From a virus (taxonomy: Duplodnaviria > Caudoviricetes): a DNA stretch of 64,000 nt. The notes beneath the pieces are model-generated. The model was not told where the DNA came from. It made no database searches and worked only from the letters and a program-made list of their open reading frames with translations. How positions within the stretch are numbered: position 1 is the stretch's first letter; every line of letters starts with the position of its first letter. Positions 1-64,000 of this stretch are shown one piece after another. The stretch spans positions 1 to 64,000 of IMG/VR virus record IMGVR_UViG_2636415849_000003; one strand, written 5' to 3'. The translations under genes and the position numbers were made by a program.

Positions 1-906
1 TCATGCCGGAAACACGCCTGTAGAGAGGTAGCGATCACCACGGTCGCACACCACAAACACGATGGTGGCGTTCTGCTCGCGTTTGGCAATTTCCTGGGCC
101 ACCCACAGTGCCCCGGCGGCCGAGATGCCCGCGAAGATGCCCTCTTCGCGCGCCATGCGGCGGGCCATGTCTTCGGCATCGTCCTGCGTCACATAGACCA
201 GCTCGTCAACCAGCGAAGCGTCATAGATCTTGGGCAGATACTCCTCGGGCCACTTGCGGATGCCAGGAATGCGCGATCCCTCGGAAGGCTGAGCGCCGAT
301 GATCTTGATGTTCGGGTTCTTTTCCTTGAGGAACCTGGCCACGCCGGTAATGGTGCCGGTAGTACCCATGGCACTCACAAAGTGGGTGATCTCACCACCG
401 GTCTGCTCCCACAGTTCCGGCCCTGTGGTTTCATAGTGGGCCCTGGGATTGTCGGGGTTGGCAAACTGATCCAGCAGCACACCCTTGCCCTGGGCCACCA
501 TCTGGTCGGCCAGATCGCGCGCATATTCCATGCCGCCGCTCTTGGGCGTCAGAATCAGTTCGGCGCCGTAAGCCTTCATGGTCTGTGCGCGTTCGATGGA
601 CAGGTCCTCGGGCATGATCAGAATCATGCGATAGCCCTTGATGGCTGCAGCCATGGCCAAGGCAATGCCGGTGTTGCCCGACGTTGCCTCGATCAGTGCG
701 TCGCCCGGCTTGATCTCGCCGCGCTCTTCAGCACGCTGGATCATGGACAGCGCAGGCCGGTCCTTGACGGAGCCAGCCGGGTTGTTGCCTTCGAGCTTGC
801 CCAGCACTACGTTTGCACGTTCACGGTTTGCATCCGCGCCGATGCGTTGCAATGCCACCAGCGGCGTGTGACCGATAGCATGTTCGATGGTCGAATAAGT
901 TTTCAT
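1..906 (-). CDS. cysM: cysteine synthase B (O-acetylserine sulfhydrylase)
   Basis: PLP-lysine motif KLEGNNPAGSVKDR, EATSGNTG, MGTTGT and C-terminal VCDRGDRYLSTGVF. True start is ATG 906; the longer ORF-track start runs through the tRNA. Confidence 0.95.
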   Translation of the reverse strand: MKTYSTIEHAIGHTPLVALQRIGADANRERANVVLGKLEGNNPAGSVKDRPALSMIQRAEERGEIKPGDALIEATSGNTGIALAMAAAIKGYRMILIMPEDLSIERAQTMKAYGAELILTPKSGGMEYARDLADQMVAQGKGVLLDQFANPDNPRAHYETTGPELWEQTGGEITHFVSAMGTTGTITGVARFLKEKNPNIKIIGAQPSEGSRIPGIRKWPEEYLPKIYDASLVDELVYVTQDDAEDMARRMAREEGIFAGISAAGALWVAQEIAKREQNATIVFVVCDRGDRYLSTGVFPA

Positions 907-946
907 GTCCAATACTGTGCCATAATTCGCGTCTGCGCTAAGCGAA

Positions 947-1031
947 GCCCGGGTGGTGAAATTGGTAGACGCAGGGGACTCAAAATCCCCCGCCGCAAGG
1001 CGTGCCGGTTCGATTCCGGCCCCGGGCACCA
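947..1031 (+). tRNA. tRNA-Leu (anticodon CAA)
   Basis: Acceptor stem GCCCGGG/CCCGGGC, D-loop TGGTA, anticodon arm GGGGA-CTCAAAA-TCCCC, long variable arm, T-loop GGTTCGATTCC, encoded CCA end. Confidence 0.97.
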
Positions 1032-1033
1032 CA
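975..1033 (+). repeat. att core copy 1 (59-bp direct repeat, tRNA-Leu 3' portion)
   Basis: GGGACTCAAAATCC...GGGCACCACA is identical to 41722-41780. Confidence 0.95.
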
Positions 1034-1059
1034 GATGTAATGCTATAACTTTTGAAGAC

Positions 1060-1090
1060 GTTCCGGAAAGTGTTCCGGCATGTGTTCCGG
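1060..1090 (+). repeat. putative integrase arm-type sites (3 x GTTCCGG, 12-bp period)
   Basis: GTTCCGG at 1060, 1072 and 1084. The same motif lies beside the other att copy at 41630 and inverted at 41676. Confidence 0.7.
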
Positions 1091-1098
1091 TTTTTAGC

Positions 1099-1143
1099 AA
1101 AAAAGAGAGCCTGCACGATGACAAATCGCGCAGGCTTTTTTTT
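1099..1143 (+). terminator. intrinsic terminator downstream of the tRNA
   Basis: AGCCTGC...GCAGGCT stem with a T-run downstream and an A-run upstream. Confidence 0.75.
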
Positions 1144-1205
1144 GCCCTTTGGTCGGCAATCTTAAAGATGTGAGCGCCCGCCGACAGGACAGAGAAATAG
1201 AAATG

Positions 1206-1221
1206 CTGTATAAATTTACAG
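1206..1221. promoter_or_regulatory. LexA (SOS) box
   Basis: CTGT-ATAAATTT-ACAG matches CTGT-N8-ACAG and ends 1 nt before ATG 1223. Confidence 0.85.
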
Positions 1222-1222
1222 T

Positions 1223-1543
1223 ATGTGGTGCACCGTCTATCAACTGTACGAAGACGGCCAACGGCTGCCGCCTGAAATCGCGCAGGCGCACGGCGCGTAC
1301 GGATGGTTGTACATGTATTCAAAGGTGCCCGGCACCGGCATGCCCAAGAACAAAGCGTACCTACTTCCAGAACCCGGCGCTCATCCAGGTATCAAGGATG
1401 TCATCGAGCCACTGAGCTGCTGTAATCTCGTGGCCATCGACAAGGGCAGCATGAGGCTGAATGGCAGTCGCACGTACACGCAGAGTTTTATCAGGCAAGC
1501 ATGGATATGCGTCCCAGGGGAGAGAGCTGATGCGCCGCGTTGA
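1223..1543 (+). CDS. hypothetical protein, probably SOS-inducible
   Basis: 106-aa ORF directly after the LexA box; no family recognised. Confidence 0.7.
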   Translation: MWCTVYQLYEDGQRLPPEIAQAHGAYGWLYMYSKVPGTGMPKNKAYLLPEPGAHPGIKDVIEPLSCCNLVAIDKGSMRLNGSRTYTQSFIRQAWICVPGERADAPR

Positions 1544-1742
1544 TGCAAGGGAATCCATCTTGAGCCATTGGATCAGCTGGTCGCACCTGGTCAACGAGGA
1601 AGGCGCCTATCCCCGACCAGGCACGGCCATGCATCTGTTCTATGAATACCTACAGGCACGACACCCCGAAGTCTTGGACTTCGCAAGCTACTCGCCTTAC
1701 CTTGAGTTGAGACAGTGGATTGCTGAAGATTGCGAGCCATAG
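1530..1742 (+). CDS. hypothetical protein (70 aa)
   Basis: ATG 1530 overlaps the end of the previous ORF and follows a purine-rich RBS (GGGGAGAG). Confidence 0.6.
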   Translation: MRRVDARESILSHWISWSHLVNEEGAYPRPGTAMHLFYEYLQARHPEVLDFASYSPYLELRQWIAEDCEP

Positions 1743-1800
1743 TCGATCGCATTACTAGGCGTCAAACACAACGCACACCGATCTTAAAATATATATTTGA

Positions 1801-2547
1801 TTAGCTTTCTATACCAATTTTCAAGTCAAGCATTCTACAAATTTCAGAAATAATCTTCTCTTGCTTTGAAATACTGTTCAATAAATCATCCCCTCTAGGT
1901 TTTATTTTTACCTCATTGGCTTTCATATCTTTACAAAACCAGTCAGCTTTAAGTTATTCTTCTTTACCATATGCATTAATTGCAAAATTAGAAGAGTTAA
2001 TATCTTCGTCGACCAAATCAGATTTGGTCATCTGCCTTTTTATCGAAATGAGATTATCTTGAGCGGATAGCAACTCACCATACAAAGATTTTGAGTAGTC
2101 GTACGCGGCACTATAGTCAGTTACAGCGTGAGTATTCATCATCATCACACGCCTTACGAAGTGAGTAAAACTTGTTGAATAGGCATTAGGATCATCGAAG
2201 TTTTCTTTCATTTCAGAAAATAAATTTTTTGCATGCCTAATCCGGTTTAAATCATGTTTAAAAACCCGATAAGCCCTATCCCAAAATAGCTGAATATTTT
2301 TATTTTTTAGCTCTTCTTTTTCTTTATTGCTTTGCTCAATAGGAATTCTCGCAATAAATACTGCTGCAATAATTGTCATCACTGATGCAACTGCCTGAAT
2401 CCATGGTGCAAGGTCTTTGTACTTTGCATCTATCAAAAAACATCGTAGCTGATCTATTGCAAACATGGCGAGCATAATAATAGTTCCAATAGAAAGAACC
2501 AAAATAATGCTAATATCACCCACAACCAATTTCTTAATTCTCCACAT
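1801..2547 (-). pseudogene. low-GC moron membrane protein interrupted by an in-frame TAA at 1954-1956
   Basis: AGGAG RBS, ATG 2547 and two N-terminal hydrophobic helices. The frame stays open for 50 more codons after the TAA, to a TAA at 1801-1803. Confidence 0.6.
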
Positions 2548-2637
2548 ACCAACTCCTAATTTATGTATAAAAATGCAATATACAATATACTCATATAAGA
2601 AGTAACACACTAATATGCTTTACCAAAATAAATCGAC

Positions 2638-2680
2638 AAAAAAAGCCTCCCCCAGCGCCGAAGCACCAGGGGAGGCTTTC
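2638..2680 (-). terminator. terminator of the prophage 1 late (lysis) operon
   Basis: AAAGCCTCCCC...GGGGAGGCTTT stem with an A-run on the plus strand (U-run on minus). Confidence 0.7.
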
Positions 2681-2978
2681 ATTTTTCTACCGCGTTGAGC
2701 GGCCGCTTGCAGTTGGCCAGAGCCGCCCGCAGCTCGATCTCATAGCCATTCCAACGCTCAATCTCGGCGCCGGCGGCTTGGACGTACATGTCCACGTCTG
2801 CATCTGCAGGCAGGTGCTCCGTAGGCATATTGGGCCGCTCAGGCTCCGGCTCATCGCAAGGCACCGGCACAGGGACCTTGACCTGCTGAATCTCAAACCT
2901 CGTCGGCGGCGCAGCACCGCAACCAGCCAGGTTAACAGCGGCCGCCAGCGCAGCCGAGAGTAGGGATAGACGGCGCAT
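2679..2978 (-). CDS. outer-membrane spanin (Rz1-like lipoprotein)
   Basis: Signal peptide with lipobox LAGC, proline-rich, last gene of the lysis cassette. Confidence 0.8.
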   Translation of the reverse strand: MRRLSLLSAALAAAVNLAGCGAAPPTRFEIQQVKVPVPVPCDEPEPERPNMPTEHLPADADVDMYVQAAGAEIERWNGYEIELRAALANCKRPLNAVEK

Positions 2979-3373
2979 TACTGACCTCCTGCAGACTTAC
3001 GGGTCGCCAGCAGTTCAGCCACTCGGGCCTGTGCGCTTGCGCATGTATCACCAGGCACTGCGGCCGGCGTGCTCAGGATCTTGTCCGCGCGGACCTTATG
3101 GCCAGCGGCAACCGCAGCAGCTTGTGCTCGGGCCTGATCGCGCTCGCGCTTGAGTCCTTCACCAAGCAGCTGCAATGCCTCGACTGCCTTTGTGCACACG
3201 TCTGCACTCCCTCGCGCTAGCGACTCCTTATCGGCCGCATGATCGGCATCGGACCTGGCAAGGGTTGCAGCGTCACGCTGCCCCACGTACATCAAGGCCA
3301 GACCCACATTGCCCACCAAACTCAGCAGCAGCGCGAGGCCAAGCGCTGCAGCCATCTTTGCTGAGGCCGTCAT
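2978..3373 (-). CDS. inner-membrane spanin (Rz-like)
   Basis: N-terminal TM helix plus coiled coil; ATGA overlap with the endolysin stop. Confidence 0.75.
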   Translation of the reverse strand: MTASAKMAAALGLALLLSLVGNVGLALMYVGQRDAATLARSDADHAADKESLARGSADVCTKAVEALQLLGEGLKRERDQARAQAAAVAAGHKVRADKILSTPAAVPGDTCASAQARVAELLATRKSAGGQ

Positions 3374-3828
3374 ACCGACTGAATCCCCACCATGGTGGTT
3401 TTTCCGTGGACCGTGATCACACGATTGACCGCCTGCAGGGGTATGCGTGTGGACAGGTGCACCCACTGAGCGCCGCCCACGCTTTCATAGATGATTTGCC
3501 CGATGCCAAGCGCGCTGATTTGCGGTGCCAGAGCCTTGGCCACCTCAAAGGGCGTGCCGTATGCGGGGATCTTCACATCGGCTGCCATGCCCTGCACGTG
3601 GTCGCTCGATGTGACACCGCCGACAGCTGCATTGACTTGGCGATTGCGATAACCACTGGTGACGATGAGAGCCTTGCCGCCGAGAAATGTGCGCACGCGC
3701 TCCAGCATCTGGGCCGTGCGGTGCAGTTGCTGCAGGGCATCAGCAGTAGGCGTGTTGTCCAACCCGAGCTTGCGTGCGGTGCTGCTGGCCACCAGCTCGG
3801 CCAAGGTGAAATGTTCTGTCAACTTCAT
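3370..3828 (-). CDS. endolysin, peptidase M15A-type
   Basis: HFTLAEL, SGYR, SDH..GMAAD and WVHLS zinc-peptidase motifs. Confidence 0.88.
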   Translation of the reverse strand: MKLTEHFTLAELVASSTARKLGLDNTPTADALQQLHRTAQMLERVRTFLGGKALIVTSGYRNRQVNAAVGGVTSSDHVQGMAADVKIPAYGTPFEVAKALAPQISALGIGQIIYESVGGAQWVHLSTRIPLQAVNRVITVHGKTTMVGIQSV

Positions 3829-3831
3829 GAA

Positions 3832-4125
3832 TCAACCCTCCTTAAAACGGGTGCGAATGATGAGAAAAGTGAAGCCAGCGATGACGCAGACATCGGCAAG
3901 GGTTGGTGGTGTGGGCCGCAGCCATGGCGCCACCAGGGCGCCGGCACCACCCAGCGCGAGCAGCGCCCAGGCGATGGCCTTGAGCCAGGCCACCAGGCGA
4001 ACACGGGGCGCAAGCCCTGGCTTGCATGGAGCGGTGCGCTCCAGCTTGTTGAGCGCCTCAGCCACAACAACCAGGCCGCAGAGCCAGTGCAGCACGCTGA
4101 GCAAAGTGATCACGGGATAAAACAT
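3832..4125 (-). CDS. putative holin (3 TM helices)
   Basis: 97 aa with three hydrophobic segments, upstream of the endolysin. Confidence 0.6.
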   Translation of the reverse strand: MFYPVITLLSVLHWLCGLVVVAEALNKLERTAPCKPGLAPRVRLVAWLKAIAWALLALGGAGALVAPWLRPTPPTLADVCVIAGFTFLIIRTRFKEG

Positions 4126-4127
4126 GG

Positions 4128-4526
4128 TCAGCCCCCTTCCGCCTGGTCAGGCTTTGGCAGGTACTTGCCAATGAGTGCCCGCAAAAAGCTCTGCGCGCCC
4201 GCGCCCACGAGGCAGGCCATGGGCAGCAAGACGGTCTCAGGAACGATGGCCACCAGCAGCACCAGAGGCGTGAGGTAGCCCGCCGTGATGGAGCTGGCCC
4301 AGGCCACGGCCATACGGCGAAAGGCCAAGCGCACCATGTCCCGTGTTGTGTCGCTGCTTCCGGGCACGGTGTTCAGCAAGATGATTGCGATCAGGCTGCC
4401 CAGAAAGCCGGCGAGCAGCACATCAGCACGCAGGCCCAGCGGCACACCGAATGCCGTGAGCGCAGACGTGGAGACGGCCGCGCTGGCGATGGTCACAGCC
4501 GTCGTGGTCGATGCAGGTTCTGCCAT
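4128..4526 (-). CDS. putative holin/antiholin membrane protein
   Basis: GAGGGAGG RBS, MAEPAST start, several TM segments, first gene of the lysis cassette. Confidence 0.6.
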   Translation of the reverse strand: MAEPASTTTAVTIASAAVSTSALTAFGVPLGLRADVLLAGFLGSLIAIILLNTVPGSSDTTRDMVRLAFRRMAVAWASSITAGYLTPLVLLVAIVPETVLLPMACLVGAGAQSFLRALIGKYLPKPDQAEGG

Positions 4527-4593
4527 TTGTTGCCCTCCCTCGGGCAGAAAAAAGCCACCCGCAGGTGGCCAAAATAAAACCCGCCGGAGCGGG

Positions 4594-6930
4594 TCAGATG
4601 CTGACGCTGGAGCCATCGGCCAGCGCATATGTTTGTGTCGTGTGGCTTGCGCGTTGGGTCGGCATAACGCTGTCGAAGCCTGCCGGCAAGGTGATGGCTG
4701 AGCCGAAGGAGTAGCCGCCGCGATATCTGTACCCTTCGCCTGCCGCGTACTCGGGTGTGGACTCCATCTTGAAGACCACGCCCAGATACCACTTCGTGTT
4801 GGATGCCCCACCACCTCGAATCAAGGCTTCAGCATCGTCTACAAGTGCGCCAGAGCCCGCGGCATAACCTTTGTCCAGCCACATACCAAGCTGGCCGTTG
4901 CTGCTTTGCAGTACCACGGCCCAGGCATTGGGATAAGCGCTCTTCGCACCACTGGTCTTGGTGCTATCGAATGGTTCGCGGGCGGTGTTGCTGCCGCCCA
5001 GAACTAGCTGAGTTCCCTGAAAGCCGCCCGTAACGCACTGGAGCCCATAGTCACGCTTGAACTTGACCCGCTCCAGAGCCCGCACATCCGAATCAACCGC
5101 CACATGCCCAGCCGTTACCGCCAGGTTGAATGCCTGGCGGGCCGCATAGCGTCCAAGGGATACGGTGTTTCCGGCCATGAGGTCGTTCACCACCACAATC
5201 CGCAGCTTGTTGCAGGAACCGGACGATCCCTTGTTTACAGGCTTGTCATCTGCGAACACAAGATAGATGCGGTTGGTTGCGGTCTGCAGTCCATCCACCA
5301 GGTGATTACCACCTGTGAATTCGGAGCGCTCAGCTGGAGCACCAGCAACCACTGAGTCCAATATGAGCGGCGGAAGCCAATCTGTGCCGGCCGTATTCAA
5401 CTGAGTCCAGACCGCGCTTGCCAGATCAGTACCAGGGGCCCTGGAGATGGCGATGAAGTTGGGCAGCGAGTTCGCACCATTGGGACCAAAGGTGAACCGA
5501 TAGCATTCGGTAGTGCTGGCGAAGCTCACCGTCAGCACCCCGGCCGCACTGTAGTTGAATTCCACCGGAGGGCTGGCGGTCCCCTGCGCATTGCCGATGT
5601 AGCAGGATTCGTCAATGACCCAGCTGTAGCCCGCACCCGCTGAATTGTTGAGCGCGATCGGCGTGCCTGTGGTCAACAGGCTAGCGTCATAGGTGACGAA
5701 GAAGGACAAGCCATTGATGCGCGGGCTATCCACACGAATTGTCACGATGCCCGAGGGGGCTGTGAGTGTCGGGTTATCAGTCAGAGTAACCGCATCGACC
5801 CGGCCAGTTGCGCTGCTGGTGCCGTAGTTGGCCTTGTCATACTCGGCAAACAGCATGTCGTATCGAGGTGCGCCAAATGCAGTCGTGCCATTTCCATACC
5901 ACTCCAGACGGTAGAGCTTCCCGGGCCTGGCACCCACCACCTTGATATCGATCACCGCATTCATCACGTTCTGCAGATTTGCAGAAGTTGTCCCGTCACG
6001 CGCAATGTTCAGGAAAGGAAACAACTTCCCTCGATTGACATCAGCAGAGCGTGCAAGCGGTAGGCTTGCCGGGTAGCAGGCTTTATCAATGATCCAGCTG
6101 TAGCCCGCCAAAGTGCTGTTGTTCAGCGACAGGCGGTCGCCCGTGATCTTGGTGGTGTCGTAGGTGACCGAGATTGCAATTCCTGGAATACGCTTGCTTT
6201 CGATGCGTCGTGTGATGACCCCGGTCCCAGGTGACGCGGAAAAGTCGTAGTCGTTGGTGGCGAGGATATCCACCTTGGAGGCTGCACTGCCCGTTGCGTA
6301 GGTCGCCTCGTCGTACTCCGAGACATAGATCGCATAGGCATTGCTGGCACCCAGCGCCGTAGTGCCATTGCCCATCCATTCAATGCGGTAGATTTTGCCG
6401 GCGCGAGCGCCAGACAGTTGAATGTCCAGGAGCGCATCGTTTGCAACTGTGCTGACGGCAGATGTTGCCCCATCACGAATGGCCGAGCGTAACGGGAACG
6501 ACTTGCCAGAATTGACAGATAGCGCATCAATGCTGCCAGCAGGGAATGTCGTCAGCAGCGTGCTTGTCGCAGAGTTGACCCGGCGGAACACGCTAGCCGA
6601 GATATTGCCGGCACCCAGCACTTTGAAGGTTGCTCCGTCTGCAACGGCCGCACGGCCTTCTGCCTCCGTTGCGTACAACGGACCCGCTGCACCAATGGCG
6701 GCATCACGTGCCAGAACTGAAGCATCACGAGCCGACTCCGATTCATCCCGAGCCGCAATCGCATCAGGTACGGCCTCCTCCACGCCCTTCATAGAGACAC
6801 GAGTGCGGCCAAAGCGGTCCACCCAAGTCTTGCCCTCGCCGTTTACCGCGTCATCGGTGTTCTGCGCGTTGTCAAACAGATCGCGAGGATCTGGGCTTCC
6901 CAGCGGGTTACCTGTGTCGAATGTCGTCAT
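4594..6930 (-). CDS. tail fibre/tailspike receptor-binding protein
   Basis: N-terminal anchor TGNPLGSPDPRDLFDNAQN..D...WVDRFG typical of siphovirus tailspikes; follows the J-like gene; internal tandem domain duplication. Confidence 0.8.
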   Translation of the reverse strand: MTTFDTGNPLGSPDPRDLFDNAQNTDDAVNGEGKTWVDRFGRTRVSMKGVEEAVPDAIAARDESESARDASVLARDAAIGAAGPLYATEAEGRAAVADGATFKVLGAGNISASVFRRVNSATSTLLTTFPAGSIDALSVNSGKSFPLRSAIRDGATSAVSTVANDALLDIQLSGARAGKIYRIEWMGNGTTALGASNAYAIYVSEYDEATYATGSAASKVDILATNDYDFSASPGTGVITRRIESKRIPGIAISVTYDTTKITGDRLSLNNSTLAGYSWIIDKACYPASLPLARSADVNRGKLFPFLNIARDGTTSANLQNVMNAVIDIKVVGARPGKLYRLEWYGNGTTAFGAPRYDMLFAEYDKANYGTSSATGRVDAVTLTDNPTLTAPSGIVTIRVDSPRINGLSFFVTYDASLLTTGTPIALNNSAGAGYSWVIDESCYIGNAQGTASPPVEFNYSAAGVLTVSFASTTECYRFTFGPNGANSLPNFIAISRAPGTDLASAVWTQLNTAGTDWLPPLILDSVVAGAPAERSEFTGGNHLVDGLQTATNRIYLVFADDKPVNKGSSGSCNKLRIVVVNDLMAGNTVSLGRYAARQAFNLAVTAGHVAVDSDVRALERVKFKRDYGLQCVTGGFQGTQLVLGGSNTAREPFDSTKTSGAKSAYPNAWAVVLQSSNGQLGMWLDKGYAAGSGALVDDAEALIRGGGASNTKWYLGVVFKMESTPEYAAGEGYRYRGGYSFGSAITLPAGFDSVMPTQRASHTTQTYALADGSSVSI

Positions 6931-7013
6931 GTGCCCTCACACAAAACAAAAAGCCCGCTGGGCGAACCATGCGGGCGGGTGTTGAAGATCTCTGTGGCCG
7001 GGTGGCCGGCTAC

Positions 7014-9698
7014 TCAAAGTGGCGGTGGCGAGTTGTTGTCGTCATCGAAGATGCGCGCGTCGTAGTTGACGCACTGCACACTGGCTCCATCGGTGCCGCT
7101 GGGGCTGACCTTCTTGACGATGGCCGGGAAGCTCCAGCGGGTGACTGGCCCGAAATACACATGGGGCGGCTCTGGCAGCTTGATCTGCGGCCACTCCCCG
7201 ACCGGGATCGGGGCCAGCACTTCATAGGCGCTGGCTCCTTGAGCTGCTGGCCATGGACCGGCCAGCGTGCCGTCTGGTCTGCGGAACGCCACGACATGCG
7301 GATCTGCGCCATCCCAGCGCAGCGGCTCTGTAACCTCCAGCCGGGCCTGTCCGCCGGCATTGCTAATGCCAGTGAGCAGGGCCGACTGGCCGAAGCCGGG
7401 GATGTCATCCACCAGGCTCACAAAGTCGCCATAGCTGTTGTTCAGCGCATCCAGCTCCGTGGTGAAGCTGTACGTCCAGCGCTCATACCGCTGCTGCCGG
7501 GCGCGGCGCATGCCGATGCGCCAGGCGCGCGTGCGATCTGTAACCCCCAGCACCTTGAGCTTTTCCAGCTTGATACCCAGCGAGCCAGGCAGCACACAGT
7601 TCACCGTCTTGGTGTTCCAGTTGTCGCCGGCGTCGCTGAACTCCACCTCCACGCCATCGTTGTCGTCAGGCCGAATGCCGCTGAATGACCGAGCAATGCC
7701 CTCGGTGGTGTTCTGCGCGCTGTAGGCGTGGCCGTCTTCGACCGTGCGCACACCAGCGCGCACAGGGCGCAGCAGGCCGTCATCAATCGTCAGCTCGGCC
7801 ATGCCGGCGGCCAGCACCGCCTGCAGGGCAGCGAGCACCGTGGTTTCGTCAAACACATGGTCAGCCGTTTCACCGCGCGCCGTCCAGATGCCATGCAGGC
7901 GCTGCAGCTCGGCCATGTCGATGCTGTCCAGGCCGTAGCCCACCGTGCTGCAGATGTGCCGCAGAGCGGCCGAGATATCCCGCGTGGGCTGGGGCGCGCT
8001 CCAGGAGCCATCCCCCTGCAGCACGGGCAGCATGCGCGTGGCAACCAGGTTGAGCTGGTTCTCTGACCTGGCAGCGATCTGCCCAAGGCCCCGCACCCGC
8101 ACGCTCAGCGTGGTCCAGTCCGGGTAGCTGGTGCGCGTGGGCAGCCGGGTACGCATGGCATACCACTGCACCTCATCGTGCACCTGCGTGCTGGTGCTCT
8201 TGGCACCCCGACGCCGCACACGCACCTGCGGCCGCATGGCATAGGGCAAGGCGATGCGCTCCGTGAAACCGATCTGGTCCATGGTGGCATCGGTGTACCA
8301 CTTGACCACGCTCTGCCAGGCGCCGCCGGCGGCGTAGTCACGGTACTGGATCTCCACCCCCACGGATCTGCCCTGCACCTCCCCCTTGTCGGAGACATAG
8401 CAGAGGCCCTGGCTGAAGAAGATGTCCACCTCCAGCGTGCTGGAGACCTCAGCGGCCGGGCAGCTTACAAAGGGGCCAGCCTGCTCACCGTAGACGGTGT
8501 CGGCCTGCACGGTAAAGCTTGCCTTTGCTGCCGGCACCGTGCGCGGCGCAAAGCCCGCCCAGCTGCCGCCTTCGCTGGGTGCAAGCGTCAGCACCTGGCC
8601 GGCCACCGACGCAGCCGTATAGGTACGCCCGGCCCGGCACACGGCTAGCGATATGACCGCATCGGGCAAGCCGCTGATTAGCCTATAGGTGAAGCCCCCG
8701 TCACCGTCGCTGACAGGCTCAGCCAGGGTGATCATGTTGCCGGCCACGGATTCCACCCGCAGCGAGCCAGTGAGCGCACCCGAAGCCGTGAGCAGCATCC
8801 ACAGCGATGGCGCAATCTCGCGCCAGTCGGCAGTGAAGGTGTTGTAGGAACCTCCCTCCTCGCCCGTCATCAGCACCGTGGCGACCGTCACGTCCTGCTC
8901 AAACATCAGCGACATGGCGGTGCCAGAACCCCAGGCATTGGGCCAATCCACATCGGCCGTGATCTGCGCGCCATTGAGCGCATAGCTGCCAGCCGTAGGA
9001 TTGACGTTGCCCGAATCAATGGCGCTCAGCTCAAGCCCCGCCGTGCCGGCGCTGGTGCCGCCCACCTCCGGGCAGCTGTACCAGTTTTCATGCTGGGTGA
9101 TGCCGCCGATATCGGCGCCAGGACCGTGCACCGTGAACTCAGCCCCCTCCAGAGTGCTCAGCGGCGTATTGCCGATCTTGACCGTGGCCGGGTCGATCTG
9201 ATATTGACCGGGGCCGACACAGAGCAGCATCTCCAGCCATTGCTCGCGCGGCGTGCTGAAGTAGCGGCGCGGCGGGGTCAGATAGTCGGGATAACGGATG
9301 AACTGGCCCAGCAGCTCAGGCACTACGCCGTTGAGCTTTGCCGTGTTGGCCTTGCCCTCGGCCGAGCTCAGCTGCTTGCCCTGCGGCGTGTCGTAGCGCT
9401 GGTTGCTGGTCGATGGGAGCAGCCAGCCAAAGAAGAAGTTGAAGATGCTGCCCACCAGCTTGAAGACGCCGCCGTGAGGGATGGGGCGGATATCAACCTG
9501 GTCTTCATTGCTGATCACCGTCTCGGCCCAGGCCTCCATTGGCAGCAGCACGCCATTGAGGTGCAGCGTGATGGGCTGGATATCGCGCGCCGCATAGTCA
9601 ATGCCGACCGCCGCAAACCAGCCCGCAATCGTGCCCGCCCATGGGTGCGACTCCACAGGCCGGCTCGGCATCTGACCGGGGTAAATCTTGATCGTCAT
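7014..9698 (-). CDS. tail tip / host-specificity protein (gpI-J-like)
   Basis: 894 aa with a ubiquitin-like N-terminus, the VPELLG..IRYPDYL motif and C-terminal CVNYDARIF; tail-tip position. Confidence 0.85.
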   Translation of the reverse strand: MTIKIYPGQMPSRPVESHPWAGTIAGWFAAVGIDYAARDIQPITLHLNGVLLPMEAWAETVISNEDQVDIRPIPHGGVFKLVGSIFNFFFGWLLPSTSNQRYDTPQGKQLSSAEGKANTAKLNGVVPELLGQFIRYPDYLTPPRRYFSTPREQWLEMLLCVGPGQYQIDPATVKIGNTPLSTLEGAEFTVHGPGADIGGITQHENWYSCPEVGGTSAGTAGLELSAIDSGNVNPTAGSYALNGAQITADVDWPNAWGSGTAMSLMFEQDVTVATVLMTGEEGGSYNTFTADWREIAPSLWMLLTASGALTGSLRVESVAGNMITLAEPVSDGDGGFTYRLISGLPDAVISLAVCRAGRTYTAASVAGQVLTLAPSEGGSWAGFAPRTVPAAKASFTVQADTVYGEQAGPFVSCPAAEVSSTLEVDIFFSQGLCYVSDKGEVQGRSVGVEIQYRDYAAGGAWQSVVKWYTDATMDQIGFTERIALPYAMRPQVRVRRRGAKSTSTQVHDEVQWYAMRTRLPTRTSYPDWTTLSVRVRGLGQIAARSENQLNLVATRMLPVLQGDGSWSAPQPTRDISAALRHICSTVGYGLDSIDMAELQRLHGIWTARGETADHVFDETTVLAALQAVLAAGMAELTIDDGLLRPVRAGVRTVEDGHAYSAQNTTEGIARSFSGIRPDDNDGVEVEFSDAGDNWNTKTVNCVLPGSLGIKLEKLKVLGVTDRTRAWRIGMRRARQQRYERWTYSFTTELDALNNSYGDFVSLVDDIPGFGQSALLTGISNAGGQARLEVTEPLRWDGADPHVVAFRRPDGTLAGPWPAAQGASAYEVLAPIPVGEWPQIKLPEPPHVYFGPVTRWSFPAIVKKVSPSGTDGASVQCVNYDARIFDDDNNSPPPL

Positions 9699-10074
9699 AA
9701 AACAAAACCCGCGTGTAGCGGGCCTGAAATCGGTTGAGAGCAGTCAGACAAGGCCCACCGGGCTCATCGGTTTCGAGTATTCGCAGCTGGCCGTCCACCT
9801 CGACCACCAGCCCCACATGCACGCACAGGCTGGCCCTCCAGGCCGTGGCAACCGCGCCCGTACGAGGGCTGCACGGCGCGAAGCCATGCAAGGCTATGAC
9901 CTGGTCAACCGCCCGCGTGATGCCGCGCAGCTCACCCGGCCGTGCATCCTGCAGGGTCGGCAGCAAGGCCCGGCCGAACAGCGCCGAGCGCGCATCGCGC
10001 ACCAGGCCCCAGCAGTCGTAGTCCACAGGGCCGCGCCCGCCGCGCACATAGCGCGTCTGCAGGAACTGCCTCAT
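9598..10074 (-). CDS. NlpC/P60-like tail assembly protein (gpK-like)
   Basis: YVRGGRGP..YDCWGLVR and HVGLVV motifs. Confidence 0.82.
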   Translation of the reverse strand: MRQFLQTRYVRGGRGPVDYDCWGLVRDARSALFGRALLPTLQDARPGELRGITRAVDQVIALHGFAPCSPRTGAVATAWRASLCVHVGLVVEVDGQLRILETDEPGGPCLTALNRFQARYTRVLFYDDQDLPRSDAEPACGVAPMGGHDCGLVCGGRH

Positions 10075-10562
10075 TGGTACTTGACGCCAGGAGCCTTGTC
10101 CGCCGTGTAGCGATCACGCGGCCAGGCCAGGTTGAGCAGATCGAAGTAGCTGCCCTCGACCTGCAGGACGTTGCTATTCAGATCGCCGCCCTGGATCAGC
10201 ATGCGCTTCGGTGCGGCCGCCGGCGCAGACGTGTCGTCCGACAGATACTCGCGGTAGACCACATACGAGGGCTGGCCAGAGTCGAGTGCGTCACTGATCA
10301 GGCGATGCGCCCGGCCATCGACCACCCCCAGGCCAAAGCGCAGGGACTGGTTTCCGATGGTGCTGCGCTCCGGTAGGGAGATCTCCAGGCCGCAGGCCTC
10401 GAAGAGCTGCGGCACACCGTCCACCCCCAGCGTGAGGTCTTCATAGCTGTGGGCAAGGCGTATGTGCTCGCCACCCGGCAGCTCGATGTCCAGCGTACAG
10501 ATGCGCACGGTCGTCACATCGTCGCCGGCATAGAGCAGTTTGAGTGCAGTAGAGACCGTCAT
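10071..10562 (-). CDS. minor tail protein (gpL/DUF1833-like)
   Basis: Position between the Dit and K-like genes; C-terminal WPRDRYT...PG. Confidence 0.78.
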   Translation of the reverse strand: MTVSTALKLLYAGDDVTTVRICTLDIELPGGEHIRLAHSYEDLTLGVDGVPQLFEACGLEISLPERSTIGNQSLRFGLGVVDGRAHRLISDALDSGQPSYVVYREYLSDDTSAPAAAPKRMLIQGGDLNSNVLQVEGSYFDLLNLAWPRDRYTADKAPGVKYQ

Positions 10563-10577
10563 GTTTTGCCTGCCCCA

Positions 10578-11165
10578 TCAATGCTCTGGCACAAAGCGGC
10601 TCAGATGCACCCTGGTCATTTCTTGCAACTCCAGCAGTATGGCGCTGCACTCATCCTTAGCAACCGCTTCGCGGGACAGGCCCGCAAGTATCGTCGTGGG
10701 GACTTCGCCAGACGCCCTGCGCTCGGCCAGATCGCGAGCCTTCACAAGCTCTACGTGTACAAGATCACGCAATGCAAAACGCGTCTCACGCATCTTGTCG
10801 GCCAGTGCCAGAGGAAGATAGATCGATTGCCGCTGCATAAACTGATTGAACTGATCTGCGGCTTGATTAAGACCGTGCTCATCGACCTGCTCAATATTTC
10901 CGTCATTCGCCTTCCGTACTACATCACCGATTAGCTCTGAGTACTTGACCACCAGTTCATACGCGCCTTCAATCGCATTCGCCAACTTCTCGTCAAAGCG
11001 AGTGAACCGCACCTGATGCTCATGGGCGCGCATGCGGTTCTCCGTTTCAAGTTTTGCCAACCGCGCGCTGAATGAATGCTCCACCCATTTTTTCAGCAGA
11101 AACACGGCCAACCCGCTGGACGCCAGGGAGGTGAAGGCCATTGTCAAAAAGGCATCGAATGTCAT
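10578..11165 (-). CDS. hypothetical membrane-anchored protein inserted in the tail operon
   Basis: N-terminal TM helix plus helical domain; interrupts the usual Dit-L adjacency. Confidence 0.7.
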   Translation of the reverse strand: MTFDAFLTMAFTSLASSGLAVFLLKKWVEHSFSARLAKLETENRMRAHEHQVRFTRFDEKLANAIEGAYELVVKYSELIGDVVRKANDGNIEQVDEHGLNQAADQFNQFMQRQSIYLPLALADKMRETRFALRDLVHVELVKARDLAERRASGEVPTTILAGLSREAVAKDECSAILLELQEMTRVHLSRFVPEH

Positions 11166-11207
11166 GTCTGATCCTGTGAAAATGAAAGTGCTCTTGGCGA
11201 TACTGCC

Positions 11208-11675
11208 TCAAGCTTCCGGCCATTCTTGATTCACGGCCCGGTCGATGATGCTGGAGCCGATCACCAACTCCGGCAGCAGACCCCAGCCCGGGGGCAGCAG
11301 CGGCCTCGCCCAGACCTCGATCGGGGCGGAGATCTTCCAGCGGTCGATCCCCACCAGGTCCGGGCCTTCATACATGTCCGCGAATCGGCAGAGCAGCTTC
11401 CCCGGACCCATGGGCGTTCTGAGCGGCATATTGAACCACTCTGCACCATCGATCAGCGTCTCTACGAACCACGCCTCAAAGGACTGCGCTTGCGCCTCCG
11501 TCATCAGCCAAGCACACGTGTGCATACTGGGCACGCTAGTGAATTTGCGGCGCTGACGCGACCGGCCCGACGCCATGCTGGTGCGCAACAACGGGCTGCC
11601 GTGCCGGGTCGTGTGCCCTTCACGCAGCACACAGGGGTAGCCCTGCGGCCAATCAATGCTTGAAGTGATTGCCAT
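11208..11675 (-). CDS. distal tail protein (gpM/Dit-like)
   Basis: RTSMASGRSRQRRKF and FEAWF...L.DGAEWFNMPL motifs; follows the tape measure gene. Confidence 0.8.
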   Translation of the reverse strand: MAITSSIDWPQGYPCVLREGHTTRHGSPLLRTSMASGRSRQRRKFTSVPSMHTCAWLMTEAQAQSFEAWFVETLIDGAEWFNMPLRTPMGPGKLLCRFADMYEGPDLVGIDRWKISAPIEVWARPLLPPGWGLLPELVIGSSIIDRAVNQEWPEA

Positions 11676-14294
11676 CTATCGTCCTCGGCGTGTCAGCCCG
11701 TAAGTTGTCTCCAGCGCAGTCGCCTCGTCGCCCCCGTTGCGGATATTGCGAACAAACACGTTCGTGCTGTAGCTGCCATCAGCGTTTTGCGTCTGCTCGA
11801 TCTGGCCCGCCTTGCTGGCGTCCTCGATGACATTGACGATGGGCGCGCTGCCTGCAAGCTGTGCGGCATAGCCAGCACGCGTTGCAATACGCGGCGCACC
11901 AACAACGCCCCCATTGGCATAGCCCGGCATGCCGTGCAGCCCCCGCCGAAATGCCTCGAACGCTGCTGGCCCACCAAGCGCGGCCATGTCGTCCTGGCTA
12001 AGCACCCCTTCGCCAGCGTGAACAATGCCCGCGGGCTGGTATTTACCACCGGGGCCCGTGTATCCGCCTTCAGAGAATCCACCGGATAGCAAGCCTGATA
12101 TAGCAGCCGAGGCTGCGGCAATACCCGCCGTCGCCCCTGCAGCGTTTCCGCCAAAGGAGGCTAGCGAGGCCATGGTTGCGGCTGGAGCCCATGCTGCTGC
12201 GGTCGCCGCACCAGCCGCCACAGATGTGGCCACACCAGCCGCCTGCAACGTTTCGCCCAGCAGCTTATTGGCAACCATCTGGACCCCCATTCGGACAAGC
12301 ATGCGAACCACCTCTTCGCCAATCGAAGCGAACAGGCTGCCCACATCCATCTTGCCGGTCTTGACGAAGTTGACCAGCATGTCCTCCATGCCAGTGAAGG
12401 CCCTGGACGCGATGCCCTGCGCCTGCGAGTACATGTCGCGGGCATTCTCCAGATAGGTTGCCAACCCCGACTGAGCACCGAGCAGCCAATTGCCTTCGCG
12501 CTCGCGCTTTTGCTGCAGAAAGTCGTCATACAGCTGCAGCTCCTGCTGCTGGGCGGTCTGCGTGATCTGAATACGCTCAGCAAACGCGGCCTGGATGCGT
12601 TGACGCTCTTTCTCAGTGTCCGCACCGATGACTGCGCTGGCCTGGTCTTGCTGCAGCTTTCTCAGCTCTGCCTGGTGCTGCTGCATCAGCGAGATCTTTT
12701 CGCGCAACTCTGCGGCAGACTTATCGCCCATCCCGTAGGTCAGAAGCTCCAGCTGCAGTTGCTGCTCTTTCGCGATCAGACGGTTCTGCGCCTCATAGAG
12801 CACATTGCTGCGCTCCACTTCGACCGCACGCTGGCGCTCTGCCTCCTTGGACATATCGATGGCCGTCGCAAGGCCTGTCGCTTTGTTGAGTTGAGACTCT
12901 GAGAGCTTCAAGCTTTTGCTTTGGATATCGTAGAAGAGCTGCTCGTATGCCGATCTCTCCTCAATCTTGAAAGCCTGATCTCGCAAGGACTGCAAGAATT
13001 TTTCTGCGGCCTCCTGATCTTTTTCGGCTTGGGACTTGCCTTTGCCTCCATCAGGTTTCGGCGGCGTTACCGGGGAGTAGGGCCCTTTGGGCTTCGGAGG
13101 CTCCGGGAGCTCAACCTTAGGGACTTGAACATCCTTTTGATTTGCCCAGTTCTTTAGGGCATCCGATGCATCCACTGCCGCGTTCTGCGCCTGGAAAAGC
13201 AGATCGCGCGTCTTGCTTACATTACGCTGAAGCCGCGCATTCCCCGGATCTCTGCTAAGAGCTTCTTGGTGACGCTCCAACGCACTAGTCAAACGCTCGA
13301 CACGGGCCGAGGCCTCCGACGCGGAAGCCTTCATCTTGCCGAAATCATCCGTCCCGAGAAGTGCGCCAAGCTTGTTCTTCGTGTTGATGAAAGCAACGAT
13401 GTTGGCAGAAGCCTTCACAAGCACGTTGGTCAGATCAACAACCCAACTCATAAGCGTTGCAAAGGCTTGCCGCGTGTTTTCATCGGCCAGCTGACTATTT
13501 AGCTGAGTAAGGGAGGGAAGCACCTCCACAGCCACCGCATTTTTGATCCCCTGCAGATTGGCTTCAAGCTTTCGCGTTTCATCACGATATGCAGCACTGG
13601 CCTTCAGCGCGTCCTGATCGAGTACGAGGCCATATTTCTGCGCCTCGGCTGCTAACTCATTCCAGGCCTTGCCGTTGTTTTGCAGCAAAGGCTGCAAGGC
13701 CGTTGCATCATTTGCCACAGCCTCCAGGTAGAAAACCATGTCCTGCTGGGACAGATTGGCCTTGGACAAACTGTTGTAGTACAGCTGCAAAGCATCTGCA
13801 CCCGATAGTTTGCGGAACTGGTCGATAGTGACTCCGACCTTCGGTGCGATCTTCTCGAAGAAGTCCTTCATCTCACCGCCGCCAGTCTGCGCAAAATCGC
13901 CAAACTTGTCCTGCACATCCTTGAAGATGTCGGCCATCTTCTCGCCACTCACACCAACTTGCTGTGCACCATAGGCCAGCTCTTGAAAGCGAGTGGTAGA
14001 CGTTCCAGAGATACGCGACAGCGTCTCAACTTCTTTAGCAGCCGCGGCCGTTTCCTTGGCCAGGTTGACCACACCCTTAATGGTCCCCGTTACGCTAATA
14101 CCAGCGATGGTTGCAGTGAGCACCGTACCAATACCGGTCCAAGCCTTTTCCACGCTTTGAGCCCGAGCCTTGAGCTTTTGCTCCATCTCTCGGGACTTGC
14201 GATCTGCGGCGCGCTCAGCATCGGTCATGCCTTTGACAAAGCCACCGATTTTGGCGATCAGATCGATTGTCAGTGTGCCAAGTTGACGGGCCAT
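11676..14294 (-). CDS. tail tape measure protein
   Basis: 872 aa, Ala-rich and helical; LGTLTIDL N-terminus and lambda-type C-terminal [19 protein letters not shown]. Confidence 0.92.
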
Positions 14295-14350
14295 AGAAAA
14301 CCTAATGCTGATTCAGCACTGTTAAAGTTCAGCGCCAAGGAGAAGTAAAG

Positions 14351-14764
14351 ATGAGAACCGCAACAATCGCGCTCACTGTCGCGTGTGCATTTGTGATGGG
14401 TGCCTGCGCCTCTAGCGGCGTGCAAGTCACGGAGCAGCAAACATCTGCTTTCGAAAAAGGCAAGACGACCCGCCAGGAAGTCATCGCCAAGCTAGGCAAA
14501 CCAACGATGCAAACAAACTTAGGCGACGGAACCAAGCTGGTCCAATACACCTACGCCGAAGCAACGGTGAGGCCATCCACGTTCATCCCGTTCGTAGGGG
14601 CGTTTGTGGGAGGTGCAGACTCACGTTCTTCTCATGTGGCCTTGAAGTTCGACGCGCAAGACAAGTTGATCGATGTGACCTCCAGCGAAAGTCAGATGGG
14701 TACAGCGACAGGCCTTTCTGCCGGCGCCATAGCACCGGCGACCGATCAACCCAGAAGACCTTAG
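14351..14764 (+). CDS. lipoprotein moron, BamE/SmpA-like
   Basis: AGGAG RBS, lipobox MGAC, GKTTRQEVIAKLGKP motif; antisense to the tail operon. Confidence 0.75.
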   Translation: MRTATIALTVACAFVMGACASSGVQVTEQQTSAFEKGKTTRQEVIAKLGKPTMQTNLGDGTKLVQYTYAEATVRPSTFIPFVGAFVGGADSRSSHVALKFDAQDKLIDVTSSESQMGTATGLSAGAIAPATDQPRRP

Positions 14765-14767
14765 CTA

Positions 14768-15402
14768 CTACAACATGCGCATAGCCTCCTCAAGGGTAAG
14801 CACCGCGTCATTCGCCGACCTCTGACCCCATTGAGGCAGGAAGTCAGCGAATCGGGGTGCCTTGCTGCCCCGCTTGCGGGGCACGGTACTGCTGACAGTG
14901 AGCGACACCGTAGCCCCTGCATTGGCAATGTGCTTGGCAAGAGTCAAGGGGCCGTGGAGCCTCCGGTACTCTTGCCACGCGAGGACTTCTTCGTAGCTGA
15001 GGTTCGCCTTGGCTTGCGCAACTGTCCAGCCGCCGATGCCTGCGAGGACGAGCTCGTGGAGGAATTCATCGGCGGCTGAGAGTTTTTTGGGGCATTGACC
15101 TCATTAATGGCGATCACCATGGCCCAGGCTAGCGATGGCCAAAGGTTGTATGCCTGGTCATAGGTCAGCTCCTCAGATGGCTTTTCAATGCCTAAGCGGA
15201 CAGAGAGGCTGATCATCTTGGCCCCCTGACTGCGGTCAGGCTCCCCTTTGCCTGAGAAACTTTCCATCACGCCGAAGGGCTGACGCACGACCCAAATATG
15301 GTCGATGTGGATCGTGCCGTCCTTATCCAGCCACTTGATTTCCTTGTGGACGGGCGCAGAATCGACAAAGCCACCACGGTTCATCAAGTCCTGAATATTC
15401 AT
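14768..15402 (-). CDS. tail assembly chaperone G (15402-14944) and -1 frameshift product G-T (to 14768)
   Basis: Slippery A AAA AAC at 15082-15088. The -1 frame reads [26 protein letters not shown]...EEAMRML*, a gpT-like sequence. Confidence 0.85.
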
Positions 15403-15899
15403 GGTGCGCGGCCCTTCACCAGCCATTCAGCCGCAGTGGATCGCTTGATCTTGATAGAGCCCTGCACGGGCGCCCCGCCCGCTTCAAAGCCCGTGAAGTT
15501 CATGCCCGAGATATGGCCGCGCCAGGTACTCCATGTGCGTTCCTCAGGCAATTCCCATTCTTCATCGGCGGCAACAGGCGCCGTAGGATCGATGTCCAGA
15601 CCGTCGCCCCAGCCCATGGCCCACAGCACTTTGGTGCGCGCCTTGTACAGAGACCAGAGCTTGACATGGCCCGGATCAGCGGGATCGATGCGCACCGTGA
15701 ACGTGGCATCGCCAGGGGTGATCAACCCGGGAAAGGTGGATTTCGACTCCATCTCTTCCAGGCAAGTGTCATCGTGCTCGTCACGCTCGTCCTCGCCGGT
15801 ATCGACGGTCAGCGCGCAAGCGACTTTGATAACTTCAGCAGCGCCTGCGTCTTTGGGCATGAGCGCATAGATCTGCGTGCCTTGGGGCAACATAGGCAT
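15399..15899 (-). CDS. major tail tube protein
   Basis: QGTQIY, DTCLE...FPGL.TPG motifs; upstream of the chaperone. Confidence 0.85.
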
Positions 15900-15947
15900 G
15901 GCGGTTCCTTTCGGTGGTTTCCGCGCTTGGCGGGATGGGTGAAAAAA

Positions 15948-16316
15948 TCAGGTACGACGAACCCACCAGCTCACGTCCAGGCTGATGCGGTAGGTACGCG
16001 TTGAGGGGTCACGCCCCATATCGCGAATGGTGTTGATGTAGCAGCTCAGTTCGATCGCGTTGCGCAGGGCATCTCGCACCGCTTTGGCTGATTGGTCAGA
16101 CTTTGCCCAGATGTCGATTGAGAGCTGTCCCTCATCGGCGCAGGCCCGGCCAGCCAGGACGTTGCTGGGCAGCAAGTCGGTGCGATACGTCACATAGGGG
16201 TAGACACGCTCTTCATCGTCGTTTTCGCCCCAGGGGTAGATGCGAGGCTCCGGGTCACCCAGCACGGCAAGTACTACTGGCGACGCCTTCGCCACTCGGT
16301 AGAAAGGCACCGTCAT
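15948..16316 (-). CDS. tail terminator (DUF3168-like)
   Basis: RIYP, YPYVTY and IDIWA motifs; position. Confidence 0.8.
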   Translation of the reverse strand: MTVPFYRVAKASPVVLAVLGDPEPRIYPWGENDDEERVYPYVTYRTDLLPSNVLAGRACADEGQLSIDIWAKSDQSAKAVRDALRNAIELSCYINTIRDMGRDPSTRTYRISLDVSWWVRRT

Positions 16317-16786
16317 TTCAGCTTGCTCACGATCTTGGTGATCTGCTTGTCCAGCTCCGTGCCGAACAAATTGATTGCCTGCTCTGCCATGGCCTGAGCC
16401 GCCGGAACCAGAAACGGCTGAGGTTTTGCTACCTCAGTGCCCAGCTCAACCAAATGCCAGTGCGGTGTGTTGCCTTTGGGTCCTGTATCGGGATTCCCAT
16501 CAGGAATACGGCCCTTTTCAGCGCCTACGCCCACGCTGATCATCAGGTCGCCTGTGCGCTTGTAGTGGCGACTGCGGAATCGCTGAATGATGTTGTCCGA
16601 GATCTTGCGACCCGTTTTAGCGTCATCAATGCTCTCTGCGTTTATCTTGGCTTGCCTGCGCACAAGGCTGGCAGCCTTTCCGAGCGCGGATCTACCAGGC
16701 TTTAGCTGCAGTTCTCGCGGCAATGAAAGCAAGCGCTTGCGCAGATCCGCTGCGCCGCTCAGAGTGAATTGGACATCATTTGCCAT
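16313..16786 (-). CDS. HK97 gp10-like neck protein
   Basis: WHLVELGT...PQPFLVPA motif. Confidence 0.85.
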   Translation of the reverse strand: MANDVQFTLSGAADLRKRLLSLPRELQLKPGRSALGKAASLVRRQAKINAESIDDAKTGRKISDNIIQRFRSRHYKRTGDLMISVGVGAEKGRIPDGNPDTGPKGNTPHWHLVELGTEVAKPQPFLVPAAQAMAEQAINLFGTELDKQITKIVSKLK

Positions 16787-17117
16787 CGTTCACGCCCTCG
16801 CTTACTGGATGGGTCTGGTACTCAAGACCGCTGACCGGATCTGGCAGCACGCCCTCGATGTTGTAGATGCGACCGGCATGCACGAATCGCATGGCTGCGG
16901 TGACACGGGAATCCCGCCGCGTGACGATGCGCGCCGTGACTTTGGATTGGCTGGCGGCAGCTGCGATGAACTCCCGGGCAGAGAGCGACTCCACGCTCGC
17001 CCAGAGCTTGGCCACCTCTACCCAGCCCATATCAATCACGGCACCCGAGTCAGGATCGCGGCCCGTCTGGCGGGATTGCAAGCTGACCAGGTGACGGAGT
17101 TTTCCGGCGGCGATCAC
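16776..17117 (-). CDS. head-closure protein (SPP1 gp16-like)
   Basis: AGKLRHLVSLQ, WASVESLSAREF and RIYNIEGVLPD motifs. Confidence 0.85.
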   Translation of the reverse strand: MIAAGKLRHLVSLQSRQTGRDPDSGAVIDMGWVEVAKLWASVESLSAREFIAAAASQSKVTARIVTRRDSRVTAAMRFVHAGRIYNIEGVLPDPVSGLEYQTHPVSEGVNDGK

Positions 17118-17305
17118 AGCAAGCTCCCGTCCAGCATGCGCGGCTGAGCAACCTCCTGCGCATCATCAGCCATCTGATCCAGCAGGCAGGCTATGCCCTC
17201 CGTCAGCTCCTGCATCGCCTGAGTCTGTCGATTCAGGGCCTCGGCCACTGCCAGGTTGCTCTGGATCAGACGGCGCGTGTCCAATGACTTTCTTCGCTCG
17301 CTCAT
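17114..17305 (-). CDS. hypothetical protein (63 aa)
   Basis: GAAGGA RBS; coiled-coil ORF abutting the head-closure gene. Confidence 0.5.
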   Translation of the reverse strand: MSERRKSLDTRRLIQSNLAVAEALNRQTQAMQELTEGIACLLDQMADDAQEVAQPRMLDGSLL

Positions 17306-17374
17306 ATGCAATCCTTCTCCACTTTTCCGCCCAGAGCCGGGTGGCGTTGCACACATTGCAGTCGGTTGGCATCT

Positions 17375-17713
17375 CTACACCCCCAGTCCTATGCGATAGG
17401 GCCACAGCAGCGAATGCGCACCCATGGGTAAATCTTGGGACGAGACGCCCACCACGCTGTTTTCGCGGTTGGCGTACAGGTGGCCCAGGATCAGCAACAT
17501 GGCCGCCTTCACGGGTCCAGTGATGACCATTGGGCACGCCTCAGCCGGCTCTGCAGCCTCATCCAGTTCATCCTGCGTCGCGTAGACATTGCGGTTTAGG
17601 AACTCGACGACAGCGGACTCCGCTGCATCAAGGTAGATGCCGATCAACTCATCCTCGCCATCGCCATTCGTGCGCAGATGAATCTTGGCCGTGCTCAGGT
17701 CGATGAGACTCAC
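17375..17713 (-). CDS. head-tail connector (gp6/gp15-like)
   Basis: AKIHLR, AAMLLILGHLYANRE and LLWPYR motifs. Confidence 0.88.
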   Translation of the reverse strand: MSLIDLSTAKIHLRTNGDGEDELIGIYLDAAESAVVEFLNRNVYATQDELDEAAEPAEACPMVITGPVKAAMLLILGHLYANRENSVVGVSSQDLPMGAHSLLWPYRIGLGV

Positions 17714-18075
17714 TTCCGCCCCCGGGTTGCCTTGGGCTTGGCCGTCTCGACGGACTGATCCCCGGCCACAGACGCCTGAGCCAGGCCGGCGTTTTCAGAC
17801 TGCTGACCAGACTCTTCGCCCGTAGCGCCCGTCTCGGCACCCTCGGCCTCTTGGTTCTCGGCCGACTGGGCCCCGGCCGAAGACGCCTGAGCCTGGACGG
17901 TGTTTTCAGACGACTGACCAGACTCCGCGGCAGCGGCACCGGCCGCGGCTACGGCTGCGGCACCCTCAGCCTCTCGGTCTGCTGCGCCAGCGTCGATCAG
18001 TTGCTGTCCGCGGCTGCTGTCCATGCGCGCGATAAGGCCGGCGCGCGGATCGGGTTTCTTGAACTTGATGAGCAT
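17710..18075 (-). CDS. hypothetical protein (low complexity, after the capsid gene)
   Basis: AGGAG RBS, short conserved-looking N-terminus, Ala/Gln/Ser-rich tail with an internal repeat (ESGQ.SEN...AQAS). Confidence 0.65.
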   Translation of the reverse strand: MLIKFKKPDPRAGLIARMDSSRGQQLIDAGAADREAEGAAAVAAAGAAAAESGQSSENTVQAQASSAGAQSAENQEAEGAETGATGEESGQQSENAGLAQASVAGDQSVETAKPKATRGRK

Positions 18076-18123
18076 GGTTTCTCCTGGTGGAAATGAACAG
18101 GCCCGCCGAAGCGGGCCAGGTCA

Positions 18124-19470
18124 TCAGGTCACATTGCCAAAATCGCCGTAGATGAACGACTCGGGGCGATAGACAGCCAGCGCCAGTCGCTCTTCGGCCA
18201 GGATGGTGACCATGTTCTTCACGAAGTCGTCTTCGTTCTCGGTGGCGACTTCCACGCGAGCCTGCCAGCGGTCGAACACCTGGGCGCCCAGCTTGAAGGC
18301 GCCGGCCAGGAACTTGTCCACGTCAATCGCTTGCGTGGTGACCACTGGACGGTTCCACAGGGTGGCGCCGATGACGCCCTGCGGGTTGCCGATGATGTAA
18401 CGGCCCGTGGAGTCCTTGAGCAACTCGATGCGCGCCCAGTCGATGGGGTTCATCACCACGCCCGAGGAAGGGAACTCGGCCAACTCAGCCTGCAGGAAAG
18501 CAAGGCGAATGTTGTCGATGTTCGTCTCCGTTCCCGCAGGGTCGAAGGGGGCGGCAAACGCCGACGCCTGCGGGATGATGCCCAGCAGGTTCTGGCCGGT
18601 GCCGTCACCGTTGAGCAACTGCTGCTCTTCCTTGAAGGCCAGGCCATAGCGCAGACGGCCATCGATCAGGCTGGCCAGCTGGGATGCATCGCTCAGAATC
18701 TGACGCGAAGCCTTCATGTAGTGGGCAATCACCTTGGCAGTGGTGCTGACCAGGTCGTACTTCAACGAGGACTCTGGCTTTTTGGCGGTCTCGGCCACCA
18801 TGCCGGCGTTGTTGGTGAAGCCGGTTTCCTTCACGTACTCCAGCGCGTTGCCATCCATTTTGCCGGGGGTGATCAGGTCACGCACCGTCATGCGACGCTG
18901 GGGCAGGGCCTGCACGCCGGGCAGGCGCGTGGTCTGCACGAGGTCTCCAGCGGCGCCATCGGTGTCGGTAGTCACGCTGGTGATCGCCGCATTGATGGTC
19001 ATGTCGGCGCGGCCGCGCGGGGTTGTCTTGCCGAGGAAGGACTTAACCTCTTCGCTATTCACGAACTGCTGGCCCAGCGACTGGTGCTGGACATCGGCGC
19101 CCGCGCCATTCGCTTCGAGCTTGGCGATCAACTGCTCAACGTTCTGTACGTTGGCTTGCAACTCGCCTTGCTTCAAAAGCAATGCATCCACTTGCTGCCG
19201 AGTTTCGGCGCTGAGGTTGGCGTTTTTCGCGGCCGTCTCGGCATGCGCCTTCAACTGGTCGCTGACCGTCTTCAGGTCATTCTGGACCTTTTTGTATTCA
19301 GCGGACACATCATCCACCGTGCCAGCGGCGCCAAGCATGGCGAGGCCGCCCAAGACATCGGCATGGGCGGTGACGAAGGCCGGGACGTCGAAGCCTGCGG
19401 CCTGAGCGGTCAGGGACACTGCAGCAACAGCCACCAGCAGCCCGATAGAAAGGAAGCGAGATTTTTTCAT
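18124..19470 (-). CDS. major capsid protein, HK97 fold
   Basis: Coiled-coil delta domain, EEQQLLNGDGTGQNLLGI, DDFVKNMVTILAEERLALAVYRP; ATG 19470 lies 10 nt after the protease stop. Confidence 0.93.
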   Translation of the reverse strand: MKKSRFLSIGLLVAVAAVSLTAQAAGFDVPAFVTAHADVLGGLAMLGAAGTVDDVSAEYKKVQNDLKTVSDQLKAHAETAAKNANLSAETRQQVDALLLKQGELQANVQNVEQLIAKLEANGAGADVQHQSLGQQFVNSEEVKSFLGKTTPRGRADMTINAAITSVTTDTDGAAGDLVQTTRLPGVQALPQRRMTVRDLITPGKMDGNALEYVKETGFTNNAGMVAETAKKPESSLKYDLVSTTAKVIAHYMKASRQILSDASQLASLIDGRLRYGLAFKEEQQLLNGDGTGQNLLGIIPQASAFAAPFDPAGTETNIDNIRLAFLQAELAEFPSSGVVMNPIDWARIELLKDSTGRYIIGNPQGVIGATLWNRPVVTTQAIDVDKFLAGAFKLGAQVFDRWQARVEVATENEDDFVKNMVTILAEERLALAVYRPESFIYGDFGNVT

Positions 19471-19480
19471 GGTCAAACTT

Positions 19481-20353
19481 TCAGGATGGTTGGAGGTGAG
19501 AGAGAAGAGACGCAGAGAGGCTGGATGCCGCTCCCGTCGCAATTGCGGCTGATCGGCCGCGTTCGGTGGGATCACCCTCACCGCCGCCAGCGGGATCGCC
19601 CACGCTGGACTTGAATTCGCTGATGAGGCGCATTGCCTCGCTCTTGGGCATGCCGCTGTTGCGCAGCGCAGCCTCCAGCCGGCGCACAGCAGAGGCGCTC
19701 GCATTCGAGCTGCCCCGGCCCACCTGGTCGGATGCCAGTAGCTCATCGGCAAAGCCCTGCTCCACCGCAGCCGCGCCGCCAATCCAGGATTCCGAGTCCA
19801 TGAGCTTGGCGATGGCCTTGGTCTCCAGCCCGGTGCGCACGGCATAGATGTCGCCCATGGCGGCATCGAATGGCTCGAGCCAGGTCGCCAGCTCGCGCAG
19901 GTCGTTGCGGTTGCCCATAGCCACAACCCAGGCGTTGTGGATCATCAGGAAGCCGGCGCGCGCGATCTGCACCGTGTCGCCCGCCATGGCGATGACCGAG
20001 CCGGCAGACGCCGCCAGCCCCAACACCTTGACGTTGACTTCGCCCTCGTGCTCGCGCAGCAGGTTGTAAATGGCGAGGCCCTCGAACATGTCGCCGCCCG
20101 GGCTGTTGATGTTCACCGTCACCGGGCCTTTGCCAAGGCTACGTAGTGCGCCCGCCACGCGCTTGGCCGTCACACCCTCCCCCGTCCAAGGGTCGTAACC
20201 GATGGCGTCGTAGATGCTGATTGCCCGGTCTTCATCGCGATCTGCAGCGCGAATCTCGGGGTTCCAACGCTCCAGCGCGCGCGGCAGGATTTCACTGCGC
20301 ACGCTAGCGCTCGGGCGCACGATTGGTGCGCCCGGCAAATTCTTCATGCTCAT
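19481..20353 (-). CDS. ClpP-type (S14) prohead protease
   Basis: INSPGGD, GLAASAGSVIAMAGD and LMIHNAW motifs. Confidence 0.92.
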   Translation of the reverse strand: MSMKNLPGAPIVRPSASVRSEILPRALERWNPEIRAADRDEDRAISIYDAIGYDPWTGEGVTAKRVAGALRSLGKGPVTVNINSPGGDMFEGLAIYNLLREHEGEVNVKVLGLAASAGSVIAMAGDTVQIARAGFLMIHNAWVVAMGNRNDLRELATWLEPFDAAMGDIYAVRTGLETKAIAKLMDSESWIGGAAAVEQGFADELLASDQVGRGSSNASASAVRRLEAALRNSGMPKSEAMRLISEFKSSVGDPAGGGEGDPTERGRSAAIATGAASSLSASLLSHLQPS

Positions 20354-20356
20354 GAT

Positions 20357-21652
20357 TCAGCCTTTCTGCGGCTCTTCGGTGAAGCCCAACAGCGCGCGAA
20401 GCGCGGCGCGGGCCTGGTTTGTTTGTGCTGCCGAGGCGTCTTGCCCCAGGGAATCAAGCGTGGTCATGGCCGACTGAACCGTGAGAACTGCAGCATTGCC
20501 GCCCATCGGCTCGCGGTCTTCCAGTTCGCGAACCTCATCGCGGGTAAGGATCCCGTTGTTCACCATCGCGGCATAGAAGGCCGCGCGACCGGCGCTGTCG
20601 GCGCGCAGCAGGCCTTCTACAGAGAACTTGGCGTAGTAGCGCGAGCGCTCGGCCGGCGCCAGCAGGTCCGTATTGATCGCCTGCTCGATCCGCCTCAGCC
20701 AAGGGCCCAGGGTGAAGGTCAGGAAGCCGATCATCTGCTGCTCGATGCCCGTCCCCCAACTGGTGGACTTCTCGGTGTGACCCACCATCCAGGGGGGCAC
20801 ACGAAACCAGCGACAGATCGACTCCACCGAGAAGGACCGGGACTCGAGGAGCTGGGCATCCGATGGCTTGATGCCAACGGTCCCGACGTCCGTGCCGCCT
20901 TCCAGAAGCGGGGTCTCCCCCCGCTCGACGGAGCCGGCGATTTCCTCCTTGAACATCTTGCGCTGATCAGGCTTCAGAAATGCCGCAACCTTGTAGTAGA
21001 CCGTCGGCAGCATGCCATTGCGGAATGTCCGTGCCGCTGACCGCTCAGCCGCCATTGCAGCCCCGAAGACCTTGGCGCCGTAGGCGATCACCGAGACACC
21101 TGTCTCGCCGTCCAGGGTGAATCCTGGGATATTCCAGATCCTGTTAGACGGAATCTGTCGCATTACACCGTCAGCCCGAGGGTACTGGTAGATCTTGTGG
21201 CCGTTCGCGTCTCGCGTGATCACCATCTTGTTCGGATCCAGAAAGGCCAAGCCCACCAGCTTGTCGCCCACGTAGAGCTTTTCGGCGCGGCCATTTCCCC
21301 GCAGCAACATCGATGCAACCAGCGCCTCCCAGAATACCGAGGCCGTAGAGTCAGCATTGGGCTGGTCGTGGATAACGAAGTGCAGAGGGTGGTGGCTGGC
21401 CAGGCGCTTTCCGGAGGAGGTGCGCTCATTGATCGAAAGAGGCAGCGTCGCGATGGTCTCCGAAATGAGGCGAACGCAGCTCCAGACAGCATCCACCTGC
21501 ATGACACCTTTCGGCGTCACGTCCACGCCCGCTTCACTGGCCATCTCCCGATCTATGTAGAGGTCCTTGTCCCGAAGACTGAAGGACCGCACCCAGCCGT
21601 CGATGGCCGCGCGCACGCGACCCACAAGGCTCGGTTTCTTCTGTGTGTTCAT
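20357..21652 (-). CDS. portal protein, HK97 family
   Basis: [25 protein letters not shown] and [10 protein letters not shown] motifs. Confidence 0.93.
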
Positions 21653-23373
21653 GCCTTGCCCGTCCGTATTGGGTTACTCAGCCAGTCGTCCATGTCGCCT
21701 TCGCCGTCTGGCGGCATCAGCACGCGGCCAACAGCCATGATCAGAGATACCGCGCCGTCGATCTTGTTGTCATTGCCCTGCTTGATTGGCCGCACTACAT
21801 CGTCATTGCCCGGCAGGGTTTTGCCGATCACGTTCGCAACGCACCAGGTCATGATCGGGTTGCCGTCATGATGGAAGCGCCCCGAGGCGATAGCCGCCTC
21901 GATCTCCTTCATCGGGTCGCTCATGTTGGTGTAGTTCTGGGTGATCGTGATCGGCGTCAAGCCTTCGTCGTCCAATTGGTGCGCCAGGTTTGTGGCGCCA
22001 TGCGGGTCGATCGGCGACGACTGCACGGGGTTCAAATGGTTGGCCTCCTTGGCCTCTTCCAGGATCTCCCGGTAATCGATCTCCGCCCCATCGGTCTGCA
22101 CAAGCAGGCCCGCGTTTACCCACTTCTGGTACCGCTCGGCCATGCGTCGGTTGTCGTGATTGGCCACAGTGTCCTCAGGCACCCAAAATCGAGGCGCCAC
22201 ACTGTAGTAGTGCCGCTTCCCGTCGATGTCCCGCCAGAACAGGCGCGCCATGCTATTCATGTCCAACTTGCGTGCCAAGTCGAATGCCAGCACGCACGGT
22301 TGGCCCTCGAACTGCTCCAGCGTCAGGGTGACGTCCTTCAGCGCCTCCCACTGGGCGACGTTGAAAAAGCCGGCCTTGGCCGTCACCCACACGCCCAGGT
22401 GCTTGGTCTTGAACGTGTTGGTGAAGCGCGCCTGCTGAACAGCGCGGCGCTGCTGGCTTTCCAGATACTCCTGATAGACCGAAACACCGATGTTCGGATT
22501 AGCCTTGGCCAGGACGGCCGGGTCTTTCCAGTCGTCACCCTCGTCAATGGTCCACACCCAGCCGAACAGCTCCTCATTCGGGACAGTGCCCTCGAGCATT
22601 TCCAGAACTTCGCGGCGCTTGTCATAGCACGGCCCTTCGATATTGAAGCCGGCCGTGGTGATCATGAACATCAGCGGCTGCTTACGGGCACCCATGCCGG
22701 TCAGCATGGTGGTGTAGAGCGCGTCCGAGTCATGCTCGTGATACTCATCAACGATGGAGCAAGACGGGCTCGCGCCATCACCCGGGTTGCCGATCAACGG
22801 CTCGAATCGGCTTCCATCGGCTGGCCTGTTCAGGTTCGAGGCGTTGACCTCGATGCCCGCAGCCTCGACCAACATCGGTGAGCGCTTGACCATCAGCCGA
22901 GCAGGTCGGAACACTTCCCACGCCTGCTTCTCCGTTGTGGCTCCCGAATAGACCTCGGCGCCGAACTCATCGTCCAGGCAGAACATCGCCAGGCCAACGC
23001 CGGCGGCGATCACCGACTTCCCATTCTTGCGATTTACCTCCCAGTAGCTCTCTCGGAAGCGACGCATCTTGTCGCGCTTGCGCTTCCAGCCAAAGGTGCA
23101 GGCCAGGCCGAACTTCTGCCAGGGCTCCAGCGTCACCAGCTGACGCTTGAATGCCCACTCACCTTTTGTGTGCGGCAGCAACTCGATCAAGGCGATCTTT
23201 CGCTGAGCCTCCTTTGGGTCGAAGAAGTACGGCCAGTCATCGTCCTTGGCGCGATCGAGATCGTCCAGATGCCGCTGGCAGGCGAGAATCACATACCGGC
23301 ACGCGGGAATCTTTCCCTTAACCACGTCCTTGGCGAACTTCAGCGCGGCGTCGACAGCAGGATACTTAGCCAT
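21649..23373 (-). CDS. terminase large subunit
   Basis: Walker A RKNGKS, Walker B IVDEYH, ITTAG and KIDGAVS motifs. Confidence 0.95.
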
Positions 23374-23845
23374 TCATCAACACGGCAAACGGATTGCCGC
23401 CCCCTTCTGGCTTCTTGCCCGTGATTCGCTGCCGGCTCGATGGATCCAGCCCCAGCATCCCGCCGTAGGTGGCCATCATCGCGGTCGCCTCTTTGAGCGC
23501 CGTGAGCGCTGGATTCTTGACGACGCCGCCCGTGGCGCCTGCGACGGTTACGCCGTTGTTCTTCACATCGACCTGGGCCATGCGGAACTGGTCGTAGGCG
23601 TTGCAGTAAACCTCGAGGTTCTGCACGTCGGTCGCCTCGAGAACGCGCTCCCTGCACAGAAGCGGTGCCAACGTCTCCCACAGGACGCGGCCGTCATCGC
23701 CCATCCAGATCGGGCAATCGATATTGCGAACCAGACCAAAGTCCGGCTCTGACTTGTTTAGCGCCCGCTTCCCAGGGTTCCCGGCCAGCTCTTTCTTGGC
23801 CGTGGGTTTCGGGCGACGGCCAGAGCGCCCAGCAGCACCTGCCAT
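23366..23845 (-). CDS. terminase small subunit (P27 family)
   Basis: [21 protein letters not shown] and [11 protein letters not shown] motifs. Confidence 0.9.
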
Positions 23846-23859
23846 CGGGCCTCCGGTTT

Positions 23860-23950
23860 AAATTTCATTTTTCGCGGGCGTAAAAATTTGACTAGGGGCG
23901 CGGCTGATTCCCGATAGGGGCCTGGACTTTCGCCCCACCCCTCCCCTTGG
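23860..23950 (-). other. putative cos region
   Basis: Non-coding gap between HNH and terS, the usual cos position in HK97-like phages. GC-rich core GCGCCCCTA at 23893-23901 (minus). Exact overhang not determined. Confidence 0.45.
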
Positions 23951-24021
23951 GCCTCAAAATGTCGTTTTTTTGACACAAACAGCCATTTTTGCTCAAAAAT
24001 GAGGCAATTTCGGCCAGTAGC

Positions 24022-24390
24022 CTAGGGCTTACCCTTTGCTGACCGTTCCTCTCGCTGCTTTTCGCTGTTGTGGCACGAGAGGCACAGGGACTGAAAAGGT
24101 CCCGTCCAGAACATCTCCGGGTCGCCGCGGTGCGGCGTGATGTGGTCGCACACCACAGCCTCTTCCACCTTCCCGCTCCTCATGCAGTAGGCGCACAAGG
24201 GCTCCGCCGCGAGTTGCCGCTTGCGCAGGGCCCGCCACTTCGTCGTGGTGTACCAGGCGCTGAACTGCCCAGCACTCCCGCGCTTGGCCTGCTGAGCCTG
24301 CTCCTGATGCTGGTCACAGTAGCCGTTGGCATTGCGGTGGATGGCGTTGCAGCCCCGGTGCCGGCACGGACGGTTAGGGCGCTGAGGCAT
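24022..24390 (-). CDS. HNH endonuclease (terminase-associated)
   Basis: PLCAYC...VCDHITPH...QSLCLSCHNSEKQ; adjacent to terS. Confidence 0.9.
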   Translation of the reverse strand: MPQRPNRPCRHRGCNAIHRNANGYCDQHQEQAQQAKRGSAGQFSAWYTTTKWRALRKRQLAAEPLCAYCMRSGKVEEAVVCDHITPHRGDPEMFWTGPFQSLCLSCHNSEKQREERSAKGKP

Positions 24391-24601
24391 TACTCACCTC
24401 ACCTGGACGCTGCAGCGCCTTTGCAATACACATGGCTGACTGCCCCATATCCGATTCGACCGCACACCGTACTGCTATCGGGTCGGCTCCCGCTTTGACA
24501 GCCTCGATGATCAGTGCGTGGCGATTCATGGTGCATGCCACAGGCGAAGCGACGACAGCGGCCAAGAGCATGAAGCCGGCGATGTTCACTACTGCATCCA
24601 T
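24374..24601 (-). CDS. hypothetical membrane protein
   Basis: 75 aa with an N-terminal hydrophobic helix, in the late operon. Confidence 0.55.
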   Translation of the reverse strand: MDAVVNIAGFMLLAAVVASPVACTMNRHALIIEAVKAGADPIAVRCAVESDMGQSAMCIAKALQRPGEVSNASAP

Positions 24602-24637
24602 ATTTTCCGTTTCCTGTATAGCTGCCGCCACCGAGAT

Positions 24638-24955
24638 CTAGCGACCCTGGCGCTGCAACCCGTAGGCGCGATGCATCGCGTCTGCAACTGGGCCGCCATC
24701 ACGGATATCGGATTCGATCAACAGCGCGACTTTGGAGGCCTGTTGCTGCTGGCCTCGCTCAGGCTGAAGCACCTCAACATCCAAGCCGCCGTCCAGCACC
24801 ACTGCCTTCACACCTTCAGGGAGGAGTGCTTCCATCCGCTGCATAAGCGCATCCACCGCGCGTTTCGACATCACCTGCTGGCACTTGATAACCAATATGT
24901 CACCAGACTGCAGGTTGGCCACCTTCACGCTATCAAATACAGAGCTAGCCAGCAT
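24638..24955 (-). CDS. hypothetical protein
   Basis: GGGAG RBS; 105 aa; co-oriented with the late genes. Confidence 0.6.
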   Translation of the reverse strand: MLASSVFDSVKVANLQSGDILVIKCQQVMSKRAVDALMQRMEALLPEGVKAVVLDGGLDVEVLQPERGQQQQASKVALLIESDIRDGGPVADAMHRAYGLQRQGR

Positions 24956-25193
24956 GGAGTCTCCCGTAACAGTGAAACAGGCAGGGCATTAGCTCCAGCC
25001 CCTTGATGACATAGACAGAACGGAATCGAATGCGCCTGCCTGCTATGCGCCCCTGGGCATCAAGGCGGATCGGGTTGTCGTGCACCTTGATCCAGCCGCC
25101 TGAGGTGCTGACCTCCAGCACGCGGGCAAAGCGCTCTCCGGTGTCCACATCAATGACCGTTGCACCCCGTGCGTTCTCTGCTGTGTAGAGCAC
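24945..25193 (-). CDS. hypothetical protein
   Basis: GAGGAG RBS, GTG start, 82 aa. Confidence 0.6.
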   Translation of the reverse strand: MLYTAENARGATVIDVDTGERFARVLEVSTSGGWIKVHDNPIRLDAQGRIAGRRIRFRSVYVIKGLELMPCLFHCYGRLHAG

Positions 25194-25332
25194 TTCGCTC
25201 TCCTCGGGATAGGTGCCGCCACCGAGTGATCCGCCCCTACTGCAATGTGCGTGATCGTCGGGCGTGCTCGGTGGCAGCGAACCGGGAATAAAAAAGCCAC
25301 CAAGTGGCGGCTTTAAAATCTAATTCGGCAGA

Positions 25333-25542
25333 TCAGCTAAATGTTGACGCACGCAAGCTTAGAGGTCCATTCAACTCAACAAGGGCCCTATTACCGAATC
25401 GCGCCAGCTCAGCTTCAACAGCCTGCTTGACGTCCGCTTCGCGCCCCTCAAACTCAGGCGCAATAGTCAGCGTCATCTCAGTGTTGAACAGCATGCGGCC
25501 AATGACGGCGGACAACTCAGCCGCCTCTTTCTGAATACTCAT
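25333..25542 (-). CDS. hypothetical protein
   Basis: GGAGG RBS; 69 aa between two hairpins. Confidence 0.5.
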   Translation of the reverse strand: MSIQKEAAELSAVIGRMLFNTEMTLTIAPEFEGREADVKQAVEAELARFGNRALVELNGPLSLRASTFS

Positions 25543-25579
25543 GGAATCCCTCCAAAAGGGATCCAGCCTAACAGCCAAC

Positions 25580-25614
25580 AAAAAAGCCCGCTCGAGAACT
25601 CGGCGGGCTTTTCT
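25580..25614 (-). terminator. tR'-like terminator after the late promoter
   Basis: AAAAGCCCGC...GCGGGCTTTT stem. Confidence 0.7.
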
Positions 25615-25720
25615 TTGGTCGCACGTCTCCGTCTCAAGCTACCTGCACCGCTACGGGCTGCATGCAGGGCATTGGACGGCGACGACTGGTGGCAAGATTT
25701 TTCTTGCGACCGACAACGCA

Positions 25721-25748
25721 ATTCTAAAGACAGGTGACTCAGTGTCAA
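25721..25748 (-). promoter_or_regulatory. late promoter (pR'-like)
   Basis: TTGACA-16 nt-TAGAAT on the minus strand, overlapping the stop of the Q-like gene. Confidence 0.7.
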
Positions 25749-26404
25749 GCCCTGCCATGCAGCCGGGAGCGAATGCCCTGCCGAGCACGACCCACACAGT
25801 CTTCCATATAGGTGAGGAGCTTTCGCCCATGCTCACCGCCTGGGACCTTGCCATGACCTGAGCCACTGCAAGACCTGCAGGCGACAGACGACAACTCCCC
25901 AGCTCGCGGCGACAGCTGGAACTTGCGGCCACTGCATGCGGCACATACTGGCTTGAGCCAATGCAAGAGCACGGCAGAGCAAACGAATTCCGTCTCTGGG
26001 CATTGATCCAGGGCGGCAGTCAGCTGCAGGTGCAAACGCACCTCGGGGAGCATCTTGAGCATGCGCATGGTCTCCTTGAGCTCAGCAACAAACCCGTCTT
26101 CAAGGCGCTTGCGTGCAGCGTCTGAGTGCTCCTTCTCCACCTGCTTAGATTGCTTTGCCGTAGCGATGTCCCGAGCCAGTTGCGCAATCTGCTTGCGGGT
26201 CGCCTGCCGAGGGATCTGGCAACCGCGGCGCTCTGCCGCATCCCACTCGCTGTGCAGCCGCATCAATGCAGCGCCGAAGCGCGACTTACTCCAGCCGGCG
26301 GCAATCAAGTAGTCGGCATCACCTTGCAGCCCCGCCTCTACTCGCAGGCTGCTTGATTGGGTCGCGCTGGCGTAACGTTCCTGAGTCGTTGGTGTATCAG
26401 TCAT
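25745..26404 (-). CDS. late antiterminator Q-like protein
   Basis: CAACSG...CRSCSGSG zinc finger; last early gene, immediately before the pR'-like promoter and terminator. Confidence 0.7.
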   Translation of the reverse strand: MTDTPTTQERYASATQSSSLRVEAGLQGDADYLIAAGWSKSRFGAALMRLHSEWDAAERRGCQIPRQATRKQIAQLARDIATAKQSKQVEKEHSDAARKRLEDGFVAELKETMRMLKMLPEVRLHLQLTAALDQCPETEFVCSAVLLHWLKPVCAACSGRKFQLSPRAGELSSVACRSCSGSGHGKVPGGEHGRKLLTYMEDCVGRARQGIRSRLHGRA

Positions 26405-26418
26405 CTTGTCCTCTTTCT

Positions 26419-26679
26419 TCAATTGCCCATCAAGCGCCGCACGGTCACGTTCAGCGCGTCCAGTTCGCTCATCTTTTTGATTGCCCACATCCGGCGTTGG
26501 CCATGCCAGCCCATCAACGGGCCACGGTGGCAGCTCTCGCACAAGGCCACTGCCGTGTATTGCTGGCGCTGCTCGATGTGATGCGCCTCGCTAGGGCCGG
26601 TCTGGTCGCAGACACTGCAGGGCAGTTCCTTGACGGCAGCCAGGTGAGCGCGCTCTTTTTCATTCAGCCTATTGAGCAT
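26419..26679 (-). CDS. small Zn-binding HNH-like nin-region protein
   Basis: LPCSVC...EAHH...LCESCH.G..G.H motif. Confidence 0.7.
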   Translation of the reverse strand: MLNRLNEKERAHLAAVKELPCSVCDQTGPSEAHHIEQRQQYTAVALCESCHRGPLMGWHGQRRMWAIKKMSELDALNVTVRRLMGN

Positions 26680-26914
26680 CACTGCCCTCCTGCGGCTTTT
26701 CGCCGTACTGCAACTCCAGCGCCAGCTGCGCGTAATGGATCACCTTGCGCAAATCCTCGGCCCCGTTCTTGGCCTTGTGCCGGGTCGCGTACTTGATGAT
26801 GTTGCCTTGGAAGAAGTCCAGGCCATTGGCGTGAATGAACTCAATGGGCTGGATCTTGCAGTCCTTGTAATGGCTGCCACCGGCCTGGGTGTCGAGTGCG
26901 CTTGTCACCGCCAT
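26669..26914 (-). CDS. DUF3310/SaV-like protein
   Basis: GGSHYK..IQPIEFI...FFQGNIIKY..R...KNG.EDLRK motif. Confidence 0.85.
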   Translation of the reverse strand: MAVTSALDTQAGGSHYKDCKIQPIEFIHANGLDFFQGNIIKYATRHKAKNGAEDLRKVIHYAQLALELQYGEKPQEGSDAQ

Positions 26915-27162
26915 GCGCGCCCCCTGTCCTCTACCGCCACCAGACTGCCGTAGTCGTCGACCACGCAGACAGTGCTGCTGCCCACCTGCACCCGGTTGCA
27001 GCAGCGGTTCTCCATCCAGCGCTCGATCAGGTAGCGGCCATCCCTCAGCCGCTCATAGGTCGGCCACACCAGCCGCGTGATGCGCGATGTGCTGGGCGGC
27101 TTGCGCAGGCCAGCCAGCGGCACGACCTTGCCAAAGAATGTGGGGTTCAATGCCTGGGTCAT
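26905..27162 (-). CDS. hypothetical protein
   Basis: Translationally coupled ORF in the nin region. Confidence 0.55.
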   Translation of the reverse strand: MTQALNPTFFGKVVPLAGLRKPPSTSRITRLVWPTYERLRDGRYLIERWMENRCCNRVQVGSSTVCVVDDYGSLVAVEDRGRAWR

Positions 27163-27554
27163 TTTTTGACCACCGTTACATCCAGGCCCAGCAGAGCCTT
27201 CATCAGGTGGCGCTTGATCTTGAATTCAGGGGTCTCCACGCCCTTCACATCCTCGATCACTTCAATGCCCTTCTCCAGGTACACGAAGTCAGCGATGTAG
27301 CGAATGGCGGGGCGTGCGCGCGCAGCGCCAGCAAACTTGACCGATGGGACCATCTCGAACACCACCTGCCTGCGCAGATCGCTGATATGGCCGCCGCGCT
27401 GCAGCATTTGCAGGTGGGACCATCGATTCAGCTCGGCCAAGCTGTCGAATTTGGTGCCATCCCCCGCCACGATCTTCTTGTTTCGGTACTTGGAGCCCGA
27501 TGCATTCGGAACCAGCTTCAACGCATAGCCTGTCAATTTCATTGCCTTGCTCAT
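27159..27554 (-). CDS. DUF1064 family endonuclease
   Basis: SKYRNKK...FDS..E, YIADFVY and IEDVKG motifs. Confidence 0.88.
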   Translation of the reverse strand: MSKAMKLTGYALKLVPNASGSKYRNKKIVAGDGTKFDSLAELNRWSHLQMLQRGGHISDLRRQVVFEMVPSVKFAGAARARPAIRYIADFVYLEKGIEVIEDVKGVETPEFKIKRHLMKALLGLDVTVVKK

Positions 27555-28117
27555 GCAGCCGCACCCCGCTGGTTCATGCCCAGGGTCTCCATGGCGGCCA
27601 TGCGCGTGTGGCGCGTTACCGTCTGATCACCATGATTGATACGCGCAACGATCTTTCGAGCCCAGTCCTTGTCGTCGCCCTTGAGCTCGAACGGTACGTC
27701 CAGCAGGCGCTCCACCTTGGGCGCAGGCAGCGCCAGCAGGCCGCTCTCTTCAAAGTAGGTCTTACGGGGCGTCAGGGCCTCGCAGACCTTTTCAAACTGG
27801 GGGAGGCTCGGCGGAAACTCCGGGCATTCGCGCTTGATGTTCTGGAAAGCTGCCTCGATCACGTCATCCGTGAACTTCGCCAAGTCCGCATCCCAAACCA
27901 GCTGCGCAGCCCGCACCCCTTTGTCCTCACGGCGTTCGTTCAGCTCGCCGCTGCTGAACTTGGCCAGGAATGCTGTGCCGTAGGCGCCCTGCAGCACCAC
28001 AAACAGCTTGCGGATGCGCTGCGATGCTTCGGGGCGCGGCGCCAGATGGCCTTGCTGCTGTCCGGCGCTGTGCACGGCACGAGATGCCAGGCTGGAGATT
28101 TCGTGGCTGCTTCTCAT
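27551..28117 (-). CDS. replication protein P-like (helicase loader)
   Basis: FPPSLPQF motif; coupled downstream of the initiator. Confidence 0.65.
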   Translation of the reverse strand: MRSSHEISSLASRAVHSAGQQQGHLAPRPEASQRIRKLFVVLQGAYGTAFLAKFSSGELNERREDKGVRAAQLVWDADLAKFTDDVIEAAFQNIKRECPEFPPSLPQFEKVCEALTPRKTYFEESGLLALPAPKVERLLDVPFELKGDDKDWARKIVARINHGDQTVTRHTRMAAMETLGMNQRGAAA

Positions 28118-28965
28118 AGCTCAATCCCTTCAAAGATGGCCTTGCCGGCGCCGGCGTATTTGCCGGCTGCTGCGGACGCAGGAGCCATGGATGGACGGCG
28201 CGCTGCGGGCATTTCGGTAGCGCGGCGAATCCAGTTGCGCCAGGTAGCGCCCCAGTCGGCCTTGCGTCCGTCCTTGCCGGCCTTGGCGCGCCAGTGGTCG
28301 GCAAACATCGCAGCCTGGCGGCGCACCTCTTCCTCGGTCAAGCCGGCATGTTCGGCAATGGCCCAGTCACCCCAGCTCTTGGGCAGCTTCCAGTCTTCGG
28401 GCAAGCGTGTTCCTGTCGCAGTCCTACCCCTTCCCTTGGCCGCTTCTTGCTGAGCCGGAGGCGAAGTGTCACGGTCAGCAGCACCTACAGCCTTTGAATA
28501 GGTAACTGTCTCTTCTTTATCTGTATCTATATCTGTATCTGTACGCGTGACATCCGTACCTGTCACGCGTGACTTGTCCGTGACCTCATCGTGACCACCC
28601 TCTTCTCCCTCTGAAGCAGCGTCTTTTTTGCGCTGGCGCTGGCGGCGTTTGCGCTCTGCTGCAGTGGTGTCGGTATCACTGCGCATCTGCAAAGTGGCCC
28701 ACTTGGAGGGCTGCAGGGTGGCCTGTTCGATCAGCCCAACTTCTGCAAGGCGGCGGGCCACCTCTTCCAGGCTGCGCACATCCAGACCCAGCTTCACGGC
28801 CACCTTGCGCATCAGCAGCGCAGGTGCATCGCCCTTGTCCAGCAGACCCTCGCCCTTGAGGCACAGCAGGGCCACAAAGTGCCACCGGTCTTCAAAGGCC
28901 AGCAGCTTGAGCTTGTCGTCATCGACCATCCGTGTATAGGTGCGGAACCATGGGAGCTTGCTCAT
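28114..28965 (-). CDS. replication initiator (O-like)
   Basis: WFRTY N-terminus, AAERKRRQR, TDTDIDTD linker and C-terminal FADHW...DWGATWRNWIRR. Confidence 0.85.
   Translation of the reverse strand: MSKLPWFRTYTRMVDDDKLKLLAFEDRWHFVALLCLKGEGLLDKGDAPALLMRKVAVKLGLDVRSLEEVARRLAEVGLIEQATLQPSKWATLQMRSDTDTTAAERKRRQRQRKKDAASEGEEGGHDEVTDKSRVTGTDVTRTDTDIDTDKEETVTYSKAVGAADRDTSPPAQQEAAKGRGRTATGTRLPEDWKLPKSWGDWAIAEHAGLTEEEVRRQAAMFADHWRAKAGKDGRKADWGATWRNWIRRATEMPAARRPSMAPASAAAGKYAGAGKAIFEGIEL
28521..28595. repeat. putative replication origin iterons inside the initiator gene
   Basis: CGTGAC at 28546, 28568, 28579 and 28590 (multiples of 11 bp), next to an AT-richer TCTGTA/TCTATA repeat. Confidence 0.65.
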
Positions 28966-29693
28966 GCCGTCACCTCGCTGCTCATCTTCTCGCGCACCTG
29001 GTGCTGGCACCACAGGCCGGCAATCCACTCCACCCCCTTGGCGGTGAACTTGTAGTGGACGAAGGCGTGCGAGGTCTCGCCATGCTCAGCCGTGCCCGTC
29101 TTGGCTTCAAAGCGGCCGTTGTGCATATGCTCAGCACGCGGCGTCAGCGGCCCCTGTGGCGTGGTGCGGTACATCAGTCCGCGCTTCAGGAGGAAATCAG
29201 TGAATGCGTTCAGCTTGGCGCCGAGGAGCTTGCATACCTCACGAACACCCATGCTCCCAGTGCCTGGCTGCACGTAGCGATCGACAAATTCCGCCTTGGG
29301 CGCGACCAGCGCCAGCCGGGCCTCAGCCTCGATGCGGGCCTGCTCCGATGCCATGGCCAGCTTGAGAATGTCCATGCGCGTCATCTGTGCTGGCGCAGGC
29401 TGCTGGGCCTCCAGCTCCTGCCAGCGCTTGACCACCTTCATGCGCGCCACCGGGTCGTAGCCCAGCAGCAGAGTCAGGCTGGTGTCCTTGTCCAGCTCGT
29501 ATTGGGGATAGCTCTGCTCGTTCTCGCCCACGTAAGTGCTTGAAAAACAAACAGAACGCAATTCTGCGTTTTGCTGAAGCGCGTCCATCATGCTGCGGAT
29601 GTCGCGCATCACGTCGGCATGGCGCTTGCCCGTCAGCTCCGCAATGTCGCGGCTGCTCATGGTCAGGGCCGTGGGGGTGGTGATGGCGTTCAT
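28962..29693 (-). CDS. Rha-family / KilA-C antirepressor-like protein
   Basis: TMSSRDIAELTGKRHADVMRDIR (Rha-like) and APKAEFVDRY...FTAKGVEWI (ANT/KilA-C-like). Confidence 0.85.
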   Translation of the reverse strand: MNAITTPTALTMSSRDIAELTGKRHADVMRDIRSMMDALQQNAELRSVCFSSTYVGENEQSYPQYELDKDTSLTLLLGYDPVARMKVVKRWQELEAQQPAPAQMTRMDILKLAMASEQARIEAEARLALVAPKAEFVDRYVQPGTGSMGVREVCKLLGAKLNAFTDFLLKRGLMYRTTPQGPLTPRAEHMHNGRFEAKTGTAEHGETSHAFVHYKFTAKGVEWIAGLWCQHQVREKMSSEVTA

Positions 29694-30154
29694 TGAGCGC
29701 CTCCTCGGATGGACTGCAGCAACTCGGCCGTGCACTTCATCAGCGCCAACAGCAGAGGCTCAAGAGCGCGGCGGTCGTCTGCGCAAAAGTGGCCGTCCTG
29801 AGCTCGGGGAGAGCCTTCTGCCAGGGACTTGCTGGCAGTGCTGACCAGCTCCATAAACAGGCGAATGGAGTCAGAGGGGCTACGGTCCTCCATCTGGAAG
29901 TCCATAGGCACCTGCCCGACGAGATGGGCTAAAGCAAAGACCGCGCGGCGGGCCTGCGCCAGCACGATGATTTCCATCACAACACCAAATGAGGGCGGCG
30001 CCGCTTCATGGTCAGGGTTGATGCCGTTGGCCAGGGTATTGCCGTTCAGGCCGGCAATTTCTGCCAGCGCGCGAATGCCGCCTGGGTACTCCTTAGCGTC
30101 GGCCTGGAGCGCCAGAAACAGAGCGCGATGGGTTTGCTTAATGGTTCTACGCAT
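29690..30154 (-). CDS. CII-like regulatory protein
   Basis: YPGGIRALA...GNTLANGINP HTH; position after cro. Confidence 0.75.
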   Translation of the reverse strand: MRRTIKQTHRALFLALQADAKEYPGGIRALAEIAGLNGNTLANGINPDHEAAPPSFGVVMEIIVLAQARRAVFALAHLVGQVPMDFQMEDRSPSDSIRLFMELVSTASKSLAEGSPRAQDGHFCADDRRALEPLLLALMKCTAELLQSIRGGAQ

Positions 30155-30316
30155 AGCGAATGCCTCGTGAGATTCGCCTACCGCTGATGCGGCAGAGGTT
30201 GGACACTGGCTGCATGAAAACGAAAACAGGCCAGAAGAGAGGAAAAGGTGCCCGCCGCACCCTGGGCTATGCTGGGAGCTCCTACACAACCAGCGCCAGA
30301 GAGGGCGAACGACAAA

Positions 30317-30781
30317 ATGGACTGGACAGCTATCGGAGGCATAACTGCTTCAATCTCCGCTGCTCGCGATATCGCCAAGGGATTGAGTGCATCCCGCGAT
30401 GCCTCCCTCATCAACGAAAAGACCTCGGCCCTGCTGGAGCAATTGCTCAAGGCCCAGGAGGGACTTCTCGCTCACAACACCGCTCTTTTGCAGCTCCAGG
30501 ACGAGCATTTCAAAGCCAGCGAGAAACTGCGAAAACTGGAAGAAGCCGCTCGCGAGCGTGGTCGTTACTCGCTCATCGAACTCACCCCCGGCAACTTCGC
30601 GTATCGAGTGAACATCACCCCAGAGCAAAGCAGGACCAGCGAGCCAGGAGCCGCGGAGCCGCTGCACCACCTGTGTCAGCCGTGCTTCGACAACGGGAGA
30701 AAGGTTGCACTGAACTATCGAAACCTCCACATCAGGGGCGAGGTCTGGACGTGCAGCGTCTGCCGCGCGGAGATCGACTGA
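30317..30781 (+). CDS. hypothetical coiled-coil / Zn-ribbon protein
   Basis: HLCQPCFD...WTCSVC; antisense insertion between cro and cII. Confidence 0.7.
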   Translation: MDWTAIGGITASISAARDIAKGLSASRDASLINEKTSALLEQLLKAQEGLLAHNTALLQLQDEHFKASEKLRKLEEAARERGRYSLIELTPGNFAYRVNITPEQSRTSEPGAAEPLHHLCQPCFDNGRKVALNYRNLHIRGEVWTCSVCRAEID

Positions 30782-30783
30782 CA

Positions 30784-31020
30784 TCACTCCACCTCCTTTG
30801 CAGAGGTGGATGGCTGGGCCAGCTCTTGGCTGCTTTGGGGTTGTGTGGTGGTGGCAGCCATAGCGCGGCGCTCGTCAGTGATCCACTGGTGGTCTCGCTC
30901 CACATGCGCAGAAATGCCGCGATCCTTCCAGTTCTGAACACGTTGAACAGAGAAGCCGAGGCGCTCCGCAAATTTGGATGCGCCGCCGAGCCAGGCAATG
31001 AGTTGAGCGTCTTGATGCAT
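30784..31020 (-). CDS. Cro-like repressor
   Basis: LGGASKFAERLGFSVQRVQNWKDRGI HTH; divergent from cI. Confidence 0.85.
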   Translation of the reverse strand: MHQDAQLIAWLGGASKFAERLGFSVQRVQNWKDRGISAHVERDHQWITDERRAMAATTTQPQSSQELAQPSTSAKEVE

Positions 31021-31083
31021 AAACAAATTACACATCACGTTTAAACAAAAGTCAAACAACGCGTTTAACAACGTTTTGTTTAG
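31021..31083. promoter_or_regulatory. OR operators and pR
   Basis: Imperfect palindromes TACACATCACGTTTA, CAAACAACGCGTTTA and ACAACGTTTTGTTTA; TTGACT-17-TGTAAT on the minus strand (31055-31027). Confidence 0.75.
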
Positions 31084-31102
31084 TAAACGGAAAATCAAGC
31101 CA

Positions 31103-31795
31103 ATGCACCCATCCCTCGAACGCCTCTACCAAGCCGCAATGCAAGTGCGCGGAATCAGTGGCCAATCTGCCGTTGCCCGCTTGCTCAATGAATCGCCCCA
31201 GACAGTGAAAAACTGGGAAACACGCGGCGTTTCACGGTCGGGCGCATTGACAGCCGAGGTCGCACTGGGTGTGCGTGCGGCTTGGCTACTGTCAGGCGAA
31301 GGGGAAATGATTTACGGCGGCGGTGCGCCCGTGCTGATTGAGGCCCACGCGCCTGCAAGCCCTGACGACTTGGTGCGAATCCCTTTGCTAGCCAATTGCG
31401 GCAGCATGGGCCCGGGCAATGATGTGCTGGACACCGATTACGTGGTGGGAGGCTTATCGCTGTCGGCTCACTGGATTAACCAGCAAATCAAGCCAACAAA
31501 CTTTCAAGAACTGAAGTTCATTCACGCCCATGGAGAAAGCATGTCACCCACTTTTAGCGATGGGGATGTACTACTCGTGGATGTTGGGTCCCGCGACCCA
31601 GCCAGCCATGAGGGCGTCTATGTGCTGGAAGTGCAGGGCAAGTCATACATCAAGCGCGTGCGTATGCGCATGGATGGCTCGCTTGAAGTCAGCTCAGACA
31701 ATGTGAACATCAAGACCGTTGACGTACTCAACGGCGACCATGAAGTGCAGGTCAAAGGCCGCGTTGTCTGGGCTTGGAATGGCCGCAAGCTGTAA
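31103..31795 (+). CDS. CI-like repressor (HTH plus S24 peptidase)
   Basis: HTH SPQTVKNWETRG, GESMSPT (catalytic Ser), YIKRV (catalytic Lys) and GRVVW. Confidence 0.92.
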   Translation: MHPSLERLYQAAMQVRGISGQSAVARLLNESPQTVKNWETRGVSRSGALTAEVALGVRAAWLLSGEGEMIYGGGAPVLIEAHAPASPDDLVRIPLLANCGSMGPGNDVLDTDYVVGGLSLSAHWINQQIKPTNFQELKFIHAHGESMSPTFSDGDVLLVDVGSRDPASHEGVYVLEVQGKSYIKRVRMRMDGSLEVSSDNVNIKTVDVLNGDHEVQVKGRVVWAWNGRKL

Positions 31796-31800
31796 GCGAA

Positions 31801-32559
31801 CTATGCGCTCTTTGGTAGTTTTGCGCAGCAAATAATAACCCGCCCCGTCGATGAGTAAACACGGGGCAGAAAGTCATCAAGGGACGCAAAACCCAGCGAC
31901 CGCAGCGCATCAAGGTTCATAACGCAAACGCCCCCTGAGCCGCCAATTGAAGAAGGCGCGCTGATGTGCACATCACCATTTCGTTCAGCAAGCCACACAT
32001 CCAGCACTGCGCCCGGATAGCAGCGATCCACGGTTTCCTCATCAACATCGGCAGCAATGATGAAGGCGTGACCATCACGAACAAAGCAGTCAACGCGTAA
32101 ACGCGGCGCGAGCATGGAATACCTCAGCCTGGGTGCGACCTTGTCTATATCGCTAGGCGGCTGCGAAAACCTCAGGCTCAGCGAGGCACTGAACTGAGGG
32201 CCTTCATCGAAAAGCATTCTTGTCACCCGTAGTGCAGCCGTTGTTACCGGTGGGTGGTAAATAGCATCGTTTTCGCACACGGCCCTCTTGTATCTGGCTG
32301 CTGACGCCTTGCACAGATACCCAATGTGATGCTCAACGCAGAGCACCTTCACAGCATTCCCGTCATGCGGATTTTCGGGTTCTGGCACAAGTGTTGCAGT
32401 CGCAAGGAAGAACTGCTCAAGTTCAGGCTCCCACGCAACGATTCTCTCCAGCGCTTGGGTGTGATAGCTGACACCCACAACTGACTCACCGTACCCCACC
32501 TGCTCAGGCCAATGCGGCACTCGAGCATTCGCCCTTCTTGATTTCTTCTTGATTTCCAT
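31801..32559 (-). CDS. HIRAN-domain protein
   Basis: VVGVSYH...LVPEPENPHDGNAVKV...HIGYL. Confidence 0.8.
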   Translation of the reverse strand: MEIKKKSRRANARVPHWPEQVGYGESVVGVSYHTQALERIVAWEPELEQFFLATATLVPEPENPHDGNAVKVLCVEHHIGYLCKASAARYKRAVCENDAIYHPPVTTAALRVTRMLFDEGPQFSASLSLRFSQPPSDIDKVAPRLRYSMLAPRLRVDCFVRDGHAFIIAADVDEETVDRCYPGAVLDVWLAERNGDVHISAPSSIGGSGGVCVMNLDALRSLGFASLDDFLPRVYSSTGRVIICCAKLPKSA

Positions 32560-32625
32560 GTCTCCCCTCCCGCACTGCCTGTGCTTGTTGTTTTTCTATT
32601 GTGCAGGCAACTCAATAGCAATTAT

Positions 32626-32682
32626 TTACACAACTTGTTTAAACAAACTGTTGACCAGAATATAAACGCAATGTTTAAATAC
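32626..32682 (+). promoter_or_regulatory. OL operators and pL
   Basis: TACACAACTTGTTTA, TAAACAAACTGTTGA and TAAACGCAATGTTTA (same family as the OR sites), around a TTGACC -35. Confidence 0.7.
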
Positions 32683-33325
32683 ATTCATCGCGAAACAACA
32701 AAGCAGCTCCCGATGGAGCGCAGCAGGAGTTGCAGACGCGATGGGTGCCAAGCGATCGAGCCGAGTGCCACGGGTCTTTAAAAAGCCAAGCACTCACCGT
32801 GAGCAATCGGGCACCAGCTCGCCAAAGAGCGAGATTCAAGGGGCAATTTGCTTGAGGGATCGCGTCACCAAGAGAAGCAAGACGCCAATCAAGCAGCCGC
32901 GCGCTGCGAAGGAGAACACATGCGAGATGAATAGGCCGGACGACCCGGCCCACCACTCAAAACACTCGCCACCCCTGGGCGATACCAGGGCCATCCGGCG
33001 TGACCACTCGAGCAGGTACGGCAGTTCAGGAATGGGCCTGGGCTGGCGGCAGTTAGGAACGCGGCGCTTGCGTCGTGGCGACAGTGGTCACACCAGATGG
33101 CTCTACCCCTTTGGTGTAAGACGAGCTCCTATTGATCGCCCGAAAAGCATCATGCAGAATTCGACGCCATCTACCTGTTACGCCGGGTCTGGGGTTAACT
33201 CCTCCCTCCCTTTCTGACCTCTTCCCCAGGCATGGCCCGAAAGGGTCACCGGCTCTTTATTCAAGCCCGCAGCAACCACTCGCGGGCTTTTTCTTTGCCC
33301 AAACCACCCTCCACAGGAGAAACCA

Positions 33326-34051
33326 ATGGAAATCAAGATCGCTTTGGATTTGCCCAGCATCATTGCCCAGGCTGTCAGTGCCGAACGCATCCAGCCCATC
33401 GTTGACAAAGCTGTCAGCGACGCGGTCAAAAGCGCCATTGACGATGCAACAGGCTACCGCAGCGCGTTCCGCACAGCGCTGAAAGATCAGCTTTCAACAG
33501 CAATGCCGCACGGACTGGCGCTGGATGATGTAGCCAAGTTCCAGAACATCCTGAATGGAGCCATCAACAAGCTGACTCAGGAGTGCAACGCCAGCGCTGT
33601 TCACACGGCAATCGAGAATGCTGTCAAAGAGGTGATGCCCGACGTGCCGGCTGTCATCAAAATGAGCGAGCTGCTCAAAGAGGCGCGCAGTGGACTGCAC
33701 AAGGAAGAACATGAAGCCTTCTACGCCTACTTTGAGCCAAACGAGTACAGCAGCGGCGGTGGCCTTCTGTTCTTGGACGAGGATGTGAACCCCGGCAGCA
33801 GCGGATATTCGGGCACCAGGCGAAGCCGCGAAGATCAAAAGTACAGCGCAAGCCTACGGCTGGCATTCAACGGTGAAGGCGAGGTGTACGCGCTACGCCT
33901 GGATGGCAAGGACGTCACACCGAAAAGCCGCCCAGACATCATTGGCCGCTTCGATTCAATTCTGATGGCCATGTACGTTGGCCGCACCCGCATCGAGGTG
34001 GACATGGATGACGACGACGTCGAAAACGCTGCCAGTGAGCAATGGGAATGA
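33326..34051 (+). CDS. hypothetical protein
   Basis: AGGAG RBS; 241 aa; first clear gene of the pL operon. Confidence 0.8.
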   Translation: MEIKIALDLPSIIAQAVSAERIQPIVDKAVSDAVKSAIDDATGYRSAFRTALKDQLSTAMPHGLALDDVAKFQNILNGAINKLTQECNASAVHTAIENAVKEVMPDVPAVIKMSELLKEARSGLHKEEHEAFYAYFEPNEYSSGGGLLFLDEDVNPGSSGYSGTRRSREDQKYSASLRLAFNGEGEVYALRLDGKDVTPKSRPDIIGRFDSILMAMYVGRTRIEVDMDDDDVENAASEQWE

Positions 34052-34179
34052 GGGCTACGGAATGGGCGCTCACCAGCCTCGGCCTGTTCTGCCTGGTCGG
34101 GGCGGTCGTAGTGATCGCACTCACGCCAGAAGCCTGGCCCCTCTGAGCATTCAGCTTTGATAGCTAAAAGGAGATCCTC

Positions 34180-34377
34180 ATGCTGAAGACGATTGTTGAC
34201 TCTCTGCTGGTCATCGTTGGCGCCCTACTTCTCGCAGCCTGGCTGTCCGCGCCCGATGCCCAAGCCGACGAACCCCAAAGCATCACACAGAGCCTGCGCG
34301 ACGAGTTCGCCTGTCCGGGCATGCATGCCGAGTGGCTGGACGACAAGACTGTGCAATGCCTGAAAGAGCTGCCGTGA
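34180..34377 (+). CDS. small hypothetical exported/membrane protein
   Basis: AAGGAG RBS, hydrophobic N-terminus, two Cys. Confidence 0.65.
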   Translation: MLKTIVDSLLVIVGALLLAAWLSAPDAQADEPQSITQSLRDEFACPGMHAEWLDDKTVQCLKELP

Positions 34378-34441
34378 CTGCAGCGCCCACCTCCACCCAA
34401 TCCGCCACCGCACCGGTGGCTTTCTCTTTTCTGGAGTCCTG

Positions 34442-35377
34442 ATGTTCAAGAACATGATCATTTACCGCTATGCCGAAAGCTGGCAAAGCGATCTGCAGGC
34501 GCTGGAAGATGCGCTGCAGAAGACAGTCTTCGAGGAATGCGGCGCCACGCAGGAGCGCTCCATGGGCTGGGTGCCGCCGCGCGGCGAGCCCCATGGCCCG
34601 ATGGTCGAATCCGTGGCAGGTCAATGGGTGATGCGTTTCATGACCGAGGCCAAGGTGCTGCCGGCCAGCGTGCTCAATCGCAGGGTCAACGAGAAGGCCG
34701 ATCACATCGAAAAGACCGATGGCCGCAAGCCCGGCAAGAAGGAAAAGCGTGACCTCAAGGACGAGGCCAAGCTGGATCTGCTGCCCATGGCCTTCACCAA
34801 GCAAGGCAGCATGTGGGTCTGGATCGACCCGCAGGCGCGCACCCTGGTGCTTGATACCAGTGCCCAGAGCCGCGCCGACGAGGTGGTAACGCTGCTGGTC
34901 GAGGGCCTAACCGGCTTTGCCCTGGCCCTGCTGGACACACAAACCAGCCCGCAGGCCGCCATGGCGCATTGGCTGATGACCCAGGAACCGCCCGCCGGAT
35001 TCAGCGCCGACCGCGAAACGGAGCTGAAAGCATGCGACGAGTCCAAGGCCGTGGTGCGCTACGCCCGCCACCCGCTGGACATTGATGAGGTACGCAAGCA
35101 CATCGAGCAAGGAAAGCTGCCCACCAAGCTGGCCATGACCTGGGACGACCGGGTGAGTTTCGTGCTGACCGAAGGCTTGCAGATCAAGAACATCGCGCTG
35201 CTGGATGCGGTCATGGACGGCAACAGCAAGGATGACAGCGGCTTTGATACCGATGTAGCCATTGCCACCGGCGAGCTGTCGCGCCTGATTCCGGATCTGA
35301 TCGAAGCGCTGGGCGGCGAAGGCCGAACCGCGCTGGGCGACCTGCCCGCCTCGCTGGCTACCAGCGCCAGCAACTGA
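34442..35377 (+). CDS. rdgC: recombination-associated protein RdgC
   Basis: MFKNMIIYR, SMGWVPP, KVLPASV, LLPMAF, KLAMTWDDRVSFVL and LIEALGGE. Confidence 0.93.
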   Translation: MFKNMIIYRYAESWQSDLQALEDALQKTVFEECGATQERSMGWVPPRGEPHGPMVESVAGQWVMRFMTEAKVLPASVLNRRVNEKADHIEKTDGRKPGKKEKRDLKDEAKLDLLPMAFTKQGSMWVWIDPQARTLVLDTSAQSRADEVVTLLVEGLTGFALALLDTQTSPQAAMAHWLMTQEPPAGFSADRETELKACDESKAVVRYARHPLDIDEVRKHIEQGKLPTKLAMTWDDRVSFVLTEGLQIKNIALLDAVMDGNSKDDSGFDTDVAIATGELSRLIPDLIEALGGEGRTALGDLPASLATSASN

Positions 35378-35476
35378 GCACCTATTCATAGATTTGCATG
35401 AATCGGGCCGCGCACCCACATCAATGAATCGTCTGCCCGCCACTGCGTGGGCTTTTTTCGTCCAAAGGAGAACCCC

Positions 35477-36064
35477 GTGCAGATTCACACACAGAACGTC
35501 ATCATCCTTCCACCGGCCGCAACTGCTGATGCCATGGCAAGCATGGAGCGACTCATGCAAAGCATTGGCCGCGCCGAAGCCCCTGCGGTCGCAGCTCAGC
35601 CAGGCTGCAAGCCCCAGATTGGCGACTACTGGCCCAACCAAGGCGGCTTCTACGCCGGCGACATGCGCAGCGATGACGGAACGATCTATGGACTGATCGT
35701 TGCCGATTGCGGCGACTCCAAAGACGCCGGCTCTGCCAAGTGGGGCCCGGATGGCGAACGAGACCTGTCCCACTGGGATGGCCTGGACAACACTCGCCGC
35801 CTGGGCAACGAATGCCCTGCCGCAAAGCTGGCGACCGCGCACTCAGCTGACGAGCACAAGGATTTCTACCTCCCAGCCCGCCGCGAACTGCAGCTGGCAG
35901 CCGCCAATGTGCCCCACCTCTTTGGTGATGAGAGCTGGTACTGGAGTAGCACTCACTACGGCCAGAGCACCGCCTGGGCCGTCGATTTTGAGTACGGAAA
36001 CACGGACATCTTCAACCGGAACGACGAGTTCCGAGTTCGTCCCGTCCGCAGATTCATCTACTGA
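35477..36064 (+). CDS. DGR target protein 1 (DUF1566/CLec-like)
   Basis: AAGGAG RBS and GTG 35477; DFYLPARRELQ, WYWSST, AWAVDF..G and RVRPVRRF; carries VR1. Confidence 0.9.
   Translation: MQIHTQNVIILPPAATADAMASMERLMQSIGRAEAPAVAAQPGCKPQIGDYWPNQGGFYAGDMRSDDGTIYGLIVADCGDSKDAGSAKWGPDGERDLSHWDGLDNTRRLGNECPAAKLATAHSADEHKDFYLPARRELQLAAANVPHLFGDESWYWSSTHYGQSTAWAVDFEYGNTDIFNRNDEFRVRPVRRFIY
35973..36051 (+). repeat. DGR variable repeat VR1
   Basis: 79 nt colinear with the TR; 6 mismatches, all at TR adenines. Confidence 0.95.
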
Positions 36065-36106
36065 TCCCTTCAACCCTTCCTTCTCAAACCAACCACGGAG
36101 CCATCA

Positions 36107-36508
36107 ATGAGCACCACACCCGCAATCAACCAGCCCTGGCCCGAGCAGGGCGGAATCTTCATCGGCAGCCGCCTCATCGACGGCCTGGTACACCACGTCG
36201 TCATCCCTGGAGGGATTGAGTTCGACCATGCCGACATTCCATTCAGCCGAGTGGAGCAGGTCGTGGCCGAAGGCGATGAGCTGAACGGCTTCAGCGACTG
36301 GCGCGCCCCGGATAAGGAAGATCTGATGCTGGCCTATATCAATAGCCGCGAGCTCTTCGATACCGGCGACTGGTACTGGTCACGAACTCCGGATGGCGAG
36401 CACTGGGCCTGGGCCGTCGATTGTGAGTGCGGGCACACGGACGACAACTGCCGGCGCAGCGAGTTCCGAGTTCGTCCCGTCCGCAGCTTTCCCGCTTCAG
36501 CGATTTAA
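36107..36508 (+). CDS. DGR target protein 2 (DUF1566/CLec-like)
   Basis: GGAG RBS; GFSDWRAP..EDL, WYWSRT, AWAVD...G and RVRPVRSF; carries VR2. Confidence 0.9.
   Translation: MSTTPAINQPWPEQGGIFIGSRLIDGLVHHVVIPGGIEFDHADIPFSRVEQVVAEGDELNGFSDWRAPDKEDLMLAYINSRELFDTGDWYWSRTPDGEHWAWAVDCECGHTDDNCRRSEFRVRPVRSFPASAI
36408..36486 (+). repeat. DGR variable repeat VR2
   Basis: 79 nt colinear with the TR; 12 mismatches, 11 at TR adenines and one T>G. Confidence 0.95.
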
Positions 36509-36514
36509 CACTTT

Positions 36515-36529
36515 GCGGGCGTAGCCCGC
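36515..36529. other. DGR target-recognition hairpin (putative)
   Basis: GCGGGC-GTA-GCCCGC, a perfect 6-bp GC stem with a GNA loop, 28 nt after VR2. Confidence 0.7.
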
Positions 36530-36536
36530 CTTTGGC

Positions 36537-36998
36537 ATGGCGCTCCACACTGACACCGAGATCTACAAATCCACATACGACTTGAGCAAGCTGGTCACCC
36601 AACTGGTGGCCAATATGCCTAGGAACTTCAAGGCTGACTTTGGCGCCGAGTTGCGGCGCCGGTGCATGACGCTGGTCATGCGCACCTACGAAGCCAACAC
36701 GAATGCGGACAAGGCCGCGATCCTGCAGCGCATGCGCATGGAGATTGAGACCGTCAATCTCTCGCTGCGCCTGGCTGTGGATCTGCGCCTGATTTCGGTC
36801 AATCAGTACAGCCGCGCCATCGCCATCACTGACAGCATCGGCAAGCAAGCCACCGGCTGGCAGAAGTACTCGGAACGCGCGCAAGCTGCCGGCTTGTCAA
36901 GGCAGACCGGCCACAGCGCCTTGGAATCTGGTCGAGCCGCTGGGCCACAAGCCCACCGAAAGGCGCATCAGGAATATCAGCAGAAGCATCTGCAGTGA
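36537..36998 (+). CDS. avd: Avd-like accessory variability determinant (four-helix bundle)
   Basis: IYKSTYDL, MPRNFK..G, LRLAVDLRLIS..QY and IGKQATGW; lies between the VRs and the TR. Confidence 0.88.
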   Translation: MALHTDTEIYKSTYDLSKLVTQLVANMPRNFKADFGAELRRRCMTLVMRTYEANTNADKAAILQRMRMEIETVNLSLRLAVDLRLISVNQYSRAIAITDSIGKQATGWQKYSERAQAAGLSRQTGHSALESGRAAGPQAHRKAHQEYQQKHLQ

Positions 36999-37054
36999 TT
37001 CCGCGCAGTTTGCCTGCTGAATGCTCGGCAGGCCGACGTGATCAGCTCGGCACA

Positions 37055-37133
37055 CCTGGGCCGTCGATTTTGAGAACGGAAACACGAACAACAACAACCG
37101 GAACAACGAGTTCCGAGTTCGTCCCGTCCGCAG
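37055..37133 (+). ncRNA. DGR template repeat (TR)
   Basis: Intergenic copy between avd and RT with 8 in-register AAC codons and 23 adenines. Confidence 0.93.
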
Positions 37134-37151
37134 ACTCCACCGAGACACACT

Positions 37152-38252
37152 ATGGATACTGGCTATTCGCTCGAGAAGCTGGTGCAGGCTTACTTTGACT
37201 GCCGCCGGCACAAACGCACTACGGCCAGCGCACTGCTTTTCGAGCAGGCTCTGGAGCACAACCTCATGCAACTGCATGGAGAGCTGCAGGATGGCAGCTA
37301 CCGGCCCGGTCCATCCATCTGCTTTGCGATCAGCCGACCACGGCCGCGCGAAGTATGGGCCGCCCAATTTAGAGACCGAATCGTGCACCATCTGCTCTAC
37401 AACCAGATTGCCGATCGGTTCCACCGCCGCTTTATCGCGGATTCGTGCGCAGGCATCCCGGGGCGCGGCACGCTGTATGCAGCCCAGCGCCTGGAGGCCA
37501 AGGTGCGCAGCCAAACCCAGAACTGGTCAGTGCCCGGGCATTACCTGAAGATCGATCTGGCCAATTTCTTTGTTTCCATCGACAAGCGGGTGGTCTGGCC
37601 CCTGTTGGTCCAGCAGATCCCGGAGCGCTGGTGGCGGGGCTTAGCCAAGGTCATTCTTTTCAACGACCCGCGCATTGACTTTGAGCAGCGCGGCAGCGTT
37701 GAGACGCTGGCAGCAGTACCCGCTCACAAGCGCCTTGCCAATGCGAAGCCCTACTGCGGGCTACCCATCGGCAACCTGAGCAGCCAGTTCTTTGCCAATG
37801 TACTGCTCAATGAGCTGGACCAGCATGCCAAGCACAGCATCAAGGCCAGGCACTACACCCGCTATGTCGATGACATGGTGCTGCTGCACGAGTCACCCCA
37901 GTGGCTCAATGGGGCTCTGGACAGCATCAATGCATTCCTTCCCAGCCTGGGTCTGCAGCTGAATCCACGCAAGACCGTGCTGCAGCCGATCAGCCGCGGC
38001 ATCGATTACGTGGGCCAGACGATCCACCACTGGCGGCGAACAACACGCCCACGAACGCTACAGCAAGCGCTCGCACGCATCGAGGTCATGCCAGCCGATG
38101 AGGTCTACGCCAGCGGCAACAGCTACCTCGGTCTGGTGCGCCAGTCCAGCGCCAGCCACAACGAACAGGCGCTCATCTGCAGAGCGCTACTTAGACGCGG
38201 GCATGCCATTGAGGGATTGCACCTCAGTAAGGCATTTCGCAAAAACCACTGA
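37152..38252 (+). CDS. DGR reverse transcriptase
   Basis: FRDRIVHH, YLKIDLANFFVSID, GLPIGNLSSQFFAN, RYVDD and GIDYVG; 366 aa with no maturase or endonuclease extension. Confidence 0.95.
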   Translation: MDTGYSLEKLVQAYFDCRRHKRTTASALLFEQALEHNLMQLHGELQDGSYRPGPSICFAISRPRPREVWAAQFRDRIVHHLLYNQIADRFHRRFIADSCAGIPGRGTLYAAQRLEAKVRSQTQNWSVPGHYLKIDLANFFVSIDKRVVWPLLVQQIPERWWRGLAKVILFNDPRIDFEQRGSVETLAAVPAHKRLANAKPYCGLPIGNLSSQFFANVLLNELDQHAKHSIKARHYTRYVDDMVLLHESPQWLNGALDSINAFLPSLGLQLNPRKTVLQPISRGIDYVGQTIHHWRRTTRPRTLQQALARIEVMPADEVYASGNSYLGLVRQSSASHNEQALICRALLRRGHAIEGLHLSKAFRKNH

Positions 38253-38298
38253 CCCCAGCCCGCAGCCGCGGGCTTTTCTCATTCTGGGAGCCACCTAT

Positions 38299-39537
38299 AT
38301 GCAAGACAAGAACTTCATCAAGCTGACCGACCAAGACGCAGCCCTGCTCGAGCAAGGAGCATCCATGCTTGAAGGCCTGGAGAACGATGAGCGCAATCGC
38401 GGGAATTGCAGCACAGCCGAAGGCGCAGGATGCAGCGCCCATGCAGTCCGCCGCCTGGCCTCAGCCCTTCTGGCGCATGAGCGAGAAATTGACCAGTGCC
38501 TGCACCAGATTCAGGAGCCAGCCGCAGCAGAACAATCCGCATGGCATGCAGGCCTGGACGAAGGCCGGGCACAGGCAGCGCCTGCAGCCGTGGCTGTGCC
38601 TGATGGCTGGAAGCTGGTGCCGACTGAGCCTACGCCCCAGATGTGTCACGTCGGACGCTACGGAGGGGACAAGGACGCCCCAGCGTATGGGGAAAAACCA
38701 GTTGAAGGAGAGACCGCTTGGCCATTTGTTGCAGATCACACTGCAAAGCAGATTTACTGCGCCATGCTCGCTGCTGCTCCAGCGCTTGCCGCCACCCCGG
38801 CATGTGACACGCCCAACTACTGCCGCAGCGTGCAGCGTTGCACCGCCATGGATGGGCAGCGGGCAGCAGCCGCGCCAGTGGTGCTGCCAGAGCCTATGGC
38901 GTGGATGGCGACTCCTGTGATGCAGTCAGGTCGCGGTACAACGACGGTGTTTTGCTCCGACAAGCGGATGGCGGACCAGTGGGACTACGGCGGACACCCG
39001 GAGTACGGCCGCATGCTGGTGACACGGCTCTTCACAGAGCAGCAGCTGCGCGCCCTGCTGGCTACTGCACCACTGCAGCCAGTGGAAGTCCCCACGAAGG
39101 ATCAAGCGACATGGTGCAGCTACATCGCCGGGATGATTGGGTGCTATCTCAATGAGCCAGACGACAGCCCCCGCGTCAAAGCCATTGCAGGAATCATTGA
39201 GCGCCGCCTGTGGGCACTGCCGTCCGCAGCTACTGCGACCGGACTTCCCGCGCACGCGGTTGCAGACGAGGTGCACTGTGTCTGCGGTGCGTCTTGGCTG
39301 CGCCACGGCGTCAACAACTACGAGATGACCGACACGCCACGGAAGGCGCAGGCTGACGCGCGGGATGCGCTGATACCCGCCAAGCCGGTTCACCCCAAAG
39401 GGATGACCAGCATCAATGCGCGGCTTTCGTTCAACATGGGCTGGATGGCATGCGAGCGCCATCACGGCATCCGCGCAGAAGACGTTGAGCAGGCCGTAGC
39501 CACCGACGCCGCTATCGCGGCAGCAAAGGGGGAGTGA
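38299..39537 (+). CDS. mosaic early-region protein (Ead/Ea22-like linkers)
   Basis: GGGAG RBS and ATG 38299; VPDGWKLVPTEPTPQM, AMLAAAP and PEPMAWM modules. Confidence 0.7.
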   Translation: MQDKNFIKLTDQDAALLEQGASMLEGLENDERNRGNCSTAEGAGCSAHAVRRLASALLAHEREIDQCLHQIQEPAAAEQSAWHAGLDEGRAQAAPAAVAVPDGWKLVPTEPTPQMCHVGRYGGDKDAPAYGEKPVEGETAWPFVADHTAKQIYCAMLAAAPALAATPACDTPNYCRSVQRCTAMDGQRAAAAPVVLPEPMAWMATPVMQSGRGTTTVFCSDKRMADQWDYGGHPEYGRMLVTRLFTEQQLRALLATAPLQPVEVPTKDQATWCSYIAGMIGCYLNEPDDSPRVKAIAGIIERRLWALPSAATATGLPAHAVADEVHCVCGASWLRHGVNNYEMTDTPRKAQADARDALIPAKPVHPKGMTSINARLSFNMGWMACERHHGIRAEDVEQAVATDAAIAAAKGE

Positions 39538-39540
39538 GAC

Positions 39541-39804
39541 ATGGCACAAGCAAAAACTGAATTCCGTCTGCTTATGTCGCCTCTGTCGCGCACGATCTAT
39601 GCGGGGCGCGTGAAAGACATTGGCGGAAGCACGGCCCTGTCCGTTGGTGTGCGACATGACGTGACCAATGATTTTCTGAGTTGCGTGATGCAGCTTGGCG
39701 AGGCAATGGGAGGGAAGTTCGCCATCAACAACGAAGAAGGCCAATGGGAAGTGACAGTCACCAAGCGCGCCGCCCAGGCAGCGCAAGGGGGTGAGCATGG
39801 CTGA
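39541..39804 (+). CDS. hypothetical protein
   Basis: GGGGAG RBS; SPLSRTIYAG...RHDVTNDF. Confidence 0.7.
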   Translation: MAQAKTEFRLLMSPLSRTIYAGRVKDIGGSTALSVGVRHDVTNDFLSCVMQLGEAMGGKFAINNEEGQWEVTVTKRAAQAAQGGEHG

Positions 39805-40054
39805 GAAGGCGTATTTCTACCGCAGCTTTGATGGTATGTGCTGGCCCGCGCCTAGCGAGCGCTTGGGCGAGATTGAATGGCGCGCCAGATATGCGGCTCC
39901 GACTCAGCCCGACCTGCTGATGATGGCCTCTGTGCTTGCCGCCTACCAAGAGCTGATCGTAATGCCAGCCAAGAAACGGGACAGGATCATCAAAGAGCTG
40001 CGCAAAGGCCCTGGCATCGTTCTGGCGGCAGCCAAGGAAGGAACGCAGGGATGA
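39797..40054 (+). CDS. hypothetical protein
   Basis: Overlapping, coupled ORF. Confidence 0.6.
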   Translation: MAEKAYFYRSFDGMCWPAPSERLGEIEWRARYAAPTQPDLLMMASVLAAYQELIVMPAKKRDRIIKELRKGPGIVLAAAKEGTQG

Positions 40055-40155
40055 GCAAGCGAGCCCGCGACCGAGGCGACAAGCGCGACAGATGGCGCGA
40101 ACCTATCAACCACCCAGAGCCCCGCTGATGCGGGGTTTTGCTTTTGGGAGACCTC

Positions 40156-40398
40156 ATGGCAATCAGCGCCAGCACTGTGGGCCTGCCAGAAGACAAGGCC
40201 TACATAGCCCACCACTTCAACTGCCCTACCTGCTGCGCTGCCGGGCTATCCGGCGGGCAGCAGGAGCGGTGCACTGACGGACTGCTGCTTTGGGATGCCT
40301 ACAACCAGGCCGCACGCCTTCTGCTCGAACCTTTGAAACCCAACCGCCGGCCCGCAAGGGCCATTTTTAATGGAGGTCGCCATGGATCAAACTGGTGA
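40156..40398 (+). CDS. small Cys/His hypothetical protein
   Basis: GGGAG RBS; HHFNCPTC...RC.DG..LW motif. Confidence 0.6.
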   Translation: MAISASTVGLPEDKAYIAHHFNCPTCCAAGLSGGQQERCTDGLLLWDAYNQAARLLLEPLKPNRRPARAIFNGGRHGSNW

Positions 40399-40597
40399 AT
40401 TCCTGTTGCCACAAGAAATTAAGCGAATGGCGTCAGCTGGAAAGCTGGACCAGCAAGAAGCGTTTTTGAAGAAAGAGGGAATCCCTCATAAACGCCTGGG
40501 TAGGCGTATTCTTGTCTCTCGCGCTCATGCCCGGGCGTGGCTGACTGGAGTGGTTTTCACGCCTTCGCGCGGGATTAACTTAGGAGCTGTCAGATGA
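40382..40597 (+). CDS. putative excisionase (DUF4224-like)
   Basis: Small and basic; FLLPQEI...Q..FLKKEGIPH; ATGA-coupled to the integrase. Confidence 0.75.
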   Translation: MDQTGEFLLPQEIKRMASAGKLDQQEAFLKKEGIPHKRLGRRILVSRAHARAWLTGVVFTPSRGINLGAVR

Positions 40598-41625
40598 CTG
40601 GAGCCTATCCACGACTGCGCACCAGGACGCGCCGCCGTAAAAGCGGCAAGGTCGTGGTGTATTACTTCTATGACGCATCAACAGAAGGAAACGGGGAGAT
40701 TCCTCTTGGCACCGACTTCGATAAAGCAATCGCCCAATGGAAAGAGATTACTGAGAACGGCACTCACAGCGCGCGCATAACTGGCACGCTCGAGGAGGCT
40801 TTCTCAGGCTGGGAATCGAAAGTCTTGCCAACATACAAGAGCGAAGAGACGAAAAAGGGCTACGCCAAGAATCTCAGGATGATGCGCCCAGTCTTTGCCG
40901 AGGCCACTTGGGACCAGGTGAGCCTGCCTGTAATCAAGGGCTACCTGACGAAGCGCACGGCGAAGACCCAGGGCAATCGGGAGATGGCCTTACTCTCGGT
41001 CATCTGGAACTGGGCGCGCGGCGAAGGCCTCACCTCCCTACCCTGGCCAGCGGCCGGGATGGAGCGCAGCAAGTGGAAGAACAAAGAAAAGGCGCGAAAG
41101 ATCAAGGTTCGAGACGATGTGTTTGCGGCTATCTATGCCGAGGCGGCCCAGCACATCAAGGATTGCATGGACCTCGGATCCGCCACGGGCATGCGCCTGA
41201 CTGACTGCATCACGGTCCTGATGCCGCGCGGGAACCTGCTGACACTGGAGGCCAGCAAGACCGGTAAGGAGGCCGAGTGGGACTTGAACCTGTCCGCAGT
41301 TCTGCCCGACCTGGTGCGCAGGCGCAAGGCTCTTGGAGCCGATCATCTGATGCTGCTTTCCACTGCAGACGGGCAGCCGGTGTCGCCCCAGGCGCTTCGC
41401 TATGGATGGGACAAAGCCCGGAGCACGGCCGCAGAGAAGGCCATCGAGCGCGGCGACGATGAGCTGGCCGAAGCGATCAAACAGCTCTACCTGCGGGACA
41501 TGCGAAAGCGCGCTGCACAGAAAGCGGGCAGCCTGGAAGAGGCATCCAAGCTGCTGCAGCACAGCGACGAACGCCTGACCGAGCGCCATTACGGCGGCGT
41601 CCGGAGGCTGAAGCCAGTGGGCTAA
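40594..41625 (+). CDS. int: tyrosine integrase
   Basis: TGMR..D, KTG, RDMRKRA and LLQH...TERHY catalytic residues; adjacent to the att repeat. Confidence 0.93.
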   Translation: MTGAYPRLRTRTRRRKSGKVVVYYFYDASTEGNGEIPLGTDFDKAIAQWKEITENGTHSARITGTLEEAFSGWESKVLPTYKSEETKKGYAKNLRMMRPVFAEATWDQVSLPVIKGYLTKRTAKTQGNREMALLSVIWNWARGEGLTSLPWPAAGMERSKWKNKEKARKIKVRDDVFAAIYAEAAQHIKDCMDLGSATGMRLTDCITVLMPRGNLLTLEASKTGKEAEWDLNLSAVLPDLVRRRKALGADHLMLLSTADGQPVSPQALRYGWDKARSTAAEKAIERGDDELAEAIKQLYLRDMRKRAAQKAGSLEEASKLLQHSDERLTERHYGGVRRLKPVG

Positions 41626-41721
41626 AAGTGTTCCGGTTTTGCCTTCTCTACCTATAGAGAAGTGCGCCCAAAAAACCGGAACATATCGGCCCGCAGGCCG
41701 CATGAATCCTTAATTCTTCAC

Positions 41722-41780
41722 GGGACTCAAAATCCCCCGCCGCAAGGCGTGCCGGTTCGATTCCGGCCCCGGGCACCACA
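41722..41780 (+). repeat. att core copy 2 (tRNA-Leu 3' fragment)
   Basis: Identical to 975-1033; lacks the tRNA 5' part. Confidence 0.95.
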
Positions 41781-41784
41781 TACT

Positions 41785-41820
41785 AAAAGCCGTTAAGTCT
41801 CAATGACTTAGCGGCTTTTT
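41785..41820 (+). terminator. intrinsic terminator after the att copy
   Basis: AAAAGCCGTTAAGTC-TCAAT-GACTTAGCGGCTTTT hairpin. Confidence 0.8.
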
Positions 41821-41953
41821 CTTTGCCCATTTATTTTTCAATTCCCCCCTGCGCGTTCGTGGTTGAGTTTTGCCGCGTTCGTGAAAAGAGCCGGGTGCAA
41901 TGACCACTCTGCAAAAAATGGGCACCTAGCATTGGCTCGCGTCGATTGATATA

Positions 41954-41969
41954 CTGTATTTATGTACAG
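41954..41969. promoter_or_regulatory. LexA (SOS) box of umuDC
   Basis: CTGT-ATTTATGT-ACAG. Confidence 0.9.
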
Positions 41970-42402
41970 TCATCGACTCTTGAGCGGCATGCCCGTCCAA
42001 CTCACTGCCTCCCCAGTTGCTTTGCCGCTGGCAGATTGCAGCGTGCGTGCAGGCTTTCCCTCACCAGCCGAGGACTTCTCAGGCAAGCGGCTAGATATTG
42101 CCGAGCTGCTGGTAGAGCATCCACAGGCCACATTCCTGCTGCGCGTGGCAGGGCCATCCATGCGCGAGTACGGCATTGATGATGGCGACATCATCGTGGT
42201 CGACCGGGCACTGCGCGCACGCCACGGCAGCATCGTCGTGGCCGTCCTTGACAATGACTTCACCGTGAAGGTCCTGCACAACGCTGGTGGCTGCTTCAAG
42301 CTCAGGGCCGGCAACCCCACCTATCCCGACATCGTCCCCAAAGAGAACCAAGAGCTGGAAATCTGGGGCGTGGTCAAGTCCTGCATCAAACGCTTTGCAT
42401 GA
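41962..42402 (+). CDS. umuD: DNA polymerase V subunit UmuD
   Basis: AGFPSPA cleavage site, GPSM, FTVK and IWGVV; start may instead be ATG 41989. Confidence 0.92.
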   Translation: MYSHRLLSGMPVQLTASPVALPLADCSVRAGFPSPAEDFSGKRLDIAELLVEHPQATFLLRVAGPSMREYGIDDGDIIVVDRALRARHGSIVVAVLDNDFTVKVLHNAGGCFKLRAGNPTYPDIVPKENQELEIWGVVKSCIKRFA

Positions 42403-42408
42403 GCATGT

Positions 42409-43707
42409 ATGTTCGCGCTCATCGACGGCAACAACTTCTATGTCAGCTGCGAGCGGGCTTTCAGGCCTGCCCTTGAGGGCATCCCTGTCGTCGTCCTGAG
42501 CAATAACGACGGCTGCGCCATCTCACGCTCCGACGAGGCCAAGGCCCTGGGCGTGAAGATGGGGCAGCCTTTTTTTCAGTTGCGCGACCTGGTCGAGCAC
42601 AAGGGGCTTGTCTGCCTCTCACCAAACTTTGAGCTGTACGGCGACATGAGCGACCGCATGATGTCGCTGGCTGCCGGCCTGGGCCCCGTCCAGGAAATCT
42701 ACAGCATCGATGAGTCATTCATTGGGGATCTGGACGGCGTGCGGGATCTCACGCGCCGCGCCTTTGCCATCCGCACACGCATCCTGAAATGGACAGGCAT
42801 CCCTACATGCGTGGGCCTGGCTCCCACTAAGACCTTGGCCAAGCTCTGCAACCATGTCGCCAAGGACTCGGAGCGCAAGCCTGGCAGCTATCCTGCTGAG
42901 CTGCAGCGGGTCTGCAACTGGGCAGAGCTGTCCGAACAGCAACGCACCGACATTCTCGGCCGCACCGCCGCCGGCGAGGTCTGGGGCGTGGGCCGGCGCA
43001 TCTCTGCCCAACTGGCTGAGCAAGGCGTGCTGACTGCGCTTGACCTGGCCAGGCTGCCCGCCCATGCCGCGCGCGATGGCTGGAGCGTGGTGCTGGAGCG
43101 CACCGTGCGCGAGCTGCAGGGCGTGAGCTGCATGACCTTGGAGCTTGCCCCAGCCGCCAAGAAGCAGATTGCATGCACCCGCAGCTTTGGACACCCCATC
43201 ACCACCTTGCCGCCCCTTATCGAGGCCGTGAGCGAATTTGCAACCAGAGCCGCCGAGAAGCTGCGCGCCAGTGGGTTGCGCGCCGGCGCCCTGCATGTTT
43301 TCGTGCACACGTCGCCATTCAGGCCCGGTCGTAGGTTCTACGAAACGGCCGTAATTCAACTCCAGCCGCCCTCATCAGACACCAAGGCTCTAGTCAACGC
43401 GGCCGTGCGCGGCCTGCGATCGATCTACCAGCCTGGCTACCAACTATCCAAGGCCGGCGTCATGCTGCAAGACCTGTGCCCTGCAGAAGTACAGCAAGGC
43501 GATCTGCTTTTTCAGGAACCCAGCCGCGACCAAAGCAAGCTGATGGAAGCCATGGACCGCGTCAATGCGCGCTTTGGCAAGGGCACCGTGCATGTGGCGA
43601 GCACCGGAGTACCTGAGCAGGATGAAAGCGGCTGGCGCATGCGCCAAGAGCGCCGCACGCCGCGCTACACCACGAAACTGGATGACATTCCCATTGCCAG
43701 GGCCTAA
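42409..43707 (+). CDS. umuC: DNA polymerase V subunit UmuC (Y-family)
   Basis: [31 protein letters not shown] and W.MRQE..TPRYTT. Confidence 0.95.
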
Positions 43708-43746
43708 GAAAGATGACTCCACATGCAGTGTTACAAAAAACAACAA

Positions 43747-43803
43747 ACACTAAATGTAGTGCCAAGTGGCACATTTGTACCCCCTAAACACTAGATGTAG
43801 TGT
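43747..43803. promoter_or_regulatory. tandem NrdR-box-like palindromes
   Basis: ACACTAAATGTAGTGC (43747-43762) and ACACTAGATGTAGTGT (43788-43803), 41 bp apart; they fit acaCwAtATaTwGtgt as recalled. Confidence 0.7.
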
Positions 43804-43893
43804 CCATCCCATGAAAACACCGATCACAGAAGCGTCAGGAAGTCAAGAAGAAGTATTAAAAATAAGTTTACTGAGCTAAACTAGCCCCAACAC

Positions 43894-43961
43894 ACCCGCC
43901 ACACGTCCTAGCTTCGGCTAGGGTCTGCCTTAAAAAGCAGCGTGCAAAAGGCGGGTTTTTC
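43894..43961 (+). ncRNA. structured RNA upstream of abiF (candidate RNA antitoxin and terminator)
   Basis: Outer stem ACCCGCC/GGCGGGT, inner stem CACG/CGTG, hairpins CCTAGC-TTCG-GCTAGG and CTGC-N8-GCAG, then a U-run. Confidence 0.7.
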
Positions 43962-43980
43962 ATGCCCGAAAGTTATTAGT

Positions 43981-44868
43981 GTGTCCCTAACCACTTTCAC
44001 TAAATCGGCGTCAAATCCCAGCACGCTGCTTACCAAGCTTGAAGGCCAAGGCCTTCAAGTTGCGGATCGGTCGACGGCGCTCAACTATCTCCAATATGTT
44101 GGTGGTTACCGACTCAAGGGATACTGGCACCACCTCATCGACAAAGCAACCAATCAATTCCCACAAGGCTACAACTTTACCGATATAGCTAATCGTTGTG
44201 AGTTTGATCGAGAACTACGAGCTGCGACGATTGAAGCCATAGACAGGCTAGAGGTTGCAATTCGATCCAGCATTGCTAACTATTTGAGTCAGAAGCATGG
44301 CCCACATTGGTTCTTAAAGCCATCCGCATTCAAACCCACAAAAGCATGGGGTCTAGGGCAACTTCTTCAGAAAATTGAGAGTGAAGTAGGCCGCGGAAAG
44401 AACAATTTCGTGAAGCACTACTTCAGCAAGCACGATGACCCGTACCTTCCTCCAAGCTGGTCTATTAGTGAGTGCGTGAGCTTTGGCCTATGGTCCAGAA
44501 CCTACGAAATCCTGCGCGATACCAATGACAAAAAGGCAATCGCCATGAAGTTCAACATTGATCAACCCAATGTGTTCGCGTCTTGGATTCACGCGATAAC
44601 AGTTCTTCGAAATGTTGTAGCACATCACGGCCAACTTCTCGGCAATACTCAAAATGTCAGCCCTTGCGAGTACAAGAGACTGGGGATCATTTTCAAGGAC
44701 AACAAGCAGTTCTTTGCCCTAGCCACTGTTATTCAGTACATGCTCACCCAGACATCACTGCCCAATCGCTGGAAAGCAGATCTGAAAGCCATATTCGACA
44801 AATATCCAACGGTCAACATCTTGGAGGTTGGGTTTCCACAGAAGTGGGAATCCCAGCCTGGCTGGTGA
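43981..44868 (+). CDS. Abi_2 (AbiD/AbiF) family HEPN protein
   Basis: VGGYRLKGY, FDRELR...I..LEV.IR, PPSW...E..SFG and HEPN RxxxxH in LRNVVAHH; lower GC than the flanks; GTG 43981 is the probable start. Confidence 0.88.
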   Translation: MSLTTFTKSASNPSTLLTKLEGQGLQVADRSTALNYLQYVGGYRLKGYWHHLIDKATNQFPQGYNFTDIANRCEFDRELRAATIEAIDRLEVAIRSSIANYLSQKHGPHWFLKPSAFKPTKAWGLGQLLQKIESEVGRGKNNFVKHYFSKHDDPYLPPSWSISECVSFGLWSRTYEILRDTNDKKAIAMKFNIDQPNVFASWIHAITVLRNVVAHHGQLLGNTQNVSPCEYKRLGIIFKDNKQFFALATVIQYMLTQTSLPNRWKADLKAIFDKYPTVNILEVGFPQKWESQPGW

Positions 44869-44872
44869 AGTC

Positions 44873-44900
44873 AAAAAGGGCTCTTGTAGCCCTTTTTTTT
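44873..44900. terminator. bidirectional terminator
   Basis: AAAAAGGGCT-CTTGT-AGCCCTTTTTTTT between the convergent abi and Rz genes. Confidence 0.8.
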
Positions 44901-44947
44901 GGAATTCAGCGCAGCAAAAACATCCCGTTGGAAGCACGCTTGTGCAG

Positions 44948-45442
44948 CTACTGCAGCCCCTCGATAAGCGTCCTGTCGACCTGCACCTGACCTTTCAGGG
45001 CGTTGACCTGAGCATCCCGGCGCTCGACCAGTCCGACAAGCTGGCCAACCACGCCCGCGCCCTCTGCAGCGAGGGCCGCGAGTCGCTGGTGCTGATCTGC
45101 GAGATCTCGGCTGGCAGCGGCGTCACCGGCAAGCTGGGCGTTGCGGGTTGCAGCGCTCCTGATGTCGTGCTGCAGGCCTGCAATGCGGGCAGCATCAGCA
45201 GCGCGCCCAGCCTCCAGGCGGGCCATTTCTTGCGTGTAGTCATGGGTGTTTTCCTGTTGGGCGGCACCGTGCTCGAGCACGGCAACCGCCTTCTTTTCAG
45301 TAGCTGCTTGCGACTGCTGGGCGATCTCTGCAGCCTGCTTTGCCTGAGCAACCTCAACCTTGCCCAGCCGCTGGGTCTGCACGGCCAGCAGTAGTGCAAG
45401 GCCCAGGGCTAGCCAGGGCCAGATGCGGGATGCGCCGGTCAT
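44948..45442 (-). CDS. inner-membrane spanin (Rz-like)
   Basis: N-terminal TM helix plus coiled coil, after the lysozyme. Confidence 0.8.
   Translation of the reverse strand: MTGASRIWPWLALGLALLLAVQTQRLGKVEVAQAKQAAEIAQQSQAATEKKAVAVLEHGAAQQENTHDYTQEMARLEAGRAADAARIAGLQHDIRSAATRNAQLAGDAAASRDLADQHQRLAALAAEGAGVVGQLVGLVERRDAQVNALKGQVQVDRTLIEGLQ
44995..45243 (-). CDS. embedded outer-membrane spanin (Rz1-like)
   Basis: MTTRKKW...LLMLPALQAC lipobox, Pro-rich, nested in another frame of Rz. Confidence 0.65.
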   Translation of the reverse strand: MTTRKKWPAWRLGALLMLPALQACSTTSGALQPATPSLPVTPLPAEISQISTSDSRPSLQRARAWLASLSDWSSAGMLRSTP

Positions 45443-45909
45443 GCCAGCCCTGCCTCACAAAGCTGTCGCTCAGCCGCGCGGCGCTTGACCAGGCCGGGCA
45501 GCTCCTTGCCTCTGGCATAGATCCAGCGGCTCAGCTCGGCACAAGCGCCGTCGTAGTCGCCCGAATTGGCCTTGCGCACCAGAGTGCTGCGGCAAAAAGC
45601 GTCATCCCCCACATTGAACGCAAAGCTTAAAAATGCCGCCCGCTGGCCGTCCGTCAGCGGCGCGCGAACGCAGCTCAGGGCGTCGGCATGCTTGGCCAAG
45701 TCCTTGTAGAGCATTTCCTCGCACTGCTGGCGGGTATAGGCCTGACCCATCTTGAGCTCCGGGCCGGTGTGACCCGTGCAGGCCGTGATGATGCCCACCG
45801 GGTCGCGGTAACTGCGCAGCACAGTGCCCTCGTACTTCTGCACCAAGGGCACAACCAGGACGACGGCCGCGCCGCCGATGGTTGCAATGAGTTTTTCTTT
45901 CCAGTTCAT
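45439..45909 (-). CDS. lysozyme (GH24, SAR-type endolysin)
   Basis: Hydrophobic N-terminus, EG...YRDPVGIIT.C.GHT catalytic triad, SFAFNVG and GLVKRRAAE. Confidence 0.92.
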   Translation of the reverse strand: MNWKEKLIATIGGAAVVLVVPLVQKYEGTVLRSYRDPVGIITACTGHTGPELKMGQAYTRQQCEEMLYKDLAKHADALSCVRAPLTDGQRAAFLSFAFNVGDDAFCRSTLVRKANSGDYDGACAELSRWIYARGKELPGLVKRRAAERQLCEAGLA

Positions 45910-46223
45910 CGGCTTATCACTCCTTTGATTGCGGCCCAGAAGCTCACGCACGCACCACCCAGCATGACGATGGCAGCCAGTGGCTTGGCGACCTTAGCCA
46001 CCCAGTTCAGCACCTTGAAAGCGCCCTTCATGGCAGTAAAGAACTCCAGCATTTCCGCCAGCTGCTGCTTGAGCTCCTGCAGCTCCTGGCGCTCCTCTTG
46101 CAGCCCTTGGGCTACTGTCTTCAAATCGCGCTCGATGGCGGCCATGCGCTCACTCCCCTTGTCAAAGCGTTCATTCATCTGCCGGCGTGTAGTCGCTGGC
46201 AGCTCGTTGCCGTAATCGTCCAT
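45906..46223 (-). CDS. putative holin
   Basis: GGGAGG RBS; coiled coil plus C-terminal TM helix; coupled to the lysozyme. Confidence 0.6.
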   Translation of the reverse strand: MDDYGNELPATTRRQMNERFDKGSERMAAIERDLKTVAQGLQEERQELQELKQQLAEMLEFFTAMKGAFKVLNWVAKVAKPLAAIVMLGGACVSFWAAIKGVISR

Positions 46224-46304
46224 AGCCCTCCCAGGCAGTAAAAATGCTTTCCGCGCCGCAGTGCTACCAAGCAATACGGGCAATTAACCAGATGCTTTGG
46301 CTAT

Positions 46305-48008
46305 CTATGGCCCAACTGAATAAAACGCTGCCGTGTTAGACAAGTTCAAACTCTCAGCAGCAATCCATGCATCACTCAGAACACCAGGGCGCAGGTACAC
46401 AAAGCCAATGGTTCCTCTGAAAATTTCTGTGGTGTTCCCGCCCTCTCCTACGCCTACATAGAGAGCGACATCCACAAGGCTTGCCGGTGGGCGCTGCGAT
46501 ACGCTGCTGGTCGTTGCTTTCTTTACGCCATCGAGGAAGACGGATCTCGATGCGGTGCCGTTATGAGTGGCATGGCATCTGTACTTGGTCGGCAACGCCA
46601 TCGCACCAGCCCCTGAGGTCCAGCCATCTACCTGATTCCAAAGGCCCAGCTCACCGGAGCTGCGGCGGGCAATTACTTCCCGGCTGGCGTTATCGGCGCT
46701 GTTCTTTTTGGTATAGCTGACCATGGCCGCGCTGTAGCCAGGATCAACAACGGTGATCGCTGAACACGCCATGGTCCAAGCAGTGTTCTTTGGCACCCCT
46801 TCTGCCCCCCACCATCCTGAAGTGGTGTAGCGATAGCCGACATTCGATACGCTCTGAATATTCCCGGATGTCAGCGTCCCGATGGTGTTGGTCGTGGCCG
46901 CCAAAACACCATCCCCATGTCTTTCTATTCCTGTCAAATCAGCCGATTCAGGTGCGACAAAAACGGTTCCCTTGATCGCCCCAGTTTTGGTGACTCGGTA
47001 GATCTCTCTTCGCAGCGCGACCAAAAACCCACCATTCCAGCAACCTATCGCTGTTGCGAATGCGGCAACGGTGATAGTTCCAGTGACAGGGATTGTTGAA
47101 ACAAATTTGAGCAACGACAGGTCAAATTTCCAGATGTACGAGAACTCACCAGTCGTAAAAACTGCATAGACAAAGCCGTCATATGGGTCATATGTGAGTC
47201 CGCCATCCAGGCTCGACGGGACTGTGACGCCAGAGTCAAAAGCCAGCGGAAAGTAGCCCGTTCTGGCAAGGCTTGTCTTGTCGTAGACCGCCATAACCGC
47301 ATTCGGGATGCCGACGGTATTGGTGAGAATGACGTAGAGGCTGTTGCCAACAATGCATGCACCCGTCGTGCCGGTGTAACCAGCGATACCGGATCCAGGT
47401 GACGGGTTCTCCGCAGACTTCACAAATGTTGTCGCGTCGTATCGAGCGATCACCGAACTGGAGACGGTGATGATGTCCTTTCCATCAGGAATAATCTTCG
47501 ATGCAGAAAACGGAGTAGTGACATACCCAGAGCGCTCCATGGATCGCGGCTTGTCGCCCACAATGAGGTCGCTGCCAACTCCGGTGTGATCCTCATAATC
47601 CCCACCAAACATATAGACGCGATCGAAGCCGGCCCAGGTAGCATTTCTGCCATTGGGTGCGGTTTTCAACACGCGCTTGTCGCTTGGGTTGCCCCAGTGC
47701 ACATACAAAGTGGTCTGCACGCCAGCGGCCAAGTCCACCCTGGCAAACAGGAAGCCCGTTTTACTGACCGGGTTGAATGCCACAAGGTCAAACGGGAGAT
47801 CTAGGCCCGCGCCGTTCTTGACACGAACATCGTGTCCATCGACCTTATTGCTTATGCCGTCCCAGAATCTGGCCGGCAAGTCTTGCAAAGCGATATACAG
47901 CGGATACCCCGGCATGTTCTCGACCTGGGCGTTGACAGTGATTTGCACGCGGTTACCGCCTCCGCTGCCGCCTTTCATACGTGCGCTTGCTGTAATTCCA
48001 GGGATCAT
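46305..48008 (-). CDS. receptor-binding tail protein (DUF2341-like, beta-rich and LamG-like parts)
   Basis: DGHDVRV...LPF...LYVHWGNP, then a C-terminal SVFLDG...FRGTIG...LSDAWI LamG-like fold. Confidence 0.7.
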   Translation of the reverse strand: MIPGITASARMKGGSGGGNRVQITVNAQVENMPGYPLYIALQDLPARFWDGISNKVDGHDVRVKNGAGLDLPFDLVAFNPVSKTGFLFARVDLAAGVQTTLYVHWGNPSDKRVLKTAPNGRNATWAGFDRVYMFGGDYEDHTGVGSDLIVGDKPRSMERSGYVTTPFSASKIIPDGKDIITVSSSVIARYDATTFVKSAENPSPGSGIAGYTGTTGACIVGNSLYVILTNTVGIPNAVMAVYDKTSLARTGYFPLAFDSGVTVPSSLDGGLTYDPYDGFVYAVFTTGEFSYIWKFDLSLLKFVSTIPVTGTITVAAFATAIGCWNGGFLVALRREIYRVTKTGAIKGTVFVAPESADLTGIERHGDGVLAATTNTIGTLTSGNIQSVSNVGYRYTTSGWWGAEGVPKNTAWTMACSAITVVDPGYSAAMVSYTKKNSADNASREVIARRSSGELGLWNQVDGWTSGAGAMALPTKYRCHATHNGTASRSVFLDGVKKATTSSVSQRPPASLVDVALYVGVGEGGNTTEIFRGTIGFVYLRPGVLSDAWIAAESLNLSNTAAFYSVGP

Positions 48009-48712
48009 GCTGCAGCCTCCGTGCTGCCGAACACATCGGCGCTGGCAGTGCTCACAAACTTCACCGTGACGGTGTCGCCCGGCGCCAAGACGAGCGTGCC
48101 GCCCTTGGGCGGGCTGAGCGTGATGCCCGTGGCCGACAGCGTCACATTGCCGCTGGCCGAGCGGTTGGCGATGTGCACCTCCTGGCCCGTGGTGAAGCCG
48201 GCGGCGACATCAAACGTGCAGGCCTTGGCGCCAGAGGCCGTAAAGCGCAGATAACTGCCCACATCGGCCAAGGCCACCGCACGACTGGCATTGGCATCGG
48301 GCACCACTGGCGCAGCACCGCCACCAGACGAGCCACCGGTGTTGCTGATGCCGTGCACACCGCCCAGGCCGGCGCGGTGGTCCTCGATGGCCGTCACCGT
48401 GGCCGGGCCGGTCGTGAGCTTGTACACACGGGCATGAGCGTCTGTATTGGTCCATGACGCATTGCTGCTGCTTGCGCTGATGGCACCCGTGGCGCGGTTG
48501 ACGGTGACATAGAGCGTACTGCTGGCCGCCAGGGACAGCGTGCCCGCTGCGACCGCAAAGCCGCCCCAGCGCCCGCCCAGGTAGCCCCAGATCAGGGCCG
48601 TGGTGGCGGCGGCGTCCTTGGCGTAAACCGCCATATGCTCCAGGGCAGTGAAGTTCTCATTGACAGGAACTTCCGGCGAATCCTGTGCCGGGAGCCATTG
48701 CTGCAGACTCAT
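48005..48712 (-). CDS. tail fibre adaptor / branching protein
   Basis: Q..PEVPVNENF N-terminus, Gly-rich linker and beta-rich C-terminal domain. Confidence 0.65.
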   Translation of the reverse strand: MSLQQWLPAQDSPEVPVNENFTALEHMAVYAKDAAATTALIWGYLGGRWGGFAVAAGTLSLAASSTLYVTVNRATGAISASSSNASWTNTDAHARVYKLTTGPATVTAIEDHRAGLGGVHGISNTGGSSGGGAAPVVPDANASRAVALADVGSYLRFTASGAKACTFDVAAGFTTGQEVHIANRSASGNVTLSATGITLSPPKGGTLVLAPGDTVTVKFVSTASADVFGSTEAAA

Positions 48713-51465
48713 GTGCAGACCCTTTCTATGGTTGATGCGTAGCCGGCGCCTGCAGTGGCCGACATCTGCGCCACGACAAAGCGCAGCAACTCGCCGCCCG
48801 CCAGCCCATCGGCGGCGCGCATGGCCGGCGTGTAGATAAATGCGGTCGTGGTGACAGTGGCCGTTCGCAACAGCGTTGCGCCGCTTTTGACCTGCACCCG
48901 ATAGCTTTCTGTGTCTTCGCCCAAGGGCACCACCGGCGCAATGCCGCCGTAGCGGTACGCCAGCCGGGTGCGACGCTGCCAGCTCAGGTGCACGCCCAGC
49001 GCGTCCACCAGGCCGCGCAGGCCTGCCGGGCTGAAGGGCTTGAGCGCCACGCTGGTGTCGGTGAAGGTGCGAGGCTCCACGCTGCTGAGCAGCTTGCCGC
49101 TGGTCAGCACCTTGAGCTGCACGGGGATGTTGACCTCGTTGGGCTGGGTAGCCTGGCGGCGCAGGCGCCGGTCGAGCAGCACGCAGCGCTCTTGAGCCAC
49201 ATGCCCGGCCATGGCCCACTCAGTCCCGCGCTGGCCGCGCAGCAGACTGCTCAGGCGGTAGGTGTAGACATTGGCCGGTACATCGGAATCCAGCAGCTCG
49301 GCATGACGAAACCGCACGACCTCGGCACCCACCAGCAACGCATTGACCGTGTCATCGAGGAGCATGGCCTCTCGGGTGCTGCTGGCCAGCTGGCCCCAGA
49401 CACGCACGGTCAGCGTGCTGGCTTCATCAAACACAGCCCCGCCCACCCAGGCCGATAGCACCGTGGTGCAGTGGCCCAGGACGGCAGCGTCCAGCAGAGT
49501 CTGCAGGTGCATATAGTCCACGCCATCCCAAGATGCTGTCGCCACCGCGCCGCGCCACTGGTCGGTGGCGTGGTCAATGCTCTCGGGCGCTGCGGCCAGG
49601 TAAAAGCCTGAGGCATTGTCTGCATCGCGCAGAATGGGAATGTCCATGGCCTCCCAGACCGTGTCCGGCACGCGGGTCGGCTCGGTGACGCTGACATAAC
49701 CTTCGTCCGTGATGGCAGCACTCTCAAGCGCCCCTACGTCATCGAGCACGCATTCCAGCTCCAGAAACATCTGCTGGTCCTTGCGCGTGGTGATACGCAG
49801 GCGCAGCACCCGGCCATCCAGGGCCACGGCTTCGATCACATCACCGGGCTCCAGGAAGGCATAGCGCAGCGGCACGGCCAGCGTGGTGCTGTGCATGCTG
49901 GCCGCCATATCGAACAACAGCGCATCGACCACCGCCTTGGCTTCGGCCGGCAGCATGCCCAAGGGCACCTGCAGAGTCTCCGTGCTGGCCTGCCCGGTCA
50001 CCAGGCGGTCCGAGAACTGCGTATCGGCGTTGTAGTCGGCCGCCATATTGGAGTAGGTCAGTGCGAGCTGGGCAGGCTGCTCCAGATCGTTGCCAATCTT
50101 GAGCGCCAGCGGCTCCTCGGCGCCGCCGGAATCATTGCCAAAGCCCAGATCTGCGAACGGGATGCGCACCACGGGCGCCACCGCACGCGGGCGCAGGGCC
50201 AGCTTGTCGGCCGCCGAGCACTCGAAGAACCAGCCCTTTTGCAGCACTTCGAGGGCGCTGCGGGTGTTGGCGGTCTGGGACAGCGTCAGAGCACGCAGTG
50301 GCTTCTCCAGATCCCGCAGCGGCACCGCATCAAAGTCGGCAGCCGCATAGCCGGCCCGGAACAGCAGGCTGCTCGACACGCCCTCCAGATCTCGGCTGAT
50401 GACATCGCTGCCGCCAGGAATATCCAGATAGCGGTTGAACGGCGTGATGTAGTCCTCATCATCGTTCTCGACCACCACCACGCTGATGTTGCGCTCCTGC
50501 AGGCGCTGCATGAAGTAGTCATAGGACGCCTGGACCGTGCCAGTGGTCATCGATCCTGAGTTATCGACGAACAAGGCAATGGAGCTGTTCATCGGCAGCT
50601 CATCCAGACCGCATAGGCCATACCAGTCCGAGCGCAAAGCGACATTGCCCTCATCACGGGCCACAGGGATCGGGCCGATGAAGTTTGGGCCCGGGTCCTG
50701 AGGCGTATAGAGCGGCAGCGTCGGGTGTGTCGGTCGCAGCACAAACATACGGCGCTTGGAGAAGCGCTCGCTGAAGTCCGCCCACTTGGCATTGACTCCC
50801 GCCTGCGAATCCTGAGCATCGTTCTCATCGATGACGGCAATGCAGGTGATATTGCTGCTGGTGGTCGAGGTGCCAATCTCAAACGTCAGGTTTGGGATGT
50901 TCCCACTGCCGCCTAGGTCCAGGTTCTCGATCACCACATAGCCATGACCCCGGTACGCGGGCGCATTGCCCACGCCGACGGCGGCTTCATAGAGCGGGTC
51001 GGGCATCTGCTCGGCCGTGCCGGTATAGACACGCATCTCACGCCAGAAGCCGTCCTTGGTAGACCCTTGGCCGTAAACCAGTTCACTGTTGGCCCACACC
51101 CGGCCCACGCCCGCAATGGGGTTCTCGGACAGCAGGATCATCAGATCGCAGGTGTAGGTATAGCTGGTGCTCTCGGATCCGCCGCCCTTTCCCTGACTCT
51201 CGGTGTGCTTGTGCTCACGGCGCTCACTGGCCCAGATGATCTGACCAGCAATGCGGGGGGAGCCCTGCACCCAGGGCAGCGGCTCACCGTAGTCAGTGCC
51301 GGTGATCTTGAGATCATTGAGGCGCGGGCCTTCCTGCTTTTGCGTCTCGGCGAAGGCATAAGCGCCCAGCAGCGAGCCAGCTATCCAGCCCACCTTGGCG
51401 CCGGCTGGACCTCCCACCATGAAGCCAACACCAGCACCGACCGCTGAAACAACGAGCTGCGCCAT
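48709..51465 (-). CDS. tail tip host-specificity protein (GTA megatron-like)
   Basis: EGPRLNDL...YGEPLP.V.G, PAYRG..YVV, LLRGQRGTE and WQRRTR motifs. Confidence 0.88.
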   Translation of the reverse strand: MAQLVVSAVGAGVGFMVGGPAGAKVGWIAGSLLGAYAFAETQKQEGPRLNDLKITGTDYGEPLPWVQGSPRIAGQIIWASERREHKHTESQGKGGGSESTSYTYTCDLMILLSENPIAGVGRVWANSELVYGQGSTKDGFWREMRVYTGTAEQMPDPLYEAAVGVGNAPAYRGHGYVVIENLDLGGSGNIPNLTFEIGTSTTSSNITCIAVIDENDAQDSQAGVNAKWADFSERFSKRRMFVLRPTHPTLPLYTPQDPGPNFIGPIPVARDEGNVALRSDWYGLCGLDELPMNSSIALFVDNSGSMTTGTVQASYDYFMQRLQERNISVVVVENDDEDYITPFNRYLDIPGGSDVISRDLEGVSSSLLFRAGYAAADFDAVPLRDLEKPLRALTLSQTANTRSALEVLQKGWFFECSAADKLALRPRAVAPVVRIPFADLGFGNDSGGAEEPLALKIGNDLEQPAQLALTYSNMAADYNADTQFSDRLVTGQASTETLQVPLGMLPAEAKAVVDALLFDMAASMHSTTLAVPLRYAFLEPGDVIEAVALDGRVLRLRITTRKDQQMFLELECVLDDVGALESAAITDEGYVSVTEPTRVPDTVWEAMDIPILRDADNASGFYLAAAPESIDHATDQWRGAVATASWDGVDYMHLQTLLDAAVLGHCTTVLSAWVGGAVFDEASTLTVRVWGQLASSTREAMLLDDTVNALLVGAEVVRFRHAELLDSDVPANVYTYRLSSLLRGQRGTEWAMAGHVAQERCVLLDRRLRRQATQPNEVNIPVQLKVLTSGKLLSSVEPRTFTDTSVALKPFSPAGLRGLVDALGVHLSWQRRTRLAYRYGGIAPVVPLGEDTESYRVQVKSGATLLRTATVTTTAFIYTPAMRAADGLAGGELLRFVVAQMSATAGAGYASTIERVCT

Positions 51466-51467
51466 GG

Positions 51468-51890
51468 CTACACCCCTCGGAAACGGAAAGCAGCCACAAA
51501 GCGCATGGCGGCAGAGAACAGAAGCCGCGTCTCGATCACCCGGCCCGCCGAGCTGCTGGCATGGATGATGGACAGCCCGCCATGCGCGTAGTCGCCCAGC
51601 ACGCCGATGTGCTGCGGGTAGCCGTCAAAGGCCACGCAGATCACATCGCCTGGCGCCATCTCATCGCGGCCCACCTCATCCAGCTGCTCATAGAGGTGCT
51701 TCATCAGCGAAAAGCCGTCCGGCACCCGGCTGTAGCCGCGAACGTCATAGCCATGCTGCAAGACCCCGGCGGCGCGGCCCACTGAAACCACGAGCCCCAC
51801 GCAATCCAGGCCCACGCCAGGGCGCCTTGCCTGGTGGTGATAAGGGGTCTGCAGGCAAGATCTGGCGATCTCCACAATCAGTTTCTTCAT
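51468..51890 (-). CDS. NlpC/P60 tail peptidase
   Basis: TPYHHQ...GLDCVGLV, HIGV and IIHA. Confidence 0.88.
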   Translation of the reverse strand: MKKLIVEIARSCLQTPYHHQARRPGVGLDCVGLVVSVGRAAGVLQHGYDVRGYSRVPDGFSLMKHLYEQLDEVGRDEMAPGDVICVAFDGYPQHIGVLGDYAHGGLSIIHASSSAGRVIETRLLFSAAMRFVAAFRFRGV

Positions 51891-52771
51891 ACAGGCCTCG
51901 TGATGACATCAGGACTGGGCCGGTGCGGCTCCCCCTGAAAATTGATGGCGTTGCCGAACTTGGCGCTGCAGTCTTCGTTCAGGCGCTTGCGGCAGCCGGC
52001 CACAGCCGTGAGCTGGTCGCCCACGGCAATGGGCAGCACCATGGGCAGCACCAGCGTGACCACGCCGGCGGCACTCTGGCTGCGTACCTTCTGAGTCAGG
52101 CCGGCATTGGCGCCGGTCTTCCAGGTCAGTAGCCCCTCGCCCAGGTAGTCGTCGGGCAGGCCACCGCTCACGGTGAACGTGCGCTTGTCGGTGACGGCAG
52201 TCACCGTCACGGCGTGGGTCAGGTCGACCAGGCTGCGATTGCACTGGGCCAAGCCCGTGGCGCCCAGGCGGCTGCGGCAAGTCTTTTGCGAGACCATGCC
52301 CAGGGACTGCTGCAACTTCTGCTTGAGGCCGCGCAGCTCCACAGTCAGCGTGGCCGAGCCCAGCGTGATCTCGCCCAGCCATCCGCGCATCAGCGGCTCC
52401 ACATCGTTGGTGATGGTGGGAGCGGCCACATCCCAGCGGTAACGGAACAAGCGGAACTCGGCGTTCTGCCACAGGCCTGCAGCCACCTCTTCGCGCACGA
52501 ACAGACTGCCATCGTCCAGCGTGGTCAGCTCCAGGTTGTCCACGGCAAAGCCAGAGGTCGCGGTGATGCCGCTGGCACTCAGGCCCTGTTTGCAGTCAAA
52601 CACCAGAGCGGCGTTGTCTGTGCCCCAGGCCCTGACGTCCAGCACCAGGGGCTGGTCGTGGCTGGTGAAGGCGAACACCTTGCCGTCCGTGCGCTTGATC
52701 AGAATGGCGCTGGCCAGGCAGGTGCTGCCGCTGTCGTAGTGGGCCTGCAGGGCTACCGGGATCTGCTTCAT
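51887..52771 (-). CDS. baseplate hub protein (DUF2163/BR0599-like)
   Basis: R.DG..FAFTSHD, C...LG...C and AGC.K....C..KF.N.INFQGEP. Confidence 0.88.
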   Translation of the reverse strand: MKQIPVALQAHYDSGSTCLASAILIKRTDGKVFAFTSHDQPLVLDVRAWGTDNAALVFDCKQGLSASGITATSGFAVDNLELTTLDDGSLFVREEVAAGLWQNAEFRLFRYRWDVAAPTITNDVEPLMRGWLGEITLGSATLTVELRGLKQKLQQSLGMVSQKTCRSRLGATGLAQCNRSLVDLTHAVTVTAVTDKRTFTVSGGLPDDYLGEGLLTWKTGANAGLTQKVRSQSAAGVVTLVLPMVLPIAVGDQLTAVAGCRKRLNEDCSAKFGNAINFQGEPHRPSPDVITRPV

Positions 52772-53373
52772 AGGCGAATCTCCTCCAGCTCGATGCCGGA
52801 CCACTCCGTCCACATCTCCGGGCCGCCCAGGAATTTCCAGACAGCCGCCGGGTCCTTGAATGCCACAGGGACATGGAATTCACCCTGCCAGGCATAGGCA
52901 TCGCCAGCCACATGCCCATCGATGGTGGCCCGCCCGGTCGACAGATCCACCACTGCCACAGCCTGCGACCACACGCCAGCGCGGTTGCGCCAGACGCTTA
53001 CGCCGGCAACAGGCTTGAAGATGGGACGCACAAAGGTGCGCGACCCATAGGTATAGAGGCGATTGAGCTGATAGACGTTGCCCGCAATCAGCGTGCAGTT
53101 GGTTCGGCCAAGATCGGCCTCATGGTCAGCCGGGTCCTGAAAACGGAAGGCATCGGCATCGCCCCCCACCACATAGAAGAAAGAGCGCAGCTGCTCAAAC
53201 TCCTCGCCCTCGCGGGTTGGCTGGGCAATCGTCCACTCGTGCAGCGGGTACTTGGCCTCGCGGTTGGTGATGCGCTGGCCGGCTGACGAATAGGCCTTGC
53301 TGTTGAGAAAGCGCGGACCGCCTTGCGCATCACGGCTGATGCCTTCGGGAAAGAGCTCGTCGAAGAATGCCAT
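52768..53373 (-). CDS. distal tail protein (DUF2460/TIGR02217-like)
   Basis: FP..IS..AQGGPRF, FRFQDP.D, GEFHVPV.F and LEEIR. Confidence 0.88.
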   Translation of the reverse strand: MAFFDELFPEGISRDAQGGPRFLNSKAYSSAGQRITNREAKYPLHEWTIAQPTREGEEFEQLRSFFYVVGGDADAFRFQDPADHEADLGRTNCTLIAGNVYQLNRLYTYGSRTFVRPIFKPVAGVSVWRNRAGVWSQAVAVVDLSTGRATIDGHVAGDAYAWQGEFHVPVAFKDPAAVWKFLGGPEMWTEWSGIELEEIRL

Positions 53374-53376
53374 GGC

Positions 53377-56274
53377 TTATCCATTCCTCGCTTGAGCAAC
53401 ACTGATCTGGCGCGCTGCTTCACGACCGAGCTGCATAGCCGTATCTCGGCGTGCACCGGCAGGAAAGTGCGCGGACACATAGTAATTATTGGTGGCTGCT
53501 CCGGCTGGTGCGGATGATGCACTTCCGCCACCACCCACATAGCCGCCGCCGGCATAGCCATTGAGTCGCCCCAGAAAGTCCAGGCCCAGGGCCCGCGTGC
53601 TGGCCGCGTTGATCACATATTCACCACGGTGCACAACCCCAGCAGGCTCGTACTTACCTCCAGCGCCTGTGTATCCGCCATCGGCATAGCCGAATGCGGC
53701 CTTGAGGCCTGCACTGCTGTAGTCGCCAAAGCCTGCATTACCGACAGTTTGAGTGCCGCCGGTCAGCATGCCGATACCGGTGCCGATCAATCCCATCAGG
53801 CCACCGCCTGAGCTGCCGCCACTGCCGGCAACGCCCAGCGCATTGCTGATCTGCTGCTTGATGATGATTCGGGTGATATCGGCCACGATGCTGTTGGCCA
53901 AGTCGGAGAAAGACAGCTTGCCCGTGGTGACAAAGGTCACCAAGGCATCCTCCATGCCCTGCAGTGCATTGCTGACTGCGTTGCCCGTCAGATCCGCAAC
54001 ATTGGCAGCTGCATCTGCGTAATCCTTTAAGGCTCTCTCTGCACCCAAGGCCCAGTTGCCCTGGGCCTCAGTCATCGCAGCAAACGTCCCTCGGTATTTG
54101 GCTAAGGCCTTGCCTTGGAATTCATCGATCAGACCAAGTTGGTCCTGAAAATACTGAACCTGCTTGGGCGTGAGCTGACCACCCGCAGCAGCCGCAAGCT
54201 CGTTGCGCTGACGCGCCAGGTCGTAGCGGCGCGCATCATAGGCATCGCGGATCTGGTCCATGCCCGCCGTGTAGGTGCGCTCGCGGCTTCCCATGCCCAC
54301 CGCCGCAACGTCTCTATCCATGGCGCGGCCCATGGTCTCAAGGTACTGCTCTGCCTCTTGGCGCGCCAGCTCCAGCGCCTTTTGCTGCTGCGCGAATGGC
54401 TGCTGCGACAGCAGAACGGCCTGCGCGCGCACCAGCCGCTCCATGCTTTCGGCAGAGCCGTCAAAGGCTTCCGACAGCAGGCCCCATTTCTTGGAGAAGT
54501 CGGGCAGCAGGTCATCCATGTGCCCCAGCAACTCATCACCCAGCTCTTTACCCTTGCGGGCACGGATCTTCTTTTCAACCTCTTCCAGCGCACCGAGCTC
54601 GCCCCTCACCGATGCCAGGCTTGAGGCCGACAGCTTGAGCTTGCCCTGCAGCATGTCCTGATCCAGCTTGATGCGGATCTTCTGGCTGTCGGTCAGCTTC
54701 TGGTCGCTTTCCAGCTCACGGGCAAGCTCCTCGGCCTTGGTGCGAATGCTGGTGACCAGATTGTCATAGGCGGTCTTTTCGGCCCGAATGGCTTGCGCAC
54801 CGGCTTTGCTGCCCTTCTCGGCCTTGAAATTGGCATCGGCCAGCTTGCCCACCAGGTTCTGATATTCAGCAAGCGACAGGTTGCCCGACTGATACTGGGC
54901 AAACAGCTTGTTCAATGTGGGCAGGTAATCCTTATCCACCCCATAGAGCTTTTGCCGGATCTCGGTGAGTTCCTTTTCCTCTTTACCGCGCCGCGCCTGT
55001 GCAGCTTCCAAGGTTTCAGGATTGATTGTCCCCCGGCCACCACCAGTCCCAAGTGGCCCCGCATTCAAGGATGACTGCTCTATTAACAGCTTCTCGCGCG
55101 CCTTCTTGCGCTCCTGAATACCAAGCTCAATATTGGCAACACGATCCATTTGCCCATTTGCAGCGGCAAAGACCTTGTCGCTTTCAAGTCGGGTTATTTC
55201 GTCGCCCAAACCCTTCAACGAGCGCTCCAGTCCAGCAGATGTCTTGGAATAGGCGTTTGCAACTGCTACGCCTGCACCAACAGCCGCACCAATACCCAGC
55301 AACGCAAGCACGGCTGGATTGGCTGCCAGCACCACACCCAAAGCAGAGATCGCCCCCGTCACCAAGCCCAAACCTCTGACCAACAACGCTGCACCGCCCA
55401 CCACTGCGGCACCGGCCAGCGTGTTGCCAAGCACCGAGAATGCCGTCTCGTTACTGCGAATCACATCACCCAAGGTCTGCACCCCAGATGCCAAGCCACT
55501 GATTGCAGACGCCAGAGTACTTGTAGCCCCGGTCGCCTTGTCCAGATTGCCGACCGTTACGACAGTCGCATTGGACAGCTGGGTCCAGGCCTGGCCAACG
55601 GTCAGAACGGAGTTCTTGACCTCGCCAGCCAAGACCGCGGCTTGTGACTCCAAGGCCTTGATCACCTTGTCGGCAGTGATTGCACCTTGCTCACCCATCT
55701 TGCGCAACTCGCCACGACTGACGCCCAGACCATCTGCCAGGGCTTGCGCGAGGCGAGGGGTCTGCTCCAGTACAGAGTTCAGCTCCTCGCCGCGAAGCGT
55801 TCCGCTGGCCAGGCCTTGACCCAGCTGAGTCAGCGCAGCCTGGGCAGCTTGAGAGCTGGCACCACTGATGGTGACCGCATTACCGATGGCCTCGGTAATC
55901 TTGAGCAGCGTGCTTTGACCGACACCCAGATCCTTGGCCGCACTGCTGATACTGGCAAAGGTGCCGCCCAGCTCGGTGAAGCTAACGCGCGAGCGCTGGG
56001 CGATATGGAATAGCTCGTCATAGGCATGCGAGGCAGCTTGTGCGCTGCCCGTGGCGAGCTTGAGTTGGTTGTGCAGGCTGGTGACGGCATCTGCCACACG
56101 AACGAACTCCGTGAAGCTGACCACACCCGCAAAGGCCGCCACCATGGACCCGACTGCGCGCCCCGCCAAGCCCGCCGCATCACCGATGGTGCCCATGTCA
56201 TTGCTGACACGGCGCAGGCCCGCGCTGACCTCGCGGTCACCGTTCAGGCTCAATTGCAGGCCGATTGGCGTCAT
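53377..56274 (-). CDS. tail tape measure protein
   Basis: QLGQGLASGTLRGEELNSVLEQTPRLAQALA domain and GGYTG.GGKYEPAGVVHRGE C-terminus. Confidence 0.93.
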   Translation of the reverse strand: MTPIGLQLSLNGDREVSAGLRRVSNDMGTIGDAAGLAGRAVGSMVAAFAGVVSFTEFVRVADAVTSLHNQLKLATGSAQAASHAYDELFHIAQRSRVSFTELGGTFASISSAAKDLGVGQSTLLKITEAIGNAVTISGASSQAAQAALTQLGQGLASGTLRGEELNSVLEQTPRLAQALADGLGVSRGELRKMGEQGAITADKVIKALESQAAVLAGEVKNSVLTVGQAWTQLSNATVVTVGNLDKATGATSTLASAISGLASGVQTLGDVIRSNETAFSVLGNTLAGAAVVGGAALLVRGLGLVTGAISALGVVLAANPAVLALLGIGAAVGAGVAVANAYSKTSAGLERSLKGLGDEITRLESDKVFAAANGQMDRVANIELGIQERKKAREKLLIEQSSLNAGPLGTGGGRGTINPETLEAAQARRGKEEKELTEIRQKLYGVDKDYLPTLNKLFAQYQSGNLSLAEYQNLVGKLADANFKAEKGSKAGAQAIRAEKTAYDNLVTSIRTKAEELARELESDQKLTDSQKIRIKLDQDMLQGKLKLSASSLASVRGELGALEEVEKKIRARKGKELGDELLGHMDDLLPDFSKKWGLLSEAFDGSAESMERLVRAQAVLLSQQPFAQQQKALELARQEAEQYLETMGRAMDRDVAAVGMGSRERTYTAGMDQIRDAYDARRYDLARQRNELAAAAGGQLTPKQVQYFQDQLGLIDEFQGKALAKYRGTFAAMTEAQGNWALGAERALKDYADAAANVADLTGNAVSNALQGMEDALVTFVTTGKLSFSDLANSIVADITRIIIKQQISNALGVAGSGGSSGGGLMGLIGTGIGMLTGGTQTVGNAGFGDYSSAGLKAAFGYADGGYTGAGGKYEPAGVVHRGEYVINAASTRALGLDFLGRLNGYAGGGYVGGGGSASSAPAGAATNNYYVSAHFPAGARRDTAMQLGREAARQISVAQARNG

Positions 56275-56289
56275 GCAGTGGTCACTCCC

Positions 56290-56996
56290 TTATTTGTTTT
56301 CAACCAACTGGCGTTTGTCACGAATGGCTGCCCAGGCGTTGAGGGCTTCCAGCTCGCAGGCAACCAGGCAAGCCCATAGCTGCCTGCGTTCTTCGCTAGG
56401 CGGCATGCCCACCTCATCCAGGTAGGCGCGCACGCCGGCGTAATCGAGGCCGGTTGCCCCACCCATGCCACCCACCCGCCACTGCGTTTGCAGGGCTTGC
56501 CAATGCAACCAAACGGGCTCGTACTCCGGCCAGACGTAGATGCACTCATCAACATCGACAGCACGCAGCTTTGCCAGCATGCGGGCCATGGGGCCATTTG
56601 CTGGGACTTGATTCGTGCTTGCATTGGCATGTGCGTACTCAATAGTCCGGCGTACGGCCCGCGTTAGTTTTTTTCCTTGGCACCGACCTCGGCCAGGTAG
56701 GCGCGCGTAGCGAGCAAGGCCATGCCAGGGATGGAGCACATGGTCCTCAGCCCCTCCAGCGAGAAAGCGACGGGCTGGCCGTCCTCACCCTTGACGTCTG
56801 ACCATCCCTGCACGACCTCCTCCAGAAAGTCGATTGCAGGGCGGTCCTGCTCACGCATGACATCACCCACCTCTGCCTGAGTCAGGCGCTTGCAGGTGAG
56901 ACCAAAGTCAAACGCCTGGGGCTTGCCAGCGGGATCGTTGATGGAGCCCTTGATGCGGATGCCCACCGTGTTGCTAAAAACGAGTTTGAGTGCCAT
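56290..56996 (-). CDS. tail assembly chaperone G (56996-56664) and -1 frameshift product (DUF1799-like, to 56290)
   Basis: GAA AAA AAC TAA with slippery A AAA AAC at 56667-56673. The -1 frame has VWPE...TQWRVG..G.TGLDY. Confidence 0.85.
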
Positions 56997-57102
56997 GTGA
57001 AATGCCCGAACGGGCCCGATGAAGGCGTGCGCAGCGGTCCCGCTCGGGCGACACGGGACAGGCTGGCAACCATCGCCAGCCCCGCTGCGCACAAAAGGAT
57101 GC

Positions 57103-57765
57103 TCAGATGGCTGGCGGCAGCGTGGTCGTTTCGCCCTGACACTGCAGAGTGACAGGGGTCTGCACGGCACCCTGCGCCTGGCCTGTAGGCGCACCAGAGG
57201 CAGAGGGAATGGCAACAAACATGACCTGCGCACCATTGGAGAAGGTGAACACCACAGCACGCTTTGCCTTGGCCTTGGCCGCCTTACGGCACTCCACATA
57301 ACCAGGGTCATCCGGGTCCAGCAGATTGGTAAAGGAAAAGGTCACCGGGTTATTGGCCACGGGCGCATTCCTGAGCTGGGACACATGGATGGTGGAAGTG
57401 CTGGCCGTGACCGGGTCGCCGCCAGAGGCTGCCACCTCTTGCACAGAGCGGAACTCAGCATCCAGCGTGACCACATGGGCTTGACCGGATTTGAAGGTGC
57501 GGTAAGCCGTGGTGTCCTCGCCTTCGAGCTTGAAGGTCTTGGCGGCAGTGTCCACATCGGCAATGCGAAAGGCGCGGTCATTGACGGCAGACATGCCAGT
57601 AACGTTGCGCAGCACGATGATGTCGCCATCCTCGGGCTCAGGCACTGGCACACCGCTATAAGTCACAACGCCTTCAGCGGCTTTGCTGATGGCCGCGATG
57701 GTGATGGCCGCAGATGCAGCGGTTTCCACAGCCACGCCCACATCGGTCCAGAAAATTGGCTCCAT
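57103..57765 (-). CDS. major tail tube protein
   Basis: AGGAG RBS; ITIAAISKA..GV, FKLEG.DT and SGG.P motifs; position. Confidence 0.82.
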   Translation of the reverse strand: MEPIFWTDVGVAVETAASAAITIAAISKAAEGVVTYSGVPVPEPEDGDIIVLRNVTGMSAVNDRAFRIADVDTAAKTFKLEGEDTTAYRTFKSGQAHVVTLDAEFRSVQEVAASGGDPVTASTSTIHVSQLRNAPVANNPVTFSFTNLLDPDDPGYVECRKAAKAKAKRAVVFTFSNGAQVMFVAIPSASGAPTGQAQGAVQTPVTLQCQGETTTLPPAI

Positions 57766-57780
57766 GGTGATACTCCTCTA

Positions 57781-58215
57781 TCAGGTCAGATCTGCGGAAT
57801 TCGCGGAATGCCGCACGTAAAAAGTCGCAGTGGCGCAGGCTGTGGATTCACCATCCACATCAAAGTCCCACTCGATGCCCTGCAGGGCGATGCCAGAGGC
57901 CAGGCCTCCAAGCGTCTTGTCCAGCTGCAGGCGCTGCTGCACGGCCTGCAGCACGCCGTCTGCCACCTCATCGGCGCCCTGAGCAGCCGAGGCACGGCCA
58001 TAGCAGTCGACCAGGATCGAGGTCACCCAGGTGCCAACCGGCATGCGCCCGGCCACCTGATCGACCTGGGCCTGCCCCTGGCGGACCACTGCGGCCGTGC
58101 GCACGTTGGATGCCAGCACACGGGAGCGATTGCGCTCGATGTGGCCGGCCACCGGTGTGGCTTGCTGCAAGACAGCCTCTACAGCCTTGCTCATACGCAG
58201 AAAGCGGGTACTCAC
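57781..58215 (-). CDS. tail terminator-like protein
   Basis: D.TLGGL motif; position. Confidence 0.7.
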   Translation of the reverse strand: MSTRFLRMSKAVEAVLQQATPVAGHIERNRSRVLASNVRTAAVVRQGQAQVDQVAGRMPVGTWVTSILVDCYGRASAAQGADEVADGVLQAVQQRLQLDKTLGGLASGIALQGIEWDFDVDGESTACATATFYVRHSANSADLT

Positions 58216-58520
58216 AGCACAACCTCCAGCATCAGGCGCATGTCGGTGCCATCGGGGTCAGACTCGGCAATGCTGTAGGCCTTGCCGTTGATGGAAATGG
58301 GCAGGCCCACGGGGTTGGCGGGCAACTTGTCCGCCGGCACCAGAACGGTGGGCTGAGTCGTTGCCATGCCAATGGGCCCCACGCCGCCCGCCGCCGCGTC
58401 GTCATCAAAGATGCCGCCGAAGTCCTCGCCACCGTCAATCGACACGATGGCGTTAGGCAGAGTGCGAAAGACAGCCTTGCTGACTTGCGACTCCAGGCGG
58501 GCGAAGGGGGCTAGTGACAT
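58212..58520 (-). CDS. head-tail joining protein (gpFII-like)
   Basis: GIFD...I.GK.Y.I....PDG....L.L. Confidence 0.72.
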   Translation of the reverse strand: MSLAPFARLESQVSKAVFRTLPNAIVSIDGGEDFGGIFDDDAAAGGVGPIGMATTQPTVLVPADKLPANPVGLPISINGKAYSIAESDPDGTDMRLMLEVVL

Positions 58521-58533
58521 GCCGAGATCCCTA

Positions 58534-58878
58534 TCAAGCGGCTGGTGCCGCGTAAGTGCCCAGCTTCATTGCCACCGTGGCAGCGCCATTCGCAGCAGCG
58601 GCAATTGCCACCCCCACGCACAGCTGCGCTGCGGCAGTCTTGTTGACGCACTTGTTGGCGGCATCCCAGAACAGGCGGTCACCCACGGAGACGGCCAGGG
58701 CGCTGGTCTTGGCGATATCCACCACGCCATCGGTCTTGAACTCGCCTTCTTCATTGGCAGCCACATCGCCTGTCGCCACACCGAAAAGTGCGGCACCAGC
58801 GAGATAGCCGACACCACTGGCGACCGCGACAGCCGGGATAAGGGTCACAATCGAACCCGCTTGAACATAGTTCTTCAT
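58534..58878 (-). CDS. DUF2190 capsid cement/decoration protein
   Basis: AAGGAG RBS; MKNYVQ.G, FGVA..D and GD.LFWD. Confidence 0.85.
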   Translation of the reverse strand: MKNYVQAGSIVTLIPAVAVASGVGYLAGAALFGVATGDVAANEEGEFKTDGVVDIAKTSALAVSVGDRLFWDAANKCVNKTAAAQLCVGVAIAAAANGAATVAMKLGTYAAPAA

Positions 58879-58939
58879 AAGAAACTCCTTTGAGCCTTGT
58901 TGAGAGATGAGCTGCAGCAGCTGCTGCAGCGTTGCTTCA

Positions 58940-61060
58940 TCAGGCAGCGCCAGTGGCCTTACGCAGGCCACGGAAGTCGGTTGCCTTGGCGGCGAAGTCC
59001 AGGCGAGCCTTCATGCTCACGCCGTCGACCTCAAAGCCCATCTCGGACTCGATGACCGGACCCTCGGCACCGTCCAGGTAGCAGTACTCGACCGTATCCA
59101 CCTGAGCCGAGTTGGCAGCCAGGTACCAGGCGGAGGCGCTGTTGGCATCGAGCAGAGGCTCGACCACAGGCTCCAGAGCCGTGCGACCGCCGGAGCGGAA
59201 CTCATTGACCTGGCCAGGCTCGACAGGCACGTACTGCGCGCTGGTGTATTGGTAGGCAACCTGCTCCAGAGCGGCGGGCACAATGAGATAGCGAGGCGAG
59301 AGGTTGAGCAGCTCGCCCTGCATTCCCTTTTGCAGACGCATGTCCTTACGGCCAGCGCCCAGCTTGTCGATGCTGTCCAGCACGCTGCCGGCGCCTGCCA
59401 GGTTGCCGTGGGTTGCATGGAACAGCGCCACACCGTCGGCCATGTCGGCGTTGTCGGTCAGCTGCGAATAGACCAGACGGTTTTCCAGTCGGGCAGCGCT
59501 ATCGCCAAAGGCGCCGACGAGTCGATCAAAGCCGCGCAGATCGTCATTGACGATGGCCTGACGAGTCAGAGCCACGATGCGGCCATAGGTGACGACCTTG
59601 TAGCTCTCGGCGCCATCCTTCAGGGTGCCGTACTTGAACTCGCCATGCTCATTGGTGCGCAGCAGCTCGGGCGCGCCAGACAGCTGCACCACCGAGATTT
59701 CCTTGAAGTCAGGCGCATTGGGCGCACGGCGAGCCCAGACACGGTAGGTACTAGCAGCCTGCTCATACGCAGAACGCAGACGGCGGCCTGCCACGTTGGA
59801 GAGCAGAGCCGAGAAATCGGAAGTACCCATGTGGCCGGCAGTGCGCACCTGCAGCATGCGGCTGGCGATCTCCAGCCGAGACATGCCACGGGTATTACCG
59901 CCGTTGCGCTCGATCATCTCGCGGCCAATCTCGATCAAGCTCATGCCGCGGTATTGGCGACCGTTATCGGTCAATGCAGACGATGCATCGACGCGGTGGA
60001 GCAGAGCCTCCTGCAGGCCAGCCATGCGGGTTTCTTGCTCGTCAGACACGGTCTCGATGCGAACATTGCGGTGGCCACCGGCTGCAGAGTCACGGCGCGC
60101 CAGCTCTTCCAGCACCGCTGTGCGAGCCTGCTCGACCGTGTTGCCCCCGCGAATCAGGCCTGCAGCCAGGGCAGAAACGCCATGGCGCTGGCACAGATCG
60201 GTGATATCGCCAGAGCGCTGCTGCTCGGCTTGGCGGGCAGCTACTGCCGCCTCATCGGCAGCATTGGCATTGCGCTGCTGTGTCTGCTCGTTTGCAGGTG
60301 CTGCCGATACGGCTGCGCCAGAGTCCTGAGTCGTACCAGGCATGGTAGTTTCCTTTCGGTTGGGGGAATCTGTAGAGCTGCCAGACACAGAACGTGTGGA
60401 GGCAGAGGGTTGAACTTCTATGAATTCGCAGGGGAAGGTGCGGACTTCGCGCTCTGCATCAGCATCCTGTGGAGCGCCACCAGCAGCGCGAATCTGGCTG
60501 TCCATGTCGGCAGGTATGGGAACCAGGGATACTTCGTAAGGCTCCCAGTCAACGACGCGGTATTCCCAGACGCCACCCTCCTGCTCGGGGGCGACCATTT
60601 CGACGCGGTGGCGGACATAGCCCACGGACACGTTGCGCACAATGCGGTCGGCCACGTCTTGCACATAGCCGGCCACGGACTCGCGGCGACTAAAGGCCAC
60701 ATCGCAAATGCCTTCACCACCGGTGATTGCCGGGTTTTCAACCACCCCGATTTGGTCTTCCAAATCCCAAGAACGATGGGTGTTGAGCAGCGGCGCACCA
60801 CGCTGCAGACGATCCAGTCGGATGGAGCCCTCTTCTACGACCAAGCGCTCCATATAGGGACGGTCGCGGTACCAGTCATAACGGCGAACCGCCGCACCGG
60901 CGGTAAAGACCATCGAGGCGCGAGCCAAGGGCGAATTGCCATCACCCTCGGTTGATGCTGCACGCTGGAAATTGCGCAGCTCCATGGAGCGACCCGCCAG
61001 CGGCAGCTCGTCGCGGCGGGTGGATTGGGTGTTGGCGTTGATGTTTGGCATACCCGGCAC
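58940..61060 (-). CDS. prohead protease / major capsid fusion protein
   Basis: PLLNTH, NVSVGY and EVSLVPIPAD protease part; TSDF..LL, YGR....RQAIVNDD and DFRG capsid part. Confidence 0.9.
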   Translation of the reverse strand: MPGMPNINANTQSTRRDELPLAGRSMELRNFQRAASTEGDGNSPLARASMVFTAGAAVRRYDWYRDRPYMERLVVEEGSIRLDRLQRGAPLLNTHRSWDLEDQIGVVENPAITGGEGICDVAFSRRESVAGYVQDVADRIVRNVSVGYVRHRVEMVAPEQEGGVWEYRVVDWEPYEVSLVPIPADMDSQIRAAGGAPQDADAEREVRTFPCEFIEVQPSASTRSVSGSSTDSPNRKETTMPGTTQDSGAAVSAAPANEQTQQRNANAADEAAVAARQAEQQRSGDITDLCQRHGVSALAAGLIRGGNTVEQARTAVLEELARRDSAAGGHRNVRIETVSDEQETRMAGLQEALLHRVDASSALTDNGRQYRGMSLIEIGREMIERNGGNTRGMSRLEIASRMLQVRTAGHMGTSDFSALLSNVAGRRLRSAYEQAASTYRVWARRAPNAPDFKEISVVQLSGAPELLRTNEHGEFKYGTLKDGAESYKVVTYGRIVALTRQAIVNDDLRGFDRLVGAFGDSAARLENRLVYSQLTDNADMADGVALFHATHGNLAGAGSVLDSIDKLGAGRKDMRLQKGMQGELLNLSPRYLIVPAALEQVAYQYTSAQYVPVEPGQVNEFRSGGRTALEPVVEPLLDANSASAWYLAANSAQVDTVEYCYLDGAEGPVIESEMGFEVDGVSMKARLDFAAKATDFRGLRKATGAA

Positions 61061-61109
61061 TTTGCGCGCCGGGGTGTCTCAAAGCGACCCAGTTTGAGAC
61101 AAACTGCAA

Positions 61110-62561
61110 TTAAGGCTGAGCGCTGTTTGTGTCGGTTGCCCCTTTAACCTTCATCATCATCAGCAAGATGTCCAGGACGCCAGCCTTCTTCAGTCGCTCC
61201 ACATCCTCCTTCATCTCCTGCACCACTTCCTCAGGGTCGTAGCCCCGCTGACGCAGCTTTTCGCTGAAGGTCGAAAGCCCGCCGGCGATCTCTTTCAGGT
61301 CGGATTCGACATCGTCACGCGGGTTGGTGTACTCCCATTTGGGTGTGGCATAGCGCACGTTGTAATCGGCCTTTTTCACCAGGCCGCCCAGCTCTGCCGC
61401 ATCAACGAACGCCCTGACCATGGGAGCAATCAGACAGGGGATGACATGCAGCCACTGCTCCCGCTCTGCCTCGCGCTTGTAGTCAAGACGGCGAATGCGG
61501 GCACTGCTGAAATTCACCTGACTCACATCGCCGGTCATCATTTCGTAAGTCCAGCCTGCGCCGGCGGCGATGAGGTGGAGCGCCTGGCGGACATACTCTA
61601 CGTAGCCGGGGACCGCTTTAGGCTCCACAACCGTCAGCGTCGTGCCCGTAGGAACTTCCATCAGCCCGCCGCTGGGGAGATCACCCAGCGTGCGTCCACC
61701 CTCCGATACCTTGGTGCCTTGACCGTCTGCCAAGGCATTGACATCACCAGAGGCCAGAACGCTGAGTCTGGACTCTAGGTTCTTACGGTTGATCTCAGCA
61801 TCCTCATACAGCGAGAGGTCCCGCACACGGGTAATTACCGGAGCAATGCGCGGAAACCCACGCCCCTGGCCAGGCCGCTCTTTCGTGAAGTAGTGAATGA
61901 CAGTGGTGGCAGGCACGAATCTGCTGCCGCCATTGCGCGAGCGAGGCAGCACCATGTCACCGGGGTGCTGCTCAAATAGGTAATAGCCCATCACACGCCC
62001 GAGAGCGTCGTAGGCCTTGCCCTGCACCACGTCATAGCCGTCTATACGACCATTGCGGCTATCGTCCAGCCAATCAATTTCGAGCACCTGAAACTGCACA
62101 GGGACCGCGATGCCGTCTTCTTTACGGCGCGGACGAATACGAATAAGCACCTCACCATCACGCGCAGCAGTCAGGTGGGCCAGATCCTGCAGTCCATAAA
62201 TGTCGAGCTGGCCATCTGCATCAGCCTGGGTCCCCCACTCCATCCAGAGCTTGGCGAAGGCCTTTGCCTCGGAGCCCAGCCATTTCGGGATGATGCCGGT
62301 GCCAATGATGTTGGCCGTATGGCTAGACAAGCCGCGTGCAATATAGGGCACGTTCTGCGCAAGCGCGCGTGACCTGGTCCGCAACGTGCGCGCATCAGCT
62401 GCATGATCCGCGTTCGCGCTGGCACCAGAGCGGCGAGGGCGCCAGCCATCGGTCTGATTTGCACCTTCATAGGCGCGTTGCAGCAGTTGGCGTGCACTGT
62501 GGCGACGCAACCCAGAGGAGGGGCTGATGTAGCCCACGATCTTGTCGATGATGTTGGCCAT
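61110..62561 (-). CDS. portal protein, lambda family
   Basis: LRTRSR.L, DGEV, RPGQ.RG.P and YE..TGD.SQVNFSS.R. Confidence 0.92.
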   Translation of the reverse strand: MANIIDKIVGYISPSSGLRRHSARQLLQRAYEGANQTDGWRPRRSGASANADHAADARTLRTRSRALAQNVPYIARGLSSHTANIIGTGIIPKWLGSEAKAFAKLWMEWGTQADADGQLDIYGLQDLAHLTAARDGEVLIRIRPRRKEDGIAVPVQFQVLEIDWLDDSRNGRIDGYDVVQGKAYDALGRVMGYYLFEQHPGDMVLPRSRNGGSRFVPATTVIHYFTKERPGQGRGFPRIAPVITRVRDLSLYEDAEINRKNLESRLSVLASGDVNALADGQGTKVSEGGRTLGDLPSGGLMEVPTGTTLTVVEPKAVPGYVEYVRQALHLIAAGAGWTYEMMTGDVSQVNFSSARIRRLDYKREAEREQWLHVIPCLIAPMVRAFVDAAELGGLVKKADYNVRYATPKWEYTNPRDDVESDLKEIAGGLSTFSEKLRQRGYDPEEVVQEMKEDVERLKKAGVLDILLMMMKVKGATDTNSAQP

Positions 62562-62773
62562 CAATCACCCCGCAGCGTAGTGAAGCGGAAGCGACGAACC
62601 CCGCCACGCGGCGCCCCTTCGGGCTGAGAGAGTGCAGCCTGGATGCGCGCCTCTGCTTGAAACAGCTCCGACATATCGCGGAACTCAACGCGGCGACCGT
62701 TGACCATGACGGACTTCTCACCCGTGGCAATGGCTCGCCGTACATTCTCAAGATCGTCTTGCGTGTAGGCCAT
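62561..62773 (-). CDS. gpW-like head completion protein
   Basis: AIATGEKSV..NGRRVEFR..SEL. Confidence 0.85.
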   Translation of the reverse strand: MAYTQDDLENVRRAIATGEKSVMVNGRRVEFRDMSELFQAEARIQAALSQPEGAPRGGVRRFRFTTLRGD

Positions 62774-62825
62774 GGGCCTCTCCTAGATGGTTCTGTAACC
62801 CACGCAAGCTAATGCGCGGGCAGTC

Positions 62826-63155
62826 TCATTGCGACCCGGAGCGAGACTGTTTCACCTGCCCCGCCTGCTTCAGGATGCGATAGACCGATGCACGGCTGAT
62901 ATCCAGTCTTCGGGCCACCTCAGTGGCATTGCGACCATTGAACAGCGAAAGAACCTGCAGCGCCTGATCCCGGCGCGCTGATGCGGTCCGGGGTGAGATA
63001 CGCTGCCGATCCCCTTTGAACTCGGTGCGAACCGCATTCTTGAGCGCGGCCAGCTTTGCCGACTGCACGCCATCCGCAAAGCCTGGTATCTCAAGCAGCA
63101 GGTAGTCAAAGATCCGGTCCACCAGGTCGAAATCGTCATCATTGGCTTGACTCAT
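62826..63155 (-). CDS. Mor-like HTH protein
   Basis: FNGRNATEVARRLDISRASVYRILK. Confidence 0.75.
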   Translation of the reverse strand: MSQANDDDFDLVDRIFDYLLLEIPGFADGVQSAKLAALKNAVRTEFKGDRQRISPRTASARRDQALQVLSLFNGRNATEVARRLDISRASVYRILKQAGQVKQSRSGSQ

Positions 63156-63175
63156 TGTTTTCAGCTTCTCGCGGT

Positions 63176-64000
63176 TCAACCCAGGCGCAGGCGCGACACA
63201 GCCGCGCGACGCTGTTGATAGATAGGGGCATCGACTTCCTGCACTCGCTCAGCAACCAATGGCTGCGCTGCGACAGAGGTTTCCTCCATCACCTTCGGGA
63301 CACTAAAGAGGTCTTCTGCAGGCTGCACCAGTTGCTCCAACTGCAACCACTTGGATTCACTCCACTTGTGGATACCCTGGCACATGGCGGCATGCAGCGC
63401 ATAGTTGCGAATATCGAGCTCCTCATTGCGAGGGCGACGCTTGACCCATTTGTAGGCATCCTGGCCCTTGATCTTGGTCAGCACTCGCTGCTCTGCCGTG
63501 AGCTGCTCATAGAACTCACGCGGGAGATCTGTGCTGAAGTGCACATAGCCCGGCCCCGGCTCTGCAATAGCCAATTGCCCCAGCAGCAGATCCTTCGCCT
63601 GGTCGACGCCCACCAGGTGGAGCTTGATGCCGCGCTGCACCTTCATGCCACGATGATTCACTTCCTGCAGACTGCTAGGCCCCACGATGGGTTTGTTGTC
63701 GTCACCCTTGATGGCGCGCAGGTTCGGGATGCGCCCCTGGTTGTTGCGCACCCAGTTGTAGACGGCATGCGTTTGGTCTGAAGAGTCAATGCTGGTTGCG
63801 CTGATGCCCAGGCTGGGCCCGTGGCCTGCTTGCTGGAACCGCTGCAACAGGAAGGCGGTGACCGGCTCCCAGTCCTCATCCACAGCCGGATTGCCGTCGA
63901 TGCTGATCCGCGCGACTGGCCAACTCTCCATGCCGCGCCCCCAGGCCCAGATCGTGATCTGCCACCAGGTGCGCTGCACATCGACGCCAGCTGTGAGGTA
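63176..64000 (-). CDS. terminase large subunit GpA (3' part)
   Basis: TAGVDVQ, AIKG, YVHF, YEQLTAE and RNEELD..YA; the start lies beyond the window. Confidence 0.9.
   Translation of the reverse strand, partial: YLTAGVDVQRTWWQITIWAWGRGMESWPVARISIDGNPAVDEDWEPVTAFLLQRFQQAGHGPSLGISATSIDSSDQTHAVYNWVRNNQGRIPNLRAIKGDDNKPIVGPSSLQEVNHRGMKVQRGIKLHLVGVDQAKDLLLGQLAIAEPGPGYVHFSTDLPREFYEQLTAEQRVLTKIKGQDAYKWVKRRPRNEELDIRNYALHAAMCQGIHKWSESKWLQLEQLVQPAEDLFSVPKVMEETSVAAQPLVAERVQEVDAPIYQQRRAAVSRLRLG

Follow-up and report, generated by a model that had tools for sequence, protein, structure and literature searches.

Phage diversity-generating retroelements (DGRs) have been explained almost wholly by tail-fibre tropism switching. 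In BPP-1 (mtd-avd-TR-brt), the one target is the tail-fibre tip Mtd, encoded in the virion module. The part of Wu et al. 2018 (PMC5758913) available to us lists short DUF1566-only targets under category 'd' (DUF1566/CLec2), in which the VR lies inside a DUF1566-type domain at the C-terminus and whose exemplar is Legionella LdtA, a surface lipoprotein. In its accessible sections, Benler et al. 2021 (Microbiome 9:78, PMC8008677) describes a second Quimbyvirus DGR target as non-structural, encoded away from the structural module with methyltransferase genes and a nuclease gene around it, and reads it as conflict-related. An arm with cro, repressor, small lectin-fold targets, Avd, TR, RT, and integrase is annotated in Magia (MT701587; Microbiol Resour Announc 2021, PMC7883833), a Burkholderia myophage according to its authors. 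In the D3-like phage phPA-G (PP083311), a CI-like repressor is followed by a pair of small ORFs, of 163 and 194 aa, and then by Avd, TR, and RT. Neither the element nor its layout is new, nor is the thought that a DGR target may be non-structural; the layout, short DUF1566 targets, and a non-structural phage DGR target have been published. Our literature search, which covered sources other than subscription journals and supplements, found no test of the function of an early-arm target; the accessible text of the Medea1 paper (PMC10175458) has nothing about DUF1566 proteins or virion proteomics, and neither PMC11661182 nor the hotspot preprint 10.1101/2024.10.15.618418 covers this DGR clade.

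We analyzed a window of 64,000 nucleotides, positions 1 to 64,000 of the 80,148-base record IMGVR_UViG_2636415849_000003. It contains a prophage of 40.8 kb with a tRNA-Leu repeat at both ends. This unstranded direct repeat of at least 59 nt, tiled by exact 40-mers, lies at 975–1033 (attL), in the 3′ part of a tRNA-Leu(CAA) found by ARAGORN (947–1031), and at 41722–41780 (attR). The arm bearing the DGR cassette is headed by a CI-like repressor (31076–31795, + strand, as the cassette; phrog_4, 3.8e-35; phrog_6201, 2.4e-19). Directly upstream of the cassette lies rdgC (34442–35377, + strand; PF04381, 3.2e-106; phrog_724, 6e-80), and a tyrosine integrase (40594–41625, + strand; phrog_1, 2.8e-16) marks the right end of the prophage. 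The 75-aa 'xis' ORF at 40370–40597 had no family match in Pfam, PHROG, and NCBIfam searches. The cassette lies between repressor and integrase, on the strand opposite to the virion genes; 19,578 nt separate the first target gene from the nearest tail gene of the prophage, whose end is at 15899. A second phage-like structural module at 45.4–64 kb was considered as the home of a virion target and rejected: it lies outside attR and holds no VR copy.

Within the cassette the gene order is target1-target2-avd-TR-RT. A repeat search of the whole 80,148-base record found one repeat family with three 83-nt copies, at 35973, 36408, and 37055, and no further copy, the tail genes included. The TR (37055–37133, + strand) occupies the avd-RT spacer, its homology to VR1 spanning 37053–37134. 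It aligns gap-free with VR1 (35973–36051, + strand), where 6/6 mismatches fall at TR adenines, and with VR2 (36408–36486, + strand), where 11 of 12 do, the twelfth being a T>G change at TR 37070; this change may mean that VR2 has not been re-homed recently. When the pairs are pooled, 17 of the 18 mismatches are at adenines, of which the TR holds 23 in 79 nt (P for at least 17 of 18 at A = 1.0e-8). Both VRs share the reading frame of the TR codons. These include eight in-frame AAC codons, whose NNC variants encode 15 residues and no stop, giving 15^8 = 2.56e9 combinations. VR1 ends 13 nt before the target1 stop codon, and VR2 22 nt before that of target2. A 26-nt 3′ segment common to the TR and the VRs is invariant, and in the window they part ways immediately past CGCAG(A). 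In six relatives, the TR ends in ..CGCAT or ..CGCAA whereas both VRs retain ..CGCAG, which points to the transfer boundary. A GC-rich hairpin (36515–36529, + strand; 6-bp stem, 3-nt loop; folding centroid) lies 29 nt past VR2, and a fold of the strand found no counterpart after VR1.

The RT (37152–38252, + strand; 366 aa) matches RVT_1 (2.8e-16) and phrog_1423 (5.8e-104). DGR-type RTs are typified by the motifs GLPIGNLSSQ and YVDD, present here at residues 203 and 238. Its best solved relative is 8ub7_A (328-aa chain; 7.9e-33), which we take to be the BPP-1 bRT, with retron, group II, and Drt RTs matching at 6e-8 or weaker. In NCBIfam, a collection with no fitting DGR RT model, the RT had sub-threshold matches only, to group II, retron, and Drt models. 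The accessory variability determinant (avd, 36537–36998, + strand) matches PF22296 bAvd at 51.2 bits (cut-off 40) and phrog_3206 at 1.2e-33; it scored 57.7 bits against NCBIfam DivGenRetAVD, under the equivalog cut-off of 80, and a sequence search found no solved relative. All four ORFs (target1, target2, avd, and RT) are full length relative to their homologues. We regard the identity of the element as a DGR as close to certain. A preliminary description of the window, made from the sequence alone, had reported a real two-target DGR with this gene order, gap-free and adenine-bound TR/VR differences, eight AAC codons allowing 15^8 stop-free variants per target, and an RT retaining both motifs. 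All of this held up: ORFs and family matches agree on the order, the diversity was recomputed, and RT, Avd, and the TR/VR signature are all present.

The first target, of 195 aa (35477–36064, + strand), consists of a variable, predicted disordered segment (residues 1–44) and a lectin-like domain (45–195). Its 268 homologues are nearly all 187–221 aa long, and those of ~195 aa align at 100% coverage, which supports the GTG start. It matches phrog_4245 (5e-27) and, over residues 130–201 of the 205-aa ORF, PF07603 Lcl_C at 34.0 bits (cut-off 34.9), with no other family. Foldseek with its AF2 model (pLDDT 76) gave 8q4e_A as the top match (E 8e-4), followed by weak C-type lectin matches. The second target, of 133 aa (36107–36508, + strand), is a single DUF1566/Lcl_C domain, matching PF07603 over residues 53–126 at 37.2 bits (cut-off 34.9) and no other family. 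Its 268 homologues are about 130–141 aa long, with a median of 0 Cys in the family; its AF2 model (pLDDT 51) was too poor for a structure search, and its family profile matched 8q4e at 2.6e-5. This structure, the Legionella Lcl C-terminal domain, is the only solved relative of the targets. Close relatives of both targets are equally short, and Pfam and PHROG searches found no Mtd or fibre domain in either. A hydrophobic signal or TM segment, lipobox, or Tat motif was found in 0/121 target1-family and 0/121 target2-family sequences (242 aligned sequences, including the two window proteins) by a crude test, Kyte-Doolittle hydrophobicity plus a regex motif count rather than a trained predictor. 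By the same crude test, a reading of the targets as LdtA-like surface lipoproteins was rejected for want of a lipobox, Tat motif, or hydrophobic leader. The preliminary description had likewise seen no signal peptide or TM helix. It had also called the targets essentially bare lectin domains, which is right for target2 and not quite right for target1 with its extension of about 44 residues, and its DUF1566 assignment passes the Pfam cut-off for target2 and falls just under it for target1.

How does the locus compare with the described systems? With BPP-1 it shares an equal parts list, adenine-specific TR-to-VR flow, and a VR that closes the 3′ part of an ORF for a lectin-fold protein; it differs in having two targets, in the early/lysogeny arm and none in the tail module, and in their Pfam family, Lcl_C/DUF1566 rather than Mtd. 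Both targets fit category 'd' as given in the available part of Wu et al., but unlike LdtA they are phage-borne. Quimbyvirus, as far as the accessible text goes, also has a structural target, whereas the window has none, and host phylum (Bacteroidetes), phage type, and target family are all different. The Magia arm is shared, its RT ~59% and its Avd ~39% identical to ours (tblastn), and its mismatches are all at adenines (15/15, 8/8, and 11/11). Magia, however, has three VRs, one of them remote and beside the repressor, against two in the window, and RecT/nuclease genes as cassette neighbours in place of rdgC. Its third VR falls in CPT_Magia_046 by our script search; the Magia record does not list this gene among the targets. 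The Pseudomonas D3-like cassette has 15/15 and 14/14 mismatches at adenines. A tblastn search with target1 reached 20 phage records, and target homologues occur in D3, PMG1, Medea1, and PAN70 (30–44% identity in the D3-like phages), whose records label them 'hypothetical'; in D3 and Medea1 the genes for the targets are retained without an RT.

Beyond the window, the same layout is seen in prophages of Burkholderiales and in phages of Burkholderia and Pseudomonas. In 9/9 annotated relatives a CI-like repressor lies upstream of the cassette, and the genes around it encode RecT/RecE/Erf/exonuclease/SSB/RdgC, methylase, excisionase, and integrase; the 142 flank ORFs scanned in these nine included no tail or capsid gene and one small terminase subunit. 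Among the Burkholderiales genome loci retrieved with target2, 21/32 have this layout. The preliminary description was correct in placing the cassette between rdgC and the integrase, on the opposite strand from the tail genes and more than 19 kb away, but overstated the case in calling the layout unusual. Terminator-like hairpins lie between rdgC and target1 (35435–35452, + strand, with a T run) and directly past the RT stop codon (38257–38274, + strand). No sigma-70-like promoter was found on the + strand of 30500–41800, and no pL was located there; the − strand of this segment has two, against 3.1 expected.

Comparison with relatives suggests a working DGR. In an element ~90% identical overall (L008/L018), the TR is identical to the window's, VR1 differs at 11 sites, all adenines, and VR2 at 13 sites, 12 of them adenines. 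Lineage-specific non-adenine changes of the TR were found again in both VRs (10/11 in L009, 6/7 in L010, and 7/8 in L026), and such changes are likewise mirrored in L039 (9/9) and L022 (4/5). The unmirrored site in L009, L010, L026, and L022 is the last one, position 79; VR2 of L022 is also without one further TR change, at a TR base adenine. Across 121 target1 homologues, hypervariability is confined to the eight AAC codons, which have an entropy of 2.9–3.6 bits and 12–15 residue types; the mean is 0.15 bits for the 13 VR codons that have no A at either of their first two positions. Of 621 mismatches in 53 TR-VR pairs from 25 related loci, 613 are at adenines, with a scoring that favored such pairs.

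Homology to DGR-less relatives sets approximate insertion boundaries of 35372–38251 (+ strand; blastn): it ends at 35371/35372, and L056 is homologous again from 38252 (97% over 270 nt). Positions 35371 and 38252 are joined in contigs from runs X18 and X19. These runs, like X1 and X3, consist of assembled contigs, which break at repeats and are blind to minority variants, transcript ends, and expression levels; no sequencing run contained half or more of the sequence words. The cassette is absent from 57/59 rdgC-related proviral loci, including L066 and L060, whose integrase is 99% and 'xis' 100% identical to those of the window. Targets without an RT occur in L021 (which has an RT fragment only), L031, L032, L033, Medea1, and D3. 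On these comparisons the cassette is a discrete, swappable accessory module. In 15 DGR-less relatives, the named cargo of the same slot comprises orphan DNA methylases at six loci and a Lar-like protein at one, and 48/66 cargo ORFs scanned had no Pfam match. As a function can be assigned to a minority of the slot cargo, guilt by association is a weak argument here.

The explanation we prefer, to which we give a probability of roughly 0.6, is that the DGR works or did so until very recently, that it forms a self-contained accessory cassette within the repressor-to-integrase arm (early-left, with recombination and lysogeny functions) of a lambdoid siphovirus prophage in a Comamonas-like host, and that its targets are non-virion variable binders. 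The steps are taken from the DGR family, this element itself contributing sequence traces. The avd-RT spacer would be transcribed, and the RT with Avd would copy the 79-nt TR into cDNA with misincorporation opposite adenines. This cDNA would supplant the homologous 3′ ends of the two adjacent paralogous target genes, re-randomizing eight NNC codons per target (~2.6e9 variants each). The products would be two DUF1566/Lcl_C lectin-fold proteins, small, soluble, and signal-less, which most likely do not belong to the virion. They may serve phage-host or phage-phage conflict as variable binders, either inside the infected or lysogenic cell or once lysis has released them. A non-virion location is probable given the lack of any other VR copy, the lack of export signals, the early-arm context in 9/9 relatives, and the presence of the same cassette arm in a siphovirus (the window) and a myophage (Magia). 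An intracellular, conflict-related role is plausible; that the targets are specifically anti-defence is a good deal more speculative.

A bolder version of this explanation would make the targets an adaptive intracellular binder repertoire, an antibody-like lectin-fold pair that neutralizes variable host defences or recognizes rival phages in the lysogen, as swappable cargo of an anti-restriction hotspot. We consider it rather unlikely. Alternatively, the targets could be hypervariable proteins with which the lysogen senses or blocks invading phages or other mobile elements, a form of superinfection exclusion or defence, and not early counter-defence. DGR-based immunity has been proposed in the accessible part of PMC10053308. 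Moreover, in several relatives, among them D3, Magia (gene 57), L046, and L049, a target copy comes directly after the repressor and shares its strand, which is where exclusion genes expressed in lysogens are located. RNA-library contigs from a cultured organism span target1, target2, and RT of a ~93% identical relative, although this is a weak hint only, as such contigs do not show transcription, its level, or its strand. In the window, however, 3.7 kb and two terminator-like hairpins separate the targets from the repressor, and no effector domain is attached or adjacent. We judge this prophage-side role unlikely.

We consider it more doubtful still that the element is an ordinary tropism DGR, whose targets would be virion-associated receptor-binding or decoration proteins, docked on the tail or head through the target1 extension or by oligomerization and shifting host range as in BPP-1. 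The sole experimentally studied phage DGR does vary a receptor-binding protein (Wu 2018, PMC5758913; Roux 2021, both in the parts available), and head-decoration and 'tentaclin' targets exist as virion targets other than classical fibres. The 44-residue N-terminal extension of target1 could be a docking peptide, and phrog_4245, the best PHROG, is a 583-position profile of which the targets match the C-terminal end only. Yet this extension is the least conserved part of target1 outside the AAC positions (mean 2.33 bits), and the only longer homologue of the targets is a weak match of 1282 aa. Furthermore, all relatives examined encode the targets in the arm from repressor to integrase and never next to tail genes, one cassette serves both a siphovirus and a myophage, and the cassette is missing from prophages with near-identical integrase and rdgC. 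Finally, an inactive relic, in which a past retrohoming signature persists, diversification has ended, and the targets are now fixed proteins, is very improbable, because despite the RT-less relatives (L021, with its RT fragment, L031, L032, L033, and Medea1) and the one non-adenine mismatch of VR2, the four ORFs and the RT catalytic motifs are intact and the ~90% identical relative has a 100% identical TR with VR differences at adenines (11/11 and 12/13).

On the preferred explanation, a clade of DGRs carried by temperate phages whose hosts are Comamonas, Achromobacter, Burkholderia, and Pseudomonas would have no virion target and would diversify small, signal-less lectin-fold proteins, their genes sitting with those of recombination and lysogeny. 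To this clade the window contributes an intact example in which the prophage ends and the cassette boundaries are defined, together with close relatives that have or lack the cassette. This natural presence/absence set is a basis for asking what the targets bind, and cultivable relatives exist (Magia and the D3-like phages). If the binder repertoire were real, no hypervariable counter-defence or exclusion system would have been known from a virus before it.

The cassette is a complete diversity-generating retroelement (DGR) of the DUF1566-target class. All of its parts lie on the plus strand: target1 (35477-36064, 195 aa), target2 (36107-36508, 133 aa), avd (36537-36998), the TR in the spacer between avd and RT (37055-37133), and RT (37152-38252). 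A single repeat family was found in the region, with three copies of 83 nt (at 35973, 36408, and 37055), and no fourth copy was present in the whole 80,148-base provirus record. Mismatches were counted against 37055-37133 as the template: VR1 (35973-36051) carried 6, all at TR adenines, and VR2 (36408-36486) carried 12, 11 of them at adenines and the other a T>G at 37070. The TR contains 23 adenines in 79 nt, and the probability of at least 17 of 18 mismatches falling on A by chance is 1.0e-8. Eight AAC codons lie in the TR in a frame common to both targets; their NNC variants encode 15 residues and zero stops, giving 15^8 = 2.56e9 combinations. Avd scored 51.2 bits with PF22296, for which the cut-off is 40, and the RT, with GLPIGNLSSQ at residue 203 and YVDD at residue 238, matched RVT_1 (2.8e-16) and phrog_1423 (5.8e-104). 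The closest solved relative of the RT by sequence was 8ub7_A (328-aa chain, 7.9e-33), which we take to be the Bordetella phage enzyme, while retron, group II, and Drt enzymes matched at 6e-8 or weaker. The repeats, their adenine bias, the reading frames with their families, and the RT motifs were as the preliminary description had them. The T>G at 37070 (36423 in VR2), the sole non-adenine difference between TR and VR2, changes the family-conserved Phe of "AVDFE" to Cys in target2; contigs of three sequencing runs have T at this position.

Comparison with relatives provides strong indirect evidence that the element is active, and clear comparative traces point to retrohoming into both targets. 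Four IMG/VR relatives (loci L007-L010) have RTs 79-93% identical to that of the window and keep the two-target layout, with mismatches at TR adenines numbering 11/11 and 12/12 in L007, 10/10 and 11/11 in L008, 7/8 and 7/8 in L009, and 9/10 and 10/10 in L010. The TR and both VRs are identical across L008, the Comamonas genome locus L018, and L071, which were therefore counted once. Over the whole cassette this group and the window share ~90% identity, and their TRs are 100% identical; yet VR1 of the group differs from the window VR1 at 11 sites, all of them TR adenines, and VR2 at 13 sites, of which 12 are TR adenines.

Changes in the TR at bases other than adenine, relative to the window, were mostly repeated in both VRs of the same relative (10/11 in L009, 6/7 in L010, 7/8 in L026, 9/9 in L039, and 4/5 in L022). 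The site mirrored in neither VR was the last position in L009, L010, L026, and L022, and also in L020 (1/2). In all five, a TR ending in ..CGCAT is accompanied by VRs that keep ..CGCAG; the last TR position probably marks the 3′ limit of information transfer. The TR of L039 ends in ..CGCAA, an adenine outside the nine sites counted, and in L022 one other TR change, which falls on an adenine of the L022 TR, is absent from VR2. A new TR adenine in L019 is mutated in VR1. When the window target1 was aligned with 120 homologues, entropy at the eight AAC positions was 2.9-3.6 bits, with 12-15 residue types, compared to a mean of 0.15 bits for the 13 VR codons whose first two positions lack A and 0.88 bits for the domain body. 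A script run over 25 related loci placed 613 of 621 mismatches in 53 TR-VR pairs at adenines, a count that leans toward this result because the extension scoring penalizes other mismatches more.

Pfam and PHROG scans identified the surroundings as a lambdoid siphovirus prophage. Its minus strand carries the lysis genes (3370-4125), the tail fibre, J-like protein, and tape measure (4594-14294), the head, portal, and terminase genes (18124-23845), and Ant, CII-like, and Cro-like genes (28962-31098); a CI-like repressor (31076-31795), rdgC (34442-35377), and the integrase (40594-41625) are on the plus strand, and the DGR lies between the last two. A direct repeat of at least 59 nt (975-1033 and 41722-41780) has its left copy in the 3′ part of tRNA-Leu(CAA) (947-1031) and its right copy (attR) just past the integrase. 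The prophage is therefore ~40.8 kb long, with the DGR inside it. A promoter scan of the repressor-to-integrase arm found no sigma-70-like promoter on the plus strand, so that the placement of the cassette downstream of pL, as first proposed, is an assumption. The 75-aa ORF preceding the integrase, called "xis", had no family match; neither did a 65-aa ORF between phrog_2600 and rdgC (34180-34377), whose N terminus looks hydrophobic and signal-like by eye. Past attR, umuD-like (Peptidase_S24) and umuC-like (IMS) genes and an Abi_2 abortive-infection-like gene occupy 41962-44868. A second, separate phage-like structural module follows on the minus strand at 45439-64000 (lysozyme, tail protein, baseplate-hub-like protein, tape measure, cement protein, capsid, lambda-family portal, and gpA terminase nuclease). 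Because this module is outside attR, the 80-kb "provirus" record seems to hold two elements; no VR copy was found at 45.4-64 kb.

Within this prophage, the cassette is a discrete accessory module, a swappable cargo of the repressor-to-integrase arm. Among 59 proviral loci found with the window rdgC, the full gene set of target1, target2, avd, and RT occurs only in L071 (the contig of L008); L082 carries the two targets, and the remaining 57 have no cassette gene within 8 kb. The cassette is missing even from L060 (integrase 99%, "xis" 100%, and rdgC 93% identical) and from L066 (integrase 95% identical). Nucleotide homology (blastn) to DGR-less relatives ends at 35371/35372 and resumes at 38252 in L056 with 97% identity, and contigs from two RNA-library runs fuse 35371 to 38252 (side of 35 nt; by itself a weak hint). 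In X18 and X19, small transcriptomic libraries that come from a single cultured organism, contigs of a ~93% identical relative match window positions 35490-38263, covering target1, target2, and RT and leaving avd uncovered. A cassette-less form is also present in these libraries. Terminator-like hairpins lie on the plus strand at 34404-34420, 35435-35452 (just before target1), 38257-38274 (just after RT), and 40349. The second and third, which are similar and GC-rich, bracket the cassette. Pieces of the left hairpin region (35361-35457) recur 3′ of rdgC in DGR-less relatives, and the bracketing hairpins may be recombination points of the slot.

The cargo of this slot was scanned with Pfam in 15 DGR-less relatives, using 66 of the 98 ORFs called, after removal of the shortest ones and some that recurred. 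C5 or N6/N4 DNA methylases were present in six loci and a Lar-like restriction-alleviation protein in one; the other named products were a GGDEF protein, lipocalins, an LprI-like protein, and an RRM protein, and 48 of the 66 ORFs had no Pfam match. The targets also outlive the enzyme, as the phages Medea1 (L017) and D3 (L016) keep target genes. In Medea1, two DUF1566 genes stand in tandem and contain VR-like repeats of 114 nt that are 82% alike (6468-6581 and 7156-7269); methylases come after the two genes, no TR copy lies nearby, and the 12.6 kb analysed contain no RT. D3 has one homologue (5719-6396), two ORFs after the repressor, and its annotation shows no RT within 6 kb.

By sequence, target2 matched Lcl_C/DUF1566 at 37.2, above the Pfam cut-off of 34.9, and target1 fell narrowly below it at 34.0. 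The predicted model of target1 (pLDDT 76) is of low confidence at residues 1-42 and confident for the domain from residue 45. Its best Foldseek match was the C-terminal domain of Legionella Lcl (8q4e_A; E 8e-4, TM 0.60 on the target), followed by weak C-type-lectin matches, and 8q4e was the only solved match to profiles of both target families; the model of target2 was poor (pLDDT 51). Each target had 268 database relatives at E <= 1e-3, and those with a named source belong to Comamonas, Delftia, Acidovorax, and Achromobacter. Of the 120 target1 relatives listed, nearly all are 187-221 aa long, those listed for target2 are ~130-141 aa, and a search among longer proteins gave one weak match only. 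A crude test detected no signal- or TM-like hydrophobic stretch, lipobox, or Tat motif in any of the 121 sequences of either family alignment, and the median number of cysteines in the target2 family is zero. These features fit soluble, unexported proteins.

The preliminary description recognized a two-target DGR with DUF1566-like targets between rdgC and the integrase, and this part of its interpretation holds; its view that the placement is unusual does not, as the layout within the repressor-to-integrase arm recurs in Burkholderia phage Magia (L004), Pseudomonas D3-like phages, and Burkholderiales loci. The GenBank record of Magia reads cro, repressor, "lectin fold domain protein, possible DGR target", more genes, a second lectin-fold target, Avd, RT, and integrase, and its announcement mentions targets in rather short reading frames (PMC7883833). 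A third Magia VR (8488-8578; 11/11 mismatches at TR adenines) lies within CPT_Magia_046, recorded as a hypothetical protein and unmarked as a target. In a Pseudomonas D3-like phage, CI is followed by two small ORFs, Avd, and RT, with 15/15 and 14/14 mismatches at adenines. A tblastn search with target1 found 20 phage records (15 Pseudomonas, 4 Burkholderia, and 1 Halomonas). A target2 profile scan of one genome per species found 32 loci, all in Burkholderiales-type genomes or bins. A full RT lies downstream in 21 of them; in 4 it is missing although the sequence runs on for at least 7.5 kb (with an RT fragment left in L021), and the other 7 end too soon for a decision.

PHROG annotation of the flanks of nine loci covered 142 of 223 called ORFs, leaving out cassette genes and the shortest ORFs. 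All nine have a CI-like repressor upstream on the same strand and recombination genes (RecT, RecE, Erf, exonuclease, SSB, or RdgC), and most have methylases and an excisionase or integrase. No tail or capsid gene was found among the 142 ORFs, which include one small terminase subunit at the far end of L046. A third target, set apart from the cassette, is present in many relatives and lies 1.6-6.7 kb upstream of the cassette's own targets (L027, L028, and L029 at ~4000-4560; L044, L046, and L049); in L046 and L049 it directly follows the CI-like repressor.

In the literature, DUF1566 targets account for 14% of DGRs, and "about half" of these targets are short with no additional motif (Wu et al. 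2018, PMC5758913), and the second Quimbyvirus target is non-structural and nested among defence-related genes (Benler et al. 2021, PMC8008677). Viral DGR targets are mostly tail proteins, and 71% of targets are unannotated outside the VR (Roux et al. 2021, PMC8144416). From their position, their independence from tail type, their presence in some and absence from other near-identical prophages, and the missing anchor or export signals, we infer that target1 and target2 are not virion parts. The anti-restriction neighbours and slot cargo suggest that they are variable binders in phage-host or phage-phage conflict. Such binders may act early in infection as counter-defence, in line with the early intracellular role first proposed, or they may act in the lysogen as exclusion sensors, which would agree with the several relatives that put a target right behind the repressor. 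Alternatively, the targets may sit on the particle after all. The element is a new member of a known, published, and functionally unexplored kind, and its interest lies in the role of non-tail phage DGR targets rather than in any exceptionality of the window.
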